The notes under the pieces: generated by a model
The model's input: the letters and a program-made list of their open reading frames with translations, nothing else
What the model was told of the DNA's origin: nothing
The model's database searches: none
Program-made: the position numbers and the translations under genes
Shown: in pieces, positions 1 to 64,000 of the stretch
Layout of the letters: the number at the start of each line of letters is the position of its first letter
Numbering within the stretch: position 1 is the first letter of the stretch
IMG/VR virus record: IMGVR_UViG_2791355125_000001
Span: 3,333-67,332 of that record
Length of the DNA stretch: 64,000 bases
From: a virus
Lineage: Duplodnaviria > Caudoviricetes
Direction: 5' to 3' (one strand)

Positions 1-841
1 CGGGGATGGAGCCTACGGCCTCGCTGGGTGCCGCCTTGAACTGCGCCAGCGCGCGCATGGTCTCGGGACCGGCCACACCGTCGATCGTCAGGCCGCGCGC
101 CTTCTGGAAGGCCATCACCGCCTTCTTGGTGGTCGGGCCATAATCGCCGTCGACCTTCACCGGATAACCGGCGCGGACCAGGAGGCCCTGCAGTTCGCGC
201 ACCTTGGCGCCCTGCGAGCCCATGCGCAGCATGCCGGAGGCGACCGAGGCAGGAGCCTTTCCAGTCTTGCTCGCATAGGCCTTGGCCATCCGCAGGTGGT
301 AGCCGTCCTTGATGCCGGCCGGGCCGTTGTAGCCGCGGGTGAAGGCGGAAAAGTCCTTGCGCTGCAATTCGTCGACCAGCCCGAAGGCTTCGATGTAGCG
401 CACCATGATCTCGACCTGCCCGGCGACGCTCTCGCGCGCCTTGGCGACAAGCGCGTCGACCGAGGCGAACCGCAGCTTCTGCCAGTGGGCGCCCATGACC
501 TGGCCGACGCCGTAGCTGGCGCTCTCGTAGGCTGCTTGTCGGTTGATGCGCGAGGCGTCGACCAGCATCTGCCAGCGCTTGACCTGCGAGGCCGGATTCT
601 TGATCGCCCCGGCGCGCGGGCTGGCCAGTCCCTTTCTGCGTGCCTCGTCGCGTTCGTCGCCGGTCAGGCGCTGGTCGAAATAGTGCCCCTCCCAGCGGAT
701 CAGCGGTTCCTTGCGGCCCTTGATCAGTTCGAAGGTCCGCCCGTCGCTCTCGATCTCGATCACGGCGAACAGAATGGCATCCTCGACATTGAGGCGCGTG
801 GCATGGGCCCGCACCGCGTTCACGGTCTGCTGGTCGAACAT
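1..841 (-). CDS. Endolysin, N-acetylmuramidase (DUF3380-like) plus peptidoglycan-binding domain; 3' end runs off window
   Basis: Manual translation MFDQQTVNAVRAHA...AVIEIES...IRWEGHYF...SYGVGQVMG...YNGP, then LRMGSQG...VDGDYGPTT...FQ...DGVAGPET; AAGGA SD upstream. Confidence 0.9.
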   Translation of the reverse strand, partial: MFDQQTVNAVRAHATRLNVEDAILFAVIEIESDGRTFELIKGRKEPLIRWEGHYFDQRLTGDERDEARRKGLASPRAGAIKNPASQVKRWQMLVDASRINRQAAYESASYGVGQVMGAHWQKLRFASVDALVAKARESVAGQVEIMVRYIEAFGLVDELQRKDFSAFTRGYNGPAGIKDGYHLRMAKAYASKTGKAPASVASGMLRMGSQGAKVRELQGLLVRAGYPVKVDGDYGPTTKKAVMAFQKARGLTIDGVAGPETMRALAQFKAAPSEAVGSIP

Positions 842-904
842 GGCATGTCCTTGCGGTGATTGAAGGTTGTGTGGGGCGGAATAGATTCAGGCGAAGGAGG
901 TTCA

Positions 905-1072
905 ATGAACCCGAAGCCAGACCCCGAACGCGACGATGGCTACCGCCGCTGGCCCTACTGGATCATGCTAGGAATCGTGGCGGTCTTCATCGTCTGGGCA
1001 CTGCTATCCATGGGTGGGGACCGCATGTCGGCTGTCACGAAGTCAGGTGACGTCCCGCAAAGAGTGGAATGA
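905..1072 (+). CDS. Small single-pass membrane protein (moron)
   Basis: AAGGAGG SD; hydrophobic stretch WPYWIMLGIVAVFIVWALL. Confidence 0.65.
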   Translation: MNPKPDPERDDGYRRWPYWIMLGIVAVFIVWALLSMGGDRMSAVTKSGDVPQRVE

Positions 1073-1178
1073 CGCCACCGTGGCGCGTGATCGTTACCGG
1101 TTAAGGTTACGTTGGGGCTGGTGCGGCGCAGCGTTGTTGGAGCTGGTATAAGTCCCTAATCCCCGACCACCGTCGGGT

Positions 1179-1238
1179 CAGGCCCGGCCCTCGCAGACCC
1201 ACAAGCCACACTTCTGCAGGAGGCCGGGCCAACTTGCT
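1179..1238. repeat. Hairpin element A (GGCCCGGC...GCCGGGCC, C/A-rich loop); imperfect direct repeat of 1527-1590
   Basis: Self-complementary ends; shares caggcccggc..tcgcag..ccc..tgcaggagg.cgggcca.cttgct with copy B. Confidence 0.6.
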
Positions 1239-1309
1239 TTTGCGGTGAGCCCGAACCCAGCAACTGACAATGCGTGTTCTTACGCGTGAATCGGCGCTAC
1301 TACTGGCGC

Positions 1310-1399
1310 ATGAACACTCGCCACATTCTGCTGCTGGTTTGCATCGCCTTGATCGCTCTACTCGCGATCTACCTCATTGCACCGGTCGGCATGCCGTAG
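1310..1399 (+). CDS. 29-aa hydrophobic peptide MNTRHILLLVCIALIALLAIYLIAPVGMP
   Basis: Manual translation, below ORF-track cutoff; single TM helix; no clear SD. Confidence 0.5.
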   Translation: MNTRHILLLVCIALIALLAIYLIAPVGMP

Positions 1400-1526
1400 C
1401 TGAATGCCACGGAATCGACTGTGACCGCTGTGAGGCGTGATTGTTGCTGTTAATTCTGTGAAAGAGTCCGTCTGCTGCGATCTTGCCGCTGCTATGAATG
1501 TCGAGCCTCGATTCACCCAATCGGGG

Positions 1527-1590
1527 CAGGCCCGGCTTTTCGCAGGCCCCCCACACCCCCTAGCCTTGCAGGAGGTCGGGCCACCTTGCT
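1527..1590. repeat. Hairpin element B, homologous to element A
   Basis: ggcccggc...gtcgggcc stem with C-rich loop. Confidence 0.6.
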
Positions 1591-1799
1591 GATTATGATC
1601 GGTTTTGCCGATGAGGGGATGAGACCCGGAACCGGTCTGCAGCTGACGGGCAAGCGACTGGCTCCGAGTCTCATGCTGCTTCGGGGGGCAGCGATTAATA
1701 GTTGCCGAAAGATGCCGAGCGGCACAACGCGATCGTAGGATAAGCCAGCACGTCCATTTGTGTTAGGCGAAGGCAACCACTTTCCGGTTTCCGCAAGTG

Positions 1800-2831
1800 T
1801 TAGACGACTTCCAGCCCTATTTGCGCGGCGTTGACGCCGGCTGCGGTCCAAGCGGCCGAGGTGCTCGGGTCCGTCATGAAAGCCTGCTGGATGTTGCGGT
1901 AGGCGGTGCCGCCGATCTCCACCGTGTCGCCGTTTGCGGTCGAGGTAGAGCGCTTGGCCTTGGCACGGACGTTGATTGTGCCGCCACCTTCGGCTCGCAC
2001 GTGGCTATTCACGACCACCGCCGTGATCGTCGTCGGCGTCGTTGCAAGGTCGGCGAAGTTGTACAGGTCTATGGTGCCGGACGTACCGGTATAGACATAG
2101 GACGTATCCCCATCCGCCGCGGTCTCGGCCACCGCCTGCCAGTTTGTTGCCGCGCCGAAGCGCTGCATAGCTGCACTATCGCCAGCTGCGTTCGGGCGCA
2201 GCGTGTCAATCTGGCGAACGCCAATTGGCGATGTAGTCGGGCCGGAGCCGGCGACGTTGTCCCAGGTAAACGTGTCGTCCACTATGATAGCCGCGCCGAT
2301 GGAGCGATAGCTGATCCGCGCCGTGCCGTTGTTTGAGGTATTTGGCCCGCCAACAACACCGGTGAGCACCTGTGTGCCATCAACCCAGACGGAATAGGAT
2401 CCAAGCGTAATGGCATTGGACTTTGACAACGAAACCTCGATGTGATGCCAGGAGTTGTCGCAGATATTTGCGGTCGAAACGCTGCCTATGACGGTCGCGG
2501 ATGTCGCTAGGCCAAGCGTCCCATCGGACCCGACCGCTAGCCCGCCGGTGAGGGTGCCTACATCATCGGTGAACAGCATGAAAGCCTGTGCGCTGGATGG
2601 CGCGCTGGAGATCTTCACCCAAAACATGTGATAGGTGACGGTCGTGGCATTCGAGGATGTCCGATAGGACTTGGTGATCAAATTACCAGCCGCGCCGGTG
2701 TTCTTGATACACCCGCCGCCGTTGACGCCCTCGCTGCCGTTCCATGTCCAGCCTGTGCCGATAGTCCAGCCCTTGTTGGCGAGGTCGGCCGTTGCCGCGC
2801 AGCTGTCGAATCCGTCCGCAAATCTGTACAT
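1800..2831 (-). CDS. Virion adhesin subunit: LamG/ConA-like domain plus C-terminal beta-sandwich
   Basis: True start MYRFADGFDS overlaps upstream stop (TAATG); WHHIEV..VWVDGTQV LamG-like motif; ends DPSTSAAWTAAGVNAAQIGLEVV. Confidence 0.8.
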   Translation of the reverse strand: MYRFADGFDSCAATADLANKGWTIGTGWTWNGSEGVNGGGCIKNTGAAGNLITKSYRTSSNATTVTYHMFWVKISSAPSSAQAFMLFTDDVGTLTGGLAVGSDGTLGLATSATVIGSVSTANICDNSWHHIEVSLSKSNAITLGSYSVWVDGTQVLTGVVGGPNTSNNGTARISYRSIGAAIIVDDTFTWDNVAGSGPTTSPIGVRQIDTLRPNAAGDSAAMQRFGAATNWQAVAETAADGDTSYVYTGTSGTIDLYNFADLATTPTTITAVVVNSHVRAEGGGTINVRAKAKRSTSTANGDTVEIGGTAYRNIQQAFMTDPSTSAAWTAAGVNAAQIGLEVV

Positions 2832-4306
2832 TAGGTAACGCTCCTTATGATCTCGACATAGGTCTGGGTCTTGCGAACAACGCCCGGATATTTCGCCACG
2901 ACTTCCGCATAGGTCTGGGTGTTGCGGAGCCTGCCGGGCTGCTTGGCGATGATTTCGGCATAGCTTTGAGTGTTGCGAACTCGGCCCGGCTGCTTGGCGA
3001 TGATTTCGGCATAGGTCTGGGTGTTCACTGCGGCATTCGCCGAGACCGGGAAGCCCAGATCCTCGAACCGGTTGATGGTGATCGCGAAGACGCCCTTGTC
3101 CGAATTGGTGAAATAGCCGCCGGGGCCGAACTGCAGAGCCGACACGGGATCGGCGAGCGGGACCGGCACGGCGGCGGTGTATTCCACGCCCCATGTCACC
3201 CCATCCGCCGAAGATGACAGCGCGTAGGTCTTGCCGTTGGAGGAAATCGCCAGCTTCAACCAGTTCGGCCCGTCCTTGGCGCCGTGAGCGGCTAGGCCGT
3301 CATTGGTGGCGGTGAACTGGTTTGCCTTGCGGAAATCGCCGTAGATCTTCGACCGCAGCATCTTGGCCGGATTGGCACCGTCGCCGCGCAAGCCCACCAT
3401 GTGGAAGTTGTTGCCGGACTTGAAGGCGAAGCCGATCGCCGCCTCTCGGCCCTGCTTGTTCATGCCAGACCAGTCGGCCTGGTACTTCATGATGTAGACA
3501 GAGCCTGGCTTGGGAATGTCCCAATCGCGCAGGAAGGTGGCCGAGCCGCCGTTCTTGCCGGTGATCTTCAGGCCGTCTTGCGTGACCTGCTGGACCGGGG
3601 GGCTTTCATAACCACCGCTGTCGGTCTCCGGGTCCGTTGGGTTTGGCACGATGATCTCGCCACCGTCGCCGCCGATTCCGGGGTCTACTGGTGGTGGTGT
3701 ATCGACCGCCTGAATGGTCAGCGCGAAATCCTGCTGACAGGACGTGCCCCAGGCATCTGTCACCTTGAGCCGGAAAGGATAGCTACCACTAGCCGAGAAA
3801 GCCAAGGCAAGGTGCAACTCCTTGCCGTTCTTGATGGTCAACTTTCCGCCGGGATCAGAGACAATGGCAAAGCTCGCCGCCGGGTCCTTGCCGCCGATCA
3901 TGAACATGGTGGCGATCAGGCCGAGCGCCGCATCCTGTCGCGCTGTGTCAGTGGAGAGCGCGATTCCCGAGAGCGCTGGAACAACGGCATCCGTCGGCTC
4001 TGATATCGCCGTGGCCTGCCCGCCTGCCGAGATGGCAGTGACGGCCACGCGCATCCCGAAGCCTTGTTCGGCCTCTGTCGGCTGATAGGTCGCGGCATTC
4101 GCGCCATCGATCTCGACGCCATCGCGGCGCCACTGAAAGGCAAAGCTGTCGATGCTGGAGCCCTTGCCGTCCCATTGGCCTGTATTGGCCGCCAGCTTCT
4201 TGCCAACGTAAGGCGTGCCTGCGATCTGCGGCGAAGCCAGGTTTTCGGGCGGATTCTTTCGACCTCCGCCGCGAGCGCAGCCGAGCCCTAATGTCAGACC
4301 GAGCAT
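2831..4306 (-). CDS. Probable head fibre/scaffold: GLGL anchor, Ig-like, cadherin-like and lectin-like domains, 4 C-terminal repeats
   Basis: N-term MLGLTLGLG; FQWRRDG..I.GA.AATY Ig motif; Y.FRLKVTDA.G....FALTI cadherin-like motif; TQ.YAE repeats. Confidence 0.75.
   Translation of the reverse strand: MLGLTLGLGCARGGGRKNPPENLASPQIAGTPYVGKKLAANTGQWDGKGSSIDSFAFQWRRDGVEIDGANAATYQPTEAEQGFGMRVAVTAISAGGQATAISEPTDAVVPALSGIALSTDTARQDAALGLIATMFMIGGKDPAASFAIVSDPGGKLTIKNGKELHLALAFSASGSYPFRLKVTDAWGTSCQQDFALTIQAVDTPPPVDPGIGGDGGEIIVPNPTDPETDSGGYESPPVQQVTQDGLKITGKNGGSATFLRDWDIPKPGSVYIMKYQADWSGMNKQGREAAIGFAFKSGNNFHMVGLRGDGANPAKMLRSKIYGDFRKANQFTATNDGLAAHGAKDGPNWLKLAISSNGKTYALSSSADGVTWGVEYTAAVPVPLADPVSALQFGPGGYFTNSDKGVFAITINRFEDLGFPVSANAAVNTQTYAEIIAKQPGRVRNTQSYAEIIAKQPGRLRNTQTYAEVVAKYPGVVRKTQTYVEIIRSVT
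2834..3028 (-). repeat. Four tandem ~51-bp (17-aa) repeats NTQTYAEIIAKQPGRV
   Basis: VNTQTYAEIIAKQPGRV / RNTQSYAEIIAKQPGRL / RNTQTYAEVVAKYPGVV / RKTQTYVEIIRSVT. Confidence 0.95.
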
Positions 4307-4322
4307 GATTATCCTACAGCGT

Positions 4323-4403
4323 TCAGGAGGATGGATTGGGCGGAGTGCCGGCGGCCGGCGGCCTTGTCAGGCCGAGACCGAGGCCGAGGGAGAGCCCGCG
4401 CAT
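4323..4403 (-). CDS. 26-aa anchor-only peptide MRGLSLGLGLGLTRPPAAGTPPNPSS
   Basis: ATG overlaps upstream stop (TGATG); same GLxLGLG motif as the next gene's N-terminus. Confidence 0.6.
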   Translation of the reverse strand: MRGLSLGLGLGLTRPPAAGTPPNPSS

Positions 4404-4708
4404 CACGCTGCCGCCACGGCCACTTTTTCGCCGGCCGAGACATTGAACTGATAGGGCATGCCGGCGGCCAGTTTGCGCGCGGCCCGCGTGCCGTCTGGCA
4501 GGGCCGAGACCGTCGGCGTGGCGCCGATCGCCACCCAACAGTCGACATCGGCCAGGAGCTCGACGATCTCCTCCGGCGCCTTCGCCGAAAGGGTGCCGTT
4601 GCCGGGCATGGTGACGGTTTCAGTCCTGACGCTCGCACCGCGCGCCACAGGGGCAACGTAATGGCGGGAGGCATCAATGCACGAATAGGTGATGACCAGC
4701 GTGGCCAT
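4403..4708 (-). CDS. Small beta-rich virion protein, candidate head-spike base
   Basis: AGGAG SD; 101 aa beta-rich; lies directly upstream of GLGL-anchor genes. Confidence 0.6.
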   Translation of the reverse strand: MATLVITYSCIDASRHYVAPVARGASVRTETVTMPGNGTLSAKAPEEIVELLADVDCWVAIGATPTVSALPDGTRAARKLAAGMPYQFNVSAGEKVAVAAA

Positions 4709-4737
4709 GGGCTACTCCTGTTGCGATGTGAATGGGG

Positions 4738-5439
4738 TCAGGCAGTGAGGGCTGGGAGGCCGGCAGGTGCGACTGCCGGATAGAGCGTGATCGAGTGAAC
4801 CCAGGCATCATCCAAGATGCTGGTGTCGTCGCCATCGTGGAAAAGCGTAATCGTGTTGACGGGCGACAAAGGCGCGTAGTCGACGGTCATGGTCTCGGCG
4901 ACACTGCCATCGCTCGAGACGGCATATTCGAAATCTCCATCAGCCCGACGGGCGAAGGTGAACGCGATCTTGTGTAGGCCTGCCGTGGTCAGCGAACCGG
5001 CGCCAGCGCTGAGCTCGATGTCTTCTTGATCCTGAACATAGGCGGCACCGCCGAAAATAGTGCCGGAGACCCATTCCGTCGCAGCATTCGCGCCAGCGGC
5101 ATCCATGAGATGGATGAACGAGCCATATGGGTCGTCCTGGAACTGGATCTCGAAGACCACCGTGCAACCCGCCGCGAGGCCCGCTGCAATGTCATCGAAC
5201 AGCGGGCCAATTGCGTTCGGCCGGTTGGGGCTGGTGTTGTCGACATACATGCCCATCGACGGGTCAATGGACACAGGGAGGAACGCGCCGCCCAAGATCG
5301 TGTCGACCGTCCTGCTCTGCCCGCCGGCGAAGTAATTCCCGCCGATGAAATTGAGATGGGCGACTGCCCCTTCCGGTATCCAGCCCGGATCGCCGCCGCC
5401 CAAGCCGTTCATCATCTGCGCGGAAAGAGCCGGGATCAT
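4738..5439 (-). CDS. Tail-fibre tip adhesin, ConA/LamG-like
   Basis: Start MIPALSAQ (ATGA overlap); HKIAFTF..AVSSDG..ITLYP motifs. Confidence 0.6.
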   Translation of the reverse strand: MIPALSAQMMNGLGGGDPGWIPEGAVAHLNFIGGNYFAGGQSRTVDTILGGAFLPVSIDPSMGMYVDNTSPNRPNAIGPLFDDIAAGLAAGCTVVFEIQFQDDPYGSFIHLMDAAGANAATEWVSGTIFGGAAYVQDQEDIELSAGAGSLTTAGLHKIAFTFARRADGDFEYAVSSDGSVAETMTVDYAPLSPVNTITLFHDGDDTSILDDAWVHSITLYPAVAPAGLPALTA

Positions 5440-5999
5440 TCTTCCGGCTCCGGGGCAAGCCAGCCGGTGACTTCCCATTCGTTAGTCGCCACCTTCTTCA
5501 AACTCACGGTGGCGCCCTGTTGTGCCGTCTGGTGCAGGAAGCCGCGAACTGGATGGATGAGCACGCCCGCTGCGCCAATGAAGCTCACCGGCCCGTCGGC
5601 GACCTGCCGGAAAGAGATTTCGGTGTCGACCGTAAAGGCAACGCTGGCATTCGTCGGAACGGTGACGACACAGCCGCCGGCATTGGTGCAGCGCTTGTAG
5701 CAGTTGCTGTCGGTCAGCACCGGAGCAAATGTCGCCGCGGCCACCAGCCCCACGACGCTCGGCCGGAAGTTGGCCTGGGGCAAGGTGAAGGGTCCGAACT
5801 GACGCCCATCCTCCAGAAATATCTTCATTTGAGTGCCAGAGACATCGATATTGGAGATGTTCACCGGCGCAGGGATGTCAGCAAGGAGTTCGGCGACCCG
5901 CTGGGTCAGGCCCCAGAAATTCGCGTCGACCTCGCCCGGGGTCAGGTTGCTTCCCTTGCCGAGCCCCCAAGGCCCGTCAGTGCGGTAGACTTCAGTCAT
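5436..5999 (-). CDS. Short tail fibre/adaptor protein
   Basis: GKGSNLTPGEVDANF N-term; VTVPTNASVAF..ISFRQ..ATVSLKKVATNEWEVTG fibre C-terminal domain. Confidence 0.7.
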   Translation of the reverse strand: MTEVYRTDGPWGLGKGSNLTPGEVDANFWGLTQRVAELLADIPAPVNISNIDVSGTQMKIFLEDGRQFGPFTLPQANFRPSVVGLVAAATFAPVLTDSNCYKRCTNAGGCVVTVPTNASVAFTVDTEISFRQVADGPVSFIGAAGVLIHPVRGFLHQTAQQGATVSLKKVATNEWEVTGWLAPEPEE

Positions 6000-6682
6000 G
6001 AATCACCTTCAGGCGGTTCGTATTGGAACAGCAGCCACATTTCGAAGCTATCGCCGCCACCAGGTCCTTCGATAAGGGTATTTCCCACACCGATGCCCGG
6101 GAAATTGTGTCGGGCAGCAGCACCGACGAAATTAAATGTCCGCCCACTCAGCACGGCTGTCGTCGGCGTTATCACTTGGCGCTCGGCAATGAGCGCACCG
6201 CTGAGATAGCCATCGATCGACGGCGCCCCAGCAAGGAACGAGATGCCGCCATCGCGCGGCAGCGGCATGATCGCCTCGCCAGTCGGATTGCGCCACCGAA
6301 AGGTATCGACGGTTGGATCATATGGCGGCCAATACCAATGCACCTGGAGGGTTTCCAGATTGATGTCGCCGTAGTCAGGAAGTCCGTTCACCTCGATATC
6401 GAAGAGTATCGGCTTCCAGCCGCGCCCTTCATAATAGAGGTGAGTGTCCCAGAAAGTGATGCGATGCGGGCCAGCGGCAGGCGCTGGCGGCGGCGGATAG
6501 GACGGCCCCCAATATGACGGCGCAAACCCGCCGGGTTCTGGGGTAGTCGCATTTACCGGCCTGACCCGCAACGCCACCGCCAGATGCGTCGGAGATGGGT
6601 CATCCTTGCGCCAATGCACCTCGACGATACGCCGGAACGGGCCGAGATTGACCGGCTGGGAAGCAGAGCCGTAGCCGGTCAT
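5996..6682 (-). CDS. Tail-associated protein
   Basis: Coupled by ATGA overlaps within the tail operon. Confidence 0.6.
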   Translation of the reverse strand: MTGYGSASQPVNLGPFRRIVEVHWRKDDPSPTHLAVALRVRPVNATTPEPGGFAPSYWGPSYPPPPAPAAGPHRITFWDTHLYYEGRGWKPILFDIEVNGLPDYGDINLETLQVHWYWPPYDPTVDTFRWRNPTGEAIMPLPRDGGISFLAGAPSIDGYLSGALIAERQVITPTTAVLSGRTFNFVGAAARHNFPGIGVGNTLIEGPGGGDSFEMWLLFQYEPPEGDS

Positions 6683-7164
6683 CGAGGATAGCTGATGTTC
6701 AACCGGATGTAGTCTCCGGTGTCGCGCTGGCGGAACATGACCGACGTATCCCGTTCATTCATGACGTACTGTTCGGGATCATCTGGATTCTCGACGCGCA
6801 CCACTTCTACGGTGCGCGACACGAAGTCGTAGTCCCTGATGATAGCATCCGCAGGTGGGTCTTCCGGCTTCTCGTCGCTTGATGTCTGGGCGACAATGCT
6901 CACCGTCTTAGGCGCCTCGGCATCCAGTTGCCCCGGCTTGCCGAAGCGGAAATCGGCCTCCAGATCCTCGACGACCGGGGGGCGCTTGGCCGCCAGCCGC
7001 TTCAGCACATCTTCCGGTAGGCCGGTGCGATTGATCTTCTCGATCGGCGTGCTGGTCAGTGCGGACTGACCGCCGAAGGACATGGACGGATATTTGGGCC
7101 TCGTGGACGTGTAGCTGCTGCCACCGCCCGAACTGATGCCGAGGTTCGATGCAAACTCACCCAT
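6679..7164 (-). CDS. Tail-associated protein
   Basis: Coupled ORF; RTVEVVRVENPDDPEQYV motif. Confidence 0.6.
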   Translation of the reverse strand: MGEFASNLGISSGGGSSYTSTRPKYPSMSFGGQSALTSTPIEKINRTGLPEDVLKRLAAKRPPVVEDLEADFRFGKPGQLDAEAPKTVSIVAQTSSDEKPEDPPADAIIRDYDFVSRTVEVVRVENPDDPEQYVMNERDTSVMFRQRDTGDYIRLNISYPR

Positions 7165-8930
7165 CAGACCGCACCCGCCTCGAGATCGATTGTCTTCGGC
7201 GCCATTAGGTCGCTAACCGTGATCGGATATTCGGTCTCGAACGGCCCGCCCTTGAGCGGTTTCAGCGAGCAATAGACTTCGGTATAGACCTCGTTGAGCG
7301 CTTCCTTGGCCCCTTCCAGGTCTCCCGGGAACTCGGCAATCACGTCACGCTGGATCGACTCGCCGTTGTAAACCGCGATGTCTAGGATCACGTCGTCGGC
7401 GCGAAGGTTGAAGAAATCCACGCCATCGTCATTCGGCGCGATGTTGCCGAACTCAGCATAGGTCACCTCGCCGGCAATCGGCATTACCGTGGCATCCGCC
7501 CGAACCTGCCAGCCATCCTCAACATAGCCCTCTTCGACGTAGCTCGGCGTGCCGGGAACGGTGGTGACCGTGTTGCCGCGGCCGATGGTGCAACCCATGG
7601 TGACCGAGGCCGAAAACTCACCACTGTCGCCGTCACCGGACAGTGAATAGGCGATGATCTTGCCGCTGGCCCGACCGCCGGGAAGACGATCGTCGATGAT
7701 GCTGGCATTCTTCCGGCAGGACAGATCAAGCCCATCCTCGAACGGCATGGCGAAGCTGATCTCGACGGCCCGCGACCGAACCAGAAGCTGGGCGCGCGCC
7801 AGGCAGATCAGATATTCCAGGCTGCGCCGGCCGCGCTCGGTCGGCAGATAGGCCCGCCGCCGCAGGTCGCCGATCGGGATCACGCCGTCGGGATGATCGG
7901 TGTCGGCGGGATCGACAGGATTGCCAACATCATCGCTGGCAACTGCGATTTTCAGGATCTCCTCGTCACCCGGCTCGGTCAGCAACGCTTGGCAGTCGGC
8001 ATGCAGCGTAAACTTCACCCGCTCCACCCGCTTGCGCGTCACGTCATACCGGGCAGTGAGTACAGGCTTCAGGGTCCAGAGCGGGAACTTCGCCACGCCA
8101 TTGAACCACTCGAAACTCTGGAACGACAGAGGCGAAACAGTCCCGTCCAACCGCTCGACGCTGCAGGGGCCAAACTCCCAGCCGCCGCCGATGCGCCGGC
8201 CTTCCTGCGGCCAGTCGCGCATGAGCCCTTCGCCGGTAAGCGTGGTGATCGAATAGCCGTTGCCGGCACCCGCTGCCCGCGCTGCTCTCGCCAACCGTGC
8301 GGTCAGATCAATGTTGCCGGCCGCGATCTGGTCCCAGCTTAGTTCGGCCTCGACCTCAACCTGCCGGGCTGGCGGCGAGGAAAGGCGCACATCGAGGCTG
8401 TCGCGGAAGAAGTTGCCGCCGACCTCGATCGTACCGTCTTCCCCGGCAAGGATGTCGGACACGGTCAGGTCGTGGGTGATGCGGTCGATATGCCAAAGCT
8501 GGGTGCGCGACTCCAGAACGCTGTCTGGATCGTCGCGGCGATCCTCGCGCACGAAGATCGGATCCCAATAGGGCCGCACCTTCAGCGTTTCGGCCAGCGC
8601 CTCCTTGGTGGCGTCGAAACCTTGCGGCCTAGCGGTAAAGGTCAGCCGGACCGCGTCTTCGTGAATGGCCTCCGGCACGCCTACAAGACGGCCAAGAAAC
8701 AGCTCTCGCGCCCCACCGGCCGGGTTTGCATCATCGGTCCAGGAAAACCACAGCCACACCTCTCGACCAGACGCGAGAAGACCAATCCGCGGGTTGCGAA
8801 TGTCAAGCGCCAAGCTGGCGAAGTCACCCTCGGCGTGGGTGATTTCGAACGCAAGGACGTCCTCATCCTCGCGCACATGTTCGGGTCCGAAGGTGGTTTC
8901 GGACGGATCAACCCAAGCGACATGAAACAC
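7164..8930 (-). CDS. Tail tip hub/baseplate protein
   Basis: 588 aa, second gene after the tape measure gene. Confidence 0.65.
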   Translation of the reverse strand: MFHVAWVDPSETTFGPEHVREDEDVLAFEITHAEGDFASLALDIRNPRIGLLASGREVWLWFSWTDDANPAGGARELFLGRLVGVPEAIHEDAVRLTFTARPQGFDATKEALAETLKVRPYWDPIFVREDRRDDPDSVLESRTQLWHIDRITHDLTVSDILAGEDGTIEVGGNFFRDSLDVRLSSPPARQVEVEAELSWDQIAAGNIDLTARLARAARAAGAGNGYSITTLTGEGLMRDWPQEGRRIGGGWEFGPCSVERLDGTVSPLSFQSFEWFNGVAKFPLWTLKPVLTARYDVTRKRVERVKFTLHADCQALLTEPGDEEILKIAVASDDVGNPVDPADTDHPDGVIPIGDLRRRAYLPTERGRRSLEYLICLARAQLLVRSRAVEISFAMPFEDGLDLSCRKNASIIDDRLPGGRASGKIIAYSLSGDGDSGEFSASVTMGCTIGRGNTVTTVPGTPSYVEEGYVEDGWQVRADATVMPIAGEVTYAEFGNIAPNDDGVDFFNLRADDVILDIAVYNGESIQRDVIAEFPGDLEGAKEALNEVYTEVYCSLKPLKGGPFETEYPITVSDLMAPKTIDLEAGAV

Positions 8931-8933
8931 GGG

Positions 8934-9377
8934 CTAGACCTCTGCAAGATCGAGGGACCAGCCGACCTCGGCGCCCCATTCGTCCGTGCTGATGCTGTAG
9001 TCGGCCACCAGCATGACCAGGCGCGGGCGGTAGAAGGTGAATGCGCCTTCCACACGGATGGCCTCGTCGTCCGTTGTTGACGCCAGAGGGCGCGCTGGGG
9101 CGCCGCCGGCCGTGAGGTAGGACAGTTCCGCCACACAGTCGACGACGAGCTCCATGCCCGGCCAGACGCCACTGAGCGCGGGGTGCTGCTGATCGGTGCA
9201 GGTGATGGATGACCGGAACTTGCGAAAGCCGGCAAACGACAGGTCGATCAACTTGCCGTTGACGGTGCGGCGCATTGCCGAAGCGCTGTCGATCGGCCCG
9301 AGCGTCTGCGATATGCCCCGAGCCGAATATGGCGGCACGCTGATGGGTGACAGCCGGAGAAGCGTCGATTCGAACAT
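8934..9377 (-). CDS. Distal tail (Dit-like) protein
   Basis: Directly after TMP; RRTVNGKLIDLS motif. Confidence 0.65.
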   Translation of the reverse strand: MFESTLLRLSPISVPPYSARGISQTLGPIDSASAMRRTVNGKLIDLSFAGFRKFRSSITCTDQQHPALSGVWPGMELVVDCVAELSYLTAGGAPARPLASTTDDEAIRVEGAFTFYRPRLVMLVADYSISTDEWGAEVGWSLDLAEV

Positions 9378-12300
9378 TACTTGTACCACCCCGGCTTGCG
9401 TCCTGCGGACGTCACCGCCTTACCGGCAGCATGGCGCTGCAGTTGCGAGATCGCATCTTCCGTTCCGGTAAATCCGGCGATCATCTGTCCGCCGGGCAAT
9501 TGCAGCACAACAGGACGGCCCGAGGCGGCAGCGACAGGTGCAAGCGCGGCGTTGACGAGCCCACCATTGGCAAACTGCGGAATGTTGAAGCTCGACAGGC
9601 GCGACCTGATGCCATTGACCAGCCCGCCGAGGTTGAAGCCCTTAATCTTGTCGAGAAAGTCCCTCGGGAGCTGCAGGTTATTCAGGGCATGGAATAGGCC
9701 GGGACCATAGAAGGACACCGCCCTTTCCCGCGCCACGAACTCGCCGTTCGATAGCCAGGCAGGAATGCTGTCGCTTGTCGACGTGCCAGCCCCCCACACC
9801 CGGCCACCGAGGGAAAAGCCCTTGCCACCGGAGCGCGATGACGAGGAAGACGACGACGCGGCGGATGAGCGGAGCTTCGCGGCCTGTGCGGCTGCCTGGC
9901 GAAGCGCGGCGATGATGCTATTGATCATCGTCGTGATCTCGCTGCCGATCTGCCGAACGTTGCTGGAGATGGCCGAGAAGCCGCCTTCCACCGCCGCCTT
10001 GATCGCCGCCATGATTGCATCGATCTGGCCAGGAAGCTGCCGAAACGGCTCCATGATGGCATCAGAAAGACCCGACGATCCCTGAACATCCGCGAAGATG
10101 GTCGGGATGCGGGCAACCTCAGTCGCCAGCCCATCCACCGCAGCACGGGCACCGTCCGGCAGGGCCGAGATGGTATCCGCCGCCTGCTTGTTCGTGTCCG
10201 CCCAACTTTGGCCGAGGGCATCTACCCCCTGTTTAGCCGAACCGGCGACGATGGTGATCTCGGTCGCGACCTGCTGGATATCGGCGCCGGCCTTGTCGAG
10301 ACCTTCGGTCAAAGCCTCCGCTGGCGTCGTCTGGCCGCGCAGTTCTTCCGGCAATGACCGGATCGCTGATGCGACGCCATCTGTGACCGACTTGATCTTC
10401 TGGCCCGTTGCATCACTGCTGGTGTTTAGGTCATCCAACGCCACCTTTGACTGATCGACTGCACGAGCAACGCCGTTGGCGAGTTCGAAGACCTGCTTGA
10501 CCGGCCCGTTGGCGCCGTACTTGGTGACGGTGATGGTATTGCCGAGATCCTCGACCTTGGCCGAGGTCTGCGCGACCGCTTCGCCGGCCCCCTTAATTTC
10601 GTCAGCACTCTGCTTGATCACGCCAGCATAGCCGGCAATTCCAAGAGCAGCTTGACGCTGGGCAAACTGGGAGTCAGTGATCGCGCCGGTCGTTACGTTG
10701 ATCCAGTTGACGCTTTCGGCTGCATCCTTAACGAACTTGTGAGGTGCCTCCGTCAGATCAAGAAACTGCTGCGCCAGTTTGCCAAGCTCCGGGCTGGCCG
10801 CGCCGAGTTTCGAAATCTCCTCGCGAAACGCCTCCACATCCCGTGTATTCTTGAACTGCTTGAACACTTCAAAAAGCTTATCGGCTGCATGAGGCAGGAG
10901 GCCATCGAACTGTTCGATCGCATTGATCGCGTCGTTGATCGATGCATCGAGGCCCTTGTTGGCAGCTTCCAAAGATAGACGCGCCTGGATCAGAGCCTGA
11001 TCCTTCATCTGCTGCGTCATGTCAGCGACCTTGCGGCCGGCTTGGTCGTAAGCGTCCCTGACCTTGCCGACCAAATCCTCGTGGACCTGCAAAGCTCGCG
11101 TCGCTTCACCTGTCTGCGTCGCCCAGCCCGCAATCAAGGTGCCGATGCCGACGATGACGGACGCCCATGGATTGGCCCAGAAAACTCGCGCCAGCAGAGC
11201 GATAGCTTCGACCGCCAGCATGATACCGGAACGGAGTAGTTTGAACCCACCAATCAGGTTGAGCAGGGAGGCTCCGATAAGCAACTGCCCGCCCGTCAGA
11301 TTGGTGCCGAACAGCTTGTTAATCGCCTCAGTGACGCCAGTGGCCGCCCCGTGAATCGCCTTGAATGCGGGCAAAACAACGCTGTTGGCAACGTTGTAGG
11401 CATCCTTGCCGAACTGGATAATCCCGTCCCGCCAGTCGATTATCCATTTGTTTTGAACGTCGGCATCCCGGCCGGTGAGGGCCGACACGAAATCCTTTAT
11501 CAGGATGGTTGCAGGTTCGACGGCGCGGCTGACGAAATCCAGCATCGCCTGCCGGTTCTTCACGATCATGTCGCGTAGCGAATTGGCAGCGCGCGTTACT
11601 CCTGGTGCGAACAACAGTCCGAGCTGCACGCGAGCGGCCTTGACGGCGGTGCCCATATCATCGAGCGCGGTGCGCAGCGCATCGCCGATCTTCAGCTGGT
11701 CGGGGGAGAAGACGATGCCGAGCCTTTCGGCCTTGTCGGCGAGTTCCTTTAACCCATCCGCGCCCTGGTTCAGGAACGGGATCAAGCTGGCGCCCGACTT
11801 CCCGAAGAATTCCATCGCCAAGGCGCTCTTCCTGGCGCTGTCCGGCATCCGCGCGAAGGCCCTCGCGAGATCCCGCACAATCGCCTCTGTCGGGCGGATC
11901 TTCCCATTGGCGTCGCGAATGGCGATACCGAGCATCTTGAACTTGTCGGCGGATGCTTTGTTGCCGGCTAATGCCGCCCCTAACTCCTTGTTGAGGCGGT
12001 TCATGCCTGCCTGAAAATCGCTCTGGCTGACATAGGCGGCCTCGGCGGCGAACGCCAAGCGGCCATATGCGTCTATCTGGAGGCCAGCAGACGCCGCTGC
12101 CTTTCCAGCCTCCGTGACCGTAAGCGCACTGTTCCTCGCGAGCGCGACCATCGCCACACCAGCAGCACCGGCCGACGTCGTGATTGCCCCGAAGGCGAGT
12201 GTCAGACGACGGCCAACGGTGGCGAGATCAGACCCGACGCGGCTGAGAGAAGCGCTTAGCTTGGCGAAATCAGCCTGCTTTGTGGCCGCGCCAATCTTCT

Positions 12301-12403
12301 TGAACGCCTTTTCACCGACGTCGCCCAGCGCCTGCAGCTGCGCCTTCATCGCCTCGCCGCCTTCAAAGGCGATGCGCTGCTTAATGGTCTGTCGTCCCGA
12401 CAT
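9377..12403 (-). CDS. Tail tape measure protein
   Basis: 1008 aa, Ala-rich helical; GAGTSTSDSIPAWLSNGEFV motif. Confidence 0.92.
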   Translation of the reverse strand: MSGRQTIKQRIAFEGGEAMKAQLQALGDVGEKAFKKIGAATKQADFAKLSASLSRVGSDLATVGRRLTLAFGAITTSAGAAGVAMVALARNSALTVTEAGKAAASAGLQIDAYGRLAFAAEAAYVSQSDFQAGMNRLNKELGAALAGNKASADKFKMLGIAIRDANGKIRPTEAIVRDLARAFARMPDSARKSALAMEFFGKSGASLIPFLNQGADGLKELADKAERLGIVFSPDQLKIGDALRTALDDMGTAVKAARVQLGLLFAPGVTRAANSLRDMIVKNRQAMLDFVSRAVEPATILIKDFVSALTGRDADVQNKWIIDWRDGIIQFGKDAYNVANSVVLPAFKAIHGAATGVTEAINKLFGTNLTGGQLLIGASLLNLIGGFKLLRSGIMLAVEAIALLARVFWANPWASVIVGIGTLIAGWATQTGEATRALQVHEDLVGKVRDAYDQAGRKVADMTQQMKDQALIQARLSLEAANKGLDASINDAINAIEQFDGLLPHAADKLFEVFKQFKNTRDVEAFREEISKLGAASPELGKLAQQFLDLTEAPHKFVKDAAESVNWINVTTGAITDSQFAQRQAALGIAGYAGVIKQSADEIKGAGEAVAQTSAKVEDLGNTITVTKYGANGPVKQVFELANGVARAVDQSKVALDDLNTSSDATGQKIKSVTDGVASAIRSLPEELRGQTTPAEALTEGLDKAGADIQQVATEITIVAGSAKQGVDALGQSWADTNKQAADTISALPDGARAAVDGLATEVARIPTIFADVQGSSGLSDAIMEPFRQLPGQIDAIMAAIKAAVEGGFSAISSNVRQIGSEITTMINSIIAALRQAAAQAAKLRSSAASSSSSSSRSGGKGFSLGGRVWGAGTSTSDSIPAWLSNGEFVARERAVSFYGPGLFHALNNLQLPRDFLDKIKGFNLGGLVNGIRSRLSSFNIPQFANGGLVNAALAPVAAASGRPVVLQLPGGQMIAGFTGTEDAISQLQRHAAGKAVTSAGRKPGWYK

Positions 12404-12407
12404 CGCG

Positions 12408-13076
12408 TCAGTCCTTTATGAGCAGGTGTTTGGCGTAGAGCTCGGCCAGGCGTCCGGCCGCCCTGCCGGTGATCTGGCGAATGGAGAAGCGCTTCTTGAT
12501 GCTCACGCTGTCGACACCGATGAACAGCGGCACGGTGCGCGTCGGAGTCGCTCCGGAATTGCTTTTCTGTCCGCCCTTCCGGAGCCGTGCTGTCGTGACC
12601 TTGCCGACCTGACCACTCTTCGCCTGGGCCTTGGAAAGCGATACCTTCCCGCCGAGGAATGTCTTTCCTCGGATGTTCATGGTCACCAGCGGGCCGAACG
12701 CCTGCGTGTAGAGCTTAGGCGTCATGCGCTTGGAGCCGACTTTCTTCGGGGTCGAAGAGAGTGGAATCCAGAGTTTCGACTTGCCGCGGATCGTCGCGCC
12801 AGCCTCGAAAACATCGGCGTACGGAATCTTGTGATAGATCAGTGCCGCAGCTTTGCTTGAAACCCGCTTGCTGCCCTGCGGATAAACATCAACGCGGAAA
12901 GCGTTTTGCCACCGCTTGCCGAAGCCGGCCCGGGCAATGTCTGCCCGAGCCTCTCGCTTCACATTGTCGGCGAACTCCAGCATCGCGCCTTTTGCGGCAA
13001 CCGCGATCGGGCGATCGATCTCGATCAGAGCCGCGCGCAACTCATCCGGCGTATAGATGTATCGGACGCGCGCCAT
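12408..13076 (-). CDS. Basic tail-completion-like protein (DUF6441-like)
   Basis: Start MARVRYIY; AGFGKRWQNAFRVDVYP, GATIRGKSKLWIPL motifs. Confidence 0.7.
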   Translation of the reverse strand: MARVRYIYTPDELRAALIEIDRPIAVAAKGAMLEFADNVKREARADIARAGFGKRWQNAFRVDVYPQGSKRVSSKAAALIYHKIPYADVFEAGATIRGKSKLWIPLSSTPKKVGSKRMTPKLYTQAFGPLVTMNIRGKTFLGGKVSLSKAQAKSGQVGKVTTARLRKGGQKSNSGATPTRTVPLFIGVDSVSIKKRFSIRQITGRAAGRLAELYAKHLLIKD

Positions 13077-13084
13077 GGCCGAGC

Positions 13085-13315
13085 CTAGTCCTTCTCGGAG
13101 ATCTTGATGATCCTTTGGACCTCGCGAGGATCGCCACGCGCGGCCAAGGCGCCGATGGATAGCTGCTCCGCATTCTCGCGGTTGCGCCGCTTGCCGGCAA
13201 ACAACAGGAAGCCGGCAATCTGTTTTGGGGTGTAACCCCACACCGCAGCCGGCGGGTGGCCGGCCGCGATGAGCGTGTCTATCGCTTCTGCGATTTCGTA
13301 ACCCGCGCCTTTGGC
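13085..13315 (-). CDS. Tail assembly chaperone GT extension (-1 frameshift frame)
   Basis: Slippery G CCA AAG at 13315-13309; open -1 frame ...LIAAGHPPAAVWGYTPKQIAGFL...SEKD*. Confidence 0.7.
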   Translation of the reverse strand, partial: AKGAGYEIAEAIDTLIAAGHPPAAVWGYTPKQIAGFLLFAGKRRNRENAEQLSIGALAARGDPREVQRIIKISEKD

Positions 13316-13698
13316 GATGCTCCGCCCTCGGCGCCCAGAACCGCCCCCAGCGCCGTCAGCTTCTCGACGAAGGGGCCCATGCCTTTTGGGAGTGTCAGCC
13401 TCAGGATCGCTGCCAGCAGATCGGCCTGCTCGTCGACGGCGATGCGATCTGCCATCGCCTCGGCCTGCTCACTTCCTGGATAGCCGCAGCCGGCGGCGAT
13501 GATCGCGGAAACGGCATCGCCGCCCATTTCCATGAGCCGATCGACGTCGACCGACTTGCCCGTTATCAGCATGCGCAACTCGGGGAAGCGCGAAAGCAGC
13601 ACGGCGACGCCCTTGGCGGAAACGCCATAGACTTCGACCTTCTCGCCCAGAGCGGTAACGGTCTCCGCAACCGGTGCGATATCAAGCAAACCCGCCAT
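13279..13698 (-). CDS. Tail assembly chaperone (G)
   Basis: Lies between tail tube and TMP genes. Confidence 0.8.
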   Translation of the reverse strand: MAGLLDIAPVAETVTALGEKVEVYGVSAKGVAVLLSRFPELRMLITGKSVDVDRLMEMGGDAVSAIIAAGCGYPGSEQAEAMADRIAVDEQADLLAAILRLTLPKGMGPFVEKLTALGAVLGAEGGASPKARVTKSQKR

Positions 13699-13701
13699 GG
13701 A

Positions 13702-14232
13702 TTACTCCTCCGCATCCACGATGGTCATCCGGCCGAAGTCGGACGTGCCGTCGGTGTACTCGGTCGCCAGCAGGTCGCCGGTGATCTCGATCTGGCCCCA
13801 ATCATCCCCAGAGATCGGGCTGAAGGAGCCGGTGGGGCCGAATGAGACGTTCGGGAAGTCACCATGCACCTTGTTGCCGACGTCATTGGTGCCGGTGAAG
13901 GTGAGCGCCCCTTCGATGATCGACTTCGACATGATGCGAATGACCTTGCCTTCCGTCGACTCATCGACGTCCGACATCATCATCATTCCCAGGTTCTCGG
14001 CGGTGATTTCATCGAGAACGATGCGGATGGTGACGGACTTGTCGTCGTACTGGACCTTGTCCGTCTTTTTCGAGCCATTGCGCGACGACTTGTGCTCTCT
14101 CTTCGTGCCCACCGTTGGCGTCAACTCGCACTCGACGATGTTGCCGAGGTCGCGCTTGGCGCCGCCTTTCGGCGTCCACTCAAGGAGGCCGGTGCCCTGG
14201 AAGTAGTTCAGCGTATTGGGGGAAACTGGCAT
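13702..14232 (-). CDS. Major tail tube protein
   Basis: RDLGN..E.TP...EHKSSRNG motif; GGAG SD. Confidence 0.8.
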   Translation of the reverse strand: MPVSPNTLNYFQGTGLLEWTPKGGAKRDLGNIVECELTPTVGTKREHKSSRNGSKKTDKVQYDDKSVTIRIVLDEITAENLGMMMMSDVDESTEGKVIRIMSKSIIEGALTFTGTNDVGNKVHGDFPNVSFGPTGSFSPISGDDWGQIEITGDLLATEYTDGTSDFGRMTIVDAEE

Positions 14233-14250
14233 TGGGATGTCTCCAATAGG

Positions 14251-14270
14251 AAAAGCCCGCTTGGCGGGGT
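14251..14270 (-). terminator. Hairpin plus U-tract upstream of the tail tube gene
   Basis: Minus strand CCCGC CAA GCGGG CTTTT. Confidence 0.4.
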
Positions 14271-14296
14271 TCGGGGTGAATGGTGAGGGGGATGCT

Positions 14297-14737
14297 TCAG
14301 AGTTTGTCGGGCCACATCCGGTAGGTGAAGCTGATGCTCACCCCCATCTCGCCCTCCATCGAGCGCCCGCGCGCGAGACCTGTGGCGCAGCCCTCGTATC
14401 GGATGCCTTCGCCGTTGAACGTCATATCTTTCAAGGACGCGTCGCTGAACACTGCACGAACGAACCGCGCCCGGATCTGGTTGATCAAGGTGCCGACGCC
14501 TTCCGGTGATCCGGACAGCAGGATGTAAATTTCCGGGCTCATGTGGATGCGGCGCGGCGCGTTCGTCGGTCGCTTGGTGGGATCGCCATCGTCTGCCTGT
14601 TCATCGGCGTCCCAAATGACGATTGCCGGCCTCTGCCTCTCCGGCACGTCGGACTTGTTGCGGTACGCCTTGATCACACCTTCGACGCCGGCCGCGATTT
14701 CCACGAGCCGGGCAAGGATCGCCTCGCGATGATCCAT
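14297..14737 (-). CDS. Tail terminator protein
   Basis: Start MDHREAILARL; RPAIVIWDADE motif; precedes tube gene. Confidence 0.7.
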   Translation of the reverse strand: MDHREAILARLVEIAAGVEGVIKAYRNKSDVPERQRPAIVIWDADEQADDGDPTKRPTNAPRRIHMSPEIYILLSGSPEGVGTLINQIRARFVRAVFSDASLKDMTFNGEGIRYEGCATGLARGRSMEGEMGVSISFTYRMWPDKL

Positions 14738-14739
14738 CG

Positions 14740-15066
14740 TTATTTCTCCGAGAGGAACAGATAGATTTCGCCGTCGGCCTCGCCCTTTGGGGACGGCTTC
14801 GGCAGGTGACTGTCCACACGCCAGGTCTTGCCGTTGAACGTCAGCTTCGCGTCTTCCAGGTCGGCGAGATCGATGCTCGCCAGTTCGGTCGCGCGCACCG
14901 TGGCCGCCGGGAGGACCGTTTGGACATCGACTGATCCACCAACCTCGACGCCGGTCGTCTTGTCGATCACCGTCAACGTGAGTGTAGGACCGTCCTCGAT
15001 GATTAGCGTCGCCGGCACCCCAAAGACGGCATAGTTCGGGCCATACAGAAGCGCTTGCCAGTCCAT
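14740..15066 (-). CDS. Head-tail joining (head closure) protein
   Basis: Position; VFGVPATL..WRV motifs. Confidence 0.7.
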   Translation of the reverse strand: MDWQALLYGPNYAVFGVPATLIIEDGPTLTLTVIDKTTGVEVGGSVDVQTVLPAATVRATELASIDLADLEDAKLTFNGKTWRVDSHLPKPSPKGEADGEIYLFLSEK

Positions 15067-15078
15067 TACTTACCTCGC

Positions 15079-15669
15079 CTACGCCGGTTCGATCTTGAGC
15101 GCCTCGGCCAGCGACATGCGCGGCCATACCTTGAGATTGCTGACCGGGCTGCAGTTGATCACCGGCACCGGGATGGACGGCGCGACCTGTCGGAACTCGG
15201 CCGTTTGATCCTCGTAGCTCCGCGCCACGTAATGCCATGGGTATTCGTCATCGTGGCCGTGTCGGCGCCCGTCGACGAACTTGCCATCGACGCCAAGCAG
15301 GACGATCTTTCCCGCTCCGAAGTGGACGGCCAGATTAATTGCTCCGGTGACGCTGGAGCGGTTCAGGGCAAGCTCGCCCCGCAGAGTCGCCAGACGCGTC
15401 GGCGCCACTTTGGCCAGATGCACCACTGCAGGGTCCGAGACGCTGCCAGTGGTCACGCAGAGGCCGGAGAAGCCCATCGGCTTGAACCGGTCATACCAGC
15501 GACCATCGGCGAAGAAGAGAACATCGGCGAGGGGATAGAGCTTCCACGCCGAGTTGATGGCGATGACCCGGTGCCCGAGGAGAAGCGAGAGGTCGAGATC
15601 CAGAACCGACGGGCCGCCGGCCAGGATGACGACCGTCTCGCCGCTCCAGTCGAGCATCGGGTCGGGCAT
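15079..15669 (-). CDS. DUF115/sialyltransferase-like Rossmann-fold protein
   Basis: VVILAGGPS, VIAIN, ADVLFFAD, SVTGAINLAVHFGAGKIVLLGVD, VINCSP; TGATG coupling. Confidence 0.7.
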   Translation of the reverse strand: MPDPMLDWSGETVVILAGGPSVLDLDLSLLLGHRVIAINSAWKLYPLADVLFFADGRWYDRFKPMGFSGLCVTTGSVSDPAVVHLAKVAPTRLATLRGELALNRSSVTGAINLAVHFGAGKIVLLGVDGKFVDGRRHGHDDEYPWHYVARSYEDQTAEFRQVAPSIPVPVINCSPVSNLKVWPRMSLAEALKIEPA

Positions 15670-16019
15670 CAGATCGAGATGCCGTTGAGCCTGACCTTGC
15701 CGACTGCGGACGGATTGGCCGCAGAAGCGTACGCAACGCCGATCAGCTTGTTGCCGCTGGCGGTCGTGGTGCAGTTCGCCGTGGCAGTCGCCCAATAGAT
15801 TTTCTCGCCGAAGGCCCAGGCCTGCGCCGATACCTTGGGCAGATTCCAGACACCGACGAGATCGAGTTCGCCCTTGGCGCCAACGGCAATATCGGTCTTG
15901 GCCACGCCGAAGATGGAGCCGACGAGAACACCGGAGCCGGACTTGATATCCGCAGCACCGGTTGCGGCCTGGTTGGTAAACGGGATCGTATCGCCCGGCT
16001 TAACGTAGTTCTTGGCCAT
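15669..16019 (-). CDS. DUF2190 family capsid cement/decoration protein
   Basis: MAKNYVKPG..GVWNLPK..GEKIYW..IGVA motifs. Confidence 0.85.
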   Translation of the reverse strand: MAKNYVKPGDTIPFTNQAATGAADIKSGSGVLVGSIFGVAKTDIAVGAKGELDLVGVWNLPKVSAQAWAFGEKIYWATATANCTTTASGNKLIGVAYASAANPSAVGKVRLNGISI

Positions 16020-16088
16020 AGCAGGCCTCCTTTCGAGGATTTGAAATCGGGTGGGTGGATGGACGGGCGCGTGGCCCGTCCGCACTCA

Positions 16089-18041
16089 TCAGGAGCCGCT
16101 CGACTCGGACAGGCCGCGGAAGTCGAGCGCCTTGACGCCGGCATCGATGCGGACCTTGAACTCGGCGCCGTCGACACTCCAGCCATCACGCTGCTCAAGC
16201 ACGGGTGAGGAGTTGCCGTTGAGATAGGCCACCTCTATCGTATCCTGCGCGTTCGGATTGGCTGCGAGATACCACTTCGCCTTGGAGCTCTGCGAAAGGC
16301 GTGCCTCCGAAACGACCTGAGCCAGGCCGCGCACCGTGTTCGGGTTCTTCTGCGTGCCGGCCGGATCGAATTCCGCCGCCATTAGCGCCGTCGCCTTGCC
16401 CTCCAGTTCGACCGGGACCAGGATGAACGCCGGGCGGATGTTCAGGCCGCCGGTGGCATTCTGGTCGGGGTCCTTCTGCAGTGCCATCGCCGAGCGGGCC
16501 GCGTCGACCGCTGCCATCGTGACGCCGCCAGTGCCCTTGTTGCCGTGGTCATCGTGGAACAGCGGCTTGCCGTCCGACATAACCACGTTGCCGGTGATCT
16601 GCGCGTAGACCAGATTGCCGATGGTGCGGCGCGCAGCGCGGCCCATGCGCGAGGGAATGCGCGTGAAGGACGACAGGTCATCATTGATGATTGCCTGTCG
16701 GGTGATGGAGAACATCTTGCCGTAAGTGGCAAGCTGGATCGTCTCGCCGCGGTCGCCGATGGTCCCATAGGAGTACTCGCCACCTTCCGGAACTTCCGAC
16801 AGCGCCGGGAAGAGGTTCAGGTCGACGCGCTTGGTCGGCTTGAAGTCCGACAGCACGCCCTTCGCGGTCCAGGCTTCGAAGGTCTCCTCGGCCTCGAGGT
16901 AGCCCTTGAGCATGGATTTGTTGGCGACGTTCGCGAGCACCTCGACGAAGTCGCTGGTCGAGTGCTGCATGGTGAATGCAGCGCCCACCATGGCCATGGG
17001 ATCACGGAACGTCGTCATATTGACGTTGTTGCGGACGAGGGATTCGCGAGCGACTTCGCGCAGCGACATTGCGGAGAACTCGTTGACCTCGCCGCCCTCC
17101 AGACCAGCCTTGGCCATCAGGGACTTCGACACGCCTTCCTTGAAGCGGTCGCGGGCATCGGCGGTGACAGTGGCGACCGGGCGGATTTCCGGCTGCTTGT
17201 CGCGAGCGGCAAGCGCGTTGATGATGCCGTCCTTGCCCTTCTCCAGGTCGCCAGCGGCGGCCTTCATCACCGCCGAGGTCTCGGCCATGGTGAGATTGGC
17301 GACTTCGCAGCGGGCGAAGATTTCGTCGGCATGATTGGCGACGGGCGCGGCCGGGGTTACCGTGGCCGTCACGGGTGCAGTCTGTGCCATGATAGGCTCC
17401 TTTCGAGAAGTGGCATTGGCCACGGGGGAAGCAGGGCGAGCGCGGTGCGCCTCCTGCGGTATCGACGACGGAAGGCCGGCGTAGATGCTGTAGTCGAAGG
17501 CAGCGACCGCTTCGGCCGCCGTATCGTCGGTTGCGGTCGCGAAGCCCTGGGCGACCGCTTCATCGGCAGTCAGCCAGGTCTCGGTCTTCATGAGTTCGCG
17601 CATGGCGTCGATGTTCGCGCCGGTACGCTTGGCGTAGATGCCGGCGATGACGTCTGCCGTCTTGTCGAGAATGCCGGCGTTGGAGCGGTGGGCTTCGGCG
17701 TTGCCGATGGTGATGCCGGATGGATCGTGGATCATCAGCAGGGCGCCGGTGCGCATGACGATGCTGTCGCCGGCCATGGCGATGACGGAAGCCGAGGAGG
17801 CCGCGATGGCATCCACCGAAACGGTCACTTTGCCGGGGTGGGCAACGAGCGCGTTGTAGATGGCCACGCCGTGACTGACATAGCCACCGCCGGAATTGAC
17901 CCGGACACTCACGTCGCCAGGGCCCACCTCGGCCAGGGCATCGATGACATCGCGGTCCGTGAACCCCGTGCCATCACCCCATATGTCGCCGACGTTGCCG
18001 TAAAGCACGACCTCGCCGCCGACGAGAAGTCGGTGCGTCAT
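16089..18041 (-). CDS. ClpP-like prohead protease / major capsid protein fusion
   Basis: VRVNSGGG, AASSASVIAMAG, MIHDPS; capsid part HSTSDF, YGKMFSITRQAIINDD. Confidence 0.92.
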   Translation of the reverse strand: MTHRLLVGGEVVLYGNVGDIWGDGTGFTDRDVIDALAEVGPGDVSVRVNSGGGYVSHGVAIYNALVAHPGKVTVSVDAIAASSASVIAMAGDSIVMRTGALLMIHDPSGITIGNAEAHRSNAGILDKTADVIAGIYAKRTGANIDAMRELMKTETWLTADEAVAQGFATATDDTAAEAVAAFDYSIYAGLPSSIPQEAHRARPASPVANATSRKEPIMAQTAPVTATVTPAAPVANHADEIFARCEVANLTMAETSAVMKAAAGDLEKGKDGIINALAARDKQPEIRPVATVTADARDRFKEGVSKSLMAKAGLEGGEVNEFSAMSLREVARESLVRNNVNMTTFRDPMAMVGAAFTMQHSTSDFVEVLANVANKSMLKGYLEAEETFEAWTAKGVLSDFKPTKRVDLNLFPALSEVPEGGEYSYGTIGDRGETIQLATYGKMFSITRQAIINDDLSSFTRIPSRMGRAARRTIGNLVYAQITGNVVMSDGKPLFHDDHGNKGTGGVTMAAVDAARSAMALQKDPDQNATGGLNIRPAFILVPVELEGKATALMAAEFDPAGTQKNPNTVRGLAQVVSEARLSQSSKAKWYLAANPNAQDTIEVAYLNGNSSPVLEQRDGWSVDGAEFKVRIDAGVKALDFRGLSESSGS

Positions 18042-18065
18042 TGTGTTTCCTTTCGTTGAGACTAG

Positions 18066-19514
18066 CTAGTTCTGCGGCTGTTGCTGCGGTGCTGGGTTGC
18101 CCACGCTCGTGACCTTGCGCGGATCACTGTCGAAGATCAGGCCGAGATCGTCCGCCCGGGTGTTGTCGGCGGCGATTTCCTCATCAAGATCGGCGGGGTC
18201 GAAGCCGAGCTTGCGCTGCTCATTCGAACGCGAAGAAAGCCCGGTGCGGATCGCGTCGCGGGATGCCGCCACCTCTTCCCGCGGATTGATCATCTCGCGG
18301 CGCGGTGGGGTCCATAGGACCTTGGCCGAGATCGACCGACCGAGTTTGATGGCAGCCGCATCGAGAAACCACTTGCCGACCGGCTGCATCATCTGCGGCA
18401 GCAGCATGAAGTTGCGCCACGCGTCTATGTTGCGCTGCTCGACCAGCCAGCCCATGCGCCCGGAAGAGAAATTCACGTTGGACAGGTCGCCGGAAAACGA
18501 TTCATACGAAATGCCGAGCCCGGCCGCGATCTCGCGATCCTGACCCTTGATGTAGTCGGCGTAGTCATCGACCTTCGGAGGGGTGCCGAAGGTGACTTCC
18601 TCGTCGTCGTTCAGCCGCTCGATCATGCCAGGCTCGAACGACTCGACGGGATAGTCCTTGCCTTCATCCTTTACGCCAGAGCCTTCTGACGACTTGATGA
18701 AGGCCACGAAGCAGGCCGCTATTTTCTGCCGCATGAGATGGGCGTCGGCGAAGTCCGCTCTGTCGCGCATGCGCAGGATGACTGGAGCGAACCACGAGAT
18801 GCCACGGGCTTGGCCTGGCCTCTGGGTGTAAAAGACATGGGCGATGAATTCGGCCGGAACCGGCTTGCTGACCTGCAGCGAGTACGTCGCCATCGAGCCA
18901 GGATGCTCAGGAAACAGGTGATAGGCTTCGATCTTGCCGAAGGGGTTGAATTCGATGCCCTGCACCGCGTAGTTGCCGTTGGCCTGTGGTCCGTTGACAG
19001 AAGAGTCGAGATAGTCCGGCTCCATCACCTGAAGCTGGAACGGCAGTGGCAGCCCATCAGATGCATAGCGCGGTCTGTATCGGATCAGGGCCTCGCCGGA
19101 TTCCGGCACGGTCCCCATGACAACGTTCTGCTGGCCGTAGAGATCATGTCGGCCATAGGCATCGCAGGCTGTGGTGTCGAAATGCTGCTTCAGCAGATCC
19201 TCGAGCTGCCCCTTTAGCTGTTCGTCATCACACTCGATTGTCGGGATGATCCCTGTGCCGACGACGTTGTGGGCGATCAAGTGCTTGGCCCGCGCGGCCA
19301 GTGGCACGTTGCGAACCATGTCACGGGCGACATCGCGCAGCCGGCTCGCGGCGCCTAGGACTTCCGTGTTCGCATCGGTCGAGACGGAGCGCCAGCCCTG
19401 CGTGCGACGGCTGCGGGAAGCACCATCGTAGACCATGCGGGCTTGGCGGATCGCCTCGCCCTTGAGCGCGCGGCCGGGGGTGATGAAGTCGCCGAGACGT
19501 GAGAGAAAGCCCAT
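18066..19514 (-). CDS. Portal protein, lambda family
   Basis: RPGQARGISW, LSNVNFSSGRMG motifs. Confidence 0.93.
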   Translation of the reverse strand: MGFLSRLGDFITPGRALKGEAIRQARMVYDGASRSRRTQGWRSVSTDANTEVLGAASRLRDVARDMVRNVPLAARAKHLIAHNVVGTGIIPTIECDDEQLKGQLEDLLKQHFDTTACDAYGRHDLYGQQNVVMGTVPESGEALIRYRPRYASDGLPLPFQLQVMEPDYLDSSVNGPQANGNYAVQGIEFNPFGKIEAYHLFPEHPGSMATYSLQVSKPVPAEFIAHVFYTQRPGQARGISWFAPVILRMRDRADFADAHLMRQKIAACFVAFIKSSEGSGVKDEGKDYPVESFEPGMIERLNDDEEVTFGTPPKVDDYADYIKGQDREIAAGLGISYESFSGDLSNVNFSSGRMGWLVEQRNIDAWRNFMLLPQMMQPVGKWFLDAAAIKLGRSISAKVLWTPPRREMINPREEVAASRDAIRTGLSSRSNEQRKLGFDPADLDEEIAADNTRADDLGLIFDSDPRKVTSVGNPAPQQQPQN

Positions 19515-19516
19515 GG

Positions 19517-19717
19517 TCAGCACCCGTTACTGAAGCCGGCGACAGTGCGGCGTGGCCGCGTCGGTGAGGCAGAGACGTCGGCCTCCATGTCAGCAAGCTG
19601 CTTCTGCATTTCAGCGAGCGAGCGAAAGGTGGTGGTCGTTTCGCCGTGTCGAACGGTGAGCACGCCAGACGCCATTGCCGCCTTCAGCGCGTCGATCTGC
19701 GCCTGTGAATATGCCAT
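19517..19717 (-). CDS. gpW-like head-tail joining protein
   Basis: ALKAAMASGVLTV..FRSLAEM; between terL and portal. Confidence 0.85.
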   Translation of the reverse strand: MAYSQAQIDALKAAMASGVLTVRHGETTTTFRSLAEMQKQLADMEADVSASPTRPRRTVAGFSNGC

Positions 19718-19721
19718 CGAT

Positions 19722-21848
19722 CTACCTCAACCATCCGCCGCTGCGTCGTTGGCGACGCATTTGCCGTGGAGCGGCCTTTTCCACTTTCGGGGGCGCGTCC
19801 GGCCCGGGTGCGCTGACGATCTTTACCGCGTAGGGGTTCTTTTCGATCGGCCCCGCCCACGGTGGCGGGTTCCCCCAGTCGATCTTCTCGGCCTTGAGCA
19901 CGATCGCCAGCGCTCTGGCGTAGACGGCCAGGTCGAGCGATTCATTTCGGATGCCCTGCTTTTTCGGGTCCCAGCCTGTGTCTGTCCTGAGCTCCGCGCA
20001 GAATTCTGCGAAGGCGGCATCGGATAGGCCGTCCGGCAGGTGATAGGCGTTCGGCCCAGGTTCTTTGCGCGTCAGCGCCAGGGCCACCTCATCCTTGAGT
20101 GGGTCGGTTCCGACCATGACGAGGCGAATGTCGGTTTTCCGCCGCTTGCTCGTCCCGAGCACCTTTTCCGGCGCCTGGTAAACTGCCCGCTCCCGGTTGA
20201 GCCCGCCGCGTCCCTTGGCCAGATAGAGCCTTTGCCCATAGCCGCGCTTTCGCATGGCGCGCAGAAACTTGTAGGCGTTGGCCGTCACACCGGCCGCACC
20301 GCCCGAGTCGATGATCACCGCCCGCGGCAGCAGCGAGAAACCCGTCCCTGCCACCGGATAGGCGAGATCAAAGAGCGGTTCGAGAACCGCCCAATCCTCC
20401 ACATAGCGGCCCGGATCGAGCGCGCGCCGCGGCTTTCCATCCGGGCCGGGTTCCGCTCCCGGTGCCGTTGCCGGCGGCTCGATGATGTCGAACCGGTCGA
20501 TCAGCCAACGCTCGAGACCTTCGCCCACTGCCTCGGCAGAAACCACGAAACGTCCGCCCTGCACGTCGACCTGGATCGTCGTGAACCGAGCGGCCTCGGG
20601 AATGACGCGCATCGGGAAGCGCTGCGCCAGCGCCTTCAACGTCTCGACTGCCAGCGCATCGCCGACCAGGCGAACCATCGGCTGATGCGGGCGCCCCTGG
20701 TCCAGGGTGACGGTCGCCTTTAACGCCTTCTCGTCGCCCCGCTCGTCGAAGGCGGCCTTGGCCTGCAGGTAGCGAAGCACGAGTTGTTCCCAACTCTGCA
20801 TCGCCGCCACCGGTCCCTCGCACCAATAGGACGCGACATCCGTATCGCGCACCGCTGGGTCGTCGATCTCGACGAGGCTTTGGCCGTCGTTTGTCTCATG
20901 CAACCAGACGCCGGCCGCGTTCATGTCGCGCTTGCGGTCAGGCCCGATCACGCACCCATGCGGGCAAGCCATGAAGGTAGTCTTGGCGCTCTCGCCGGCG
21001 CTACCCTTCGTCTCCCAGTGGAGGGATGCGAAAAGCGGCTGGAACGCTGTCCGGCAGTGCGGGCAGTCCCAATAGACCTTCCCGCGCGTGCCCTGGTTGA
21101 ACTCCGACAGGATGCCGGAACACGGTGGCGCCTCGTGCAGCGTCGCCGGTTCCCAGTCGTCACGCTCGATCACTCGACCAGGCGAGCCCTCGCACACCGT
21201 CATCCCGAGAGAGCCGGCGTGCTGAGTGCGCTTCCTGGCTAGGAAGAAGCCCGACCCTTCGCCGTCGATATCCTCCGGGAAGCGGTCGTAGTCGGTCAGG
21301 AGGACGGTGAAATATTCGTTCTGCGAGAAGTAGCCGATCACCGGCCAGCGGATCTGCAGGTTCATTCCGCCTTGAAACTGCTTCTCATGAATGTTGTCGG
21401 CCCCGCGCCCTCTCATTTGGCGTTCCGCCAACTCTGAATTGGCCCGCAGCATCGGCGCCAGCTTGCGCTGCGAGAACTGCTTCGCTGAATCCTGCGTCTG
21501 GCAGACCACCAGAGTGTCGCGAGGCTTGCATGCGATCGCGTGCCCGACGGGGTTTAGGATCAGGCTTTCCGACTTCGCCGATCGTGATGGCCCGCAGAAC
21601 ACCACCGCACCATACTTGCGCGAGGTGAACATGCGCGCCGGCTCGTTCATGTAAGGCGCGAAGTCGGGAGACCACTTGCCCCGAAAGGTCGGCAGCGCAA
21701 TCCGCCGCTCTTCCTTTGCCCACTCCGGCACGCTCACCCGCTTTTGCGGGCTCAGTGATGGCCGCGCCTCGCGAATGACATCTCCGACCTGCGCAAAGTC
21801 CGGAGGCGCGACCGGCGGCAGGAACCGCGCCCAGACCTCATTACGCAT
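19722..21848 (-). CDS. terL: Terminase large subunit (gpA family)
   Basis: GPSRSAKSE Walker A variant, TDYDR, CPHC zinc motifs, VDVQ, IDSGG, RNESLD. Confidence 0.93.
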   Translation of the reverse strand: MRNEVWARFLPPVAPPDFAQVGDVIREARPSLSPQKRVSVPEWAKEERRIALPTFRGKWSPDFAPYMNEPARMFTSRKYGAVVFCGPSRSAKSESLILNPVGHAIACKPRDTLVVCQTQDSAKQFSQRKLAPMLRANSELAERQMRGRGADNIHEKQFQGGMNLQIRWPVIGYFSQNEYFTVLLTDYDRFPEDIDGEGSGFFLARKRTQHAGSLGMTVCEGSPGRVIERDDWEPATLHEAPPCSGILSEFNQGTRGKVYWDCPHCRTAFQPLFASLHWETKGSAGESAKTTFMACPHGCVIGPDRKRDMNAAGVWLHETNDGQSLVEIDDPAVRDTDVASYWCEGPVAAMQSWEQLVLRYLQAKAAFDERGDEKALKATVTLDQGRPHQPMVRLVGDALAVETLKALAQRFPMRVIPEAARFTTIQVDVQGGRFVVSAEAVGEGLERWLIDRFDIIEPPATAPGAEPGPDGKPRRALDPGRYVEDWAVLEPLFDLAYPVAGTGFSLLPRAVIIDSGGAAGVTANAYKFLRAMRKRGYGQRLYLAKGRGGLNRERAVYQAPEKVLGTSKRRKTDIRLVMVGTDPLKDEVALALTRKEPGPNAYHLPDGLSDAAFAEFCAELRTDTGWDPKKQGIRNESLDLAVYARALAIVLKAEKIDWGNPPPWAGPIEKNPYAVKIVSAPGPDAPPKVEKAAPRQMRRQRRSGGWLR

Positions 21849-22482
21849 CGAGCTTTTCCGAATTCAGACGGCTTACCCCTTCAGGCCTTGCTTGCCAGAA
21901 GGCGTCGACCCGGCGTGCGAATTCCTCGACGAGGCCGTCGCACACCTTCACCAGGTCATCGGCCGCCTTGGGCGGAATGGCGGTAACGCGCTCGACTTGG
22001 TCAGGCGCCGATTCCATCACGTCGCGCACCATGGCGAAGAGTTCGTCCAGCATCTTCCGCACGTCGTCGCGGCGCATCAGTTCGTTGCGATCCCGCTGGA
22101 ACGCCTCTTGCTCGCGCTGCGCGGCGATGATCTCGCGGCGTGTCTTTGGGTCGAGCGCCTCGACAGAGTCGGGGTCACCGCCGACGATCGCAAGCCGCAG
22201 CGCTGCCTGCGCCCGCTTTACCGTCTCGCTGCGAAGATCCTCCTCGCGCCTTTTGGCCTGCCGCCACGCCCAGCAGTGAGAAAGCCGCAATTCATAGGGG
22301 CGGCCCTGCGAGCCGACTTGCTGCACCGGCATCCCATCGCCGAGCCAGGCCGTCACCGTGTTTGTCGAGACGACAAGCGCGTCGGCCAGTTCCTCGCGGG
22401 TCATGACGCAGTCGTCCACGCCATCGGGCAGCGGATACTGCTTCACCAACGCTTCGATGTCTGATTGCGTGAGTTGATCCAT
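21841..22482 (-). CDS. terS: Terminase small subunit (Nu1-like HTH)
   Basis: TREELADAL.VS.NTVTAW...GMP HTH, upstream of terL. Confidence 0.85.
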   Translation of the reverse strand: MDQLTQSDIEALVKQYPLPDGVDDCVMTREELADALVVSTNTVTAWLGDGMPVQQVGSQGRPYELRLSHCWAWRQAKRREEDLRSETVKRAQAALRLAIVGGDPDSVEALDPKTRREIIAAQREQEAFQRDRNELMRRDDVRKMLDELFAMVRDVMESAPDQVERVTAIPPKAADDLVKVCDGLVEEFARRVDAFWQARPEGVSRLNSEKLDA

Positions 22483-22585
22483 GCTTTGCCGATTTTTCAA
22501 CGCCGCAGCTGGAGGTCACACGCCCCGGGAAAACAACAACAACCAAAACAGCAAGTAGGTCAGCAACCCAAATACCAAAAACGTC

Positions 22586-22631
22586 CGCGCTGCCGCCGTC
22601 CCCGCAGTGCATTTTGACCCAGGAAGGACCC
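22586..22631 (-). other. Lambda-like cos site (cosQ plus cosN)
   Basis: Minus strand GGGTCCT-N22-GGGACGGCGGCAG-CGCGG; lambda has GGGTCCT-N23-GGGCGGCGACCT-CGCGG; upstream of terS. Confidence 0.7.
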
Positions 22632-22693
22632 GCGACGGGGGGCGGGGTCTCCGGCCGGTCGGCCTTTAACTTTCGACCTGCCCCCTGCCGTCC

Positions 22694-22718
22694 GGATCAG
22701 TTACGGCGTTCGCGCGTT
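22694..22718 (+). promoter_or_regulatory. Possible EcfG-type promoter
   Basis: GGATC-N16-CGTT, one mismatch to GGAAC-N16/17-CGTT. Confidence 0.4.
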
Positions 22719-22744
22719 GGTGACCACCAATTGGGAGCAAATCA

Positions 22745-23050
22745 ATGAACGCCGCCAACTTGCAATTCGAAGGCCTGCTGATGGCCATCGCATCAATCAA
22801 TCTCGTCCTAGTTCGGAAGGGCGTGCTCTCACCGCAGGAAATAGACGTGGCCTTGCGGAAGGCTGAGGCAAGCGTAGCGGTGACAGAACGGCCTGACGAC
22901 ATATCGCCTTCAAACCGCAATGCTTTCTGCTTCCCTATCAGACTGCTGCAACTGGCCAATCAATGTCAGCCGGAGGCGGATATACCGTCGTACTCCGAAC
23001 TGGCTCAAATGGTTGGCCAAATGGAAGAGCCTCGTGACAACGGTGTGTAG
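22745..23050 (+). CDS. Hypothetical protein (moron)
   Basis: GGGAG SD; 101 aa, opposite strand to the phage operon. Confidence 0.7.
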   Translation: MNAANLQFEGLLMAIASINLVLVRKGVLSPQEIDVALRKAEASVAVTERPDDISPSNRNAFCFPIRLLQLANQCQPEADIPSYSELAQMVGQMEEPRDNGV

Positions 23051-23227
23051 TTCACGGTCGGTTCCACGGATGCCGCGGATCTACCGGCCGATCGACGTCC
23101 GAGCCGATCGTGTAGCCTCTCGCTTCCTCTCGCTGGATCAGCTATTGCCTTGAGGCGGAAGCCGATGCCGGCGTGACTGATCTAATTGCAGGTCACATTT
23201 GGACGGCATGTTCCATTAGTATAACGT

Positions 23228-23304
23228 GCGCTCGTAGCTCAATTGGATAGAGCATCGGACTTCGAATCCGCAGGTTGCAGGTTCAACCCCTGCCGAGCGC
23301 ACCA
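23228..23304 (+). tRNA. tRNA-Arg(UCG)
   Basis: Acceptor stem GCGCTCG/CGAGCGC, D-arm AGCTCAATTGGATAGAGC, anticodon loop CT-TCG-AA, T-arm GCAGG TTCAACC CCTGC, encoded CCA. Confidence 0.9.
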
Positions 23305-23350
23305 CTGTTCGCGACGAGAGAGTCTGGTGAGCCTCCGGGCTAGCGGCCAA

Positions 23351-23375
23351 GGAACCTTCACTTTGGGAATTTGTT
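23351..23375 (+). promoter_or_regulatory. EcfG-type promoter
   Basis: GGAAC-N17-GTT ending 7 nt before the ATG at 23383. Confidence 0.5.
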
Positions 23376-23382
23376 CTGGTGA

Positions 23383-23700
23383 ATGGATATCAGCCGCGTA
23401 CTGACGTCACTGGGAACGATGGCTTCTCGCCCATCGGCATTTCTTGTGCTGATCGCTTATACCGCGCTGTGGTTGATATTCGATAGGTCAACTCTGGAGT
23501 GGCACGGCATTGCCACCTTGGCGACGTGGGCGATGACGCTCGTCATCCAACGCGCCGAACATCGCGATACCCAAGCCCTGCACGCCAAGCTTGATGAGCT
23601 CCTTCGCTCAGACAGAAAGGCAGACAATATCACCCGTATCGATCAGCAAGAGCCAGAGGACATCGAAGAACATCGCGATCGCGAGCAGCGAAACGATTGA
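23383..23700 (+). CDS. Low-affinity iron permease (Fet4-like) family protein
   Basis: Two TM segments then IQRAEHRDTQALHAKLDELL. Confidence 0.85.
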   Translation: MDISRVLTSLGTMASRPSAFLVLIAYTALWLIFDRSTLEWHGIATLATWAMTLVIQRAEHRDTQALHAKLDELLRSDRKADNITRIDQQEPEDIEEHRDREQRND

Positions 23701-23871
23701 CCGCAACCGACGCTCTTGGTGGCTCGTGCTACCTGGGCAGCCGGTTGGCATTAGCGCGGATCACCGCGAAGCTGCGTTTTGCTCTGCTTGCCGTCGACGG
23801 TAATCCGGCCGCTTGCCAATGGGCGCCGCTGGCGATTTACTTTCAAGTGAACGTCTTGCTGGAGGGGAACA

Positions 23872-24102
23872 ATGGCCGACATCAACTACAGCCATCGTCA
23901 TCGCTGGAACGGACAGTATATTTCGAGCACGACCGGGACGATCAGTGTCGGGGATATCCGCGACGCGATTGCAGCGTATCCCGATGACGCAAACGTGCAC
24001 CTCAGTGTGTGCGACCACGGGGGTATTCAGCACATATTCGGCTTCAAAAGCCGCGGTCCGAATGACATCCAGTTTCTTGTTAGCGGTTCGGGAGACGATT
24101 AA
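23872..24102 (+). CDS. Hypothetical protein (moron)
   Basis: GGAGGGG SD; 76 aa. Confidence 0.6.
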   Translation: MADINYSHRHRWNGQYISSTTGTISVGDIRDAIAAYPDDANVHLSVCDHGGIQHIFGFKSRGPNDIQFLVSGSGDD

Positions 24103-24217
24103 CTTCGCCCAACCTTCCGCGCAGCGTCGCTGACGTCTCGTAGGCCTCGTCCACATTCTTGCCCGCCGCAAGAGCTTGGGCGAAGCTCTCATGTCGGACA
24201 TTGCTCAGAGCAGGCAT
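24080..24217 (-). pseudogene. Remnant N-terminus of a different terminase small subunit
   Basis: MPALSNVRHESFAQALAAGKNVDEAY resembles a TerS N-terminus, then degenerates. Confidence 0.55.
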
Positions 24218-24239
24218 AGCATAACCTTGGGAGGGTCGG

Positions 24240-24656
24240 GTGGTCGTCGCTACGGTTGAATTTCGAAACATTGCTGGGACTGAAGCCGCGTTGGGATGGG
24301 CAGGCAGTCATACAGTCGTTGTTGATCGCCCCGAGGGCAAAGCGGGCGGAAAGGATTTGGGCTTTAACGGCGCCCAACTGCTCGGTTTGGCTATCGGCGG
24401 GTGCTACTGCAATGACCTTCGGTATGTCGCTCACAACCTCGGCCACGAGATCGGCGAGATATCTGTTCGGGTTACCGTCAACTTGGAGGGATCACCTCTC
24501 ATCGCGACTAAAGCCGATGTAGAGGTTCATCTTGAGATGTCGGATGGCGGCGACCCATCAGACCTCATTAAAAAGGCGTGGGAGGTTTGCACCGTCGCCA
24601 ACTCTTTACGAAGAGGCATTCCTGTTTCGTTGACGAACGTTGGTCAGGACCTCTGA
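24240..24656 (+). CDS. OsmC/Ohr family protein
   Basis: GGKDLGFNG.QLL.LAIGGC and CTVANSL conserved cysteines; GGGAGG SD. Confidence 0.85.
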   Translation: MVVATVEFRNIAGTEAALGWAGSHTVVVDRPEGKAGGKDLGFNGAQLLGLAIGGCYCNDLRYVAHNLGHEIGEISVRVTVNLEGSPLIATKADVEVHLEMSDGGDPSDLIKKAWEVCTVANSLRRGIPVSLTNVGQDL

Positions 24657-24994
24657 TTACTGCCCTAGTCGGACCCTCTCGGGCCAGTCTCTCACAAGGA
24701 CTTTGCGACACGCTTAGCCGACCGCGGCTATCTTCGGCGGCCGTCGCCTACAGGGCCATACGTCTCTGATGCTGGCTGAAATATCGCCGATTTCCCGGGT
24801 AACAGGCAACACCCTCAGAAGGCTGTTTCCGTTATGCGCTGACGCATCTCTGGGCAGTTGGCCGTTTCTGGTGGCAGGGATCGCCCCGCCACACGTCTCC
24901 GATGCTGCCAATAAGATGCCTTGTTTCGGGGGTCTCGGGCAACCCCATCAGAGTACCGTCATCGTAATTCTAGACGGTGCTCCGAACCACTTCC

Positions 24995-25200
24995 GGCCTC
25001 TGGCGCGTGACCGTGGCCATCATATCCAAATCTATACCCGAAACTGGCGACCTTGGCACCACCGGCGATCAGCCAAGGCCTTGTAACGATTTGGCATTTT
25101 TAAGGGTTAGGCGCGCAACACCTTCGGTAACAACGCCCCGGCGGCATTCCGCCACCCTACGCCGATGCTGCTGATTTCTTCCTGAGATCCCACGGCTGGC
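24995..25200 (-). pseudogene. Remnant of the late regulator gene, homologous to the 3' part of 39175-39798, retaining a promoter-like motif
   Basis: VARLTLKNAKSLQGLG*SPVVP....GIDLDMMATVT aligns with VARQILKNAQSLQGPSWSRVVP....RIDLDNLATVT; TGG changed to TGA. Confidence 0.75.
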
Positions 25201-25323
25201 CGGTTCATGCGATGCGCCGATCGTACCAATAAAATGCCTGATTTCAGGGGGTAATGGCAACACCCCCTTCGGTCATGCAAATGGCATTTGCCGGAAACTT
25301 CGACCCGTCGACGGCCAGTGGCA

Positions 25324-26178
25324 TCAGTAGGCGTAGGCAAGCTGCTTTTCGATCAGGCTAGGTTCCGCCGGAGCCAGCACGCTATCCCTGCCAAGCTCGG
25401 AGAGTTCGTCGGCCCGTTCATTGCCAATAATCCCGGCATGTCCCTTGCACCACTCGAGCTTGATCGGGACGGCAGTCAGCGCCTCGTCGAGTGCCTGCCA
25501 TAACTCCAGGTTGGCAATCGCGGCGTTCTCGGGTTTCGCCTTCGGACCTCCACGTTTCCAGCCTTTCGCCTTCCAGCCGTGCCGCCAATCGTTGCAACCA
25601 TTGACAGTATACTGGCTATCCGAAAACAGCCGCACCGGCTCGACGATGCCGCGCTCGGCAAACCAGCGCAGCGCCATCAGAGCCGCCGTGAGTTCCATGG
25701 TTTGGTTGGTAGCGGAAAGATCGCCGCCGTGGTCGGAATGGATCTCTATGCCGTCGCGATAGACGACGAAGCCCCAACCGCCGACGCCGGGATTGGGGTG
25801 ACAAGCACCGTCGGCGTAGATCACGAGGCCGGACGGGATAGTCCGGTCGAAAGATGCCGGGTTCCGCGCGCTCTTCTGGACGGTGCCGAAAAGATCGTTT
25901 TGCATCCTGCTCCCTTTAGGTTTCCAAGGTTTCTTGGTGGCGGCCGACCTCTCACTGGATTTGTTACCAGTGAACTGCATCTGCGGGCGATCCGCCGATA
26001 CATGTGATCCGATCACACGTGAGCCCGGCGCAACCTTCGTCACAGGCCCGGTGTATCCGGCAAGAAGCCTGTCGGCCTGCCGGCGAAGCTCGTCCTTGGA
26101 AAGGCCGGCTTTGTCTTCGACGCCCTGACGCGCCATCCGCTTGCGATCATCGTTCTTCGCCCAATTGAATCCACTCAT
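25324..26178 (-). CDS. Ribonuclease HI domain protein with ~115-aa N-terminal extension
   Basis: IYADGAC.PNPG.GGWG, TNQTMEL, SDSQY, KGHAG..GNERAD; catalytic residues intact. Confidence 0.92.
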   Translation of the reverse strand: MSGFNWAKNDDRKRMARQGVEDKAGLSKDELRRQADRLLAGYTGPVTKVAPGSRVIGSHVSADRPQMQFTGNKSSERSAATKKPWKPKGSRMQNDLFGTVQKSARNPASFDRTIPSGLVIYADGACHPNPGVGGWGFVVYRDGIEIHSDHGGDLSATNQTMELTAALMALRWFAERGIVEPVRLFSDSQYTVNGCNDWRHGWKAKGWKRGGPKAKPENAAIANLELWQALDEALTAVPIKLEWCKGHAGIIGNERADELSELGRDSVLAPAEPSLIEKQLAYAY

Positions 26179-26972
26179 GCTGCCTTCCTCCTCTTCCGGC
26201 ATCGTTGGAACCAAGTTGAAGCCAAGCCCTTCCAAACCGGGCATCCATGTGTAGCGGCGAACCGCTTCGCCTCGGTCTCGGCTGATCCGTTCATGGCGAG
26301 GATCGTCGCTGTCAGGTCTACGCCCTCAACCGCACCACCGAATTCCATATCGGTCATCAGGTATTCCGCGGCCTTGATGTGCGTGGCCGTAATCGGCGCC
26401 AGATCCGCCTTGGCCAGTATTTCGAGGTACTGCCTGGCGCGCATGGCGCCGCGGCGGCCTATCAATGACTGGATCGCAGCGATGGCGATACAGTCGCCCG
26501 GCCTGAACCCTGCCGATGGGTATTTCGGGATGCGGACGCCGGCGCGCTGGCAAACCTGCCTGATGGTCTCGGCGTCTTCGTCGTCCGCTGCCAGCTTGGC
26601 AAAAAACAACTCGAGCGCGCTGACGTTCTTCCGCGAGGCGTTGATCTCGACGAAGATCGAGGCTTCAGACTGGACGTCTTCGGCCTTCACTATCACGGCC
26701 GGAACGTACGTCACCATGGGATGACGCTTGGCCGCTTCAAGCCGGTGCTGGCCGTCCGTCGCGTGGAATCTGCCATCCTTCTGAGGCACGACGACAAGGG
26801 CGCCGAATGAGCGCCAGGAGAACGCTTTCAGGATTGCGTCGACACGGCCATCGTCGAGCGGTCGCTGATAGAGCGGATCAGCCTCGATAAGAGCCTTGTC
26901 AAGCCAGTCGAGCACCGGCACCTCGCCGGGATCAGGCAGCTTGATTGCGTTGATGGTGACAAGATTTGTCAT
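26175..26972 (-). CDS. ParB-like N-terminal domain protein (DUF6551-like)
   Basis: DPLYQR, F.WRSFG, DGQHR motifs. Confidence 0.8.
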   Translation of the reverse strand: MTNLVTINAIKLPDPGEVPVLDWLDKALIEADPLYQRPLDDGRVDAILKAFSWRSFGALVVVPQKDGRFHATDGQHRLEAAKRHPMVTYVPAVIVKAEDVQSEASIFVEINASRKNVSALELFFAKLAADDEDAETIRQVCQRAGVRIPKYPSAGFRPGDCIAIAAIQSLIGRRGAMRARQYLEILAKADLAPITATHIKAAEYLMTDMEFGGAVEGVDLTATILAMNGSAETEAKRFAATHGCPVWKGLASTWFQRCRKRRKAA

Positions 26973-27394
26973 CCCTGCCTCCCGAAGATGTGCGGCAAGG
27001 CCTCATGGACTTTGGCCAGGGCATCCGCTCTGGTTTTCGCGGCAAAGTCGGCGATGAGACGCGCCTTCTCCTCTCTGATCGCCCGATCTGCGGCGAAGCC
27101 GATCGCGAAGAGCTTGTCGCGGAGCGCCAGCATCTCGCCGGAGGTACTGGCCGCGGCAACCACGAGGTCTCGATAGCGCCGGCCGCCCGGTACCAGATAG
27201 GTCTTTGGCATGACGCGCTCGACCTGCAGCACTTCGAACTGGTCTTCGGCCTTGCGCAGGCAGTCCCAGCCAGACCCGCCATAGACGAGGTGCCCAAGGG
27301 CGCCTGCCATGTCGCGGTCCATGTGGCCTTGGTAAAAATGTTCAATGTAGGTCAGCACGTACTGACCGGCCTCGATGGGGATGAGCGCGGTCAT
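26969..27394 (-). CDS. Hypothetical phage protein; close paralog of 36534-36953
   Basis: Long identical peptide stretches shared with the prophage R copy. Confidence 0.8.
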   Translation of the reverse strand: MTALIPIEAGQYVLTYIEHFYQGHMDRDMAGALGHLVYGGSGWDCLRKAEDQFEVLQVERVMPKTYLVPGGRRYRDLVVAAASTSGEMLALRDKLFAIGFAADRAIREEKARLIADFAAKTRADALAKVHEALPHIFGRQG

Positions 27395-27436
27395 GCGGCA
27401 CCCCGCGCACGCGGATGTAGAACTCTACGATGATGC

Positions 27437-27507
27437 GGGGCTTCGCCCCTGCACCCCACGAGGGACTTAGTCCCTCGACCCATGCCGACCGCTACGCGGC
27501 CGGTCAT
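27437..27507. other. Cluster of three triloop hairpins, candidate replication origin or priming signal
   Basis: GGGGC-TTC-GCCCC, CGAGGGAC-TTA-GTCCCTCG, CCGC-TAC-GCGG. Confidence 0.5.
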
Positions 27508-27521
27508 CATGATTTCAGTGT

Positions 27522-27833
27522 TCATGCTGCACCATCCGGCGTTGAGCCATATTGCTTGTGAAGATTGAGGGAGCGACTGACGGCGGAACCGTAGCGCTGG
27601 ATTTCGTGATCTATCTGATGGGAAGAGAGGCCGAGGTCGCGAAGCGACTTACGCAGCTGCTTGATATGCGCGGCCCACCATTGCTGCCCAAGGTAGCGAT
27701 TGCGCGAGTCGAGCTCTTTTGCCGCCTCGCGGACCTCGCCAATCCGGAATTCCAACGGAAAAACCGCGACGGTTGGGGCTCTTATGATTTCAATGGTGAT
27801 AGGACCACGGTTGTCCGCATGAATGCCGGTCAT
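27522..27833 (-). CDS. Hypothetical protein (DUF6074-like)
   Basis: VAVFPL..RIG.VR..A..L...WW pattern; ATGA coupling. Confidence 0.65.
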   Translation of the reverse strand: MTGIHADNRGPITIEIIRAPTVAVFPLEFRIGEVREAAKELDSRNRYLGQQWWAAHIKQLRKSLRDLGLSSHQIDHEIQRYGSAVSRSLNLHKQYGSTPDGAA

Positions 27834-28357
27834 TCGCAGTCTCCATCCGGACCACTGTTGTCCGCATCAAAGTCGCTTGGCTCAATCCCGATCCTGGGGT
27901 CGAACACAGCTGGCACAGCCAACCGAATGGTTCGCGTTCTCTTGAAGTTGCCGCCGTTCGGCCGGCGCCAACCAAGTCCGACCGAAATGACCCCCATGTT
28001 CCGATATGCGGCGATCTGACGACGGACCTTCCTGGTTGAGCACCTTCCGGCCGCCTCAGCAAACTGCTCGTCTGTGGCGTAAATCTCGCCCTTCTTCCAA
28101 AACAGGAATTGTTCGAAGGTGCTGATCGTCTGGAAGCTGTAACCAGCATCGTCGATGATCTGGTTTGCGATGAACTGCCATGCCCGGAACGCCTTTCGTT
28201 GCTCCGGGCGCGTCGTAGGCCACAGCCAGTTGCGAGACGGCTGGACGTCAAACGTCCGGTGTTTTCCGGATCTGGCGGCGTCAGGCACAACCTCGCTACG
28301 GCGCTGCGGATCGAAGGTATCGGGGATCGCGCCGAGGTGTGGTGCAGCCATGCTCAA
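27830..28357 (-). CDS. Winged-helix protein, candidate replication initiator
   Basis: YATDEQFAEAAG.CSTRKVRRQIAAYRNMGVI HTH; early position. Confidence 0.55.
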   Translation of the reverse strand: MSMAAPHLGAIPDTFDPQRRSEVVPDAARSGKHRTFDVQPSRNWLWPTTRPEQRKAFRAWQFIANQIIDDAGYSFQTISTFEQFLFWKKGEIYATDEQFAEAAGRCSTRKVRRQIAAYRNMGVISVGLGWRRPNGGNFKRTRTIRLAVPAVFDPRIGIEPSDFDADNSGPDGDCE

Positions 28358-28539
28358 GCCGCGTCCTCCAAGAAGAAGCTGACCAGCTTCCTACGGGAAG
28401 CCACCCAGCGTTCACCGACCTGCTTGGCCGGCAACTTACCGGTGCGCAGCAGATAATGGGTTTGCGTCGGCGTCCTGGCGATCACCTTGGCAATCGCCTC
28501 TGCACCCCAGACGAGATCGAGAGATTCTTCATTATCCAT
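28354..28539 (-). CDS. Xis/AlpA-like DNA-binding protein
   Basis: LVWGAEAIAK...GKLPAKQVG.RWVASR motif; divergent from the repressor-integrase unit. Confidence 0.8.
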   Translation of the reverse strand: MDNEESLDLVWGAEAIAKVIARTPTQTHYLLRTGKLPAKQVGERWVASRRKLVSFFLEDAA

Positions 28540-28562
28540 TTAAATCAGGCTCCTATCGGCGA

Positions 28563-28635
28563 TATCCAGTGGATAATGGCCCATTCTTATCCAATGGATA
28601 TCATTGACGTCAAGGGGCATTTTATCCAATGGATA
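28563..28635. promoter_or_regulatory. Three palindromic operators TATCCA(G/A)TGGATA
   Basis: Copies at 28563-28575, 28588-28600, 28623-28635; TTGACGTCAA palindrome at 28604-28613. Confidence 0.85.
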
Positions 28636-28657
28636 TACGTTCACAGGGATTACGTCA

Positions 28658-29203
28658 GTGACAGCCACAAGAAGCAAACCGGATCAGTACCTTTTGAGGT
28701 TGCCTCCCGGCCTCCGCGAGCGGATCAAGGCCTATGCGGACTATATGGGCCGGTCCATGAACGAGGAGATCGTCCGGATTCTGGAGCGCCAGTTTCCAGA
28801 GCCTTGGGTTGCGGGTTCCAGGATCGATGAGTTGTTGGAAATGCTCCGAGTGCTTCAACGGAGCGGCGCAAGCGAGGACGGAATTGCCAAGCTTGTGTCA
28901 GAGCTAAAGGCAACAATCGAGGGTATTCACAGCGGTCGGGTCACTGGCCTCGATGAGAAGGCTCGAAACAGAATCGAACAGCAATATCAGGAATGGCAGG
29001 AACGCGAATACGAATACCAGCAGGACCTCGCGTCCGAGGAATACGATCCGATAGAAGACGAATCGCTCGGTCGGACAGGCCGGCCAGAGAAGTTCGTGTA
29101 CCCAGACGGCTCTATCGGCCCCCAACGCGAGTATCGACCCGCGTCATGGGGTGAGGAGCCGCAGGGCGATCCATTCGAGGATCCTTTTGAGGACAAGAAG
29201 TAG
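28658..29203 (+). CDS. Arc-family (ribbon-helix-helix) regulator with acidic C-terminal extension
   Basis: DQYLLRLPPGLRERIKAYA...GRSMNEEIVRILE. Confidence 0.85.
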   Translation: MTATRSKPDQYLLRLPPGLRERIKAYADYMGRSMNEEIVRILERQFPEPWVAGSRIDELLEMLRVLQRSGASEDGIAKLVSELKATIEGIHSGRVTGLDEKARNRIEQQYQEWQEREYEYQQDLASEEYDPIEDESLGRTGRPEKFVYPDGSIGPQREYRPASWGEEPQGDPFEDPFEDKK

Positions 29204-30441
29204 TGGCCATCCGCAAGCGCCGCTGGACAACCAGCAAGGGAGAGAAGCGAGAGGGCTGGCAACTCGACTATGCTGACCAGCACGGCGTTCGCCAGCGCAA
29301 GAGCTTCGACACGAAGGCTGACGCTGTTGCCTTTGAGACAACCGTGCGTGTCGAGGTCCGCGACGGCACCCACGTCGCGCCAAACAAGGACATCACCCTG
29401 AAGGACGCCGCTGACATCTGGATCAAGGCGGTGAAGGCTGGGCGCGGCGAGAGGCCGCCAGCCGAGCGCAGCACAGTTCGCCAGTACGAATATCACCGGG
29501 ACACATATCTCGTGCCGATGCTTGGCACGGTGAAGCTGGGGCAGCTTAATCAGGCCCGCGTCATGGCCTTCCGGGATGAGCTTCTTGAAAAGCTTTCGCG
29601 GTCGCTGGCTAAGAAGGTGCTCGCCAGCCTCAAGGGCATCCTGAGTGAAATGCGCGATCGTGGAAAAGTGGTTGCCAATCATGCCGCCAAGGTAAAAATC
29701 GGGGCCGCCACGCGCGACGACGATGGCGCCGCGGAGGTGCCTGCCATTGCCGACATCAAGGCAATCTTGGTGAAGCTGGATGAGCTCTCCGAACCAGACG
29801 GAACCCCTATCGGGTTGGTGACTTCGAAAGCCTGGAGTCGCCGCCGGGTGCTTCTCTGCACTGCAATCCACACCGGTATGCGCGCCAGCGAGTTGCGCGG
29901 CCTGACATGGGATGCGATAGATCTCAGTAAGGGCGTCATCCACGTCCGCCAGCGGGCTGACGAGTGGGGCGTCATCGGTGCGCCGAAGAGCAAGGCCGGC
30001 CGACGCTCTATCCCGATCCCCCCTGCCCTGGTCGCCATGCTGCGGCAGTGGAAAGTGGCGTGCCCTCCAAGTGAGCTCGTCTTCCCGAGCGAGGAAGGCC
30101 GGCCGCAGTCGCTATCGAATATTTACAACCGGGCCTGGAAGCCGATCCAGATCGCGGCCGGCGTTTGCGATCCTGAGAAGGACGAAAAGGGCAAGGTGAA
30201 ACTCGATAAGGATGGGAAGCCGATTATGGAGCCGCGGCACCGCTTCCATGATCTCCGGCACTTCCATGCCTCTATGTTGATTGCAGACGGAGCCAACCCA
30301 AAGGAGGTTCAGGTCGAGATGGGCCATAGCTCAATCCAGATGACCTTCGATCTCTATGGGAGCTTATTCAAGGACGAGGACACGGAGCGCAGGCAGAAGG
30401 CCAGAGCCGGAAGACTTGCGGAAAAACTGTCTGGCACATAA
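29203..30441 (+). CDS. int: Tyrosine integrase
   Basis: TGMRASE (R), PKS (K), HDLRH, MGHSS, DLYG catalytic motifs. Confidence 0.95.
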   Translation: MAIRKRRWTTSKGEKREGWQLDYADQHGVRQRKSFDTKADAVAFETTVRVEVRDGTHVAPNKDITLKDAADIWIKAVKAGRGERPPAERSTVRQYEYHRDTYLVPMLGTVKLGQLNQARVMAFRDELLEKLSRSLAKKVLASLKGILSEMRDRGKVVANHAAKVKIGAATRDDDGAAEVPAIADIKAILVKLDELSEPDGTPIGLVTSKAWSRRRVLLCTAIHTGMRASELRGLTWDAIDLSKGVIHVRQRADEWGVIGAPKSKAGRRSIPIPPALVAMLRQWKVACPPSELVFPSEEGRPQSLSNIYNRAWKPIQIAAGVCDPEKDEKGKVKLDKDGKPIMEPRHRFHDLRHFHASMLIADGANPKEVQVEMGHSSIQMTFDLYGSLFKDEDTERRQKARAGRLAEKLSGT

Positions 30442-30453
30442 ACGGCACACAAA
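30433..30453 (+). repeat. Direct repeats GGCACAYAAA, probable integrase arm-type sites
   Basis: GGCACATAAA 30433-30442 and GGCACACAAA 30444-30453, next to the att core. Confidence 0.55.
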
Positions 30454-30490
30454 GGAAGAAAGCCCTTTCTTTTCAGAAAGGGCCATGGGC

Positions 30491-30535
30491 ATCATAATCC
30501 TTGTGTCGGGGGTTCAAATCCCTCCTCCGCTACCA
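30491..30535 (+). other. att site: 3' fragment of tRNA-Met(CAT)
   Basis: ATCATAATCCTTGTGTCGGGGGTTCAAATCCCTCCTCCGCTACCA holds anticodon loop, T-arm and CCA; 5' half absent. Confidence 0.9.
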
Positions 30536-32102
30536 TCGTCCCCCCCCGAACTGCAAAGCGGTGGGACAAGCCTTCATCAACAAGGCTCGATAGGTAGCCA
30601 TCCACCTTCAACACCGGCCTTTCTCCGGCACTTGATGGAAACACGGTGACAGAAGTCACCAAGTCACGAACGCAGCGTCGAACATCGAGCGACAGCATCC
30701 CGCCCGATTTGACGGCCGCGTCTAGCTCTTCCAAGCTACGAAGGTACCTGGCAACAAGCGCTGGCTTGAGAGTTACCACCTTTGGCGGCTCGGGGATCAC
30801 AGCGAGTTCGTCCGTCAGCCTCTTCTTTTCTTCGCGCAGGGGGGGGAGCTGTTCGGCTGCTTCTTCCTCGCTGATGACGCCTTTGATCGCAAGTTGCAGG
30901 ATTCGTTGATATTCCCTCTCGGCCGCGGCCAAGCGCTGGCGGGCCTTCTCTCGCGACACGCCCTGCCCTGCGTAGAGCTTCTTATGCTCGTCGTTGTAGC
31001 ACTCGACGTAGAATTCCAGCAGCTTCGGATCATCGAGGCGCGAGCGCAGCCCATCCACGACGGTCGCCTCTATGTCGTCGAGCACATATGGCCGCGTGTT
31101 GTGGCAGGACCTCGCTTCCTTCGCCTTCGTGCACATGATGCGCGTAACCCGGCCCATCTTGTCCTTGATCGACATGCCAGCCCCGCAGGCGCCGCACTTC
31201 AGCAGGCCAGACAAGATCCGCGCATTCTTCTTCATCGGCTTGTCGCTGGTTGCGCGCACTTTCCGACCGTTCACCTGGGCGAATATGTCAGCCAGAACGA
31301 TTCGAAGATGGGGCGCATCTTCTTCCTGCCACTCCGATTGCGGGTTTACCCTCGAAATGCGCTTGCCGGTGTCGGGGTCTTTGACCATGCGAACACGGTT
31401 CCAGACAATTCGCCCGTCATAGATCGGATTCTGCAGCATGCCGTTGGCACGCTTGCGGTTCCCATTGATGGTTGATGCCTGCCAAAAGGCGCCGCGTGGC
31501 GGTGCGACGTTTTCGGCGTTTAGATCGCCAGCAATTTCCCGCGGCGATTTCCCGGCGGCATAGTCCGCGAAAATCCTCCGCACGACTTCCGCCTCTTCTT
31601 CCACAATGACCAATTCACCGGGTTTCCCCGGCACGGGCGCGTAACCGTAGGCCTTGCCACCAGCGTTCCGCCCGTCACGCACGACGCCAGCCATGCCGCG
31701 TCGGACTTTGTGCGCCAGGTCCTGTAGGTATAGAGCGCCGACCAATCCCCGAATGCCAACCTGCACGATATCGGCCTTGCCATCATGCACGGCACGGATC
31801 TCGACGCCGATGTGCGTCAAGCGCTTGTAGATCCCGGCTAGGTCCTCCTGATCGCGTGACAGCCGGTCGAGTGCCTCGACGACAAGGACATCGAACTTGC
31901 CGTCACGCGCAGCGTCCATCATTGCAAGAACGCCGTCACGTCCCATTATCGAGGCGCCGGAGCGAGCACGGTCGTCAAACTCAGCGACGATGGCCAGGCC
32001 CTGCTTTGCGGCAAAGTCGCTGCAAAGCGATACCTGGTCCTCGATCGACCTGTCAGTTTGCAGGTCGCTCGAGTATCTGGCGTAGATGGCCGCGCGCTTC
32101 AT
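30492..32102 (-). CDS. Large serine recombinase (integrase)
   Basis: AIYARYSSDLQ, DRLSR, recombinase domain, LSGLLKCGACG zinc ribbon, coiled coil; GGAGG SD. Confidence 0.95.
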   Translation of the reverse strand: MKRAAIYARYSSDLQTDRSIEDQVSLCSDFAAKQGLAIVAEFDDRARSGASIMGRDGVLAMMDAARDGKFDVLVVEALDRLSRDQEDLAGIYKRLTHIGVEIRAVHDGKADIVQVGIRGLVGALYLQDLAHKVRRGMAGVVRDGRNAGGKAYGYAPVPGKPGELVIVEEEAEVVRRIFADYAAGKSPREIAGDLNAENVAPPRGAFWQASTINGNRKRANGMLQNPIYDGRIVWNRVRMVKDPDTGKRISRVNPQSEWQEEDAPHLRIVLADIFAQVNGRKVRATSDKPMKKNARILSGLLKCGACGAGMSIKDKMGRVTRIMCTKAKEARSCHNTRPYVLDDIEATVVDGLRSRLDDPKLLEFYVECYNDEHKKLYAGQGVSREKARQRLAAAEREYQRILQLAIKGVISEEEAAEQLPPLREEKKRLTDELAVIPEPPKVVTLKPALVARYLRSLEELDAAVKSGGMLSLDVRRCVRDLVTSVTVFPSSAGERPVLKVDGYLSSLVDEGLSHRFAVRGGTMVAEEGFEPPTQGL

Positions 32103-32229
32103 CGTCATTGCCTCCCATCTGCCTGGCATAATCATCGCGAGCAGCTTGCCGCGCAAGTACCTCTACGAGCCGTGCTAGTGCAGGCTCGACGCCGACAGGC
32201 GGCGGAATGGTGGATCGAGCAGTTTTCAC
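32053..32229 (-). CDS. Small protein overlapping the integrase start, candidate recombination directionality factor
   Basis: GTGA coupling; LARLVEVLARQAARDD helix. Confidence 0.5.
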   Translation of the reverse strand: MKTARSTIPPPVGVEPALARLVEVLARQAARDDYARQMGGNDDEARGHLRQILERPAN

Positions 32230-32381
32230 TGCGCTGCCCTCCATACAAAGCCGATCCAGATGCCGGCGATGCCGACACCCAGGATGGAAGCCAGAAGGAA
32301 AAGCTCGGCTGTCGTCATTGGAGCCCTCGCCGGCCGTGGCCCGCGAAGGTATGCCGTATGGGAGACGCGAAGCAGCCTCAT
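32226..32381 (-). CDS. Small membrane protein
   Basis: ATGA coupling; C-terminal TM segment. Confidence 0.55.
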   Translation of the reverse strand: MRLLRVSHTAYLRGPRPARAPMTTAELFLLASILGVGIAGIWIGFVWRAAQ

Positions 32382-32605
32382 GAGCGCTGCCCTCCCGCCA
32401 TCCGCATCGGTGCATTGCAGACCGTGGTCGTTTCGACGAGGCGCTCGGACAGGTCGCGGGCGATCCACAACAGGCTACCGACCCTATGCATCGTCGCGTC
32501 GGAGCCGGGCATCTCGAACACAATATCGGTAATCGTACCGATCAACGCCGCCAGGTGCCCAATCTCGCTTTCGACGTCATTGAAGTCGTTTGCGGGTGCG
32601 CTCAT
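32378..32605 (-). CDS. Hypothetical protein
   Basis: ATGA-coupled chain. Confidence 0.6.
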   Translation of the reverse strand: MSAPANDFNDVESEIGHLAALIGTITDIVFEMPGSDATMHRVGSLLWIARDLSERLVETTTVCNAPMRMAGGQRS

Positions 32606-33111
32606 GCCGCAGCCCTCCCCAGCCGCTCGACGTCCATGACGAACCTGGCGGCCATCTCGTCGGCCCAATCCATTTCGATAAGCTCGTCTTCTCTCCAGAT
32701 TGCCTCGTCGCGCCGGAGCCCCGCTATGCGAAGCGCCTCGGCCTTCACCGCCAAGCCGGCCAGCGACTGCGCCGGGGTTCGCATGATAGCTTCAACTAGT
32801 TCAATTTCTCGGCCACCTGCCGCATCGCACTCTTCATTGGAGTGGGCGCCCATGCGCTCGGCGATGGGGAAGCCGTCCGCGAGATCGTCCGACAATGTCT
32901 TCCCAAGCCGTGCCAACTCCTCGCGGTAGGCAACCTCGCTCAGCCAGAATTCATGATTGAGCCGATCGAGATTGGCAGTATTGCGCAGGAACTCGTCACG
33001 GAGACGGAAAAGCTCTTCATCAACCGGCGGCAGCGAGGCGGCGGCCGGGACAATCGCGGCAAGACCACACGCGGGGATTGCTGCCAGAATGTTGCGGCGG
33101 GTGGTGCTCAT
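32602..33111 (-). CDS. Helical protein with twin-arginine-like N-terminus
   Basis: MSTTRRNILAA; PAQSLAGLAVKA motif. Confidence 0.7.
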   Translation of the reverse strand: MSTTRRNILAAIPACGLAAIVPAAASLPPVDEELFRLRDEFLRNTANLDRLNHEFWLSEVAYREELARLGKTLSDDLADGFPIAERMGAHSNEECDAAGGREIELVEAIMRTPAQSLAGLAVKAEALRIAGLRRDEAIWREDELIEMDWADEMAARFVMDVERLGRAAA

Positions 33112-33440
33112 GGCTTCTCTCCTGCGATGGCTTTGATGTCCGCCACCAAGCTCTTGAGGATGGTGATTTCGGTTTTTTCGTCGTCCGTGTTCCAGCGATC
33201 ACGCACGCGCACCTTCACCATCATGCCGGCCAGCGTTGTTGCGCGCATGTTCATGATCTTGTCGAACAGGCGAGACCCTTCCCGCGTCCGGCGATCCAGC
33301 TTCTGATCTGTCTTGTGTATGCGCTTGCGGAGCCGGTCGAGATCTGCCTCGAGCTCTTCAATCCTGTCGCCAGCTTGTTCCTCTCGATCGCTGTTGGCGT
33401 TGAATTTGGCTTCAAGTTTTAGAAGGGCGGCATCGCTCAT
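33108..33440 (-). CDS. Coiled-coil protein
   Basis: RATTLAGMMVK motif; coupled. Confidence 0.7.
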   Translation of the reverse strand: MSDAALLKLEAKFNANSDREEQAGDRIEELEADLDRLRKRIHKTDQKLDRRTREGSRLFDKIMNMRATTLAGMMVKVRVRDRWNTDDEKTEITILKSLVADIKAIAGEKP

Positions 33441-34246
33441 GACACGCCCCCGGCCGCAACGTTGAGAATGTCGCTGGCAAGGCGGCACGGCCATCCGAAG
33501 ATGCCGTCGTCATCCTTGAGGAGGTAGGTATGCACCTCGCACCAGACTTCGACTGCTTCAGCCTTGATCGCTAGGCAAGCCGGAGACTTGGCTTGAACTG
33601 CCATGATTTGCTTGCACAGGTGAGTTACTGCCCGGCCCGCAGTCTTAATGCGCGCGTCCGCTGCATGTATGCCGGAAGCATCCTTTACGCGCTCGATCGC
33701 GGTGTAGTACTCCTCGCCAAGGCGGAGCACGCGCTTTTCTTCGTCGAGCTTTGCAATCCGCTGCAGCCGCGCCTTTTCGCTGCGGGCCTTCTCGATGTGG
33801 CTAGTCCTAAAGTCGATGAACCAACCGAGGTCCTTGATGCTTCGCAGTCGACGAGCATACTTTTCCCCCGGCCGGATGACTGGACTACCGGCCATATCAA
33901 CCTCGCGACAGTCGTCCCACTCAGTGCATCCGCGAAGGGTAATTTCTTCCGGTGCCAGCGGCCAAAGGTGCCGCCACTCGTCGACCAGCCATTCCTTGGC
34001 ATCCTTCGCGGCGTCCCTCTCGGCCTTGGCATCCCGAAGCTTGCTAACGAGCGCAACGAGTTCGGGATTTGCCTGCGGTTCGGCAAGGTGGGTCACCTCG
34101 GGGTTGTTGGTCGAAGTCGCTGCCGGTGCAGGGAATGCCACGACAGAGGCCCCTGCGGCGGTTGATGCGGCAGCGATGCCAGCCAGAAGGCGGCGGCGAT
34201 TGATCTGAGGCACGCCTTCGGCGGCCGCCTGAACAGTGTTCGGCAT
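33437..34246 (-). CDS. Helical protein with twin-arginine-like N-terminus
   Basis: INRRRLLAGIAAAS; QAKSPACLAIKA; GGAG SD. Confidence 0.7.
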   Translation of the reverse strand: MPNTVQAAAEGVPQINRRRLLAGIAAASTAAGASVVAFPAPAATSTNNPEVTHLAEPQANPELVALVSKLRDAKAERDAAKDAKEWLVDEWRHLWPLAPEEITLRGCTEWDDCREVDMAGSPVIRPGEKYARRLRSIKDLGWFIDFRTSHIEKARSEKARLQRIAKLDEEKRVLRLGEEYYTAIERVKDASGIHAADARIKTAGRAVTHLCKQIMAVQAKSPACLAIKAEAVEVWCEVHTYLLKDDDGIFGWPCRLASDILNVAAGGVS

Positions 34247-34307
34247 TGGTGGTTCTCCAGAGCTAAGGGGGGCTGGGCGCGCTAGAGCCGGCGCCCGAGG
34301 CTGATGG

Positions 34308-34559
34308 TCAGCGCGTAGGCCGCGCCTGATGTTCGAAATAGGCCGTCAGGCTGGGGATGATGTCCGGCTGATAAATCTTGTCGCCGAACTGCTTCGTGAT
34401 GGCACGCATCAGCAAGCGGCCCAACTCGATCATCACCTGATGCTCGACACTGAGGCCGGGTGCGCGGCCAGCGCCGCTGGCGCCGCAGATGGCGCTAACG
34501 ACGATGCCGAGATCGTCCTTGGACAAACTCGACGGTACCTGTGAGAGAATCGACTGCAT
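34308..34559 (-). CDS. Hypothetical early protein
   Basis: GGGAG SD; first gene after the leftward promoter. Confidence 0.65.
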   Translation of the reverse strand: MQSILSQVPSSLSKDDLGIVVSAICGASGAGRAPGLSVEHQVMIELGRLLMRAITKQFGDKIYQPDIIPSLTAYFEHQARPTR

Positions 34560-34585
34560 GGCTGTCTCCCGTGGCTACGAGAGGC

Positions 34586-34638
34586 AACCTAACAGGGGAT
34601 ATTTCCCTCGTCAACTCATTCGGGGGAAATTTCCTCCG
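34586..34638 (-). promoter_or_regulatory. Leftward early promoter with two operators
   Basis: Minus strand TTGACG-N17-TAGGTT; AGGGGATATTTCCCT 34594-34608 and GGGGGAAATTTCCTCC 34622-34637. Confidence 0.7.
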
Positions 34639-35392
34639 CATCGAGCAGGGGAAGGTTCCTTGTAGCTCGAACAGCTAAAGCCATTACCCAAGCCACGCCC
34701 ATAGGCTTTGCCCTGTACATATTCAGGCCATCATCGCGATCAAGCTTCTTGCCGAGAACAATCGGATCTTCGTTCGCCACGCTCGACTTCGTTACAAGCC
34801 TGACTTCGTCACCCTCGACCTCTACCAACCTTAAGCTAGTCTCTGCGGCCCGGATTTCGTCTATGCCGAACCTAACCACCACAAGGCGGCCAGGGACGAG
34901 ACGGATATCCTTTTTGTGCATCTCCCCATGTGCTGCAGTGATCAAGTCGCCTTCTACCAGGTTGAGAAGGTCCATGGATCGATCTTTCAGCTTGAAAAGG
35001 CTGTATTCCCAGCCAATTAGCCGTAAATCATTGTAAATAAGGTCCCCTTCGGTTGTTCTTCTGGGGTCATCCTTTGTCGCCCACAGCGCCTTTCTGTATA
35101 CACCGGCTTCAAGGTAGTCAGAAAGCTTGGCGTACTTGGGCATATACTCCCAATCAAACGTCGGGCCGCCATCGGGTTGATCCGACTGGCCAGTGAGATA
35201 GGCCATTGTGCAGTCTAGGGGAGTTGTCAGCTTGAGAAGTGTCTCCATCTGAGGACTCTTGGCTCGGCCTGACAAAATGTCTCTTACCGCTGTTTTGCCT
35301 AGACCGGCCTCTGTAGAAGCAGCGGTCGCAGATTTGCCCGTGGCGTTCAAACGCTCACGAATCCGATCAGGTAGGGACGGTTCCACAGGCAA
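34616..35392 (-). CDS. CI-like repressor (HTH plus S24 peptidase-like domain)
   Basis: ASTEAGLGKTAVRDILSGR HTH; AG site (LEAGVY); LKDRSM..L.EGD; start codon uncertain. Confidence 0.85.
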   Translation of the reverse strand: MPVEPSLPDRIRERLNATGKSATAASTEAGLGKTAVRDILSGRAKSPQMETLLKLTTPLDCTMAYLTGQSDQPDGGPTFDWEYMPKYAKLSDYLEAGVYRKALWATKDDPRRTTEGDLIYNDLRLIGWEYSLFKLKDRSMDLLNLVEGDLITAAHGEMHKKDIRLVPGRLVVVRFGIDEIRAAETSLRLVEVEGDEVRLVTKSSVANEDPIVLGKKLDRDDGLNMYRAKPMGVAWVMALAVRATRNLPLLDAEEISPE

Positions 35393-35440
35393 ACTCCGCA
35401 GTGAAAGACTACTCGTCCCTAATTACTCCCTTTCCCTTGC

Positions 35441-35469
35441 TTGCGCACGGGGGAAAATTCCCCTACATT
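35441..35469 (+). promoter_or_regulatory. Rightward early promoter with operator in the spacer; probably leaderless
   Basis: TTGCGC-N17-TACATT; GGGGGAAAATTCCCCT 35449-35464; ATG 6 nt after the -10 box. Confidence 0.7.
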
Positions 35470-35475
35470 CGCCGC

Positions 35476-35748
35476 ATGGAAAACGATCTGAGACGTATCC
35501 TCCTTGAAACCGCCAGCGCCTGCGCCTCGGCGCAAGGCTGTGCGGTGTCCACGATTGCACGTCGGTGTCGGAATGATTCCAAGTTCTTTTCACGCATTGC
35601 TGACACGGGCCAATCGTTCACCGTCCGCACCTACGACGAGGTGATGGACTGGTTCATGAAAAATTGGCCGGACGGCAAAGACCGCCCGGTCGAGCTCCTT
35701 CGCTGGGCTGCCGAGTATGTCCGCACCTCCAAGCAGGTGCAGCCATGA
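35476..35748 (+). CDS. Cro-like protein
   Basis: Divergent from CI; STIARRC.ND.KFF.RI..G.SFTVR.Y..V..WF..NWP. Confidence 0.75.
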   Translation: MENDLRRILLETASACASAQGCAVSTIARRCRNDSKFFSRIADTGQSFTVRTYDEVMDWFMKNWPDGKDRPVELLRWAAEYVRTSKQVQP

Positions 35749-35891
35749 CGACCGCCTTCCCCAGTGTCCGCACCGAGGACGGAACGGTCATCGTTCGCTG
35801 TCCTAAAACCGGCCTTGCGGTCTCCGGCCTCACGCAGGCCGGAGCCACAGCCGAGCTTCGCCGCCTGATCGCGGCAAGGAGGGTGTCCTGA
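35745..35891 (+). CDS. Small hypothetical protein
   Basis: ATGA coupling, 48 aa. Confidence 0.6.
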   Translation: MTTAFPSVRTEDGTVIVRCPKTGLAVSGLTQAGATAELRRLIAARRVS

Positions 35892-36361
35892 GCAAGCGCG
35901 AATTTTCCAAGGTGTCGCCGGCGATCTGGCGATCGAAGCGCTTTCTCGGCCTGAAGACCGACCGCGGGCGCCTTCTACTGTTCTACTACCTGACGTGTCG
36001 GCACCAGAACTCGTCGGGCGCCTACAGACTACCGGAGGGCTATGCCGTAGCAGACCTTGGCTGGCCGCTGGACGAATACCGCGCGGGGCGCTCCGAACTG
36101 CTGGGCGCGGGAATGATCCACTACGACGACGAGACTGAAGAAATCTACGTGTCCGGCTGGTTCAAGGCCTGCCCGCCTATGAACGACAAGCACGCCGCCG
36201 GCACCATGTCCCGCATTTCCGAGATCGAAAGCGACGCGCTACGCGAAGTCGTAGAGCTCGAGTTCACAGCCGTGAACAAGACGCGACTTGTCGACCAGAT
36301 AAAGCGGAGAGGCCCGGGAAACGCTCACTTCGACGCAAACGGTTTCGATGCCAATCACTAG
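35888..36361 (+). CDS. Replication initiator-like protein, probable CTG start
   Basis: AAGGAGG SD before an in-frame CTG; FSKVSPAIW...LL.YYLT..H.N..G.YRLP..Y...DLG winged-helix pattern. Confidence 0.65.
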   Translation: MSKREFSKVSPAIWRSKRFLGLKTDRGRLLLFYYLTCRHQNSSGAYRLPEGYAVADLGWPLDEYRAGRSELLGAGMIHYDDETEEIYVSGWFKACPPMNDKHAAGTMSRISEIESDALREVVELEFTAVNKTRLVDQIKRRGPGNAHFDANGFDANH

Positions 36362-36397
36362 AGTAGGGAAACGGTATGCAGACCCTATCGATATATA

Positions 36398-36480
36398 AGA
36401 CACAGACACAGACGCAGACCGGAGAGGCAGACCACAGACGCAGACGCCAGACCGGAGAGCGAGACGCAGACTGCAGACAC
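36398..36480 (+). repeat. (C)AGAC-based short repeat array, candidate iterons
   Basis: agacac agacac agacgc agaccggagag..agacgc agacgc..agaccggagag..agacgc agactgc agacac. Confidence 0.7.
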
Positions 36481-36533
36481 CCCCTTCATAAGCCTCTTAG
36501 CTCTACGTTCCGCACGAGCGCGCGAGGTGGCGA

Positions 36534-36953
36534 ATGACCGCTCTCGTCCCCATTGAGGCTGGCCAGTATGTGCTGACCTACGTCGATCACTTCTATCCGG
36601 GCGACGGCGATATGGCGGGTGCCCTGGAATACCTCGTCCACGGCGGATCTGGCTGGGACTGCATACGCAAGGCCGAAGACCAGTTCGAAGTAATGCAGGT
36701 CGAGCGCGTCATGGCCAAGACCTATCTGGCGCAAGGCGGCCGGCGCTGTCGCAACCTGGTGGTTGCCGCGGCGAGTACGTCCGGCGAGATGCTGGCACTT
36801 CGTGACAAGCTATTCGCCATTGGATTCGCCGCCGATCGTGCGATTGCGGAGGAGAAGGCGCGTCTCATCGCCGACTTTGCCGTCAAAACCAGAATGGATG
36901 CCTTAGCCAAAGTTCATGAGGCCTTGCCGCACATCTTCGGGAGGCGGGGATGA
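36534..36953 (+). CDS. Hypothetical phage protein; close paralog of 26969-27394
   Basis: Shared peptide stretches with the prophage L copy. Confidence 0.8.
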   Translation: MTALVPIEAGQYVLTYVDHFYPGDGDMAGALEYLVHGGSGWDCIRKAEDQFEVMQVERVMAKTYLAQGGRRCRNLVVAAASTSGEMLALRDKLFAIGFAADRAIAEEKARLIADFAVKTRMDALAKVHEALPHIFGRRG

Positions 36954-37414
36954 CCAACGTCATTGCGTTTCAGCCGAGGCCAGCGCCCATCGGCGCCACT
37001 GACCTTGTGTCCAGCTTGAAGTACCAGCGCGATGCTTCCGGATCGGCGAGGAAGGCCGTGGCCGGCGCTAGGTCGCTCGATACCTGCCTTCGTTACTATG
37101 CCGAATGGCTCCGCCGCTACTACGGCGTCAACGGTGCTGTGAGCAGCGCCTGGCTGGCACTCGACAAGCAAGTCCGAGTTCACGGCGATGATCTAGACAA
37201 CGACCGGCTCGACGAGATCGTTGATCACCTAGCCAACGTCGAGAAGCACGTTAAGGGGCCTCTGCCCTGGCTGTCACTGCCAAACTTCGCAGAATTCAAA
37301 GCCGTCGCCGTGAACTCATTGGACCAAGTGACCCGCGAGATCGACGGCTCGATAGCCGTCGCCAGCGCGATCGGCAAGCCCGCCCACCATCAGAATCCGA
37401 GAGGTGCAGCATGA
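36950..37414 (+). CDS. Hypothetical protein
   Basis: ATGA-coupled chain. Confidence 0.65.
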   Translation: MTNVIAFQPRPAPIGATDLVSSLKYQRDASGSARKAVAGARSLDTCLRYYAEWLRRYYGVNGAVSSAWLALDKQVRVHGDDLDNDRLDEIVDHLANVEKHVKGPLPWLSLPNFAEFKAVAVNSLDQVTREIDGSIAVASAIGKPAHHQNPRGAA

Positions 37415-38310
37415 CCGAACTGTCAAACTCGCTCGCCGACCTGGCTGAGCGCATCAAGGAAACTACCGCAACACTCGCCGCGGCGGAGCGAACCACCATA
37501 GAAGCCGCGTATGATGCCGGGCTGTTGCTTTGCCAGGCCAAAGAACAATGTGCGCACGGCGAGTGGTTGCCATTTCTCGATCGTGCTGGGTTGAAGGCTC
37601 GGCAGGCACAGCGGCTCATGCAAATAGCGAGCGCAGGTCTCGATAAACGACACGTGTCGCTTATTGGTGGGATCAGGGCCGCGCTTGACTACATAGGAAA
37701 TCTGCAGCTCCCACCGAAGGGAGACATTCTCTATGTTGGCCGTCGCGAACGGCAGGAACGCGATCTCACCGGCGCGTGGGTCCAGCATTCAAACGACCAT
37801 CCAGGCTATTTCGATGTCACGGCAATCCGCGCCGATGGATCGTGTGTGAGCACGAGCAAGCCAGCCAAGGGCGAGACTATTCGCTGTCAGGACGGGTTCT
37901 TCAATGGCGTTTGGGTCACGCTGGAAATGGTGCTCGACATACCCCACGAGGACCGAGATTTCCTGTGTTTGCCCTCAGATGTCATTGAAAAGGGAGATGA
38001 TTGCCCATTCCTAGACGGGATGCAGATGCTGGAGCCGGGTGCATATCCGGCTATACAAACGTCGCCGCTACCGCTGAGCTACGTTAGGGCATGTGAGGCC
38101 GTCTCGTTGTGCGAGGCGGAACTGACCGAGGCCAACATCAAGAACATGCAACGGGCGCTCACGATCTGCGCCCATCGCATGAAGACATGGCCGGAGGATG
38201 ATATTCGAATGCTCGGCACATGGGCTCGGATCGCAGATGATCGCCTGTCCGATCGTGTCGGCCGGATCGAAGCCATTGCGAAGGTCAAGTACGGGAGGAT
38301 GCCGGCATGA
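37411..38310 (+). CDS. DUF3102-domain protein
   Basis: AG.LL.QAK....HGEWLPFL....RQAQRLMQIA. Confidence 0.75.
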   Translation: MTELSNSLADLAERIKETTATLAAAERTTIEAAYDAGLLLCQAKEQCAHGEWLPFLDRAGLKARQAQRLMQIASAGLDKRHVSLIGGIRAALDYIGNLQLPPKGDILYVGRRERQERDLTGAWVQHSNDHPGYFDVTAIRADGSCVSTSKPAKGETIRCQDGFFNGVWVTLEMVLDIPHEDRDFLCLPSDVIEKGDDCPFLDGMQMLEPGAYPAIQTSPLPLSYVRACEAVSLCEAELTEANIKNMQRALTICAHRMKTWPEDDIRMLGTWARIADDRLSDRVGRIEAIAKVKYGRMPA

Positions 38311-38723
38311 ATGTCCTTCCGATGGGCACCGACAAGTTTCAAGTGGCTGATGACAGCGGGCATTTCGTGGCTGGGCCGTTCGACACGAATTCGCAGGCCT
38401 GGCAGTTCATCGACGGCCTAACCGACGAGGACCGCGCGCTTCGAAAGAAGCCACGGCCGTTGCCGAGGACCAAGACCAAGACCAGTATCAAGACCAAATC
38501 CAAATCCAAGACCGTCGGCAAGCCGTCCAGGAAAGCCGTGAAGCAGATGAAGAGGGCCGCGGCCAAGGCACCGGGTTGGGTGCGCAAGATCGCGGCTGCT
38601 CATTACGATCCATTGGCAACGCGCGCGTATCAGGATTCGAAGTTCGGCAAGTTGGGCGGAGCATCGCCAGTCCGCCGTATAGATCCGGCCGAATATCTGG
38701 CAGAAAAGGCGCAATCCAAGTGA
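38307..38723 (+). CDS. Basic hypothetical protein
   Basis: Coupled ORF, Lys/Arg-rich. Confidence 0.65.
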   Translation: MNVLPMGTDKFQVADDSGHFVAGPFDTNSQAWQFIDGLTDEDRALRKKPRPLPRTKTKTSIKTKSKSKTVGKPSRKAVKQMKRAAAKAPGWVRKIAAAHYDPLATRAYQDSKFGKLGGASPVRRIDPAEYLAEKAQSK

Positions 38724-38759
38724 GCGCACTAAGGCCACCATATTTCAGATGAGGTGAGC

Positions 38760-39185
38760 GTGAGCCGACCCAAGGGCCAACTCGACGCAATTCTGGACGG
38801 GCTCGGCATCCGGCTGGTGCCGATCTACCGCCGACGGGCGGCAGCACAGAGCCATGCCCGCGGCACCATGCATGAGATTCGCAACCAATATGGCGATGGG
38901 CACCTGATCTTCGTGCTCCGCTGCATCAAGCAGACCAAGAACAATCGGGATGAGCTCTGGTCGGAGACGATCGGCGCCATATCCGACATTCTGATCCAAC
39001 GGCCGGATTGGGCACTGGAACGCGCCGGCGATGTGCTGGAAGCATTCGACCAGATACCGCTCGGTGTTTTGCGTGGGAAAGCCGTAGCCCGTCGCCCCTG
39101 GCCGGTGCGCGGCTCCCTGCGAATTCTTATCTACGAGAGCCTTGAACCCATCCTCGATGAACCGGAGCAACGCCTTGCAGTATGA
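38760..39185 (+). CDS. Hypothetical phage protein
   Basis: GAGG SD with GTG start. Confidence 0.7.
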   Translation: MSRPKGQLDAILDGLGIRLVPIYRRRAAAQSHARGTMHEIRNQYGDGHLIFVLRCIKQTKNNRDELWSETIGAISDILIQRPDWALERAGDVLEAFDQIPLGVLRGKAVARRPWPVRGSLRILIYESLEPILDEPEQRLAV

Positions 39186-39798
39186 TTATACGGAAGCCGC
39201 GGCGCTCGCCGATCTGATCACCATCGTGAAGGCCCGCTTCATTGAGGCGGCCGACACCATCGCACACATGGACGTCCGGCAGTTACGACCGGCAAAGGTC
39301 CGCTCTCTGTGGCCGGCGCTGCAGATCGAGACCGTAGGCGTCGGTGGCCATCATCCCGGGTATGGCATCAACGGCAACCATGTGCCTTACCGCCCATCCA
39401 GCAAGGCCATATCGCGCGCCGAGGAAGTGATGTACGGTTGGTTGATCGACTATGCCGGGGATGATGAGAGCCGCATCCTGCTCGGCAACTGGGCGATGTG
39501 CATGGCGGCGCCGCGTCTGACTGGATCATTCCGCCAGTTCTGCAAGAAAACGGGCCGTTCGCGTAGTACGGCAGAGCGCCGTCTAGACGTTGCATTCGAA
39601 CGCGTTGCGCGCCAAATCCTTAAAAATGCTCAATCGTTACAAGGCCCTAGCTGGTCTAGGGTGGTGCCAATGATGCCAAATCAGCGTATAGATTTGGATA
39701 ACCTGGCCACAGTTACACACTGGATGGCCGACGACGCCAAGCCCACCCACCGGCAGGACATGTTGGAGCCTTTGCCGAGTGTGCGAAGGGCTGCATAG
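39175..39798 (+). CDS. Probable late transcription regulator (DUF6362-like)
   Basis: Last early gene; RFIEAADT, PSSKAISRAEEVM.GWL, C-terminal HTH-like segment. Confidence 0.65.
   Translation: MQYDYTEAAALADLITIVKARFIEAADTIAHMDVRQLRPAKVRSLWPALQIETVGVGGHHPGYGINGNHVPYRPSSKAISRAEEVMYGWLIDYAGDDESRILLGNWAMCMAAPRLTGSFRQFCKKTGRSRSTAERRLDVAFERVARQILKNAQSLQGPSWSRVVPMMPNQRIDLDNLATVTHWMADDAKPTHRQDMLEPLPSVRRAA
39664..39693 (+). promoter_or_regulatory. Candidate late promoter inside the regulator gene
   Basis: GTGCCA-N17-TATAGA; same motif and spacing kept in the prophage L remnant. Confidence 0.5.
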
Positions 39799-39860
39799 AG
39801 ATCACCTGGGCAAGATGCGCGAACGGCCAGCCGTTGCGCGCACCTCGCTCCAGATAGATG

Positions 39861-40091
39861 TTAGAGCGTCTGCGCAGATGCGTAAGCCTGTAGTGCTACG
39901 CCAGCCGCAGCGAGCACCGCGGCTGCCATGTTTGCGTATGCAGCAAATTTTTGGCGGCGAACAAGGTACGCCGGAAGGCTGTCCCAATAACTCTCTTTGA
40001 TGATTGGCGAAACGACAGCCGCTACCACCCAAGCAAGCGCCGACAGTGAAAGCGCAATAATGGAAAGATACGTGGCCAAGTATGCAGTCAT
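39861..40091 (-). CDS. Two-TM membrane protein (moron)
   Basis: GGGAG SD; two hydrophobic helices; antisense to the operon. Confidence 0.6.
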   Translation of the reverse strand: MTAYLATYLSIIALSLSALAWVVAAVVSPIIKESYWDSLPAYLVRRQKFAAYANMAAAVLAAAGVALQAYASAQTL

Positions 40092-40241
40092 TGGGTTCTC
40101 CCTCAGTTTGGTGAAGCACTGTTGAGCATCAGTCCTCCTAACAGAGGGTTTACAATCCGGCATCTGACAAATCTCAGTTGCCTAGCGTTACATGACGAAG
40201 GCCAGCAGCCGGCCCCAATGGGCGTCGAGTAGGGCAAACCA

Positions 40242-40511
40242 TCAGGGCGGCGGACGGACGTTGGCTGCAATTGACGCATCGATAGCGTTAACCGCGCTGG
40301 CGAAATCGGCGAACTCTGACAATTCCAGCCTGTAGTATTGATACTCGCCCGATGCGAAGCCCGCGAGCACTACATAGTGTTTACCGTACCCATCGCGCTT
40401 CAGACGCAGCGACAAGGTGAGCCCACTGGATACTGGTATGTCAATCTGACTGACAAGGGTCCCGGTGAAGGCCATCTTCAATGGCGAAAAAAATGTCGAA
40501 AACAACCCCAT
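40242..40511 (-). CDS. Hypothetical protein (moron)
   Basis: 89 aa, lower GC, antisense. Confidence 0.6.
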   Translation of the reverse strand: MGLFSTFFSPLKMAFTGTLVSQIDIPVSSGLTLSLRLKRDGYGKHYVVLAGFASGEYQYYRLELSEFADFASAVNAIDASIAANVRPPP

Positions 40512-40644
40512 TTGGGTCCCCGCCTCCGATTTGCGCCGACAACATCACACCAACGCGGACAGCCGGCAAGATGCCTAGCAAGCGCCATAATGCCCGTGCG
40601 GCTCAAGCCGGCCATTACCGCAAGCTCTACCGTGACCTGCGCTG

Positions 40645-40965
40645 ATGCCGACCAGACCACCAGTCCACAGGCCACCGGGTACCACAAGCCACCAAGAGCG
40701 CCGCAAGCAGTACGACCAGCTACGCGACACCCAGGAATGGCGCCGCTGGTACAAAACGGCCAGATGGCAGCGCAGACGCGAGGATCAGCTTACAGCGGAG
40801 CCCCTGTGCGCGTTCTGCCTCAAGCTGGGCACCCTGACCCCGGCAACGGTCGCCGACCACGTAGAGCGCCACCACGGCCGATACGAGGCATTCTGGTGCG
40901 GGGCCCTGCAGTCGCTCTGCACCCCATGCCATTCGAGCGAGAAGCAGCGGGACGAGAACCGATAG
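40645..40965 (+). CDS. Terminase-associated HNH endonuclease
   Basis: PLCAFC..ATVADH..H..LQSLCTPCHS. Confidence 0.9.
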   Translation: MPTRPPVHRPPGTTSHQERRKQYDQLRDTQEWRRWYKTARWQRRREDQLTAEPLCAFCLKLGTLTPATVADHVERHHGRYEAFWCGALQSLCTPCHSSEKQRDENR

Positions 40966-40993
40966 CCGAACCGATCGGGCCGAGCCTCCTCAA

Positions 40994-41070
40994 GGGGGGG
41001 TGGTCGAAAGTTTAGGGCATCGGGGGGCCAGACCGCCGGGGGGGCAAATTCTCGCCCGTGCAAAATGAAG
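40994..41070 (+). other. Probable cos region
   Basis: G-rich tract between HNH and terS, the usual cos position in HK97-like phages. Confidence 0.5.
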
Positions 41071-41080
41071 GACATTTTTG

Positions 41081-41560
41081 ATGGCCGGCAGGAAACGGAC
41101 GCCGGACCACCTGAAGTTGGTGGCCGGCACAGCGCAGCCTTGCAGGATGAACCCAGACGCGCCGAAGGCCTTGGCAGACTTGCCGGTCGCTCCTGACTGG
41201 CTGTCGACGCGCGCCACCGAGATATTCGACGGCCTGGTCGCCATCGCGAGCCAGATGGGCGTGGCGTCCGCTTCCGACACTGCGATGCTGGCGATGGCCG
41301 CGTCGCGCCTTGAGGAAGTCGAGATCTGCACGGCCCTGATCGAAGACGGTGGCCGGACCTTCGTCAGCAAGGTCGCCTACGACGAGGAAGGCCGCGTCAA
41401 GAGCCAGCAGATCAAGGGCCATCCCGTTGTCGCCCAGCGCAGCGAGGCAATGCGTCACGCTCAATCGCTACTGGTAGAGTTCGGCCTGTCGCCGGCTGCA
41501 CGGTCAAAGGTGTCGGCAAATGTCCCGGACGAGCAAAACCCGTTTGCCGCGCTCGGGTGA
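41081..41560 (+). CDS. terS: Terminase small subunit (P27 family)
   Basis: GRKRTP.HLK, PDWLS, HP.V, EFGLSPAARSKV. Confidence 0.92.
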   Translation: MAGRKRTPDHLKLVAGTAQPCRMNPDAPKALADLPVAPDWLSTRATEIFDGLVAIASQMGVASASDTAMLAMAASRLEEVEICTALIEDGGRTFVSKVAYDEEGRVKSQQIKGHPVVAQRSEAMRHAQSLLVEFGLSPAARSKVSANVPDEQNPFAALG

Positions 41561-43226
41561 GTTCCCGCACGTCGAATCTGGCAATCGGTACGCGAAGGAC
41601 GTTGTTCAGGGGAAGATACCAGCCTGCAAGTGGGTGCTGTTAGCCTGCAAGCGTCACCTCGACGACCTCGCGGCGAGCAAGGATAAGGCCTACCCGTACC
41701 GCTTCGACGCGAAGGTGGCGGAGAAGTGGTGCAAGTTCATCGAGCTACTGCCTCACACAAAGGGCGAGTGGGCCAGGAAGAAGGAGCGGCTACGGCTCGA
41801 GCCGTGGCAATGCTTCAAGACCATCGCCATCTTCGGCTGGCTGCGTAAGCAGGACGGGCTAAGGCGCTTCCGCAAGGCGCTGCTCCTCGAGCCGAGGAAG
41901 AACGCCAAATCGACCTGGGCGGCCTCCGTCGGCCTCGGCATGATGACGATAGACGGCGAGCACGGCGCCGAGGTCTACTCCGGCGCAACAACCGAGAAGC
42001 AGGCGTTGGAGGTGTTCGGGCCGGCGCGGCTGATGGCGGTTAAGTCGCCGGGCCTGCTGTCGCATTTCGGCGTGACAGTGAACGCCAAGAACATTCACCG
42101 AATGGGCGACGGCTCCAAGTTCGAGCCGATGATCGGCGATCCGGGTGATGGCGCCTCGCCGTCATGCGCCATCGTCGACGAATACCATGAGCATGCGACT
42201 GACCGGATGGTCGACACGATGGAAACGGGCATGGGTGCCCGCGAGCATCCGTTACTGCTCATCATCACGACGGCCGGCGACAATCTGGCCGGGCCATGCT
42301 TCGCCGCGGTGCAGGAGGCCGAGAAGGTGCTGGACGGCCTCGTCCAGAATGACGAGCTATTCGCGCTGATCTACACGGTCGACAAAGACGACGACTGGTC
42401 GAGCGATCTGGCGCTGCGCAAGGCAAACCCCAACTACGACGTGAGCGTCAAGGGCGAGTTCCTTCGCGCACGGCAGCGCGACGCCAAGCAGAACCCGCGC
42501 AAGCTCGGCGTGTTCAAGACCAAGCACCTCAATATGTGGGTGCAGGCACGGAACGCCTACTTCGACGTGCAAAGGTGGCGCGAAAGTGCCGATCCACGCC
42601 TGAAACTGGAGGATTTCCGGGGTAAACCGTGCCGGATCGGCCTGGACCTTGCCTCAACCATCGACATCGCCGCGATGGAGCTCACCTTCGAGCATGAAGG
42701 CGGCTATGCGCGCTTTGGGCGGTACTACCTGCCCGAGGCGACCATCGAACTTCCGGAGAACGGCCACTATCGCGGCTGGCGAGATGCGCCGGAAGGCTGG
42801 ATCACCCAGACCGATGGCGACATGATCGACTACGTCACGATCCGGGACGACATTCTCGGCCTGCGTGACGACGGATACCTGATCGAGGAAGTCGCCTTCG
42901 ATCCGCATCAGGCTTACATGATGATGGCCGAACTACGCGACGAGGGCTTGGCCACCATCGAGGTTAGGCCGCTGGTCCTCAACTTCTCGCCGGCAATGAA
43001 GCAGATGGACGGCCTGATCCGGTCACGGAAGATCGTCCACAACGGCGATCCTGTCTTTCACTGGATGCTGGCGAACGTGGTCGCGAAGACCGACGCGAAG
43101 GACAACGTCTATCCCCGCAAGGATCGGCCGGAGAACAAGATCGACGGCCCGATCGCCCACATGATGGCGCTGGCGCGGTGGATGGCTACCGAAGAACCGG
43201 CGCGGCCGGCAGTGGAGGTTCTATGA
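41520..43226 (+). CDS. terL: Terminase large subunit
   Basis: LEPWQ, PRKNAKS, IVDEYHE, ITTAG, GLDLAS, KIDG. Confidence 0.95.
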   Translation: MSRTSKTRLPRSGEFPHVESGNRYAKDVVQGKIPACKWVLLACKRHLDDLAASKDKAYPYRFDAKVAEKWCKFIELLPHTKGEWARKKERLRLEPWQCFKTIAIFGWLRKQDGLRRFRKALLLEPRKNAKSTWAASVGLGMMTIDGEHGAEVYSGATTEKQALEVFGPARLMAVKSPGLLSHFGVTVNAKNIHRMGDGSKFEPMIGDPGDGASPSCAIVDEYHEHATDRMVDTMETGMGAREHPLLLIITTAGDNLAGPCFAAVQEAEKVLDGLVQNDELFALIYTVDKDDDWSSDLALRKANPNYDVSVKGEFLRARQRDAKQNPRKLGVFKTKHLNMWVQARNAYFDVQRWRESADPRLKLEDFRGKPCRIGLDLASTIDIAAMELTFEHEGGYARFGRYYLPEATIELPENGHYRGWRDAPEGWITQTDGDMIDYVTIRDDILGLRDDGYLIEEVAFDPHQAYMMMAELRDEGLATIEVRPLVLNFSPAMKQMDGLIRSRKIVHNGDPVFHWMLANVVAKTDAKDNVYPRKDRPENKIDGPIAHMMALARWMATEEPARPAVEVL

Positions 43227-44536
43227 ACAGTTGGCGCGAGCGCCTCGCCGGATGGATCGCTGGGCGCGAGGCCACCGAACCCATGCTCGACAAGGCTGCC
43301 GAACCGGTGTTTGCACAGGCTGGTGACAAGCAGGTTCCGCTGTCCACCATCACCCGCGATTCATCGTCCTGGGCGGATTTGGTCGAGGGCATCGGCAAGC
43401 TTCCGGCGCCAACGGAACGTACCGCTCTCTCCGTGTCGGCGATCCATGCCTGTGTCAACCTGATCGCAGGCGCGGTCTCGGCCCTGCCGGTGAACATCTA
43501 CCGCGTTGACGCTGAGAACGGCGAGCGCGATCGTATCCACAACGACGCGCTGCATTGGGTGTTCAACGAGCAGATGACGCCGCGTTGGGCTGCGGCGAGC
43601 GGCTGGGAATTCATGGTTCAGTCGTTGCTTCTGCACGGCGACGGATTCGCGATCATCAACAGAAAGCCGGGCGGCGGTATCGATGGCTTGACGCCTATCC
43701 ATCCACAGCGCGTGACCGTCGCTGTCTGGCCGGACGGCTCTAGGCTGGTCTATGCCGTTTCGCCGGAGATCCCGGGCCAAACCAAGGGCGACTTCCAGGT
43801 CGTCGACCAGGACGACATGCTGCATGTGCCCGGGTTCGGCTTCAACGGGATCCGCGGATTGTCGCCGCTGCGCTATGCGCTGCGTTTGACCGGTGCTTCG
43901 GCCATCGCGGCGCAGGAGTTCTCGGCCAACTTCTTCGCAAACAGCGCTCGACCGGACTATGCGATTTCGACCGACAAGAACCTGAACGAGCAGCAGAAGC
44001 AGGATCTGCGCGACGAGATCGACCGTCTCCATCAGGGAATGGCGAACTCTCACCGTCCGATGCTTCTCCAAGGTGGCCTGCAGTTCAAGGCGATCACCAT
44101 GTCCATGAAGGACCTGGAGATCATCGCCCAGCGCCAGTTCCAGACCGAGGAGATCGCCCGCATCTACGGCGTGCCACCGTTCATGATCGGGCACAACGAG
44201 AAGACGACAAGCTGGGGATCTGGCGTCGAGGCGATGGCCATCGGCTTCGTGCGCTTCACGCTGCGCCAGCACCTGGTCAAGTTCGAGACCGAGATAAACC
44301 GGAAGCTCTTCCGCACCGCCAGCCGCGTTGCCGAGTTCGACACGTCGGATCTCGAACGCGCCGACATGAAGTCGCTGTTTGAATCGCTGCGCATCGCCGT
44401 CGGTCGCGCTGGCGAACCGCAGATCATGTCGCAGAACGAGGCTCGCCAGGTGCTGCGCCTCAAGCGTCACCAGAACGGCAACAATCTTGGCGTCAACCCG
44501 GGCAAGTCGCCCGCGCAACCGCAGGAACCAGCATAA
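43223..44536 (+). CDS. Portal protein, HK97 family
   Basis: LLLHGDG, GLSPL, EIARIYGVPP, NEAR. Confidence 0.95.
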   Translation: MNSWRERLAGWIAGREATEPMLDKAAEPVFAQAGDKQVPLSTITRDSSSWADLVEGIGKLPAPTERTALSVSAIHACVNLIAGAVSALPVNIYRVDAENGERDRIHNDALHWVFNEQMTPRWAAASGWEFMVQSLLLHGDGFAIINRKPGGGIDGLTPIHPQRVTVAVWPDGSRLVYAVSPEIPGQTKGDFQVVDQDDMLHVPGFGFNGIRGLSPLRYALRLTGASAIAAQEFSANFFANSARPDYAISTDKNLNEQQKQDLRDEIDRLHQGMANSHRPMLLQGGLQFKAITMSMKDLEIIAQRQFQTEEIARIYGVPPFMIGHNEKTTSWGSGVEAMAIGFVRFTLRQHLVKFETEINRKLFRTASRVAEFDTSDLERADMKSLFESLRIAVGRAGEPQIMSQNEARQVLRLKRHQNGNNLGVNPGKSPAQPQEPA

Positions 44537-45255
44537 TGAACAAGCTCAGGGCGCTCCTTGCCGCTAACCAGAAGCGCGGTTCCTTCCGTGCTGAAGCAAA
44601 CACGATCTACCTCTACGACATGATTGTCGCTGACGAGTTCGAGGCGGAATGGTGGGGCGGTATCTCGCCGGCAGGCTTCATCGCGCAGCTGAAGGCGATG
44701 AAGGGCGACGTCGCGATCCGGATCAACTCGCCGGGCGGCGATGTCTTCGGCGCGGTCGCGATCTGCCAGGCCATGCGCGAATACGATGGCGCCATCACCG
44801 TCCATGTCGACGGTTACGCTGCCTCGGCCGCGTCAGTGATCGCCGTTGCCGCGCCGAAGGTCATCATGGCGCCGGGCTCATTCATGATGATCCACAACGC
44901 CTGGACGGTCGCGATCGGCAACGTCGACGACATGATGGCGACCGCGGAACTGCTCGACAAGGTCGACGGTTCGATCGCCGAATCCTACGCCACCAAGAGC
45001 GGCAAGGAAGCGGCCGTCTTCCGCGATTACATGGCAAAGGAAACGTGGTTCACGGCATCCGAGGCCGTCGATGTCGGCATCGCCGATGCCGTCGCCGAGG
45101 ACAAGCCGAAGGCCACAGCTAAATGGGACATGAGCGCCTTTGCCGCCGCGCCCAAGCTGCCGGAACCGCCGGCAGTCGATAACCAGAACACCGAAGACCA
45201 TGTTTCCCAGCGCGTCCGGCAGCATGCCGCGCGAATGCTGGAACGAGCTGCCTGA
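44536..45255 (+). CDS. ClpP-like prohead protease
   Basis: RINSPGG, AASAAS, MMIHNAW. Confidence 0.93.
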   Translation: MNKLRALLAANQKRGSFRAEANTIYLYDMIVADEFEAEWWGGISPAGFIAQLKAMKGDVAIRINSPGGDVFGAVAICQAMREYDGAITVHVDGYAASAASVIAVAAPKVIMAPGSFMMIHNAWTVAIGNVDDMMATAELLDKVDGSIAESYATKSGKEAAVFRDYMAKETWFTASEAVDVGIADAVAEDKPKATAKWDMSAFAAAPKLPEPPAVDNQNTEDHVSQRVRQHAARMLERAA

Positions 45256-45326
45256 GCGCGCTGCGCTGAGCAGATAGTAGGCCGCACGCGCGGCCGTCCT
45301 CCACAAGCTGAAAGGAACACTAAGCC

Positions 45327-46547
45327 ATGTCTATTCAGGCATTGCGTGAGCAGCGCGCGGCCAAAGCCAAGACGCTGAATGAACTGGTGAACAAGAAGGA
45401 CTGGAATCCCGAGGCCGACCAGCCCGTCTATGACGCCGGCATGGCCGATATCGATGCCCTTGACGCCCAGATCAAGCGCATCACCGATCTGAACGAGAAG
45501 GTCGCCAATGAAGCGCTGAACAACAGCGTGGTCGAAGCTTCCGAGCGTGCCGGCAAAGACAAGAAGTCGCCGGGCGCCCTCGTCTTCGCCAAGTGGCTCC
45601 GCAACGGCGACAAGGCGCTGACGGAAGAGGATTGGGCGACGGTGCGCAACACCATGTCGACCACCACCTCCTCGGAAGGCGGATATACGGTCGCCACCGA
45701 TGTCGCCACCAGCGTGCTCGATGCACTCAAGGCTTACGGCGGCATGCGCGATGTGGCGGAGGTCATCCAGACCGCCGGTGGCAATCCGATGTCGTTCCCC
45801 ACCTCCGACGGCACTTCGGAAGAGGGCGAACTTATCGCCGAAAACGCCTCTGCCTCCGACGCAGACGCTGACTTCGGGACGAAGAGCCTGCCGGTCTTCA
45901 AGTATTCGTCGAAGGTGGTCACGGTGCCGTTCGAGTTGCTGCAGGACAGCAGCGTCGATATCGAGGCTTTCGTGCGCGCTCGCCTCGTTACCAGACTTGG
46001 CCGTGTCACCAACAAGCACTTCACCATCGGCGCCGGCACGACCCAGCCCTTTGGCATCATGATCGCTGCTGCGGTGGGCGTCACCGCGGCCAACAGCTCC
46101 TCGCAGGTGACCGCGATCACCTATGACAGCCTCATCGACCTCCAGCATTCGGTCGATCCGGCCTATCGTGACGGCGGCGCCTGCAAGTGGATGATGAACG
46201 ACGACTCCGTCCGCGTTGTCCGCAAGATCAAGGACGGCCAGTCGCGTCCGATCTTCGTTCCCGGCTACGAGAGCGGCACCCCCGGCGGCGCGCCGGATCG
46301 GCTCCTGGGTGATCCCATTAAGGTCAACCAGCACGTCGCGAAGATGGCAGCCAGCGCGAAGTCGATCGCTTACGGCGACTTCAGTCACTACAAGATCCGC
46401 GATGCGATGGCGATCGAGATGTTCCGCTTCACGGACTCCGCATACACCAAGAAAGGCCAGGTCGGTTTCCTCGCCTGGATGCGCTCGGGCGGCAACTTCG
46501 TCGACGTTGGCGGCGCCGTGAAGGTCTTCGTCAACGCGGCTTCCTAA
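45327..46547 (+). CDS. Major capsid protein, HK97 family
   Basis: GGYTV, ELLQDS, LLG.P, GDFS.Y motifs. Confidence 0.95.
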   Translation: MSIQALREQRAAKAKTLNELVNKKDWNPEADQPVYDAGMADIDALDAQIKRITDLNEKVANEALNNSVVEASERAGKDKKSPGALVFAKWLRNGDKALTEEDWATVRNTMSTTTSSEGGYTVATDVATSVLDALKAYGGMRDVAEVIQTAGGNPMSFPTSDGTSEEGELIAENASASDADADFGTKSLPVFKYSSKVVTVPFELLQDSSVDIEAFVRARLVTRLGRVTNKHFTIGAGTTQPFGIMIAAAVGVTAANSSSQVTAITYDSLIDLQHSVDPAYRDGGACKWMMNDDSVRVVRKIKDGQSRPIFVPGYESGTPGGAPDRLLGDPIKVNQHVAKMAASAKSIAYGDFSHYKIRDAMAIEMFRFTDSAYTKKGQVGFLAWMRSGGNFVDVGGAVKVFVNAAS

Positions 46548-46630
46548 GCCTGCCATGACCATTGCCGGGCTGCCCTCGTGGCCCGGCGATTCCCCATCCG
46601 AAACCCGACAAGCCGAAAAGGATCGCACCC

Positions 46631-46822
46631 ATGAGCGGTGTAAAGAACGATGCTGGCCCTAAGGCCAAGCAGAAGAAGGTGAAGCTGACCGCCTACCTGA
46701 GCGGCAATGGCGACTCCGTCCCGCCGGGCACGGTCATCTCGCTCGACAAGGACGAAGCCGACCGCCTGATTGGCCTCGGTGCAGCCGTCGAGGACACCGA
46801 CGAGGCCGGGGAGCAGGCCTGA
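46631..46822 (+). CDS. Small virion-associated protein
   Basis: PG.VI.L...EADRLIGLGAA motif, after the capsid gene. Confidence 0.65.
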   Translation: MSGVKNDAGPKAKQKKVKLTAYLSGNGDSVPPGTVISLDKDEADRLIGLGAAVEDTDEAGEQA

Positions 46823-46824
46823 CC

Positions 46825-47430
46825 ATGACCGTTCGCGTCATCGTTCCACCTCAACCCATCGTGACGCCGGCGGACATCCCCGGCGCTCACGCGCCCGATG
46901 ACGCGGCGGTTCGTGCCATGATCCAGGCCGTCACCGAAGAGATTGACGGCCCGGATGGCTGGCTCGGCCGTGCGCTCGGCCCGCAGACCTTGGAGATGTC
47001 CGGCCACTTCGGATCTCAGCGCATCCGCCTGCCGTATGTGCCGATCATCGATCTCGTCAGCATCATCACAGTGAGCGAAGACGGCGACGAGGCCCCTGCC
47101 GATCCCGCGACCTATCGGCTGGAAGATGGCGAGGTGGTCGTCTCGCCAGGCGCTACCTGGGTCATCGAGCCCAAGCACCGCATTCGGTACATAGCCGGCT
47201 ACAACGGCTCTGACGAAGGCAAAACCGGCGCGGTGCCGGAGCGCGCTCGGCAGGCAATCATCCTGTCGGTTCAGGACTTGATGCGCGCAAGAACGGTTTC
47301 GCCGATCCTGCGATCCGAAACCGTCGATGGCGTCGGAAGCAAGTCGTTTCTCGATGGCGACAAGCTAACTGCCATCGTCGAGCGGACGTGTGATCGCCTG
47401 CTGTCAACGTTGAGGGTAAACGTCCTATGA
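46825..47430 (+). CDS. Head-tail connector
   Basis: GWLGRALGPQT, IRYIAGY, VPERARQAI. Confidence 0.85.
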   Translation: MTVRVIVPPQPIVTPADIPGAHAPDDAAVRAMIQAVTEEIDGPDGWLGRALGPQTLEMSGHFGSQRIRLPYVPIIDLVSIITVSEDGDEAPADPATYRLEDGEVVVSPGATWVIEPKHRIRYIAGYNGSDEGKTGAVPERARQAIILSVQDLMRARTVSPILRSETVDGVGSKSFLDGDKLTAIVERTCDRLLSTLRVNVL

Positions 47431-47804
47431 CGCCGGCCGAAGCGATCGCCATGCTGGACGGCCAGCTAGCCGAGCACGGCGAGGACTGCATCCTGCGGCG
47501 AAAAGAAGGTTCGCCGCTCGTCGACAAGGACGTGACGGTTCGTGCTTTGGTGCGCGGCTTGCGCGCCGAAGACATCGTTGGCACAGCGACACAGGCATGG
47601 TCGAAAGTCGTGATCACGATGACGCAGGTCATGGCCGGCGGCTGGCCTTCCGGCCATGTGCTTGCGCCTGGCGCCGCAGATCCGCGCATTCCGCGCACAA
47701 ACGACTTCCTGACCGTGAAGGGCAAGCAGCGGCAGATCATGTTCGCAGATCCGATTTCCATTGATGGAACGGTGGTGCGCGTGAACCTGACGGTGGCGGG
47801 CTAA
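47427..47804 (+). CDS. Head closure protein
   Basis: Position and size. Confidence 0.65.
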   Translation: MTPAEAIAMLDGQLAEHGEDCILRRKEGSPLVDKDVTVRALVRGLRAEDIVGTATQAWSKVVITMTQVMAGGWPSGHVLAPGAADPRIPRTNDFLTVKGKQRQIMFADPISIDGTVVRVNLTVAG

Positions 47805-48439
47805 TGTCCACCGGCTTTGAGTTCTTCGAGCGCGATCTACGGGTCGCGACGGCAGGAATGGAGCCGGACGCGATCAATCGGGCCGTCGCCGATTTCGCCC
47901 GCAAGGAATTGCAGCGCGTCATCGCCGAGGGTGTCGCCTCGCCGAAGTTTGATCGCTTCGTCAATGGCGTTCGGGGAGCCCCAGAAGAAGCCTATCAGGC
48001 ACCGGGCGCCATCATCTACGAATTCACGAACTGGCCGCTGGTCATCAACGCAGCGCTCGACGAGTTGCGGAAGCGTTCGCCGCGGAAGTCCGGCCGGTTC
48101 GCGTCGTCTTTCATCGTCATCAGCGGTGGTCGCCTCGTCACCGATTACAGCGCCATCCCGGCCGATGCCGAGGTCATCATCACCAACGCGCAGCCCTATG
48201 TTCGCCGTCTCGAGGGCGGCAAGAAGAAGGGGCAGAAGCGCATCTTCGACGGCTCGAAAAGTGCGTTGGGGCGCCGGTTCTCAGGCGTCTTCCGTTTCGA
48301 AACCCGGTTCCTCGATATTGCCGGCGGCGTTCATCCGCTGATCCCGTACATCCTGAAGGGTTCACACGGCCGACGGGAAGGCCGCCAAGCCGGCCAGCCG
48401 ATCACCTATCCCGCAATCGTCATCAACGGCGCATCCTGA
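47804..48439 (+). CDS. HK97 gp10-like tail completion protein
   Basis: SP.KSGRF..S, ITNAQPY.RRLE.G. Confidence 0.7.
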   Translation: MSTGFEFFERDLRVATAGMEPDAINRAVADFARKELQRVIAEGVASPKFDRFVNGVRGAPEEAYQAPGAIIYEFTNWPLVINAALDELRKRSPRKSGRFASSFIVISGGRLVTDYSAIPADAEVIITNAQPYVRRLEGGKKKGQKRIFDGSKSALGRRFSGVFRFETRFLDIAGGVHPLIPYILKGSHGRREGRQAGQPITYPAIVINGAS

Positions 48440-48861
48440 TGTCCAGCCCGACCGCCTTCGACGCCTTCGCGGCTCGTCTCGCCGACTTCACCGCCTTGCC
48501 GGTGCGGTATGAGAACGAGTTCTTCCAGGACCTGATCGACGCGAACGCGCCGGCATGGGTCTATGTCGAGATCTATGGCGACACGTATGATCAGGACACC
48601 ATGGGCGCGCCCGGCGCGAACGTCTGGGAAGAGAGCGGCATCACGTATCTGCACGTGATGGTGCCGAGCGGCTCGGGCAGTCGTCAGGCCCGCGCCTATG
48701 CGAACGATCTGCTTTACCTGTTCCGCGAGCAGCCGATCGGCGGCCTAGTCATGCCGGAAATGTCCATCGGTGCCGGCGATCCAGGCAAGGACTTCCCAAA
48801 CTACTTTTCCCTCGCGGCGACGATCCATTGGACCCGTCGCGACATCACCTCGATCCCCTGA
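48439..48861 (+). CDS. Tail terminator protein
   Basis: YENE, G..YLHVMVP.GSG motifs. Confidence 0.75.
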   Translation: MSSPTAFDAFAARLADFTALPVRYENEFFQDLIDANAPAWVYVEIYGDTYDQDTMGAPGANVWEESGITYLHVMVPSGSGSRQARAYANDLLYLFREQPIGGLVMPEMSIGAGDPGKDFPNYFSLAATIHWTRRDITSIP

Positions 48862-48901
48862 ACCGGCACCGCCGGCCATCTGAAAACGAAGGAGAAAAGC
48901 C

Positions 48902-49843
48902 ATGGCCTTTGCCGATGGTTCACAGGTACGCTTGGCTGACGTGGCGGAAACGGTGATCGGCACCATTCCCGCCACTCCGGCATTCCAGATCATGCGCTAT
49001 CGCACCGCGAGCGTGCGCCTGGCGAAGCAGACGGACATTTCCGATGAAGTCCGCTCCGACCGCAACGTGCCCAGCATCACAGATGTCGGGCGCAACGTCA
49101 GCGGCTCGATCGAAACGCGGTTCAGCTACGGCACCTATGACAAGTGGCTGGAGCGCCTGTTCTGCTCGGCTTTCTCGACCGGTGTCCTGAAGAACGGCAT
49201 CACGCCAAAGGCCGGCACGCTGGAGCTCACCTATCAGCAGGGCGGCACGGACAGCTACGTCCGCTATCGCGGCTGCCGCTGGAACACGCTGGATCTCAAT
49301 CTGCGCTCCCGCCAGCCCGTACAGGCGACCTGGGGCATCATGGGTATTGGCAGCCCGACGCCGACGACCTCGATCATCACCGGTGCCACATACACCCCGG
49401 CTACGACGACGGAAGACTTCAACGCCGGCCTCAACGTGGCAAACCTGTCGATCTTGTCGACCGCAATGGTGGCTTCGCCGAAGGTGCAGGCGCTCTCTGT
49501 CCGCATCAATAACAACATCTACCAAGTCGACGTCGTCGGCCAGTACGATGCTTATGGCCACGGGCTGGGGCGGTTCGAGGTCACCGGCAATATGACGGTC
49601 CTGTTCGAAGACCTCGCCGCCTACACCGCGATCATCAGCCATGAGGATGTCGCCATCGGCTTCGACCTCTCCGACGCGAAAGGCAACAAGTACCACTTCT
49701 CCATTCCGAAGGTGAAATTCACCGATGGCGGCCCTGCGGCGCCGGGCAATGGCCAGCCTGTGGTGCTTGAGGTGCCGTTCCAGGCCTTCTTCGATCCGAC
49801 GTCGTCGGCATCGATGTCCATCACCAAGACGGATGCACCGTAA
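48902..49843 (+). CDS. Major tail tube protein
   Basis: AAGGAG SD; S.EVRSDR, VTG.MT..FED. Confidence 0.85.
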   Translation: MAFADGSQVRLADVAETVIGTIPATPAFQIMRYRTASVRLAKQTDISDEVRSDRNVPSITDVGRNVSGSIETRFSYGTYDKWLERLFCSAFSTGVLKNGITPKAGTLELTYQQGGTDSYVRYRGCRWNTLDLNLRSRQPVQATWGIMGIGSPTPTTSIITGATYTPATTTEDFNAGLNVANLSILSTAMVASPKVQALSVRINNNIYQVDVVGQYDAYGHGLGRFEVTGNMTVLFEDLAAYTAIISHEDVAIGFDLSDAKGNKYHFSIPKVKFTDGGPAAPGNGQPVVLEVPFQAFFDPTSSASMSITKTDAP

Positions 49844-50133
49844 TGAGCTCGCGCAAGAAACCCGCCCAGCCGGTCAATGCTGGACCCGAAGCCATCCTGC
49901 CGCTGACAGACTTCCGCGGCGATCCGTGGGGCACGGGGAACGAGAACGCCGTCGCTTTCCGTGCCGGCATTTTGTCGTCTCCAGTGCCAGCGGACTTCGC
50001 CACGAAGGTCAGTTCGGAGGGCAAAGCCACACGTATCGGGCAAGCCACATCTGACCCGGAAGAGATCGCGGCGAGGCAGGCCGCAACCACCATTGCCGCC
50101 GACACGGCACCGGATCAGTCCGCCGAGGGCTGA
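49843..50133 (+). CDS. Hypothetical tail-region protein
   Basis: TAATG coupling. Confidence 0.6.
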   Translation: MSSRKKPAQPVNAGPEAILPLTDFRGDPWGTGNENAVAFRAGILSSPVPADFATKVSSEGKATRIGQATSDPEEIAARQAATTIAADTAPDQSAEG

Positions 50134-50198
50134 TTTCTGCGCAGAAAGGCCGGGCGTTGTCGGGCGCCCGGCCACCTTCCCCGACAAAGGACAAGATC

Positions 50199-50660
50199 AT
50201 GACTCTCAAACTTGCCAGCCTTGCATCCGACCTATCGAAAGAGCGTGATGGTGAATGGATCGAGCCGAAGGAATGGCCCGGCCTGAACCCTGAAAAGCCA
50301 ATGGAAATGACGCAGCTTCCCGGGGTCGCCTTCCACGTCCGCTCGACGAACTATCCGCCCTATGTCACCGCACGCCAAACCGCGCTGGAAGACCTGAAGA
50401 AGGACTTTCCAGACGATCAGGTTCCGCCGGAGGTGGCTGCGCGCATCGAGGGCCAACTGGCCGTTGAACACCTGCTTCTCAACTGGCGCGGCTTCGACAT
50501 CGCGTATTCGGCCGATACCGTGAAGGTGATCCTTGCCTCCGAAGAGCATCGCGTCTTGCGCTCGATGATCTACTGGTGCGCCGGCCGTGTCGGCAAGCGT
50601 CGCGTCGAGTTCGTCAAGGACGCAGCAAAAAACTCCGAAGCGCCTTCCGCTGGCAAATAA
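50199..50660 (+). CDS. Tail assembly chaperone (G)
   Basis: Ends ...AAKN; slippery A AAA AAC at 50627-50633. Confidence 0.8.
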   Translation: MTLKLASLASDLSKERDGEWIEPKEWPGLNPEKPMEMTQLPGVAFHVRSTNYPPYVTARQTALEDLKKDFPDDQVPPEVAARIEGQLAVEHLLLNWRGFDIAYSADTVKVILASEEHRVLRSMIYWCAGRVGKRRVEFVKDAAKNSEAPSAGK

Positions 50661-50998
50661 GTCGGAAGGCGCCGGAACAAGAAGAGTGGATCAAGGACCT
50701 TATCAAGGCCTATCCCTCCGAAAGGTGGCTGGAACGCGCCGTTGAGAAACCGCCAGCCGGTGCGGAGCCGGAAGCGTGGCATTCCTTCTATCTGCGGGCA
50801 TGGGAAGTTCTCCGCTTCGATAGGCAATACGGTGCCTATGGCGGAGAGACCCCGATCAGCTTCATGGCGCTGGACACCTACGCCCGGCGCTACGGCATCG
50901 AAGGCGAGGCTTTCGATCGCTTCCTCGCCTTCATGTCAGCACTCGATGACGAGTGGCTGGATCACGCCGCCCAACAGCAGAAGTCGCAACCTGACTAA
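50627..50998 (+). CDS. Tail assembly chaperone GT extension (-1 frameshift frame)
   Basis: Open -1 frame KKLRSAFRWQ...PISF.A...YA..YG...LDDEWL. Confidence 0.8.
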   Translation, partial: KKLRSAFRWQISRKAPEQEEWIKDLIKAYPSERWLERAVEKPPAGAEPEAWHSFYLRAWEVLRFDRQYGAYGGETPISFMALDTYARRYGIEGEAFDRFLAFMSALDDEWLDHAAQQQKSQPD

Positions 50999-51015
50999 CC
51001 GGTCTGGAGAAGCCT

Positions 51016-54000
51016 GTGGTTCAACAGATTTCAGCGCTGATCGTCCAGCCGGCTCTCGATGCGTCGAAATATACCCCCGGCGCGAATGCGAAGGTTGCCG
51101 CCGACCGGGCAATGGCCGAGTCCGCCAAGGAGGCTGGTGCCGCACAGCGCGGTGTGTCTGTCGTTCTGACGGACACCTCGGCCAAGCTGACGGTGACAGG
51201 GGACGTCCTGGCTCGCCTGTCGCGTACCTATGTGGAAGGCGCGCGGCAGACACAGGCTTTCGGGCGCGACCTCAATGCACTGAACCGTGCTTTGGAAACC
51301 GGAAAGGCCGAAGTCGCCGACGTGGCCAATGTGCTTGTCGGCATGCAGCAGAAGCTTGGTCTGGTGGCCGATTCGTCTACGCTTGTCGCTTCGGGGCAGA
51401 CGAAACTGGCGGCGGCCGTCGATCTCGCTAACAGCAACATCCGCCAGCAAACCACGCTACTCAATGAGGTCGCAATTGCGGAGGCCAAGGCCGCCCAACA
51501 GGCTGAGAACCATCGTCAGATCGCGGCGGCCAATCAGAACAAGTTCAATACGGTCCTGGGCGTCAGCTCGGGCTCATCCAGCGCGGCTGCGTCCGCTGGT
51601 GTGTTCACGGCTGAGTTTGATCGTTTGGACCAGATCGCGCGCCAAAAGGCGACCCAGATCGGCCAGAACTTCGTCGGTGATCTCAACGCATCGCTGATTG
51701 CCGGAGCGCCGAAATCCGCTTCGGTTTCCGCTAGCGCCTTTCAGGCCGAGTTCGATCGGCTCGATCAGATCGCCACGATGAAGGCGCAGCACGTCGGTGC
51801 ACTGTTCCAGCAGCAGTTGAACGAATCCTTTGGCATCGGTGTCTCACCCTTGTCCGCAAGATCGTCTGCGGCGGTCTTCGAGGAGGCGGGGCGAGAAGCG
51901 GACCAGATGGCTGCGAAGGTTGCCGCACTGCGCGCCGAGTTGAACCCGCTGGCAGCGGTTCAGGATCGCGTCAATGCGGAGATCGCCGAATATTCGGTTC
52001 TCGCGCAGCGCGGCATGATCAGCGCCGAGGAATTTGCGAAAGCGCAAGCGATGGCGCGCGCACGCGGCGGCCAGAGCAGCGGGGCGGCGCGCGCTGCTGG
52101 ATTTAATGCCGGCCAGCAGATCCAGGACATCGCCATGATGTCCCTTATCGGCCAGAACCCGATGACGCTTGCGCTGCAGCAGGGCCCGCAGTTGGCAACT
52201 GCAATTCAGCAGGGCGGTGGTCTGGCCGCCTTGGGCACCGGTCTCGCATCAGTGTTCAGCACCACGACTCTGCTGACCGTTGGCATCACCGCCGCTACTG
52301 CCGCCACCATCCAGTGGTTCATGAAAGGCAAGGATGGCGCGAACGGCATGGCCGACGCGATCGCCAAGAACGACAAGGCAGTTCGCGATCTCGCCGCCGC
52401 TTACAAATTGGCCGACTTCAACGCTGACGAACTCGGCAAGAAGACGGTGATTGCCGCCGAAGCGTCAGAGCGGATTTCTCGCCGCGAACTGGAGCGACAG
52501 ATCAGGCAGGCCGGCAAGGAAATCCAGGGCGCCACTTCGCCTTCCGATTACATGACTTTCGGATTGCTGGGCGGCGGACAGGAGCACACGGTTGATCCCC
52601 GCTTTGCGGCGTTTACCGGGCCGATCCGTGAGGTGCGCAAGCTGCTGTCCGAGGGGAAGGCGGATTTCGCGACGCTGGAGAAAATCCAGAATGAGATCGA
52701 GGCTATTGCTGACCAAGGGTACGGCTCATTCCGCACGTTTGTCGACGACATGGCGCGCATGGTCGGCCTTAAACCGGAGGGAATCCGCGACACGGCCGAC
52801 GACCTCCAAGACATCATCACGAAGGCGGCCGAGGCGGCGCGGCGTCTGGAACAACTCGATAACCTCAATCGGAATGGCCGCCGCGACCGCGTCGTCGGCC
52901 CAAACAGGATGGAGGACACGCAAGAGGCCGCGCGTCGCGTTCTGGAAGAGCAGCGCCGTGAGCGCGAGATCAAGTTTTCGGCCGACGAAGAACGGCTTCA
53001 GGCGCAACTGCAGCAGCAGCGGGCCCGCACCAATGCGGAACGTCTCGCAGCAGCGGAGCGTGTTGCACGCGCCGAAGGCGGCGACGTCAATGCCGAGGTG
53101 CGTATTCGCCGTGCGCTTGCCGAAGAACGCACCCGTCAGGAAGTTGAAGCCCGTGACGCCGCTATCCAGCGCAGCCAGGCGATCGAACGCTCGCTCCAGC
53201 AGCAGCGGCTCGAGCTTGACCTGATCGGCAAGACGACTGGAGAGCAAGCCAAGCTGCGTTTCGAGTTCGAGCGCATGCAGGAGTTGCGCGAACAGGCAGC
53301 GCGCACTGATGAGCCGATTAACGATAAAGAGGTCGCCAAGGTCAAGGCCGCAGCCGAGGCGATGAAGCAATATGCCGATGCGGCGGCACGCACGCGGCTC
53401 CAGCAGGACCTTCTGTTTGACCTTCGCCAGATGGGCCGCTCGCAGGCAGATCAATCCGTAGCGTCTCAACTGCGTTCCGCCGGCCTCCCTGAAGACCTCG
53501 ATTCCGAGATCGCCAAGGTCATCCGGATGCGGGACGAGATCGCCCGGATGAAAGGAACTTGGGAGGATGTTTTCCAGTCCGCTCGCGATGGCATCGATGG
53601 CGTCGTCGACGCGCTCTTCGGTGACGGCTCCATCGAGGACGCGTTGCGCAAGGCGGGCCAGCAGTTCGCCCGCATGATGTTCGACATGGCCGCAACTAAT
53701 CCGGCCAAGAACTGGCTGACCGGCTCCAATCTTAACTCCATCGCCGATCTGGGCATTTTCGGCAGCGGCGCAACCAGCGGTCAAGGTGGCGGCTTCGGTG
53801 GCGTCCTCGGCAATCTCCTGGGCGCGCAGAAAGCCGTCGGCGCCATGCAGGTGCAGGCCGCCACCGTCGTCATCAATGGCTCGGTCTTGGGTGGGGCTGG
53901 CGGCATTGGGACCGGCCTCCCGAATATCCTCGGCGGCACGGCCGCCAACGACAATTTCGCGCCCCCGAAGTTCCTGTCCGGTATCGGTTCGCCTACGCAG

Positions 54001-55149
54001 GCATCACTCGGAGATCCTGTCAGCCTCGCTTCTGGACTGCTCGGGTTCAGCGAGAGCCGTGATGCGGGGGCCATCAACAGCTATCTCCGCGCTGGTGGCG
54101 TCAATCTCGATGCCGCAAGCCAGGCTTGGTGCGCCGCATTCGTCAACTCGTCTCTGAAGCAGATCGGGGTCAATGGCTCCGGCTCGAATGTCGCCACGTC
54201 CTTCCTGAATTGGGGGAAGTCGGTGAACCCGGCCGATGTGCTGCGCGGCGACGTTCTCGTCCAGTCGCGTGGCCTGTCTGCGGGGCAACTTGGCGGCCAT
54301 GTCGGGTTCGCTACCGGTCTCACCCGCATGGACGACAAGCAACTGCAACTGCAGATGCTGTCGGGAAACACGTCCAATAAGGTCGGCCTTGACTGGTACA
54401 ATGCCAGCGACCTCAGCGTGCGGAGAGCAACGGCTGGCACCGGCAACATGAGTGGCCTGCTGGGCTCCTCGAACAAGGCTTCGGAAGCACTCGACAAGCT
54501 GGCGACCAGTTCAATCGGCTCGGCTGGCAGTCTTGCCAGCGGGCTCGGCAGCCTGACCGGCGTGACCCAATCGACCATGCAGGCGCTGGAACAGTTCGGT
54601 ATCGGCGCCAACAATCTCGGTTCGATGCTGCAGAACCTGATGACGACCGGTGGCGGCTTTGGCGGCAACTGGTTCGCCAATCTCGCCGGCATGTTCGGCG
54701 GAGCGGGTGGTGCCGTCAATTACATGAACAGCATATCGCCGGCAGCGACCGCGAGCATCCTGAAGGGTGGTGTCGGCCTGTTTGCCACCGGTGCGGCGTT
54801 CTGGGGTGGCAATGTTGTTCCGTTCGCCAATGGCGATGTGTTCCACTCTCCGGCTTACTTCCCAATGTCGGGCGGCAAGACCGGGATGCTCGGTGAAGCC
54901 GGCCCAGAGGCGATTATGCCGCTGCGACGCGGCAGCGACGGCAGGCTGGGTGTAGCGGCACAGATGGGCTTCAGGGGCCCGTCTGGCTTCGGCGCCGGAC
55001 AGATCGAGAGCCTCTTCAACTCGCTCGCCAAGAAGATGCAGTTCAACAGCAAGATCGTGAACGTGTTCGATCCGTCCGTGGTCGGGGATTACCTCAGGAC
55101 CGACGAGGGCGAGCAACTGGTCATGAACATTCAGCGCAGGAACAGCTAA
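51016..55149 (+). CDS. Tail tape measure protein with CHAP-like domain
   Basis: QIQD..LQQGPQ lambda TMP motif; WCAAFVN..GHVGF; GEAGPEAIMPL. Confidence 0.92.
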   Translation: MVQQISALIVQPALDASKYTPGANAKVAADRAMAESAKEAGAAQRGVSVVLTDTSAKLTVTGDVLARLSRTYVEGARQTQAFGRDLNALNRALETGKAEVADVANVLVGMQQKLGLVADSSTLVASGQTKLAAAVDLANSNIRQQTTLLNEVAIAEAKAAQQAENHRQIAAANQNKFNTVLGVSSGSSSAAASAGVFTAEFDRLDQIARQKATQIGQNFVGDLNASLIAGAPKSASVSASAFQAEFDRLDQIATMKAQHVGALFQQQLNESFGIGVSPLSARSSAAVFEEAGREADQMAAKVAALRAELNPLAAVQDRVNAEIAEYSVLAQRGMISAEEFAKAQAMARARGGQSSGAARAAGFNAGQQIQDIAMMSLIGQNPMTLALQQGPQLATAIQQGGGLAALGTGLASVFSTTTLLTVGITAATAATIQWFMKGKDGANGMADAIAKNDKAVRDLAAAYKLADFNADELGKKTVIAAEASERISRRELERQIRQAGKEIQGATSPSDYMTFGLLGGGQEHTVDPRFAAFTGPIREVRKLLSEGKADFATLEKIQNEIEAIADQGYGSFRTFVDDMARMVGLKPEGIRDTADDLQDIITKAAEAARRLEQLDNLNRNGRRDRVVGPNRMEDTQEAARRVLEEQRREREIKFSADEERLQAQLQQQRARTNAERLAAAERVARAEGGDVNAEVRIRRALAEERTRQEVEARDAAIQRSQAIERSLQQQRLELDLIGKTTGEQAKLRFEFERMQELREQAARTDEPINDKEVAKVKAAAEAMKQYADAAARTRLQQDLLFDLRQMGRSQADQSVASQLRSAGLPEDLDSEIAKVIRMRDEIARMKGTWEDVFQSARDGIDGVVDALFGDGSIEDALRKAGQQFARMMFDMAATNPAKNWLTGSNLNSIADLGIFGSGATSGQGGGFGGVLGNLLGAQKAVGAMQVQAATVVINGSVLGGAGGIGTGLPNILGGTAANDNFAPPKFLSGIGSPTQASLGDPVSLASGLLGFSESRDAGAINSYLRAGGVNLDAASQAWCAAFVNSSLKQIGVNGSGSNVATSFLNWGKSVNPADVLRGDVLVQSRGLSAGQLGGHVGFATGLTRMDDKQLQLQMLSGNTSNKVGLDWYNASDLSVRRATAGTGNMSGLLGSSNKASEALDKLATSSIGSAGSLASGLGSLTGVTQSTMQALEQFGIGANNLGSMLQNLMTTGGGFGGNWFANLAGMFGGAGGAVNYMNSISPAATASILKGGVGLFATGAAFWGGNVVPFANGDVFHSPAYFPMSGGKTGMLGEAGPEAIMPLRRGSDGRLGVAAQMGFRGPSGFGAGQIESLFNSLAKKMQFNSKIVNVFDPSVVGDYLRTDEGEQLVMNIQRRNS

Positions 55150-55151
55150 CC

Positions 55152-55526
55152 ATGGCCTACCTCAATCCGCGCGTGCTCGACCTTGGCTTGAACGTCCTGG
55201 TGACCGAAACCACTCGGCTCCACTACTGCTCGGACGAACCCACGACCTACGCCCAGGCCGTGTCTCTCTCGCTGGGGAGCAAGGCCAGTCCGACCATTGG
55301 CGCACCAGTAGATCGGACGCCGTCGGGCAGAAAGGTGACCGTTGCGGCGGTTGCGAACGGGGCGGCTACAGGGGCGGGATCGATCACCCATTACGCCCTC
55401 GTCGATGCTACCAATTCGCGCCTGCTTGCGACGCGGGAGACGGCGGCGGCAAAGGCCGTTGCTACCGGCGACACGATCACGTCGGCAGCGTTTGACGTCG
55501 GCATTCCGGGTGCTGGTGGGGCCTGA
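55152..55526 (+). CDS. Virion structural protein
   Basis: Beta-rich, 124 aa, follows TMP. Confidence 0.65.
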   Translation: MAYLNPRVLDLGLNVLVTETTRLHYCSDEPTTYAQAVSLSLGSKASPTIGAPVDRTPSGRKVTVAAVANGAATGAGSITHYALVDATNSRLLATRETAAAKAVATGDTITSAAFDVGIPGAGGA

Positions 55527-56818
55527 TGGCGACTGTCAGCGTCGATCCCGTCGGGATCACAACAGGGGCGCCAGTCCTTGGGTCACCGGCTGTTGCCCTG
55601 AGCATTGCAGTCGTCCCGCAGTCGATCGCGACAGGGGCTCCAGTGCTCGACCGCGCCGATGTTGTCGTGCTGCCGGAGACTTGGCCGTTCAGAGCCAGGT
55701 TCCCCCTTGCCGAAACGCTGGAATGGATGACCGAAGTACTCGGCAGCCGAACCGGCGAACAGCGCTTGGCGTTGCGTAGCGCACCGCGGCAGTCGTTTTC
55801 GTACAGCGTCCGCCTGTCGATCGCCGATTACGCCAGAGGTGCTGCCTTCGCGCGGCGCCGCGTCGGAACTGTCATTGGCGTTCCTGTCTGGGCGGAAGGG
55901 ATCGACCTTGCGGTCGACATAGCGGCCACGGCGAGCATTCTTCCCGTCGACACCACGGCTGGAGACTGGCGCGTCAACGGCGGCGTCATGATCTGGGAGC
56001 GCTCGGATAAATTCGTCGTCGCGCGGATCACGTCGGTTTCGCCTGACTCTCTGGAATTGCTGGCGCCGATAGGGCTGGATTTCCAGAAGCCGGCGATAAT
56101 TCCGCTCCGCTTCGCGCTGGTGCCCGAAGGGTTCTCCGTCGACAGGAACACGACATACAGCGACGTCGGGACGAAGTTCCTGGTCACCGATAACATCGAC
56201 CTAGCGGCTGCTTACGTCTCCACTTACCCGAAGTATCAGGGGCTCGACGTGGTGACTGAGGCGCCTCTTCTCGTCGCCAACGTCTCCGACAGCATTGTCA
56301 GATCAATGGAGCTGAACGACAACGGTTTCGGGCCGATCGTGGTCGAGACGCTGCGCAGCTATGTCGACTTCGGCCAGACCGTGTCGTTCATGGAAAGCCG
56401 CCCGTCTGGCGTCTGGAAGCGCCGCAAGTGGCTGCATTCGCTCCGGGGCAAGCAGAAGCCGTTCTGGCTGCCAACGTTCAATCAGGACATTTTGCTGCAG
56501 GCAAATATCGGCGCCGCGGCGACAACGGCCCTAGTGCGCAGCATCGGGCATCCGAGTTCGTATATCGGCCGTCACGTCATGATCCTGCTGAAGGACGGCA
56601 CCCGCTTGCAGCGACAGATCACGAATGCTGGCGCCTCCGATGGTGGAAACGACACCATCGTCATTTCCTCGAGCCTCGGGAAGTCGGCCGCGCCGGCTGA
56701 CGTGGCCCTCTTCTGCTTCATCTCCAGGGTTCGCCTGAACTCCGATTCCGTGTCGATCGACCACAAGTATATCGACGCCTCGGTGGTCAACATTCCAGTT
56801 ATCGAGGTCCCGGCATGA
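55526..56818 (+). CDS. Distal tail protein
   Basis: ETLEW.T.V....EQR.ALR..PR; GKQ.PFWLPT. Confidence 0.75.
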   Translation: MATVSVDPVGITTGAPVLGSPAVALSIAVVPQSIATGAPVLDRADVVVLPETWPFRARFPLAETLEWMTEVLGSRTGEQRLALRSAPRQSFSYSVRLSIADYARGAAFARRRVGTVIGVPVWAEGIDLAVDIAATASILPVDTTAGDWRVNGGVMIWERSDKFVVARITSVSPDSLELLAPIGLDFQKPAIIPLRFALVPEGFSVDRNTTYSDVGTKFLVTDNIDLAAAYVSTYPKYQGLDVVTEAPLLVANVSDSIVRSMELNDNGFGPIVVETLRSYVDFGQTVSFMESRPSGVWKRRKWLHSLRGKQKPFWLPTFNQDILLQANIGAAATTALVRSIGHPSSYIGRHVMILLKDGTRLQRQITNAGASDGGNDTIVISSSLGKSAAPADVALFCFISRVRLNSDSVSIDHKYIDASVVNIPVIEVPA

Positions 56819-57648
56819 GCTACGACACGCCCGAGACGTCGGTTGACCAGGGCCAGCCGTATTTCCTCTATCTGTTCGACAATGGCGTGTCGCAGGTCAG
56901 GCTGGCGTCCGATGCGACCGATCTGAGGAAAGATCCAGAACTCTCCGGCGAGGCAAAGACCTGGACGGGATCGCCGATCAAGCATGAAAATATCAAGCAG
57001 ACCGGCAACATCGAGAAGAACTACGTCGATCTGATCTTTCCTTTATCGGACCCCTACGGCCGCACGCTGCTCTCGCCCGCGCCTCAGATCACCACCGTCA
57101 CGATCTGGCGCGGCCATCACACGGACCTGTCGGAGCAACACCGCGTCATCTGGAAAGGCCGAATTGTCGGCACCAAGGAAGTCGGGCAGACGATCAGGGT
57201 GACGGTCGAAAGCATCTTCACCTCGATGCGTCGACCGGGCTGCCGGGCTCGCTATCAGCGGACCTGCCGACATGCGCTTTACCTTCCCGGCTGCAATCTG
57301 AATGTGAGCGATTTCAAGGTGCCCGCGACGGTAACTGCCGTGAACACCCTTGCCCTGACCGTGGCCGCCGCAGCCTCAAAAGAGGACGGTTACTACAAGG
57401 CCGGCGTGGTCATCTTCAACGGCCTCTACGGCTGGGTTGAAAAGCATGTCGGCAACCAGCTGACGCTCATCACTCAGATCAACGGACTGGCCGAGGCGGT
57501 CGCCAAATCCGGATCGGCGGCGGTCGAAATCGCGCCGGGCTGTGATCTCTCGGTCAAGACCTGCAACGCCAAATTTAACAACCGGCTGAACTTCGGCGGC
57601 TTCCCCTTCATGACCGACGAAAACCCGTTCTCGATCAGCATCGTCTGA
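56815..57648 (+). CDS. BR0599/DUF2163 tail hub protein (Fe-S cysteines)
   Basis: CRHALY..GC; PGCD....C..KF.N..NFGGFP. Confidence 0.9.
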   Translation: MSYDTPETSVDQGQPYFLYLFDNGVSQVRLASDATDLRKDPELSGEAKTWTGSPIKHENIKQTGNIEKNYVDLIFPLSDPYGRTLLSPAPQITTVTIWRGHHTDLSEQHRVIWKGRIVGTKEVGQTIRVTVESIFTSMRRPGCRARYQRTCRHALYLPGCNLNVSDFKVPATVTAVNTLALTVAAAASKEDGYYKAGVVIFNGLYGWVEKHVGNQLTLITQINGLAEAVAKSGSAAVEIAPGCDLSVKTCNAKFNNRLNFGGFPFMTDENPFSISIV

Positions 57649-57660
57649 GGCTAACCCGAC

Positions 57661-60600
57661 ATGTTCTGGAACTTTGTCATCGGGCTGGCGTCCTTTGCGC
57701 TCAACCTGATCCTGACGCCTAAGCCGCAGGATGCGAAGCCGGCATCCCTTTCGGACTTCAAAGCACCGACGGCGGATGAAGGCCGTGAAATCCCGGTTGC
57801 CTTTGGCACCAATGATTTCGCCGATCCGAACGTGGTTTGGTACGGGTCGCTTGGCACGGATGCCATCAAGGGACCGCGCCGCTATGGCTTTTTCGGGCCG
57901 CGTCAGACCCTTGGCTACAAGTATTACCTCGGCATGCACATGGGCCTCTGCCATGGTCCGGCAGACGAGATCCAGGAGATCCGCGTCGGCGATAAGGTCG
58001 CCTGGAAGGGTGCGTTCCGCGGCGGGCGGATGGGGATCAACAAGGAAAACCTGTTCGGCGGACAGGACCGCGAAGGCGGCATATCCGGCAAGCTCGACGT
58101 TGAGATGGGTGCCCAGGATCAGGGCCGGAACGACTATCTCGTTGCCAAGCAGGGACCGGATACACCGGCCTATCGCGGCATCGTCGGCATCGTACTGCGC
58201 GGCGTGTATCTCGGCACCAGCCCTTACATCAAGCCGTGGGCGTTCAGGATCAAGCGCATCTTCAAGCGTTCCGATGGCTCCGCGCAGTGGTATCCGCAGA
58301 CGGCAGAGGTTGCTGCGCCGATCGACACGACGAAAGGCAATCCGGGCATTGATCTCGGGGTCCACCTCAACAACGGAATCAATTGGGACACGTATGGCGA
58401 CTATATCCTGTGGCAGCACCACACGGGCGATCCGATCGTCTGGTCGATCCCTACAGGCAAGCACATCACCATAGCGCGGGAGGGGACCTGGGAGTTTGGC
58501 CCTCGCGGCCATATCACTGGCGACAATGAGATTGTCGTCAGGCAAGGTAGCGGTGGTACCGGAACGTCTTTGAAGTTCTACAAGCCGGATACCGGCGCGC
58601 TTCTTCAAAGCGTCGACATCCCAGGAACCGCGACCAACCATGGCTTCCTGATGGATGACATCGAGGTGGATGGCACCCGATGGGGAGTGGCCAGGTCTGT
58701 TGGCCCCAGCGCTGCGGCCAGCCGATGGAACCTCTTGAAAAAAGAGCCTGGGGGGCCTTGGTCGCTGCAATGGTCAGAGGCCGACACTGGAGAAAGCGTC
58801 GCAGCCATCTCCATGGGGCGAAAATACGTCTACGGCGTCACAGCCACTAGCTCGATGAATATCGTCAGGGTTGCTTGGCCATCCCTTGCATTAACTATCG
58901 TCGCTCCAACCGGCCTGACCGCGAACGTCCTGAACTGTCATTATTTCGACGACACGGACGAGGTCATCGTAGTCTGCGCAAATGGCGATATCCGTGTCTA
59001 TTCGGCCGATCTTTCGACGCTCAAGCGGTCGGCAATCGGGATAGCAAACGGCAGTGCCTGGGGGATGGCATCCAAGCGGATGAAAAGCGGGCCGGGAACC
59101 ATCGGTCTGCTCACCAACGTCTCGGGCGCGGTGAAGATCCGTCAGGTCGGCGTTTCGACGCTTGAGATCGTTCATACGATCAATGTCGCAGACACTAATT
59201 TTGTCGGGAAGGACGTTCCGCAACTCGGCCATGAAGCAGGTTTCAATGAAGAACACGGCAGCGTTCTGCTCGCGAACGGCCTGTTCCGGTCACTCTTCTG
59301 GTTCGTCACCGGGGCATCTTCCGGCGACATGAACCCAGCCCACATCATCCGCGAGTGCCTGACCGACAAGACGTGGGGGATGGGCTACAACGACGCCGAT
59401 ATCGACGATGCGAGCTTTCGCACGGCGGCGGATATCTTCTACGCCGAGGGCTTCGGCCTGTCGCTCAAATGGTATCGCGAAGAGGAGATCCGGGAGTTCG
59501 TTTCCCGCATTCTGGCGCATGTCGACGCCTATCTCTTTGTCGATCGCTCGACCGGCAAGTTCAGGCTGAAGCCGATCCGCAAGGACTACGACATCAACAC
59601 CATTCCGGTGATCAATGAAGATGTCGTGACCGACTGGACCGAGATCGAGCGGCGCCAGACAGCAGAGGCCGTCAATCAGGTCATCGTCAACTACTACAAC
59701 CGGGAAAAGCGCAAGACCGGCTCCCATGCCGTGACGAATATCGCCCAGGCTATGCAGTCGACCAGCGGCATCGTTTCCACAAGCCGCGGCTATCCCGGCA
59801 TCAACCATCGTGACCTCGCAATACGAGTGGCGACGCGCGATGTTCTCTCGCTGGGGGCGGGGATCATCTCAGGTCGCATTTCGTGCAAACGCACCGTCGA
59901 GAAGCTGAACCCCGGTGATCCGTTCCGGCTCGTATCTGACCGGCACAAGCTGTCGGGTGAAGTGATGCGCGTTGTTGATCAGGACTTCGGCGATGGGCGA
60001 TCAAACAAGATCGTCATGAAGTTCGTGCAGGACGTGTTCAATCTCGGCGCTGCGGTTCTGGTGGATAGTTCTGCCGAGGATGTTCCGGACACCCCCACGG
60101 CACCGGTATCGCCGCGGCTGATCTGGGAGATGCCATATCGGGAACTCCGGCAGATGATCGGCGATACCGATCTGGCCGCCATGCTTTCCGCTGATCCGAA
60201 AGCCGGCTTGCTCCAGATCGCCGGCGGGCGCCCGTCTGACAACGCACTCAACGCCATAGTCCAGGTAGGCGGCGGCAGTGTCTACAGTGACGCGGGCTCG
60301 CTCGACTTTGCGCCGAGCGCGGCACTGGATGCGGCAATCTCCGCTGACGCAACCGACGTTGCCGTGTCCGGTGAAATAGGGCTCGGTAACGTCTCCATCG
60401 GCTCGCTGGCGGTGATATTCGGCGAGGCCAGGACAGAGGTCGTACGCATCGATGCAATAGGTAGCGGCACGCTCACCATTGCGCGCGGCTGCCTTGACAC
60501 GGTTCCGCGTAGCCACACGAAGGGCACCGCAATCCTGTTCTTTGACGACTTCTCAGAATCGGATTTTGAGAAGCGGACGAACGGCGACAGCGTGTCGGTG

Positions 60601-61164
60601 CGGCTTCTCACGGTAACAAGTCGAGACGTGTTGGACACGGTCGATGCACCAGTCGACACGGTAACATTCGCCAGCCGCGCCATTCGCCCGTACAGACCCG
60701 CCAATGTGAAGGTGAACGGCAGCTCATCGGGTCCGGTTGATGCTATCTCACTCGATCCGATCCCGGTCACGTGGGCTCGGCGTAACCGGCTGACGGAATC
60801 GGCGCCGCTTGACTGGACCGCCGCTGATCAGGCGCCAGAGACTGGACAGACGACAACCGTCACGCTGACCGATCTGAGCGGCACGGTGGTGCGCACCTAC
60901 TCCGGGATTACGGGGACGTCGCAGGCAGTCGCCAAGGCCGATTTCGGTGGCGTCGAGCAGGGTTACATCGTCGTCTCGGCCGAGCGCGACGGTTACTCTT
61001 CGCTGCGGTCATACCGTATCCCGGTCATTCTCGCGACGCCAAGCCCATCGGACATTCTGATCGACAACAGCACGGTTGCGGTCACGACACCGATCGGGAC
61101 GCTGGTGGGCAAGCTTTCGGTAGTCGGCGGAACCGCGCCGTTCACCTTCGAGATCATTGGTTAA
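57661..61164 (+). CDS. Central tail tip/host-specificity protein
   Basis: GYKYYLGMH.GLCHGP, PAYRG, MNPAHIIRECLT, RGCLDT.P; ends in a half cadherin-like domain. Confidence 0.88.
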   Translation: MFWNFVIGLASFALNLILTPKPQDAKPASLSDFKAPTADEGREIPVAFGTNDFADPNVVWYGSLGTDAIKGPRRYGFFGPRQTLGYKYYLGMHMGLCHGPADEIQEIRVGDKVAWKGAFRGGRMGINKENLFGGQDREGGISGKLDVEMGAQDQGRNDYLVAKQGPDTPAYRGIVGIVLRGVYLGTSPYIKPWAFRIKRIFKRSDGSAQWYPQTAEVAAPIDTTKGNPGIDLGVHLNNGINWDTYGDYILWQHHTGDPIVWSIPTGKHITIAREGTWEFGPRGHITGDNEIVVRQGSGGTGTSLKFYKPDTGALLQSVDIPGTATNHGFLMDDIEVDGTRWGVARSVGPSAAASRWNLLKKEPGGPWSLQWSEADTGESVAAISMGRKYVYGVTATSSMNIVRVAWPSLALTIVAPTGLTANVLNCHYFDDTDEVIVVCANGDIRVYSADLSTLKRSAIGIANGSAWGMASKRMKSGPGTIGLLTNVSGAVKIRQVGVSTLEIVHTINVADTNFVGKDVPQLGHEAGFNEEHGSVLLANGLFRSLFWFVTGASSGDMNPAHIIRECLTDKTWGMGYNDADIDDASFRTAADIFYAEGFGLSLKWYREEEIREFVSRILAHVDAYLFVDRSTGKFRLKPIRKDYDINTIPVINEDVVTDWTEIERRQTAEAVNQVIVNYYNREKRKTGSHAVTNIAQAMQSTSGIVSTSRGYPGINHRDLAIRVATRDVLSLGAGIISGRISCKRTVEKLNPGDPFRLVSDRHKLSGEVMRVVDQDFGDGRSNKIVMKFVQDVFNLGAAVLVDSSAEDVPDTPTAPVSPRLIWEMPYRELRQMIGDTDLAAMLSADPKAGLLQIAGGRPSDNALNAIVQVGGGSVYSDAGSLDFAPSAALDAAISADATDVAVSGEIGLGNVSIGSLAVIFGEARTEVVRIDAIGSGTLTIARGCLDTVPRSHTKGTAILFFDDFSESDFEKRTNGDSVSVRLLTVTSRDVLDTVDAPVDTVTFASRAIRPYRPANVKVNGSSSGPVDAISLDPIPVTWARRNRLTESAPLDWTAADQAPETGQTTTVTLTDLSGTVVRTYSGITGTSQAVAKADFGGVEQGYIVVSAERDGYSSLRSYRIPVILATPSPSDILIDNSTVAVTTPIGTLVGKLSVVGGTAPFTFEIIG

Positions 61165-61176
61165 AGGATAGACGAG

Positions 61177-62196
61177 ATGACGGTCTTTTTTCAGGGCGCG
61201 GAAATGCAGGATTTCCCGACGGTCGTTGGAACGGTCACGCACCAGACGACTGCGGGAACTTTCACTTCCGCCAATGCAAGATGCTCCAACAGAACGGATA
61301 CGTCTGGGTCGGAGTACAGCCATTATCTTGAATCATCTGCTTTTTCATCGCCTGAATTCTGGACCCATTGCAAGTTCAGCGTAGGGTTCATGGGCAATAC
61401 GCCGTTCAATTTTCTGACGTGGTTTGCTGGTGGGACACAGCGGCTGGCCTTGCGCCAAAGTGCTGCTTCGTCCGGGCTGATGCAATTGCGCCGATGGGAT
61501 GGAGCGTCCTGGACCGTGCTCGCAACATCTGGGGCGACTTACGCGATCAACACTCTCTACGTTTTGGACATCTACGTAAAATTGGGTAATCCGGGTTCGG
61601 TGCGCGTCTATCTTGGCATTGCGGGGACGCCCGGCAGTAGTGTCCCTATAATCGCGGAAGACTCGCTTGATCTATCGTTTGGCGGAGCGGTCACGGCGTT
61701 GGACAAGGTGCGCTGGTCAGGCCAGAACGCCGGTGGCGGCGCATATACTTATTTCTCCGAATGCATTGTTGCCGACTGGAACACCATCGGCTCGAAGCTG
61801 GTCGCGCGAGCGCCGACCGCCAACGGCGCCTACTCGGAATGGTCAGGTGCGGGCTATTCCGCACTCAACGAACTGACGCCGGCCGCCACCTACATGACCA
61901 GCGGCGCGGCGGATCAGCGTATCTCCACCGTGATGGCTACTTTCCCGGCGCTCGGAACCGGAGAGCGGATCGAACGGGTGAAGGTGGCCGCTAACGCTTT
62001 ACGTGATGCTTCCGGCCCGCAAAAAATGAACATTTTCTACAGGGTGGCTGGCGCAGACGATCATAAGAGCGATCGAGCGCTAACCGTTTCCGCGGCGAAC
62101 TATACCGAGGCATGGGACATGTCCCCGGCCACTGGAACCTATTGGACACCGACGGAACTGAATGCGTCTGAACCAGGCGCGCGGTCGAGGGCGTAA
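61177..62196 (+). CDS. Virion adhesin subunit, distant homolog of 1800-2831
   Basis: LamG-like N-part; P.A.G...W..Y.AL.E; ends SPATGTYWTPTELNASEPGARSRA. Confidence 0.75.
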   Translation: MTVFFQGAEMQDFPTVVGTVTHQTTAGTFTSANARCSNRTDTSGSEYSHYLESSAFSSPEFWTHCKFSVGFMGNTPFNFLTWFAGGTQRLALRQSAASSGLMQLRRWDGASWTVLATSGATYAINTLYVLDIYVKLGNPGSVRVYLGIAGTPGSSVPIIAEDSLDLSFGGAVTALDKVRWSGQNAGGGAYTYFSECIVADWNTIGSKLVARAPTANGAYSEWSGAGYSALNELTPAATYMTSGAADQRISTVMATFPALGTGERIERVKVAANALRDASGPQKMNIFYRVAGADDHKSDRALTVSAANYTEAWDMSPATGTYWTPTELNASEPGARSRA

Positions 62197-62199
62197 GAC

Positions 62200-62526
62200 A
62201 TGGGTGTCAGCCTCGACAAGCTCCACGGCACAGCGGCCTACCGAGATCAGAACGCTGGCGACAACGTCGACAAGCAGTGGCTCGAGAAGCTGCATGTCAC
62301 GGCGATCTACCGCGACACCAAGGCTGGCTACACTGACCAGATCCTGTTCGACAAGATCCACGTCACCGCCGTCTACCGCTTTCAGGGGGCGGCATTCTCG
62401 ATCGTTGGAGATGAACTTCGAGTTGCTGGCGGGCTTACGGTCGGCACGCACAACGTCACCGTCAAAGCGACGGACGCCAACGGCAAGAGCTTCACAAAGG
62501 TAATCCCGATCACCGTGACGCCGTAG
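62200..62526 (+). CDS. Small scaffold: three KLHVTAxYR repeats plus C-half of a cadherin-like domain
   Basis: LDKLHGTAAYR / LEKLHVTAIYR / FDKIHVTAVYR, then FSIVGDELRV...VTVKATDANG.SF.K...ITVT. Confidence 0.75.
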   Translation: MGVSLDKLHGTAAYRDQNAGDNVDKQWLEKLHVTAIYRDTKAGYTDQILFDKIHVTAVYRFQGAAFSIVGDELRVAGGLTVGTHNVTVKATDANGKSFTKVIPITVTP

Positions 62527-62856
62527 GGCCGTTAATAAGGAAACAAGCCATGCGTGAAGACTATCGTGGGCGCGTAGCCCTTGAAATAGAGGACGGCGGC
62601 AGCACCAGCGTAGAAACCGACGCCAAGCCAAAGAGCATCTTTCACAATGCTGCGGGGCGATCTGTCTTCGGGCTGTGATATGGACTTTGCCAAGTTCAAG
62701 CGCATCGGTGCGCGTCTCCATCAACGAAAGGACCCGGCTCTCGAAGCGGCTATGGACCTATAGCCTTTGATGCTTCTCAAGCCGAGTCCTCGGGTTCCAG
62801 GGGAGGAACCAGGCTGGCGGGGGAAGTTGAAGCCTACACCAGCCTATTGTTATGGC

Positions 62857-63075
62857 TTAGCCGCCGCCGGCGCCGCCGCCAAGAGTGCACGTGCCGCCGT
62901 TGCCATTAAGATTGGTACACAGACCTTCAAATGCGGTCTTGACGTAACCGCCGATAGCCAGGACGGCAATGATGGCGGCGGCGGAGATGATGCCGACCAG
63001 GATTGAATATTCAACCATAGCGGCGCCGTCTTCTTCTTCACGGAATCGCCGAGCGACGTTCAAAATCTTTTCCAT
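62857..63075 (-). CDS. flp: Flp/Fap (Tad) pilin
   Basis: RRF.EEEDG/AAMVEY prepilin motif followed by a hydrophobic helix. Confidence 0.92.
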   Translation of the reverse strand: MEKILNVARRFREEEDGAAMVEYSILVGIISAAAIIAVLAIGGYVKTAFEGLCTNLNGNGGTCTLGGGAGGG

Positions 63076-63142
63076 TACGAGATACCCCTGATTAGACCCA
63101 ACGCAATACGAGTGAGGGTGTCCCCCGCTTCTCGTGATTTTG

Positions 63143-63278
63143 ATCATATGACTGCGATTATTTTGCCGTCAACTACATCTTAAGAGTTCGTTAACCGACA
63201 GGTACTTGGCACGAAAACATGCGTTGTCTCCAGCGCTATGAAATTGCTCACGAATTTGGCGCATTAACTGTTTCTTAA
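63143..63278 (-). promoter_or_regulatory. Pilin promoter with two CtrA boxes
   Basis: Minus strand TTGACG-N18-TATGAT; TTAA-N7-TTAAC 63180-63195; TTAA-N7-TTAA 63264-63278. Confidence 0.8.
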
Positions 63279-63369
63279 GAAGAGCGTTTCGGCAGCAATG
63301 CTTGCAGGTCTTTCGCCTATTCTTTGGCGGTAACTGGCCCGCCAAGTACTCACCCAAAAGGATCAAGCA

Positions 63370-64000
63370 ATGTTCGATCAACCCACCGTGGACGCGGTGC
63401 GGGCTCACGCCGCGCGTCTGAAGATAGAGCCGGCGATCCTGTTTGCCGTCATCGAGATCGAGAGCGGCGGGCGGTCCTTCGAACTGATCAAGGGGCGCAA
63501 GGAGCCGCTGATCCGCTGGGAGGGGCACTACTTCGACCAGCGCCTAACTGGTGACGAGCGCGACGAGGCCCGCAGGAAGGGACTGGCAAGCCCGCGTGCC
63601 GGGGCAATCAAGAACCCAGCCTCGCAGGTGAAGCGTTGGCAGATGTTGACCGATGCCTCGCGCATCAACCGACAAGCCGCCTACGAAAGCGCCAGCTATG
63701 GCGTCGGCCAGGTCATGGGCGCCCACTGGAAGAAGCTGGGTTTCGCCTCGGTTGACGCATTTGTCGCCAAGGCGCGCGAGAGCGTTGCGGGTCAGGTCGA
63801 GATCATGGTGCGCTACATCGAGGCCTTCGGGCTGGTCGACGAACTGCAGCGCAAGGACTTTTCCGCCTTCACACGCGGCTACAACGGCCCGGCCGGCATC
63901 AAGGGCGGCTACCACCTCCTGATGGCCAAGGCCTACGCGAGCAAAACCGGCAAGGCTCTTGCCTCGGTCGCCTCTGGCATGCTGCGCATGGGCTCACAGG
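63370..64000 (+). CDS. Endolysin (N-acetylmuramidase), 3' end outside window; closely similar to 1-841
   Basis: MFDQPTVDAVRAHAARL..AVIEIES..IRWEGHYF..YNGP; AAGGA SD. Confidence 0.9.
   Translation, partial: MFDQPTVDAVRAHAARLKIEPAILFAVIEIESGGRSFELIKGRKEPLIRWEGHYFDQRLTGDERDEARRKGLASPRAGAIKNPASQVKRWQMLTDASRINRQAAYESASYGVGQVMGAHWKKLGFASVDAFVAKARESVAGQVEIMVRYIEAFGLVDELQRKDFSAFTRGYNGPAGIKGGYHLLMAKAYASKTGKALASVASGMLRMGSQ

Follow-up and report, generated by a model that had tools for sequence, protein, structure and literature searches.

The classical large serine integrases, such as those of Bxb1, phiC31, TP901-1 and A118, combine Resolvase, Recombinase and Zn-ribbon domains and act on short att sites in which imperfect inverted arms surround a central dinucleotide; the Bxb1 abstract reportedly speaks of "small (<50 base pair) substrates". 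Their targets are protein-coding genes or intergenic sites, and serine integrases are valued as tools for their short sites and because they need no host factors. An attP within the integrase gene is known from myxophage Mx8, where integration alters the 3' end of int, and where Int is a tyrosine recombinase. In the tripartite ICEs of Mesorhizobium, recombination by three integrases is ordered. At rhizobial tRNA hot spots, one survey reports that, of 88 elements integrated in tRNA genes, all except one had a tyrosine integrase (PMC11476347).

The locus described here joins features of these systems. Within the window, our term for the whole 64,000-nt stretch of DNA analyzed, two prophages, L and R, meet at a remnant of tRNA-Met. 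We consider it likely that they form an array in the order intact tRNA-Met (contig C29), L, 45-nt fragment, R, 14-nt core and host (C27), such that one elongator tRNA-Met gene would be occupied by two prophages with unrelated integrases, each with its own intact sites; independent excision is predicted, and the order of arrival is not deducible. Like the tandem tRNA arrays of PMC11476347, the elements would share a tRNA gene, intact at one end of the array, with partial copies separating the elements; unlike in those arrays, the integrases are of two kinds, serine and tyrosine, each with its own sublocation within the one tRNA. The tripartite ICEs offer a conceptual likeness, in that site arrangement can force an order of recombination, but there is no interleaving here, and the two sites of each element would bracket only itself.

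The large serine recombinase (LSR) of R shares domain architecture and att layout with Bxb1, phiC31, TP901-1 and A118, whereas the enzymes of its clade act on the tRNA-Met or tRNA-fMet 3' end, which is restored through 12-16 nt of identity, and have attP in their own coding end. As in Mx8, the integrase ORF crosses the crossover, so that prophage and phage C-termini differ, although the Mx8 enzyme is a tyrosine rather than a serine integrase. The LSR of Rhizobium phage RR1-A (JF974314) is 47.6% identical to that of R over residues 17-552. RR1-A is a free phage with a contiguous attP in the G-run, core, C-run layout seen in R; its LSR ORF also runs through a 14-nt tRNA-Met-like core, the G-run and C-run arms on either side being inverted and the dyad centre placed as in R. 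The phage is nonetheless not the same, and 2 of the 14 core positions differ. Among the literature consulted, including the accessible parts of PMC11476347, PMC12884075 and PMC5357655, we found no published description of the RR1-A att site and no paper on a serine integrase targeting tRNA-Met, although supplements (e.g., of PMC12884075 and PMC11476347) could contain att tables.

Two prophages and the tRNA-Met remnant between them

L and R are complete-looking tailed prophages of about 41 kb each, both with a full complement of head, tail and lysis genes (PHROGs, Pfam). R is expected to measure about 40.7 kb, and L to contain an IS in addition to its roughly 41 kb. The late genes of L lie on the minus strand, and L continues left of the window onto C22:1-3332 and from there, we infer, onto C29:6852-1. 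The features of the window are as follows.

1-30490, minus strand: prophage L, in-window part (PHROGs and Pfam; ARAGORN)
2-841, minus strand: N-acetylmuramidase of L
9377-12403, minus strand: tape measure of L
16089-18041, minus strand: protease-capsid of L
18066-19523, minus strand: portal of L
19722-21848, minus strand: TerL of L
23228-23304: tRNA-Arg of L (ARAGORN)
25324-28539: early genes of L
28604-29203, plus strand: Arc-like ribbon-helix-helix ORF (PF03869, E 2.4e-9)
29203-30441, plus strand: tyrosine integrase of L, 412 aa (PF00589 at residues 212-386, E 2.3e-23)
30462-30483, plus strand: terminator-like hairpin 3' of the tyrosine integrase (fold -13.9 kcal/mol, z -1.9)
30491-30538, plus strand: 48-nt block, 48/48 identical to G000:C29:6897-6850 (E 1.5e-20)
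30492-32156, minus strand: LSR of R (PF00239 + PF07508 + PF13408)
30539-64000, plus strand: prophage R, in-window part
34616-35392, minus strand: HTH regulator of R
41520-43226, plus strand: TerL of R
43178-44536, plus strand: portal of R
45327-46547, plus strand: major head protein of R
51016-55149, plus strand: tape measure of R
57661-61164, plus strand: tail protein of R
63370 to window end, plus strand: N-acetylmuramidase of R

The genes for the tyrosine integrase (plus strand) and the LSR (minus strand) converge upon the 48-nt block, which consists of tRNA-Met(CAT) positions 33-77 (45 nt) followed by 3 nt (TCG) and at which neither ARAGORN nor Rfam calls a tRNA. The initial annotation had two integrases flanking this fragment. 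Their unrelated families, their convergence and the length of 45 nt hold, but the LSR does not merely flank it: its ORF passes antisense through the whole fragment, which encodes its last 14 codons and its stop, the TGA being supplied by the anticodon loop. The sequence 5' of the fragment is the terminator hairpin of the tyrosine integrase and, as had been noted, not tRNA. The block reads as the core of attR(L) and, simultaneously, as the B half and core of attL(R). Homologues of the L integrase (47% identity in G016, 31-46% in L083) adjoin tRNA-Met 3' fragments of 45-48 nt, and L would use a tRNA identity block that begins in the anticodon loop and extends 3 nt beyond the CCA. The earlier proposal that both integrases use one tRNA-Met is supported, as is the reading of L as a tyrosine-integrase prophage with the fragment at its far end.

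In the LSR, a resolvase catalytic domain (PF00239, residues 22-163) is followed by recombinase (PF07508, 186-298) and zinc-ribbon (PF13408, 314-371) domains, the architecture of a large serine recombinase. Translation probably begins at 32108 or 32102, because homologues align from residue 17-20; 32102 is also the end coordinate of the initial annotation. Judging by the resolvase motif, the catalytic serine may lie in ...AIYARYSSDLQ.... In a Pfam and PHROGs search for directionality factors or excisionases (Xis, RDF) around both integrases, no candidate emerged for R, and the single match was the Arc-like ORF, which adjoins the start of the tyrosine integrase and may serve L as a regulator or directionality factor.

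Both phages are presumably active. It is rather unlikely, but would leave the question of order moot, that the array is a fossil with at least one defective prophage, owing for instance to an IS110-family insertion in L or the lack of directionality factors. Contigs do break at IS110-family repeats inside or beside L, no Xis or RDF family matches around either integrase, and a degraded third related element lies on C46; set against this, neither integrase ORF is shortened or lacks a domain, the structural genes of both prophages look complete, and the direct repeat shows not one difference between its two copies.

The outer ends of the proposed array

The contig joins around the array are inferred. 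Toward the left, an intact tRNA-Met had been expected beyond the boundary of the window. None occurs in the window or in the 3332 contig bases to its left, but the sole matching intact gene is present on another contig (C29:6853-6929), with a prophage-like, non-conserved flank. Repeat and intact gene thus both exist, on contigs without a join: no exact end overlap links the left ends of C29 and C22, and both end in a multi-copy IS110-family repeat common to at least 10 other contig ends (BLAST), so that a C22-C29 join is compatible but not unique. In relatives, C29:140-6852 gives scattered prophage-like matches without conserved synteny, which fits mobile DNA and does not by itself prove identity with L.

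Toward the right, the assembly graph carries R on for ~7.2 kb via C88-C70-C47-C61-C100/101-C69 to C27 or C35, leading from the window end to the P arm, after which C27 has an exact copy of the final 14 nt of the tRNA. The sites concerned in the window are these.

30522-30535, plus strand: 14-nt core common to attL(R) and the attR candidate at C27:124-137
30536-30565, plus strand: P' arm of R, containing a C8 run; the P arm on C69/C27 has a G7 run in mirror position

A second fragment to the right, which had also been predicted, did not materialize: in a blastn-short search of the whole assembly, the copies on C22 and C29 were the only long tRNA-Met fragments, and the one other exact match to the tRNA-Met 3' end was the 14-nt core at the start of C27, with no second 45-nt copy. 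C69 exits to C27 and C35 through an identical 127-nt overlap, and R might instead end on C35, with C27 belonging to a second R-like element. We regard this as improbable: the C35 core has one mismatch, a C where the tRNA has T, which is found nowhere else in the assembly and would break acceptor pair 6-67, whereas the C27 core matches the tRNA exactly.

C27, on which a TPP-enzyme gene is expected to follow the core, is at most a candidate for the native flank of the tRNA-Met; the genes from about C27:280 onward are present in G002 and G008, with no tRNA-Met remnant adjoining them there. In one public metagenome run, 0.09 of the sampled words were present, a value to which we attach no evidential weight.

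Probable crossover of the serine integrase and predicted independence of the two elements

Seven attL/attR pairs from the LSR clade have common blocks of just 12-16 nt, all ending at CCA, and together with the attP of RR1-A they point to a crossover of R within the last 12-16 nt of the tRNA. As for its exact position, six of the seven pairs, and RR1-A as well, have their best dyad centre at the dinucleotide 11-12 nt away from the CCA end, and 14-20 of the 28 arm positions are complementary around it; for the G064 pair the best centre lies elsewhere. Inverted arms around a central dinucleotide, with short identity, are what one expects of large serine recombinase sites, and the P' arm of R has the architecture of the RR1-A attP. 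Through its large serine integrase, R would accordingly recombine about 11-12 nt short of the tRNA 3' end, at a dinucleotide predicted to occupy window positions 30524-30525. The attP of R would be embedded in the 3'-terminal part of the integrase gene, and integration would therefore rebuild the tRNA end, as previously suggested and in line with the tRNA 3' end carried by this attP, and swap the integrase C-terminus: the prophage form has 9 residues after the shared core and the free form, by reconstruction, would have 23, for total lengths of 554 and 568 aa.

Because the crossover lies near the tRNA 3' end, the B side of attL(R) keeps 33 bp of unchanged tRNA sequence within the fragment, more than the 28 bp over which arm symmetry was scored, and this may suffice as a B half-site for the R integrase. 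With the serine-integrase site 3' of the tyrosine-integrase site and these 33 bp retained, attL(R) and attR(L) would both be intact in sequence though physically overlapping; each site pair being intact, neither prophage should lock the other in.

The initial annotation had reasoned otherwise, proposing that R integrated first, that L then replaced the host (B) arm of its attL, and that R may be held in place until L has excised, or the two may leave as an L+R composite. We now think this quite unlikely. The convergence of two integrases on one fragment and the absence of tRNA 5' of position 33 at the junction speak for it, and some interference, in binding, is conceivable where attR(L) and attL(R) overlap. 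Yet a crossover 11-12 nt from the CCA end leaves the B side unchanged, and a composite would require a site that neither integrase has, as the tRNA sequence in attR(R) amounts to only 14 nt and no P' arm of R is present in attL(L). Interlocked excision would have one element destroying or splitting an att site of the other; nothing of the kind is seen, and each element has its own complete site pair. The order of integration is likewise not readable from the sequence, since either order gives exactly the arrangement observed. The prediction of ordered excision is thus most likely wrong for this locus. Site geometry suggests that a composite would be forced only in the reverse order of tRNA, serine element and tyrosine element, which is present in the Rhizobium sp. 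L1K21 record, where the tyrosine element is a decayed island.

A serine integrase clade at tRNA-Met and tRNA-fMet 3' ends

By sequence, the LSR of R is a member of an alphaproteobacterial clade in which the genes cross the tRNA-Met or tRNA-fMet 3' end in antisense. An unbiased family survey gave 14 LSR matches (E <= 1e-50, the window's own excluded). Three overlap an intact elongator tRNA-Met (G008, G005, G002:C12), three overlap or abut an intact initiator tRNA-fMet (G004:C32, G016:C49, G000:C15), and one each abuts an initiator tRNA truncated at a contig end (G037) and a degenerate fragment (G029); four have no adjoining tRNA (G000:C21, G002:C1, G015, G057), and two are not classifiable for tRNA context (G033, G002:C13). 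An illustrative scan of genome contigs, whose count is biased by the inclusion of the tRNA-encoded tail among its six patterns, returned 24 near-full-length relatives, with 21 overlapping an intact tRNA-Met, 2 abutting fragments and 1 doing neither. L073, L083 and L084 show the same type of junction, in which a 45-46-nt fragment adjoins an LSR. That the recombinase is unrelated to the tRNA site, its position a by-product of L integrating beside a foreign gene, would suit the 4 of 14 relatives that lack a neighboring tRNA but is highly improbable, given that 8 of 14 have one (7 a tRNA-Met or tRNA-fMet gene, 1 the degenerate fragment), that the tRNA-encoded ORF tail is found across the clade, and that the RR1-A attP has the same core.

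It is possible, though we put it forward tentatively, that these genes represent an apparently undescribed, widespread alphaproteobacterial LSR lineage specialized on the 3' ends of tRNA-Met and tRNA-fMet, in which an attP in the coding end switches the C-terminus. The tRNA would be shared with tyrosine elements that target the anticodon loop, and array order would decide between independence, as in the window, and composite-only exit of the tyrosine element, as in Rhizobium sp. L1K21. If true, a clade of LSRs that both attacks and repairs a universally conserved tRNA end would amount to ready-made landing sites across the Alphaproteobacteria, and the locus would show two integrase families sharing one tRNA through different sublocations. 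It would also suggest a rule, testable by PCR, by which the element that integrates 3'-most is independent, whereas one cut off from the intact tRNA by another element is not.

The junction of two integrases at a tRNA-Met fragment

The initial annotation placed two integrases of unrelated families at a single tRNA-Met fragment, and the protein domains and a perfect 48-nt match confirm this, with the addition that the reading frame of the large serine recombinase (LSR) runs antisense through the fragment. The window (G000:C22:3333-67332, in contig C22 of the carrying genome, G000) ends on the right where the contig ends.

Features at the junction and in the flanking elements
29203-30441, plus strand: tyrosine integrase of L, the element left of the fragment; 412 aa, PF00589
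30491-30538: tRNA-Met fragment block; 48/48 identity to the 3' part of the tRNA-Met(CAT) at G000:C29:6853-6929, E 1.5e-20
30492-32156, minus strand: LSR of R, the element right of the fragment; 554 aa; Resolvase, Recombinase and Zn-ribbon domains
23228-23304: tRNA-Arg(TCG), the sole tRNA called in the window (ARAGORN/Rfam)
L: TerL phrog_15, portal phrog_21, protease-capsid fusion phrog_133, tape measure, N-acetylmuramidase at the far end
R: HTH regulator, TerL phrog_9, portal phrog_12, major head protein phrog_10, tape measure, large tail protein, N-acetylmuramidase at the window's end

The block comprises tRNA-Met positions 33-77 plus 3 nt beyond CCA and lies between and under the two integrase genes; neither ARAGORN nor Rfam called a tRNA at this site. 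The LSR frame reads the entire tRNA fragment, ends in ...MVAEEGFEPPTQGL, and takes its stop codon, TGA, from the anticodon loop. Because the frame crosses the att core, the C-termini of the phage and prophage forms differ: the prophage form has 9 tRNA-encoded residues after ...VAEE (554 aa), while the excised form would instead carry 23 residues from the P arm (568 aa).

Both neighbors of the fragment are prophages. Their modules differ outside two mirrored segments (211-852 versus 64000-63358, 89%; 26965-27408 versus 36957-36520, 84%), and homologous recombination between these inverted segments could flip the intervening DNA, including the whole junction. The tRNA-Arg gene lies inside L. No directionality factor was recognized for R or L, the sole candidate being an Arc-like ORF upstream of the L integrase.

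Attachment sites of R and L

Exact end overlaps (102-127 nt) lead from C22(+) through C88, C70, C47, C61, C100/C101, and C69 to either C27 or C35, a path that adds 7,237 bases to R and into which a second, degraded element (C46) feeds. At C27:124-137 the final 14 nt of the tRNA recur exactly, with phage DNA before them and a TPP-enzyme gene after them, and this candidate is quite probably attR(R), next to the putative native flank. C35 has the same arm, but its core differs from the tRNA at one base; this variant, which would disrupt acceptor pair 6-67, is unique to C35 within the assembly. G000:C35:1-140 thereby duplicates R's right end (P arm) and leads into a different flank, with an Hsp20 gene. 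The contig feeding it, C46, is a 5.7-kb mosaic that resembles a deleted L/R-like phage; it is part of a degraded related element, has its own tRNA-Arg(TCG), and includes a region 93% identical to the tRNA-Arg-bearing region of L. C35/C46 is probably a third, decayed element, for which no attL was found. The final R ORF before attR (G000:C69:62-400) encodes a BA14K-like protein, possibly lysogenic-conversion cargo.

The P' arm has a C8 run (window 30540-30547), mirrored by a G7 run in the P arm (C69/C27). In the free phage RR1-A, whose LSR is 47.6% identical, the layout is like that of R but contiguous: the 3' end of the recombinase CDS contains the G run, the C run, and between them a tRNA-like core of 14 nt. 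Across seven attL/attR pairs (R, G008, and five from large records in a contig scan), the common blocks measured 14, 13, 12, 12, 14, 13, and 16 nt, and every one ended at CCA. When attPs joined in silico from these pairs were scanned for dyads, together with the native RR1-A attP, six of the seven and RR1-A had their best center 11-12 nt from the end of CCA, at a dinucleotide whose arms were complementary at 14-20 of 28 positions; the center in G064 lay elsewhere. The predicted R crossover dinucleotide in the window is 30524-30525 (tRNA positions 66-67).

Homologues of the L integrase likewise adjoin tRNA-Met 3' fragments, starting at positions 30-33: one in G016 (47% identical) lies beside a 48-nt fragment, and one at locus L083 (31-46% identical) lies beside a 45-nt fragment, after which comes an LSR with 56% identity to that of R. 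On C29, the 6.85 kb after the intact tRNA showed no synteny in relatives, encodes an SRAP gene, and matches prophage-like DNA elsewhere in G000 (R's integrase-proximal ORFs, 71%; the C47 post-lysis region, 83-86%). On the other side of this tRNA, conserved host genes begin, present in 8/8 same-genus genomes. A multi-copy IS110-family repeat (~1 kb, Transposase_20; G000:C22:1-140, G000:C29:1-138, G000:C15:29520-30480) ends many contigs; C29 stops in one end of it and C22 in the other, in an orientation that fits rc(C29)-IS-C22. A join inside L is plausible but unproven, since each repeat end is common to at least 10 other contig ends.

Excision, integration order, and related arrays

The locus appears to be a genuine tandem array of prophages at a tRNA-Met hot spot. 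In the history first proposed for it, R integrated first and L then took over the host arm of R's attL, so that R may be locked in until L leaves, or both may leave as a composite. On the B side of R's predicted crossover, however, 33 bp of unchanged tRNA sequence remain (30491-30523), more than the 28 bp over which arm symmetry was scored. The attB half-sites of studied serine integrases (Bxb1, phiC31) span ~17-20 bp, well short of this. Thus, attL(R) is sequence-intact and appears to keep its host arm. L's own site pair, the intact tRNA and the 48-nt block, appears likewise intact, and with both pairs so preserved, ordered excision is not supported, although attR(L) and attL(R) overlap physically, which could cause interference. 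Nor is there a suitable site pair for composite exit: attR(R) includes no more than 14 nt of tRNA sequence, and no P' arm of R adjoins the intact tRNA. As to order, R may have entered first and L then inserted into the rebuilt tRNA, or L may have entered first and R then inserted into the fragment beside the native flank; both yield exactly the observed sequence, and the TCG after CCA common to both copies is a coincidence in either case. In one public read run, only 0.09 of sampled words were present.

In a Rhizobium sp. L1K21 record, the order is opposite: tRNA, 61.9-kb LSR element, core, a decayed 7.3-kb island whose integrase is truncated, and 45-nt fragment. This tyrosine-type island, apparently severed from its core, could exit only together with the LSR prophage. 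A Rhizobium laguerreae FB206 record holds two LSR elements in tandem. Arrays of these kinds at tRNA-Met were noted in L128 (G065:C13:344300-359900) and L127 (G062:C7:679000-686600): one comprises two tandem LSR elements, the other an LSR prophage, then a decayed defense-type island (type I RM pieces, STAND NTPase, patatin) with a 45-nt fragment at its end.

A serine-integrase clade at tRNA-Met and tRNA-fMet

The serine integrase of R appears, from the tRNA contexts of its relatives, to belong to a clade targeting tRNA-Met/fMet. Searching 61 related genomes with the whole protein (E <= 1e-50, the window's own gene left out) returned 14 matches.

Context of the LSR 3' end among the 14 matches
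Overlapping an intact elongator tRNA-Met, convergent: 3/14 (G008, G005, G002:C12)
Overlapping or abutting an intact initiator tRNA-fMet: 3/14 (G004:C32, G016:C49, G000:C15)
Abutting an initiator tRNA truncated by the contig end: 1/14 (G037)
Abutting a degenerate fragment: 1/14 (G029)
No tRNA found: 4/14 (G000:C21, G002:C1, G015, G057)
Beyond judgement: 2/14 (G033, G002:C13)

The LSR at G000:C15:115788-117518 (37% identical) converges on the initiator tRNA-fMet and ends 5 nt before that gene; hence, R's integrase clade occupies tRNA-fMet too in G000. In a scan of genome contigs with six patterns, 24 near-full-length relatives came from Rhizobiaceae, Devosia, Mesorhizobium, Sinorhizobium, Paracoccus, Rhodobacteraceae, and others; 21 overlapped an intact tRNA-Met, two abutted 45-46-nt fragments, and one had neither, a tally biased because the tRNA-encoded tail was among the six patterns. 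PP438422.1, named Microcystis phage Mae-JY30, carries at its very start an LSR 49.6% identical to that of R, an alphaproteobacterial-type integrase, yet the phage is assigned to a cyanobacterial host. Literature searches that took in PMC11476347, PMC12884075, and PMC5357655 turned up no serine integrase described as targeting tRNA-Met. More than the order of excision, the interest of this locus lies in a tRNA-targeting serine-integrase clade with attP inside its own gene.

What the first reader, a model, noticed from the sequence alone, without database searches (positions are those of the whole stretch)
61039..62526. Cadherin-like domain split across two non-adjacent genes
Seen: the tail-tip protein ends PSDILIDNSTVAVTTPIGTLVGKLSVVGGTAPFTFEIIG*. 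The 108-aa scaffold about 1.2 kb downstream ends GAAFSIVGDELRVAGGLTVGTHNVTVKATDANGKSFTKVIPITVTP. Joined, they match the bacterial cadherin-like repeat pattern (P.DI.L....V.....GT.VG.LS....F.F.....F.I.G.EL......Y.V.V.ATD..G.SF.K...ITV). An intact version occurs in the prophage L fibre. Inference: the halves reassemble to clip the scaffold onto the tail tip, or the adhesin cassette was inserted into an ancestral domain. Both halves remain open frames.
Basis: partly seen in the sequence, partly recalled or inferred. Interest (0 to 1): 0.8.

Follow-up and report, generated by a model that had tools for sequence, protein, structure and literature searches.

The report
Ig-like domain split across tail genes
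A prophage tail-tip protein ends in the first half of an Ig-like (cadherin-type) domain and a small protein two genes downstream carries the second half, a conserved arrangement that probably snaps a receptor-binding module onto the tail tip.

Summary
The tail-tip protein J (57661-61164) ends in about 40 residues that match the N-terminal part of a cadherin-repeat profile (positions 4-43 of 100; 0 of 2000 shuffles reach the score). The 108-aa protein B (62200-62526) ends in 46 residues that match positions 47-96. The two matches tile the domain, with the break in a loop.

The same split, with a stop at the same point, occurs in a second prophage of this genome (contig C5) and in a MAG contig (L034). 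Both halves are under purifying selection: dN/dS is 0.17-0.28 for the J half and 0.03-0.10 for the B half, at dS 0.4-1.1.

A related J protein (L042/L046) has an intact Ig-like domain at exactly this position, followed by a LamG lectin domain. The intervening gene A (phrog_6368, lectin-like N-domain) and B's N-terminal three-repeat module also occur elsewhere as a gene pair without either half domain (L037).

The best reading is that a recombination inside an ancestral Ig domain produced a split domain that is now kept as a non-covalent joint J–B(–A).

The parts
57661..61164 (+). Gene J: tail-tip / host-specificity ('megatron'-type) protein, 1167 aa
   Evidence: Pfam Phage-tail_3 PF13550 at E 9.5e-9. 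phrog_1101 tail protein at E 2e-262. 777 phage records hold homologs of its C-terminal 607 aa.
60718..61038 (+). Conserved domain of J just before the tail (about residues 1020-1126), shared with J relatives
   Evidence: P0006-P0010 match only through this part. Invariant columns W1038...D1110 in alignment A4. dN/dS 0.14-0.28.
61039..61161 (+). N-terminal half of an Ig-like (cadherin-type) domain, residues 1127-1167 of J, followed by the TAA stop at 61162-61164
   Evidence: hhalign to cadherin repeats, columns 11-50, probability 89%. 19.3 bits at profile positions 4-43, with 0 of 2000 shuffles reaching it. dN/dS 0.17-0.28. Colinear with the N-half of an intact Ig domain in L042.
61177..62196 (+). 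Gene A: 339-aa tail-module protein with a variable lectin-like N-domain (1-195) and a conserved C-domain (196-339)
   Evidence: phrog_6368 matched full length at E 1.4e-34. 48 phage records hold homologs. Atlas nearest Pfam cluster is Laminin_G_3, score 0.94. Foldseek hits to ConA-like lectins, PL7 lyases and CBM66, from a model with mean pLDDT 48.6 and N-domain block means about 52-88. dN/dS 0.18-0.22 for the N part and 0.04-0.11 for the C part.
62200..62385 (+). B, residues 1-62: three tandem repeats (LDKLHGTAAYRD / LEKLHVTAIYRD / FDKIHVTAVYRF)
   Evidence: Read directly from the sequence. The same module occurs alone in the 76-77-aa proteins P0041 and P0045. dN/dS 0.07-0.13.
62386..62526 (+). 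B, residues 63-108 plus stop: C-terminal half of the Ig-like (cadherin-type) domain
   Evidence: hhalign columns 55-104, probability 98%, E 1.4e-14. 41.1 bits at profile positions 47-96. Pfam He_PIG 69-96/96 at E 0.017, below the cut-off. dN/dS 0.03-0.10. 26 of 46 residues identical to the distant B relative P0062, against 17 of 62 in the repeats.

Best explanation
The last three genes of this prophage's tail module form one attachment device.

- **J.** The trimeric tail-tip protein ends in the first strands of an Ig-like β-sandwich (about strands A-C; strand naming is recalled).
- **B.** It carries the remaining strands (about D-G) at its C-terminus.
- **A.** It is a lectin-like protein that travels with B's N-terminal three-repeat module as a gene pair.

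I propose that the two half domains fold together into one Ig-like domain. This fold complementation ties B non-covalently to the tip of J. I further propose that B's repeats hold A, the probable receptor-binding part.

The arrangement most likely arose when recombination placed the A + small-protein cassette inside an Ig domain that once linked J to a fused lectin domain. The product was then kept by selection.

**Shown:** the two halves, their tiling of the domain, recurrence of the split, purifying selection, the intact comparator, and the independent A+b pair.

**Inferred:** physical reassembly, B-A binding, and A as the receptor binder.
For: 1. The J tail and the B tail match complementary, non-overlapping parts of the same domain profile: positions 4-43 and 47-96, or columns 11-50 and 55-104.
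2. The same split occurs in 3 of 3 known instances (window, contig C5, L034). The J stop lies at the same codon position although the stop codons differ (TAA, TAA, TGA), and the J-A spacer and frame differ in L034.
3. Both halves are under purifying selection at high synonymous divergence: J half dN/dS 0.17-0.28 at dS 0.70-1.06, and B half 0.03-0.10 at dS 0.37-1.02. In the J half the alternating hydrophobic positions are invariant.
4. In the distant B relative P0062 the half domain is the best conserved part, 26 of 46 residues against 17 of 62 in the repeats.
5. The J relative in L042/L046 has an intact Ig-like domain (He_PIG 18-95/96, E 4e-4) at exactly this position, followed by Laminin_G_3 (E 7e-25). 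In that phage the order tail tip, Ig, lectin is made covalently.
6. A plus the b module is a gene pair on its own in L037.
7. In the solved roseophage R4C baseplate, the C-terminal domain of the J homolog is the fibre-binding domain (PMC10276861; passages read).
8. B alone does not give a confident fold: mean pLDDT 38 from a 3-sequence alignment, which is weak evidence.
Against: - No direct test of binding exists.
- Only three instances are known, all fairly close (B 86-94% identical), so recurrence is partly shared ancestry.
- The context of the one distant B relative (P0062) could not be fetched.
- The intact comparator's C-half is of the He_PIG type and is not detectably related to B's C-half. 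A single insertion into that very domain is therefore not shown.
- The profile alignment of P0062 runs back into its third repeat (profile positions 23-96). B's own repeats might therefore supply the missing strands.
- Pfam does not call either half at its own thresholds.
- A-like genes follow J in 82 of 160 other J loci without any b module or split domain, so A-type proteins can be used without this device.
Confidence: 0.5

Rival explanations
1. Recombination scar with independent functions. The breakpoint of a module exchange happens to lie inside an Ig domain, and the halves do not pair. The J tail is kept as a short docking peptide or structural cap, like the other short variable tails of J relatives. 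B's C-half folds with B's own three repeats, which stand in for strands A-C, into a self-contained small β-domain that works with A, for example as an assembly chaperone or adaptor.
For: - J relatives end in many different short tails after the conserved domain, such as LTADTT...HTADE and LLLSGD... repeats. This site is a hot spot of module exchange.
- The b module exists without the C-half (P0041, P0045).
- B has three repeats, as many as the strands it lacks, and the P0062 profile alignment reaches into repeat 3.
- The comparator's C-half is unrelated to B's.
Against: - In all 3 instances the N-half and the C-half occur together. Among the six-frame ORFs of 160 further J loci plus four of my loci and part of the window (33,050 ORFs in all), no other locus has either half.
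- The two matches tile one domain without gap or overlap.
- B alone gives no confident fold (pLDDT 38; weak).
- A useless or merely capping J tail would not need to keep the core pattern of strands A-C at dN/dS 0.17-0.28.
Confidence: 0.3
2. Recoding. J, A and B are read as one polypeptide by stop-codon readthrough, so the domain is split only by an inserted domain and not between proteins.
For: In the window and in contig C5, J, A and B lie in the same frame. They are separated by single TAA stops with spacers of 12 and 3 bases.
Against: - In L034, J and A are in different frames (10-base spacer, TGA stop), yet the arrangement is kept.
- A has its own AGGA Shine-Dalgarno sequence and ATG.
- A and the b protein are separate genes in L037, and A is a stand-alone gene family.
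- From general knowledge, TAA is the least leaky stop codon in bacteria.
Confidence: 0.03
3. Decaying remnants. An insertion broke a dispensable decoration domain, and both pieces are neutral leftovers.
For: Ig-like domains on phage structural proteins are often accessory (recalled: Fraser et al. 2006; seen here only as a cited title in a search listing).
Against: dN/dS is well below 1 for both halves at dS 0.4-1.1. There are no frameshifts or early stops in 3 instances. The half domain is also conserved in P0062.
Confidence: 0.04

Closest known systems
Genes-in-pieces in phages (Aeh1 nrdA split by mobE; gene 43 of Aeromonas phage 25; T4 topoisomerase genes 39/60)
   Same: A coding region that is contiguous in relatives is interrupted by an inserted gene. 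The two polypeptides are both kept and must reassemble (PMC2988022; passages read).
   Different: In those cases the inserted gene is a homing endonuclease and the split protein is an enzyme. Here the inserted genes are tail-module proteins (A is phrog_6368). The split unit is one small β-sandwich domain, and the break may have been put to use as a docking joint. Reassembly is shown for those cases and not here.
Donor-strand complementation of incomplete Ig folds in chaperone-usher pili (recalled, not from a call)
   Same: An Ig-like fold that is incomplete in one polypeptide is completed by strands from another, which gives a very stable non-covalent link.
   Different: In pili one strand is donated. 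Here about half of the sandwich (roughly 3 + 4 strands) would come from each partner, and there is no chaperone or usher. No paper joining 'donor strand', 'tail fiber', 'Ig-like' and 'bacteriophage' was found (0 papers).
Megatron / GTA ORFg15-type tail-tip proteins with a C-terminal fibre-binding domain (RcGTA, roseophage R4C)
   Same: J belongs to this broad family (PF13550, phrog_1101; the DSS3P8 homolog is annotated as GTA ORFg15). In R4C the C-terminal domain binds the fibres.
   Different: R4C has a fibre-binding domain of about 300 residues and a different fibre. An A-like query did not hit R4C. Here the C-terminus is only a half domain.
J homolog with fused Ig + LamG domains (L042 / L046, 1447 aa)
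   Same: The J core and the pre-tail domain are the same (42% identity over the last 148 aa of this J). An Ig-like domain begins at the same residue, and a ConA-like lectin domain sits at the tip.
   Different: Everything is in one polypeptide. The Ig is of the He_PIG type. The LamG domain is not detectably homologous to A. There is no b module.
Bacterial cadherin-like repeats of large adhesins (Pfam Cadherin PF00028, Big_9, Cadherin_4)
   Same: They are the best sequence relatives of both halves.
   Different: Those are tandem, complete domains that carry the calcium-binding motifs. The phage halves lack those acidic motifs and are 5-7 residues shorter at two loops (alignments).

Membership tests
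Cadherin domain (Pfam PF00028) / bacterial cadherin-like Ig repeat | Sequence match to the domain profile along its whole length | tested here: met
   Met only jointly by the two proteins. J tail matches positions 4-43 and B matches 47-96 of a 100-position profile. hhalign gives columns 11-50 and 55-104.
Cadherin domain (Pfam PF00028) / bacterial cadherin-like Ig repeat | Score above Pfam's curated threshold | tested here: not met
   There is no Cadherin hit. B gives He_PIG at 16 bits against a cut-off of 24. The J tail gives no hit at E up to 10.
Cadherin domain (Pfam PF00028) / bacterial cadherin-like Ig repeat | Calcium-binding acidic motifs (E in the ..sV.EN.. stretch, D.D loop, LD(F/R)E, final D.N(D/E); motif names recalled) | tested here: not met
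   In the alignments, J has TVAVTT and VVGGTAP where the repeats have SV.EN. and D.D.GD. B has GGL--TVG where the repeats have LDFE, and it ends ITVTP instead of DVNE.
Cadherin domain (Pfam PF00028) / bacterial cadherin-like Ig repeat | Complete domain within one polypeptide | tested here: not met
   A stop follows ...TFEIIG, and the C-half lies 1.2 kb downstream in another gene.
Genes-in-pieces (split gene whose products reassemble) | Relatives carry the unit unsplit at the same position | tested here: met
   The J of L042/L046 is colinear up to the break and then continues into a complete Ig-like domain. Its C-half is not closely related to B's.
Genes-in-pieces (split gene whose products reassemble) | Both pieces kept open and under selection | tested here: met
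   Three instances, no frameshifts, dN/dS 0.03-0.28.
Genes-in-pieces (split gene whose products reassemble) | The interrupting gene is a mobile (homing endonuclease) gene | tested here: not met
   A has no Pfam hit and is phrog_6368, a tail-module or virion protein family. B's N-part is a repeat module.
Genes-in-pieces (split gene whose products reassemble) | The pieces physically reassemble | not testable with these tools
It needs co-purification or a structure.
Tail-tip host-specificity protein (Phage-tail_3 / GTA ORFg15 'megatron' type) for J | Phage-tail_3 domain and position after the tape measure and distal tail genes | tested here: met
   PF13550 at E 9.5e-9 and 35.8 bits against a cut-off of 23. 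phrog_1101 at E 2e-262, with upstream genes phrog_1082 and phrog_778. The tape measure ORF lies at 51016-55149.
phrog_6368 (function unknown) for A | Full-length match to the family profile | tested here: met
   E 1.4e-34, residues 1-339 against profile positions 1-328 of 328.

The most novel reading that the evidence does not exclude
A naturally split Ig-like domain works as a snap fastener on a phage tail. Strands A-C at the end of the tail-tip protein and strands D-G at the end of a 108-aa adaptor fold into one β-sandwich. The adaptor's three tandem repeats each hold one protomer of a trimeric lectin-like receptor-binding protein (A), which would resolve the 1:3 mismatch between one J chain and one fibre trimer. 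This would be a new way of docking exchangeable host-range modules. It would also be a natural split-domain tag, born from a recombination inside a domain.
Probability: 0.3. Interest if true: 0.75.

Novelty: new variant of a known kind. Interest (0 to 1): 0.6.

Why it matters
If the halves pair, this is a case of a protein-protein interface created in one step by gene fission inside a small β-sandwich. The break is then used to hang a receptor-binding module on a phage tail.

- It would add a docking principle, half-domain fold complementation, to the known ways in which siphophage tips recruit fibres.
- It would help to read the many short, variable C-terminal tails of J-type proteins.
- It would offer a small natural split-domain pair for engineering phage host range or protein ligation-free tagging.

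If the halves do not pair, the locus still documents a recombination breakpoint inside a domain whose two pieces were both kept.

Tried and rejected
- **Complex prediction.** I made no other attempt at a complex and folded no joined sequence.
- **B alone.** It folded with mean pLDDT 38, which is uninformative beyond 'no confident autonomous fold'.
- **A alone.** Mean pLDDT 48.6, with only the N-domain usable.
- **Search for an unsplit close relative of B's half.**
  - No phage record matched B.
  - The 'longer' search gave only two giant cadherin-repeat proteins.
  - Among the 150 listed hits of the 1.84-billion-protein search, all proteins over 200 aa match only the C-half as repeats.
- **Context of the distant B relative P0062.** Not found in genome, viral or metagenome contigs.
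- **Family alignment of B as a locus query.** It failed or found nothing.
- **L036.** A chance hit in an unrelated phage.
- **b module in the genus of G301.** Found in 1 of 202 genomes, the source genome itself.
- **Xanthomonas phage Elanor.** Its J ends at the same alignment point (...DFTFEVP*), but it has no cadherin-profile match and no A or B homolog, so it was rejected as an instance.
- **A as the R4C fibre.** Not supported: R4C is not among 22 records hit by an A-like query.
- **Readthrough fusion.** Rejected because of the frame change in L034.
- **A against the LamG of L042.** No detectable homology (hhalign E 0.54; the BLASTP E of 0.001 over 99 residues looks like a shifted, chance alignment).
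Full report
**What is there**

The finding lies at the end of the tail module of the right-hand prophage of the window. The plus-strand genes are listed below.

| Gene | Coordinates | Evidence |
|---|---|---|
| Tape measure | 51016-55149 | ORF position and size |
| Small gene | 55152-55526 | no family hit |
| Distal-tail / hub-type genes | 55526-56818 and 56815-57648 | phrog_1082, phrog_778 |
| J, tail-tip protein, 1167 aa | 57661-61164 | Pfam Phage-tail_3 E 9.5e-9; phrog_1101 E 2e-262 |
| A, 339 aa | 61177-62196 | no Pfam hit; phrog_6368 full length, E 1.4e-34 |
| B, 108 aa | 62200-62526 | see below |

The J half begins at base 61039 and the B half at 62386.

**Is it a split domain?**

I collected complete repeats from large adhesin-like ORFs in genomes of the same family. 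These ORFs had been hit by B's C-terminal part: 17 of 301 genomes had a match, and all non-self matches cover only about residues 44-108 of B. I extended each repeat upstream without reference to J.

- Of 19 such repeats, 18 match Pfam Cadherin PF00028. Their profile finds cadherin and protocadherin structures in the PDB.
- Profile-profile comparison puts the three J tails on columns 11-50 (probability 89%, E 2e-6). It puts B residues 63-107 on columns 55-104 (98%, E 1.4e-14).
- A broader profile (262 repeats from 132 proteins) gives 19.3-20.3 bits for the J tails at positions 4/5-41/43. None of 2000 shuffles per tail reaches this (maxima 5.5-9.1). The three B proteins of the instances give 33.5-41.1 bits at positions 46/47-96.

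The repeats were chosen through B, so the B match is partly circular. The J match is an independent test.

The two matches tile one domain, with the break in the loop after the ...TF.I strand. Pfam alone is weak: He_PIG at E 0.017 for B and nothing for the J tail. The acidic calcium-binding motifs of true cadherin repeats are missing (alignments). 'Ig-like domain of the cadherin / He_PIG / Big_9 kind' is therefore the right name.

One caveat on sources. The first small profile included one repeat from genome G078, which is flagged unpublished.

**Recurrence and selection**

- The same three genes occur in a second prophage of this genome, on contig C5 (L005): J' is 1169 aa, A' 331 aa, and B' 108 aa at 94% identity.
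- They occur again on a MAG contig (L034): J is 1008 aa with a vWA insert, A 334 aa, and B 86% identical.
- A viral contig (L035/L124) is 4848 of 4848 bases identical to the C5 copy, so it is not counted.

All three J proteins stop right after ...TFEI plus two residues. The stop codons differ (TAA, TAA, TGA), and the J-A spacer and frame differ in L034.

Nei-Gojobori estimates are as follows.

| Region | dN/dS | dS |
|---|---|---|
| J half domain | 0.17-0.28 | 0.70-1.06 |
| B half domain | 0.03-0.10 | 0.37-1.02 |
| B repeats | 0.07-0.13 | |
| A, C-terminal domain | 0.04-0.11 | |
| A, N-terminal domain | 0.18-0.22 (dN about 0.55) | |

Neither half is decaying.

**What the pieces are**

*B's N-terminal part.* Its first 62 residues are three repeats with a period of about 22 residues. 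The search of 1.84 billion representatives (347 hits at E up to 0.001, 150 listed) found mostly giant cadherin-repeat proteins that match only B's C-half. It also found three informative small proteins.

- P0041 (77 aa) and P0045 (76 aa) have the three repeats and a short tail, but no half domain.
- P0062 (112 aa) has the repeats and the half domain at about 40% identity overall. The half domain is its best conserved part: 26 of 46 residues against 17 of 62 in the repeats.

*The A+b pair.* P0041 lies directly after an A homolog in a Mesorhizobium cantuariense record (L037), in a genome without a J homolog. A plus the repeat module is therefore a gene pair in its own right.

*A.* It is a stand-alone family in alphaproteobacterial phages.

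- 48 phage records hold homologs, annotated 'hypothetical', 'virion protein' or 'N4 gp53-like'.
- An A-like gene lies near J in 47 of 80 genome loci and 35 of 80 viral loci.
- Its N-domain looks like a ConA/LamG-type lectin. The nearest Atlas cluster with a Pfam family is Laminin_G_3 at 0.94. Foldseek hits go to L-type lectins, PL7 lyases, CBM66 and a phage Dit CBM. The model's mean pLDDT is only 48.6, with N-domain block means of about 52-88, so this is a lead.

**The comparator**

One J relative (L042 from the genome search; the same tail in L046) is colinear with this J through the conserved pre-tail domain and the N-half, up to exactly ...TFEIIG / ...TFSLVG (42% identity over 148 aa, E 2e-32). 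It then continues in the same ORF (1447 aa) with the rest of an Ig-like domain (He_PIG 18-95/96, E 4e-4) and a Laminin_G_3 domain (E 7e-25).

So at this very position a relative has tail tip, intact Ig and lectin in one chain.

Other J relatives end here in many different short tails or large domains. The site is a hot spot of module exchange. Among the 33,050 six-frame ORFs scanned (160 further J loci, four of my own loci and part of the window), the cadherin profile hits only the B and J tails of the three instances.

**How it most likely works**

In the solved baseplate of roseophage R4C, three copies of the J homolog each bind a fibre trimer through their C-terminal 'fibre-binding' domain (PMC10276861; passages read; its supplements were not seen).

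By analogy with R4C and with the comparator, I propose the following.

- The J half and the B half fold together into one β-sandwich.
- This ties B to the tail tip.
- B's repeats hold A, the variable lectin-like binder.

The history would be a recombination that put the A+b cassette inside an ancestral Ig linker and fused b in frame to the C-half. This is a genes-in-pieces outcome, as known for phage enzymes split by homing endonuclease genes (PMC2988022; passages read). Here the break would be used as a joint.

The anatomy, recurrence, selection and comparators are shown. Binding is inferred.

**Rivals**

1. The halves do not pair. B's own three repeats complete its fold, and the J tail is one more docking peptide. 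This fits the free-standing b proteins and the P0062 alignment that reaches into repeat 3. It does not fit the strict co-occurrence and exact tiling of the halves.
2. Readthrough fusion. This was suggested by the shared frame of J, A and B in the window and in C5, but it is contradicted by L034.
3. Neutral remnants. This is contradicted by dN/dS.

**Limits**

- There are only three instances, all fairly close.
- The context of P0062 could not be fetched.
- I found no paper that describes a split Ig domain as a phage tail joint. The searches were 'donor strand' + 'tail fiber' + 'Ig-like' + 'bacteriophage' (0 papers) and 'fold complementation' + 'bacteriophage' + 'tail' (7 papers, none on this by title and abstract). 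This covers only the held library.

Noticed in passing
window 2834-4366 (-), domain at about 3701-3970: The fibre-like ORF of the left prophage carries one complete cadherin-type Ig domain (residues 133-222 of the stop-to-stop ORF; my profile gives E 9.3e-8 at positions 11-105). Pfam does not call it. It is not closely related to the split halves.
   Followed up: partly
window 57661-62526; L005 3251-8098 (-): J, A and B share one reading frame and are separated only by single TAA stops (spacers of 12 and 3 bases), both in the window and in the C5 copy. In L034, J and A are in different frames.
   Followed up: yes
G000 contig C5 (L005), also L035/L124: The same genome holds a second, diverged copy of this prophage tail module (J 85% and B 94% identical). 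A's N-domain is strongly diverged (dN about 0.56), as expected for two phages with different receptors in one host.
   Followed up: partly
window 62857-63147 (-); L042 2976-3206 (-): An Flp-pilin-like small gene (…EDGAAMVEYSILVGII…) lies just downstream of the tail module, here and after the unsplit J of L042. It is either a shared moron or a shared boundary.
   Followed up: no
L044, L045, L047, L125, L128, L132; P0007-P0009: J relatives end, after the conserved pre-tail domain, in short repetitive peptides such as LTADTT..TADTT.HTADE, LLLSGD..G.D.L.LSGD and LLLETGDNLLLETGDILLLE. These may be docking peptides for downstream fibres.
   Followed up: no
L034 1953-4979 (P0005): In this J the central region is replaced by a von Willebrand factor A domain (PF00092, E 1.4e-9), while the N- and C-terminal parts stay colinear with the window's J.
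   Followed up: no
L037 4481-5575: An ORF with the look of an IS630-type transposase (by eye, not tested) sits between the tape measure gene and a fibre gene, upstream of the A + b pair. No J homolog was found in that genome with this query.
   Followed up: partly
P0041, P0045 (C-termini): The short b proteins end in ...RRRRSINVFT and ...RPRRSMIVLV. In the alignment these fall on the last strand (…KVIPITVTP) of B's half domain. This may be a one-strand version of the same docking idea, or chance.
   Followed up: no
L132 9741-10955; L042 about 2200-2772: The LamG module that is fused to J in L042/L046 ends almost identically (…ARYASD.G…VP.AAFPRS*) to the C-terminus of a separate downstream ORF in L132. 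The same lectin module is thus found both fused and free.
   Followed up: no

Follow-up and report, generated by a model that had tools for sequence, protein, structure and literature searches.

The window analysed here, a stretch of 64,000 nucleotides, contains two prophages in opposed orientation: prophage A extends inwards from the left end and is encoded on the minus strand, and prophage B, encoded on the plus strand, reaches the right end; each is closed by an N-acetylmuramidase gene, and the two muramidase genes are closely similar. Moving along prophage B in the direction of transcription, we see a tape measure gene, a 430-aa ORF, a hub protein (matching Pfam Phage_BR0599 and the phiJL001 gp84 N-domain), a 1167-aa gpJ-like protein and then the two genes of principal interest, P0001 and P0002; beyond these lie a Flp/Fap-like ORF on the opposite strand and the muramidase gene. 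From this order of genes, P0001 and P0002 lie distally in the tail module of a GTA-like siphophage; the parts of interest are as follows:

57661–61164, plus strand: gpJ / GTA-ORFg15-like host-specificity protein (Pfam Phage-tail_3, E 9.5e-9), directly upstream of P0001.
61177–62196, plus strand: P0001, a 339-aa ORF, the putative subunit or ‘bead’; A1 type, phrog_6368 (full-length PHROG match), homologous by profile comparison to P0003 of prophage A.
61777–62193, plus strand: predicted C-terminal jelly-roll domain of P0001, residues 201–339, the proposed docking domain (AF2 model, BFVD matches and conservation).
61177–61776, plus strand: predicted N-terminal ConA-like/LamG jelly-roll domain of P0001, residues 1–200 (AF2 model and Foldseek).
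62200–62526, plus strand: P0002, a 108-aa ORF, the putative tether or ‘rope’ protein; directly 3′ of the subunit gene at loci L002, L009, L010 and L011.
62212–62382, plus strand: three strand-like sequence repeats of P0002, residues 5–16, 28–39 and 50–61, the proposed docking sites.
62389–62523, plus strand: possible C-terminal Ig-like segment of P0002, residues about 64–108 (weak Pfam He_PIG match).

The P0001 reading frame closes with a TAA codon (62194–62196) and, after three bases, the ATG of P0002 follows at 62200. PHROG family phrog_6368, itself of unknown function, matches P0001 along its whole length (residues 1–339, E 1.4e-34), and 18 homologues were found at 34–61% identity; a search of Pfam with P0001 gave no match. 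An A1 profile found nothing at E<=1e-10 in 400 other genomes of the same order, so that this branch of the family appears to be rare in reference genomes.

In the AF2 model of P0001 the N-terminal domain is predicted with high confidence, pLDDT being mostly >90 across residues 50–200. Foldseek pairs it with polysaccharide lyases, toxin receptor-binding domains and CBMs in the PDB (E 3e-8 to 5e-5), among them CBM2 of the phage J-1 Dit protein, with the jelly-roll fold matched at probability 1.0 (E 3e-8, TMt 0.61). From these model-based matches we consider it likely that the N-domain is the carbohydrate- or receptor-binding part of the protein.

The C-terminal 143 residues, when modelled from an alignment of 113 sequences, also give a confident jelly roll (pLDDT 91.5, pTM 0.84). 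Residues 212–237, which had low pLDDT in a first model and were entertained as a disordered docking loop, become confident with the deeper alignment, and this idea was dropped. Compared with the PDB by Foldseek, the C-domain model has no match at E<=0.001 (the best being a CBM35, E 0.028), with neither phage fibre nor whisker among the 50 PDB matches listed. Sequence searches of the PDB were equally sparse: none with the A1 profile, three chance-level matches only with the A2 profile (E 0.059–0.11), and none with the C-domain profile A7 even at E<=10. The BFVD, by comparison, returned 36 matches at E<=0.001 with TMq up to 0.87; apart from the 99-aa ‘Tail protein P’ of Salmonella phage 37, each is an uncharacterised phage protein, and their lengths run from about 160 to 800 aa (most 300–470).

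The two halves of the subunit are conserved to different degrees. The C-part is the more conserved in 16 of 16 pairs, with N-domain identity to relatives (30–51%) falling below that of the C-part in all 10 A1 pairs; between P0001 and its paralogue on contig C5, which carries a third prophage of the same genome, the C-domains are 83% identical and the N-domains 51%. Identities of this kind are what would be expected if a conserved attachment domain bore a variable, putatively receptor-binding, head.

P0002 opens with three copies of the motif [LF][DE]K[LI]H[GV]TA.YR, beginning at residues 5, 28 and 50 (a spacing of 23 and then 22 residues); our repeat detector finds a chain of three copies, against a maximum of two in 20 shuffles of the sequence. 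The repeats are kept in relatives of only 49% and 40% identity (L010 and L012), and across P0002 and its relatives D6, K7, Y14, K30, L31, T34, A35, Y37, F50, D51, K52, A57, Y59 and R60 are invariant. The last ~45 residues give a weak Ig-like signal with Pfam He_PIG (E 0.017, under the cut-off), a segment that is absent from the 77-aa homologue of Mesorhizobium cantuariense (L010). A database of 5.8 billion sequences holds only two proteins of near length for P0002, these being P0002 itself and one relative. The tether encoded on contig C5 is 94% identical to P0002; the proteins of locus L011 are those of C5, and the two are treated below as one locus.

Prophage A carries a second pair of genes:

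1800–2831, minus strand: P0003, a 343-aa ORF, the putative subunit of prophage A; A2 type, phrog_2448 (PHROG match), homologous by profile comparison to P0001.
2831–4306, minus strand: P0004, a 491-aa ORF with repeats at its C-terminus (repeat detector; phrog_13560 match).

Residues 1–342 of P0003 are matched by phrog_2448 (E 2.2e-27; function unknown), and Pfam Laminin_G_2 scores E 0.006 and 17.5 bits, under its cut-off of 22.9. By BLASTP the resemblance between P0001 and P0003 is marginal (E 0.047 over 27 residues); profile comparison with hhalign (19 homologues of P0001 against 26 of P0003) aligns 273 columns with a probability of 99.7 and E 2.3e-26, on which evidence we regard the two subunits as homologous. 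In an alignment of 27 C-domain sequences W323 is invariant and P317, T319 and G334 are conserved at >=90%. The two proteins also share an abrupt ending directly after these motifs, as do relatives at large: among the best 150 of 33,783 family matches, 149 stop no more than about 5 residues from where the profile does.

The last 64 residues of P0004 (2834–3025) consist of four 17-aa TQTYAE-type repeats. Here the repeat gene comes first and the subunit gene second, the stop of P0004 overlapping the start of P0003 by one base; the order in prophage B is the opposite, and P0002 and P0004 have no sequence similarity to each other (BLASTP E 89). Residues 441–490 of P0004 match phrog_13560 (E 2.8e-6), the family of phiCbK gp316 (which itself scores E 1.2e-46), and P0002 does not match it; the family thus fits the prophage A pair and not that of prophage B. 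In all these respects the preliminary description of this DNA, which was made from the sequence alone, was accurate: the C-domain motifs that it saw shared between the 339-aa protein and the product of 1800–2831, the ending of both proteins just after them, the three repeats spaced 22–23 residues apart at the start of the 108-aa ORF, the reversed gene order and the unrelatedness of the repeat sequence to TQTYAE are all borne out, and the subunit homology, for which it had proposed HMM–HMM comparison, is found by that comparison.

The family to which these subunits belong is very large. At E<=0.001 the profile of the P0003 branch recovers 33,783 cluster representatives out of 1.84 billion, of which 11,951 reach E<=1e-30; no Pfam family reaches its threshold for the subunit family. 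By tblastn, relatives are found in 41 and 48 cultured-phage records, including those of phiCbK-like Caulobacter phages, Brevundimonas, Rhodobacter and Ruegeria siphophages, N4-like roseophages, vibriophages, Burkholderia jumbo phages and Streptomyces phages. Informative annotations are few (‘virion protein’, ‘minor tail protein’, ‘glycoside hydrolase’), the subunit of the N4-like roseophages being annotated as a virion protein; such names favour a place for the subunit in the virion.

We then looked at what lies beside the subunit gene in 21 loci where it is a separate gene: two from the window, one from contig C5, three from sequence collections and 15 from cultured phages, the last chosen, not at random, as representatives of one phage group each from the 89 tblastn records; narrower subunit alignments (A3 and A4) gave four related loci, L011 included. 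Judged by eye, the gene abutting the subunit gene carries at least three strand-like repeats in 19 of the 21 loci; the other two, XM05 (gp65) and Vibrio phage 1.224.A (gp68), have two repeats only.

The form taken by the repeat gene is varied. In pair B of the window, C5, L009 and L010 it is an ORF of 77–108 aa with three P0002-type repeats, 3′ of the subunit gene, that of L010 holding little more than its repeats. In phiCbK, gp316 (69 aa, three TQETVEVI-type repeats) directly precedes the subunit gene gp315, and RcKickapoo gp60 (76 aa) and RpAliso gp13 (124 aa) are likewise small repeat proteins 5′ of the subunit. Other proteins carry three repeats at their extreme C-terminus just 5′ of the subunit gene (DSS3P8 gp054, RcXuper gp69), four internal repeats (EE36phi1 gp76 and DS-1410Ws-06 gp75, both N4-like) or from 4 to about 14 repeats adjoined by one or two subunit genes (Cp1R7A-A1 gp112, BCSR5 gp320 and gp316, S20 gp31, Delta gp33, Strzyga gp700); in the N4-like phages and Strzyga the repeats are internal, away from the subunit-side end of the gene. 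In BcepSauron a 72-aa ORF that annotation lacks lies two bases 3′ of the subunit gene and has three repeats; over the 10.6 kb read, this phage shows three sets of three repeats and a single subunit gene. Siphophages, podophages and jumbo phages, from hosts in several bacterial phyla, all have examples of the pairing.

A formal detector agrees in direction with the reading by eye, flagging 14 of 36 ORFs that adjoin a subunit gene and 10 of 149 that do not (Fisher p = 5e-6). It is crude: without a low-complexity mask it picks up Gly-rich tracts, and with the mask it misses several repeats seen by eye (RcKickapoo gp60, RpAliso gp13) and gives false positives among the non-adjacent ORFs.

The most telling single locus is L012, an IMG/VR contig, in which an A1-type subunit gene is followed, after three bases, by an 857-aa ORF. 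From its N-terminus the encoded protein carries four P0002-type repeats, two LamG-like regions and six P0004-type repeats, the last forming two subtypes of three; two A2-type subunit genes come directly after. DKLYTTAIYQY-type motifs thus lie beside the A1-type subunit, and TQ.Y.E-type motifs beside the two A2-type subunits, all on one polypeptide. Of the five loci with at least two subunit paralogues (L012, Strzyga, BCSR5, Delta and Cp1R7A-A1), all five have, by eye, at least two repeat sequence types.

Further information comes from longer homologues in which parts are fused. In five of eight (P0053, P0060, P0061, P0063 and P0073) a similar strand segment lies in cis 4–12 residues after the last strand of the C-domain; P0073 has two C-domains with one such segment after each, and P0053 couples C-domain and strand with a signal-like start and a membrane-anchor-like end. 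Subunit, strand and a long repeat region are fused in gp11 of Streptomyces phage Galactica. Read together with the way in which the free subunits break off, this placement in cis suggests a pairing between the added strand and the final strand of the C-domain.

The survey of flanking genes for short repeats, which the preliminary description had also proposed, has a positive outcome. Its wider suggestion, of a general modular system with orthogonal subunit–scaffold pairs that would limit cross-loading between co-resident phages, divides in two. The modular part is supported, the pairing being general and the repeat type tracking the subunit type in L012. The limiting of cross-loading is not supported as a purpose: with tethers that are 94% identical and C-domains that are 83% identical, the prophage B and C5 systems are not orthogonal to each other. 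The presence of both codes in the one L012 protein fits better with an ordered placement of different subunits on one rope, as in phage A1002.

Taken together, we think it moderately probable, and the best-supported reading, that P0001 and P0002 form a rope-and-bead tail fibre, of the architecture at which the preliminary description had also arrived; the contact, its geometry and its stoichiometry we infer, because the basis for the binding steps is gene order and domain architecture. Both proteins would belong to a single accessory fibre at the tail tip of a GTA-like siphophage prophage. P0001 would be a two-domain bead, its ConA-like lectin or lyase-like N-domain facing the host surface and diverging fast, and its conserved C-terminal jelly roll ending at an exposed last strand. 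P0002 would be a short rope, each 12-residue strand motif docking onto one P0001 C-domain by β-sheet augmentation, such that one rope might hold either three beads or one trimer with a strand for each monomer; attachment of the rope to the tail tip would fall to the Ig-like C-terminal segment. Prophage A would follow the same plan with a different strand motif, sited at the C-terminus of the larger fibre protein P0004. In the fusions the strand would be present in cis, and free subunits would receive it in trans from the product of the neighbouring gene, which carries it in several copies.

Several points count against this rope-and-bead reading. In the models the isolated C-domain folds confidently, with no visible need for an extra strand, and its predicted fold is not that of known beads. 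Tail-fibre genes cluster in any case. To these we add the two loci with only two repeats, the internal repeats of the N4-like phages and Strzyga, the mismatch between repeat sets and subunits in BcepSauron, the repeats missed by the detector, the 10 non-adjacent ORFs that it flagged and the non-random choice of loci.

More broadly, we tentatively entertain a general scheme, giving it a little less than an even chance, in which a peptide ‘address code’ mounts a very large superfamily of receptor-binding subunits: motifs of 17–23 residues, three to a set, would each recruit their own paralogue through its C-terminal jelly roll, the whole having arisen independently of GP4 and A1002. That free mini-proteins, the C-termini of fibres or extensions of Dit and hub proteins would bear the sets we hold with the same reserve, as a possibility not quite evenly balanced. 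Were the address code true, phages could exchange lectin heads whilst keeping the docking code.

Two other explanations for the pairing deserve weight. The repeats might anchor their own protein to the hub, Dit or gpJ-like protein, with the subunit an independent receptor-binding protein and the adjacency a matter of distal tail gene clustering; in Strzyga, Delta and S20 it is indeed an N-terminal extension of a baseplate-like protein that carries the repeats, and the genes come directly after those for hub and gpJ-like proteins. We nevertheless think this unlikely, as free-standing repeat-only proteins of 69–77 aa (phiCbK gp316, L010) always abut a subunit gene, the repeat type switches with the subunit type on the one L012 protein, and in the fused homologues a strand follows the C-domain directly, in cis. 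That last arrangement, a single strand after a C-domain, is not a shaft, and tells also against a second explanation: that the repeats build a self-contained fibrous fold (e.g. a trimeric β-spiral or β-helix shaft), with the subunit a separate tip protein or assembly factor. Repeats of 17–23 residues with alternating hydrophobic positions and Gly/Pro-rich turns do look shaft-like, and the copy numbers are small, often three. It would be unusual, however, for a shaft to close a protein with no further sequence behind it (P0004, DSS3P8 gp054, RcXuper gp69), or for one to make up a 69-aa protein by itself, and the virion-protein annotation of the subunit in N4-like roseophages argues against a pure chaperone; we judge this explanation, too, to be improbable. 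Finally, that repeats and adjacency reflect coincidence or functionless low-complexity sequence is very hard to credit: the detector does flag those 10 of 149 non-adjacent ORFs, but repeat positions are conserved at 40–49% identity, the enrichment beside subunit genes has the small p-value given above, and the same pairing turns up in siphophages, podophages and jumbo phages whose hosts span several bacterial phyla.

If the pairing of rope and bead proposed for P0001 and P0002 is physical, it would give a role to two sets of hypothetical genes: a subunit superfamily of tens of thousands of clusters, and tiny repeat ORFs, some of which, such as the 72-aa ORF of BcepSauron, annotation has missed altogether. 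The rope-and-bead arrangement, known from a handful of podophage and myophage structures, would then reach the tail tips of siphophages as well as N4-like roseophages and jumbo phages, with a different bead fold, and the docking motifs would become a handle for predicting where on the virion a receptor-binding protein sits, usable for swapping lectin heads in laboratory phages.

Amongst known systems, chaperone-usher pili provide one point of comparison: there, a strand from another polypeptide pairs with the edge of a β-sandwich, the pilins being Ig-like, one strand short and unstable alone. The forms found here with a strand in cis resemble the self-complemented constructs of that system. 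We considered donor-strand complementation for P0001 itself and set it aside, the predicted C-domain being a jelly roll rather than an Ig-like fold and confident in AF2 without a partner (pLDDT 91.5); nor is there a chaperone or usher.

Another comparison is with the evolved Dit of Lactobacillus phage J-1 (PDB: 5ly8), whose CBM2 is matched by the modelled N-domain of P0001, in keeping with a possible binding of host polysaccharide; the J-1 module is an insertion within Dit, whereas the one here belongs to a protein of its own, for which we propose a repeat peptide as tether. A direct relative of the prophage A pair is gp315/gp316 of phiCbK (phrog_2448/phrog_13560, both hypothetical), in which gp316, abutting gp315, is made of three TQ.T.E.I repeats and nothing else. 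Our literature search for a phiCbK tail-tip structure found no paper describing gp315 or gp316; the two would make a tractable, two-protein test case.

The rope-and-bead principle is not itself new, having been described from 2023 on (GP4, Bas63, A1002); the paper on the GP4 fibre reportedly appeared in J Mol Biol in 2023. Whisker dimers of Bas63 wrap an N-terminal rope of the collar ‘like beads on a string’, the rope completing incomplete sandwiches, and GP4 has a separate rope protein that carries five Fiber-1 dimers (PMC12609058). A1002 has a nozzle-rope, gp39, with 11 sites, of which 1–7 hold dimers of gp40 and 8–11 dimers of gp41; each dimer forms an augmented sheet with the gp39 fibre-dock domain, and an Ig-like domain closes the rope (PMC13730344). 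Our literature search for phage rope proteins gave these two papers and no others. We considered whether the C-domain of P0001 might have the bead fold of GP4 gp80 and Bas63 gp5 (about 140–170 aa, with an N-terminal helix and an incomplete sandwich); neither the 50 PDB matches listed by Foldseek nor the PDB sequence searches gave a relevant one, and the pair is accordingly not filed in that family. To judge from the models, the bead here is a different, structurally unrelated protein, built of a ConA-like domain and a jelly-roll domain. At 320–360 aa such beads are more than twice the GP4/Bas63-type length and have an added ConA-like domain; the known beads bind as dimers, whereas copy numbers of three, or of three plus three, suggest some other stoichiometry here; and the phages concerned are mainly represented by siphophage tail tips, the known cases being podophage or neck structures. 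The proposed organisation of the rope, on the other hand, is alike. Serial docking segments carry several β-sandwich beads in GP4, Bas63 and A1002, the rope passing through the beads and augmenting or completing their sheets where structures are solved, and such segments would carry beads here with the three repeats of P0002 and the four of P0004; the rope may be a separate small protein, as in GP4, or an extension of a structural protein, as in the Bas63 collar and the A1002 nozzle, and both forms occur here; P0002, to judge by its weak Ig-like signal, may end as the A1002 rope does; and the two bead proteins on different stretches of the one A1002 rope have their likeness in L012.

Besides the subunit and proposed tether genes, the window with its two opposed prophages, A (left) and B (right), has the following features:

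2-841 (-), muramidase gene, terminating prophage A
approximately 3700-3900 (-), apparent Ig-like segment, middle of P0004, the 491-aa repeat-bearing protein of prophage A
23228-23304, tRNA-Arg (TCG) gene, separating prophages A and B
61000-61164 (+), apparent Ig-like segment, C-terminus of the gpJ-like protein
62389-62523 (+), apparent Ig-like segment, tail of P0002, the 108-aa proposed tether or 'rope'
62857-63147 (-), Flp/Fap pilin-like ORF, between the tail and lysis genes, on the opposite strand
63370-63999 (+), muramidase gene, terminating prophage B

The tRNA gene may represent an integration site. The muramidase genes, inverted and positioned one at each end of the window, are by eye identical at about nine-tenths of positions; recombination between them could occur. 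Elsewhere in the same genome, on contig C46, a muramidase gene adjoins a 185-aa remnant (L006 1381-1938) in which an A2-type subunit is reduced to its C-terminal half; the remnant looks like the decayed tail end of a fourth prophage. The Pfam match behind the Flp/Fap assignment scores 31.6 bits (E 1.4e-7), just under the cut-off of 32.2; this ORF may be a moron, and the third prophage, on contig C5, has one too (L002 606-815). Judged by eye, the three segments listed above seem to be Ig-like and similar to one another.

The conserved C-terminal jelly roll of the subunit (C-domain) is also found in the 363-aa homologue P0053, where it is joined to a cis strand (a strand segment shortly after its last strand) without the lectin-like domain; as the N-terminus of this protein is signal-like and its C-terminus resembles a membrane anchor, cell surfaces may be another place where the module is employed.

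Turning to named phages, the repeat-bearing proteins of Brevundimonas phages Strzyga (L013 4992-7442) and Delta (L019 6682-8061) begin with long Gly-rich tracts, followed by the strand repeats and, in Strzyga, by a further large C-terminal part. In Burkholderia phage BcepSauron (NC_049851.1), an unannotated 72-aa ORF with three KVYGEV-type repeats (L021 5642-5860) starts two bases 3' of subunit gp273; small rope genes of this kind are probably often overlooked by annotation. Finally, gp11 of Streptomyces phage Galactica (L018 4809-8120; 1103 aa), annotated as 'minor tail protein', fuses subunit and cis strand in a single chain, the latter being followed by some 25 additional repeats, basic in character and of a different kind.
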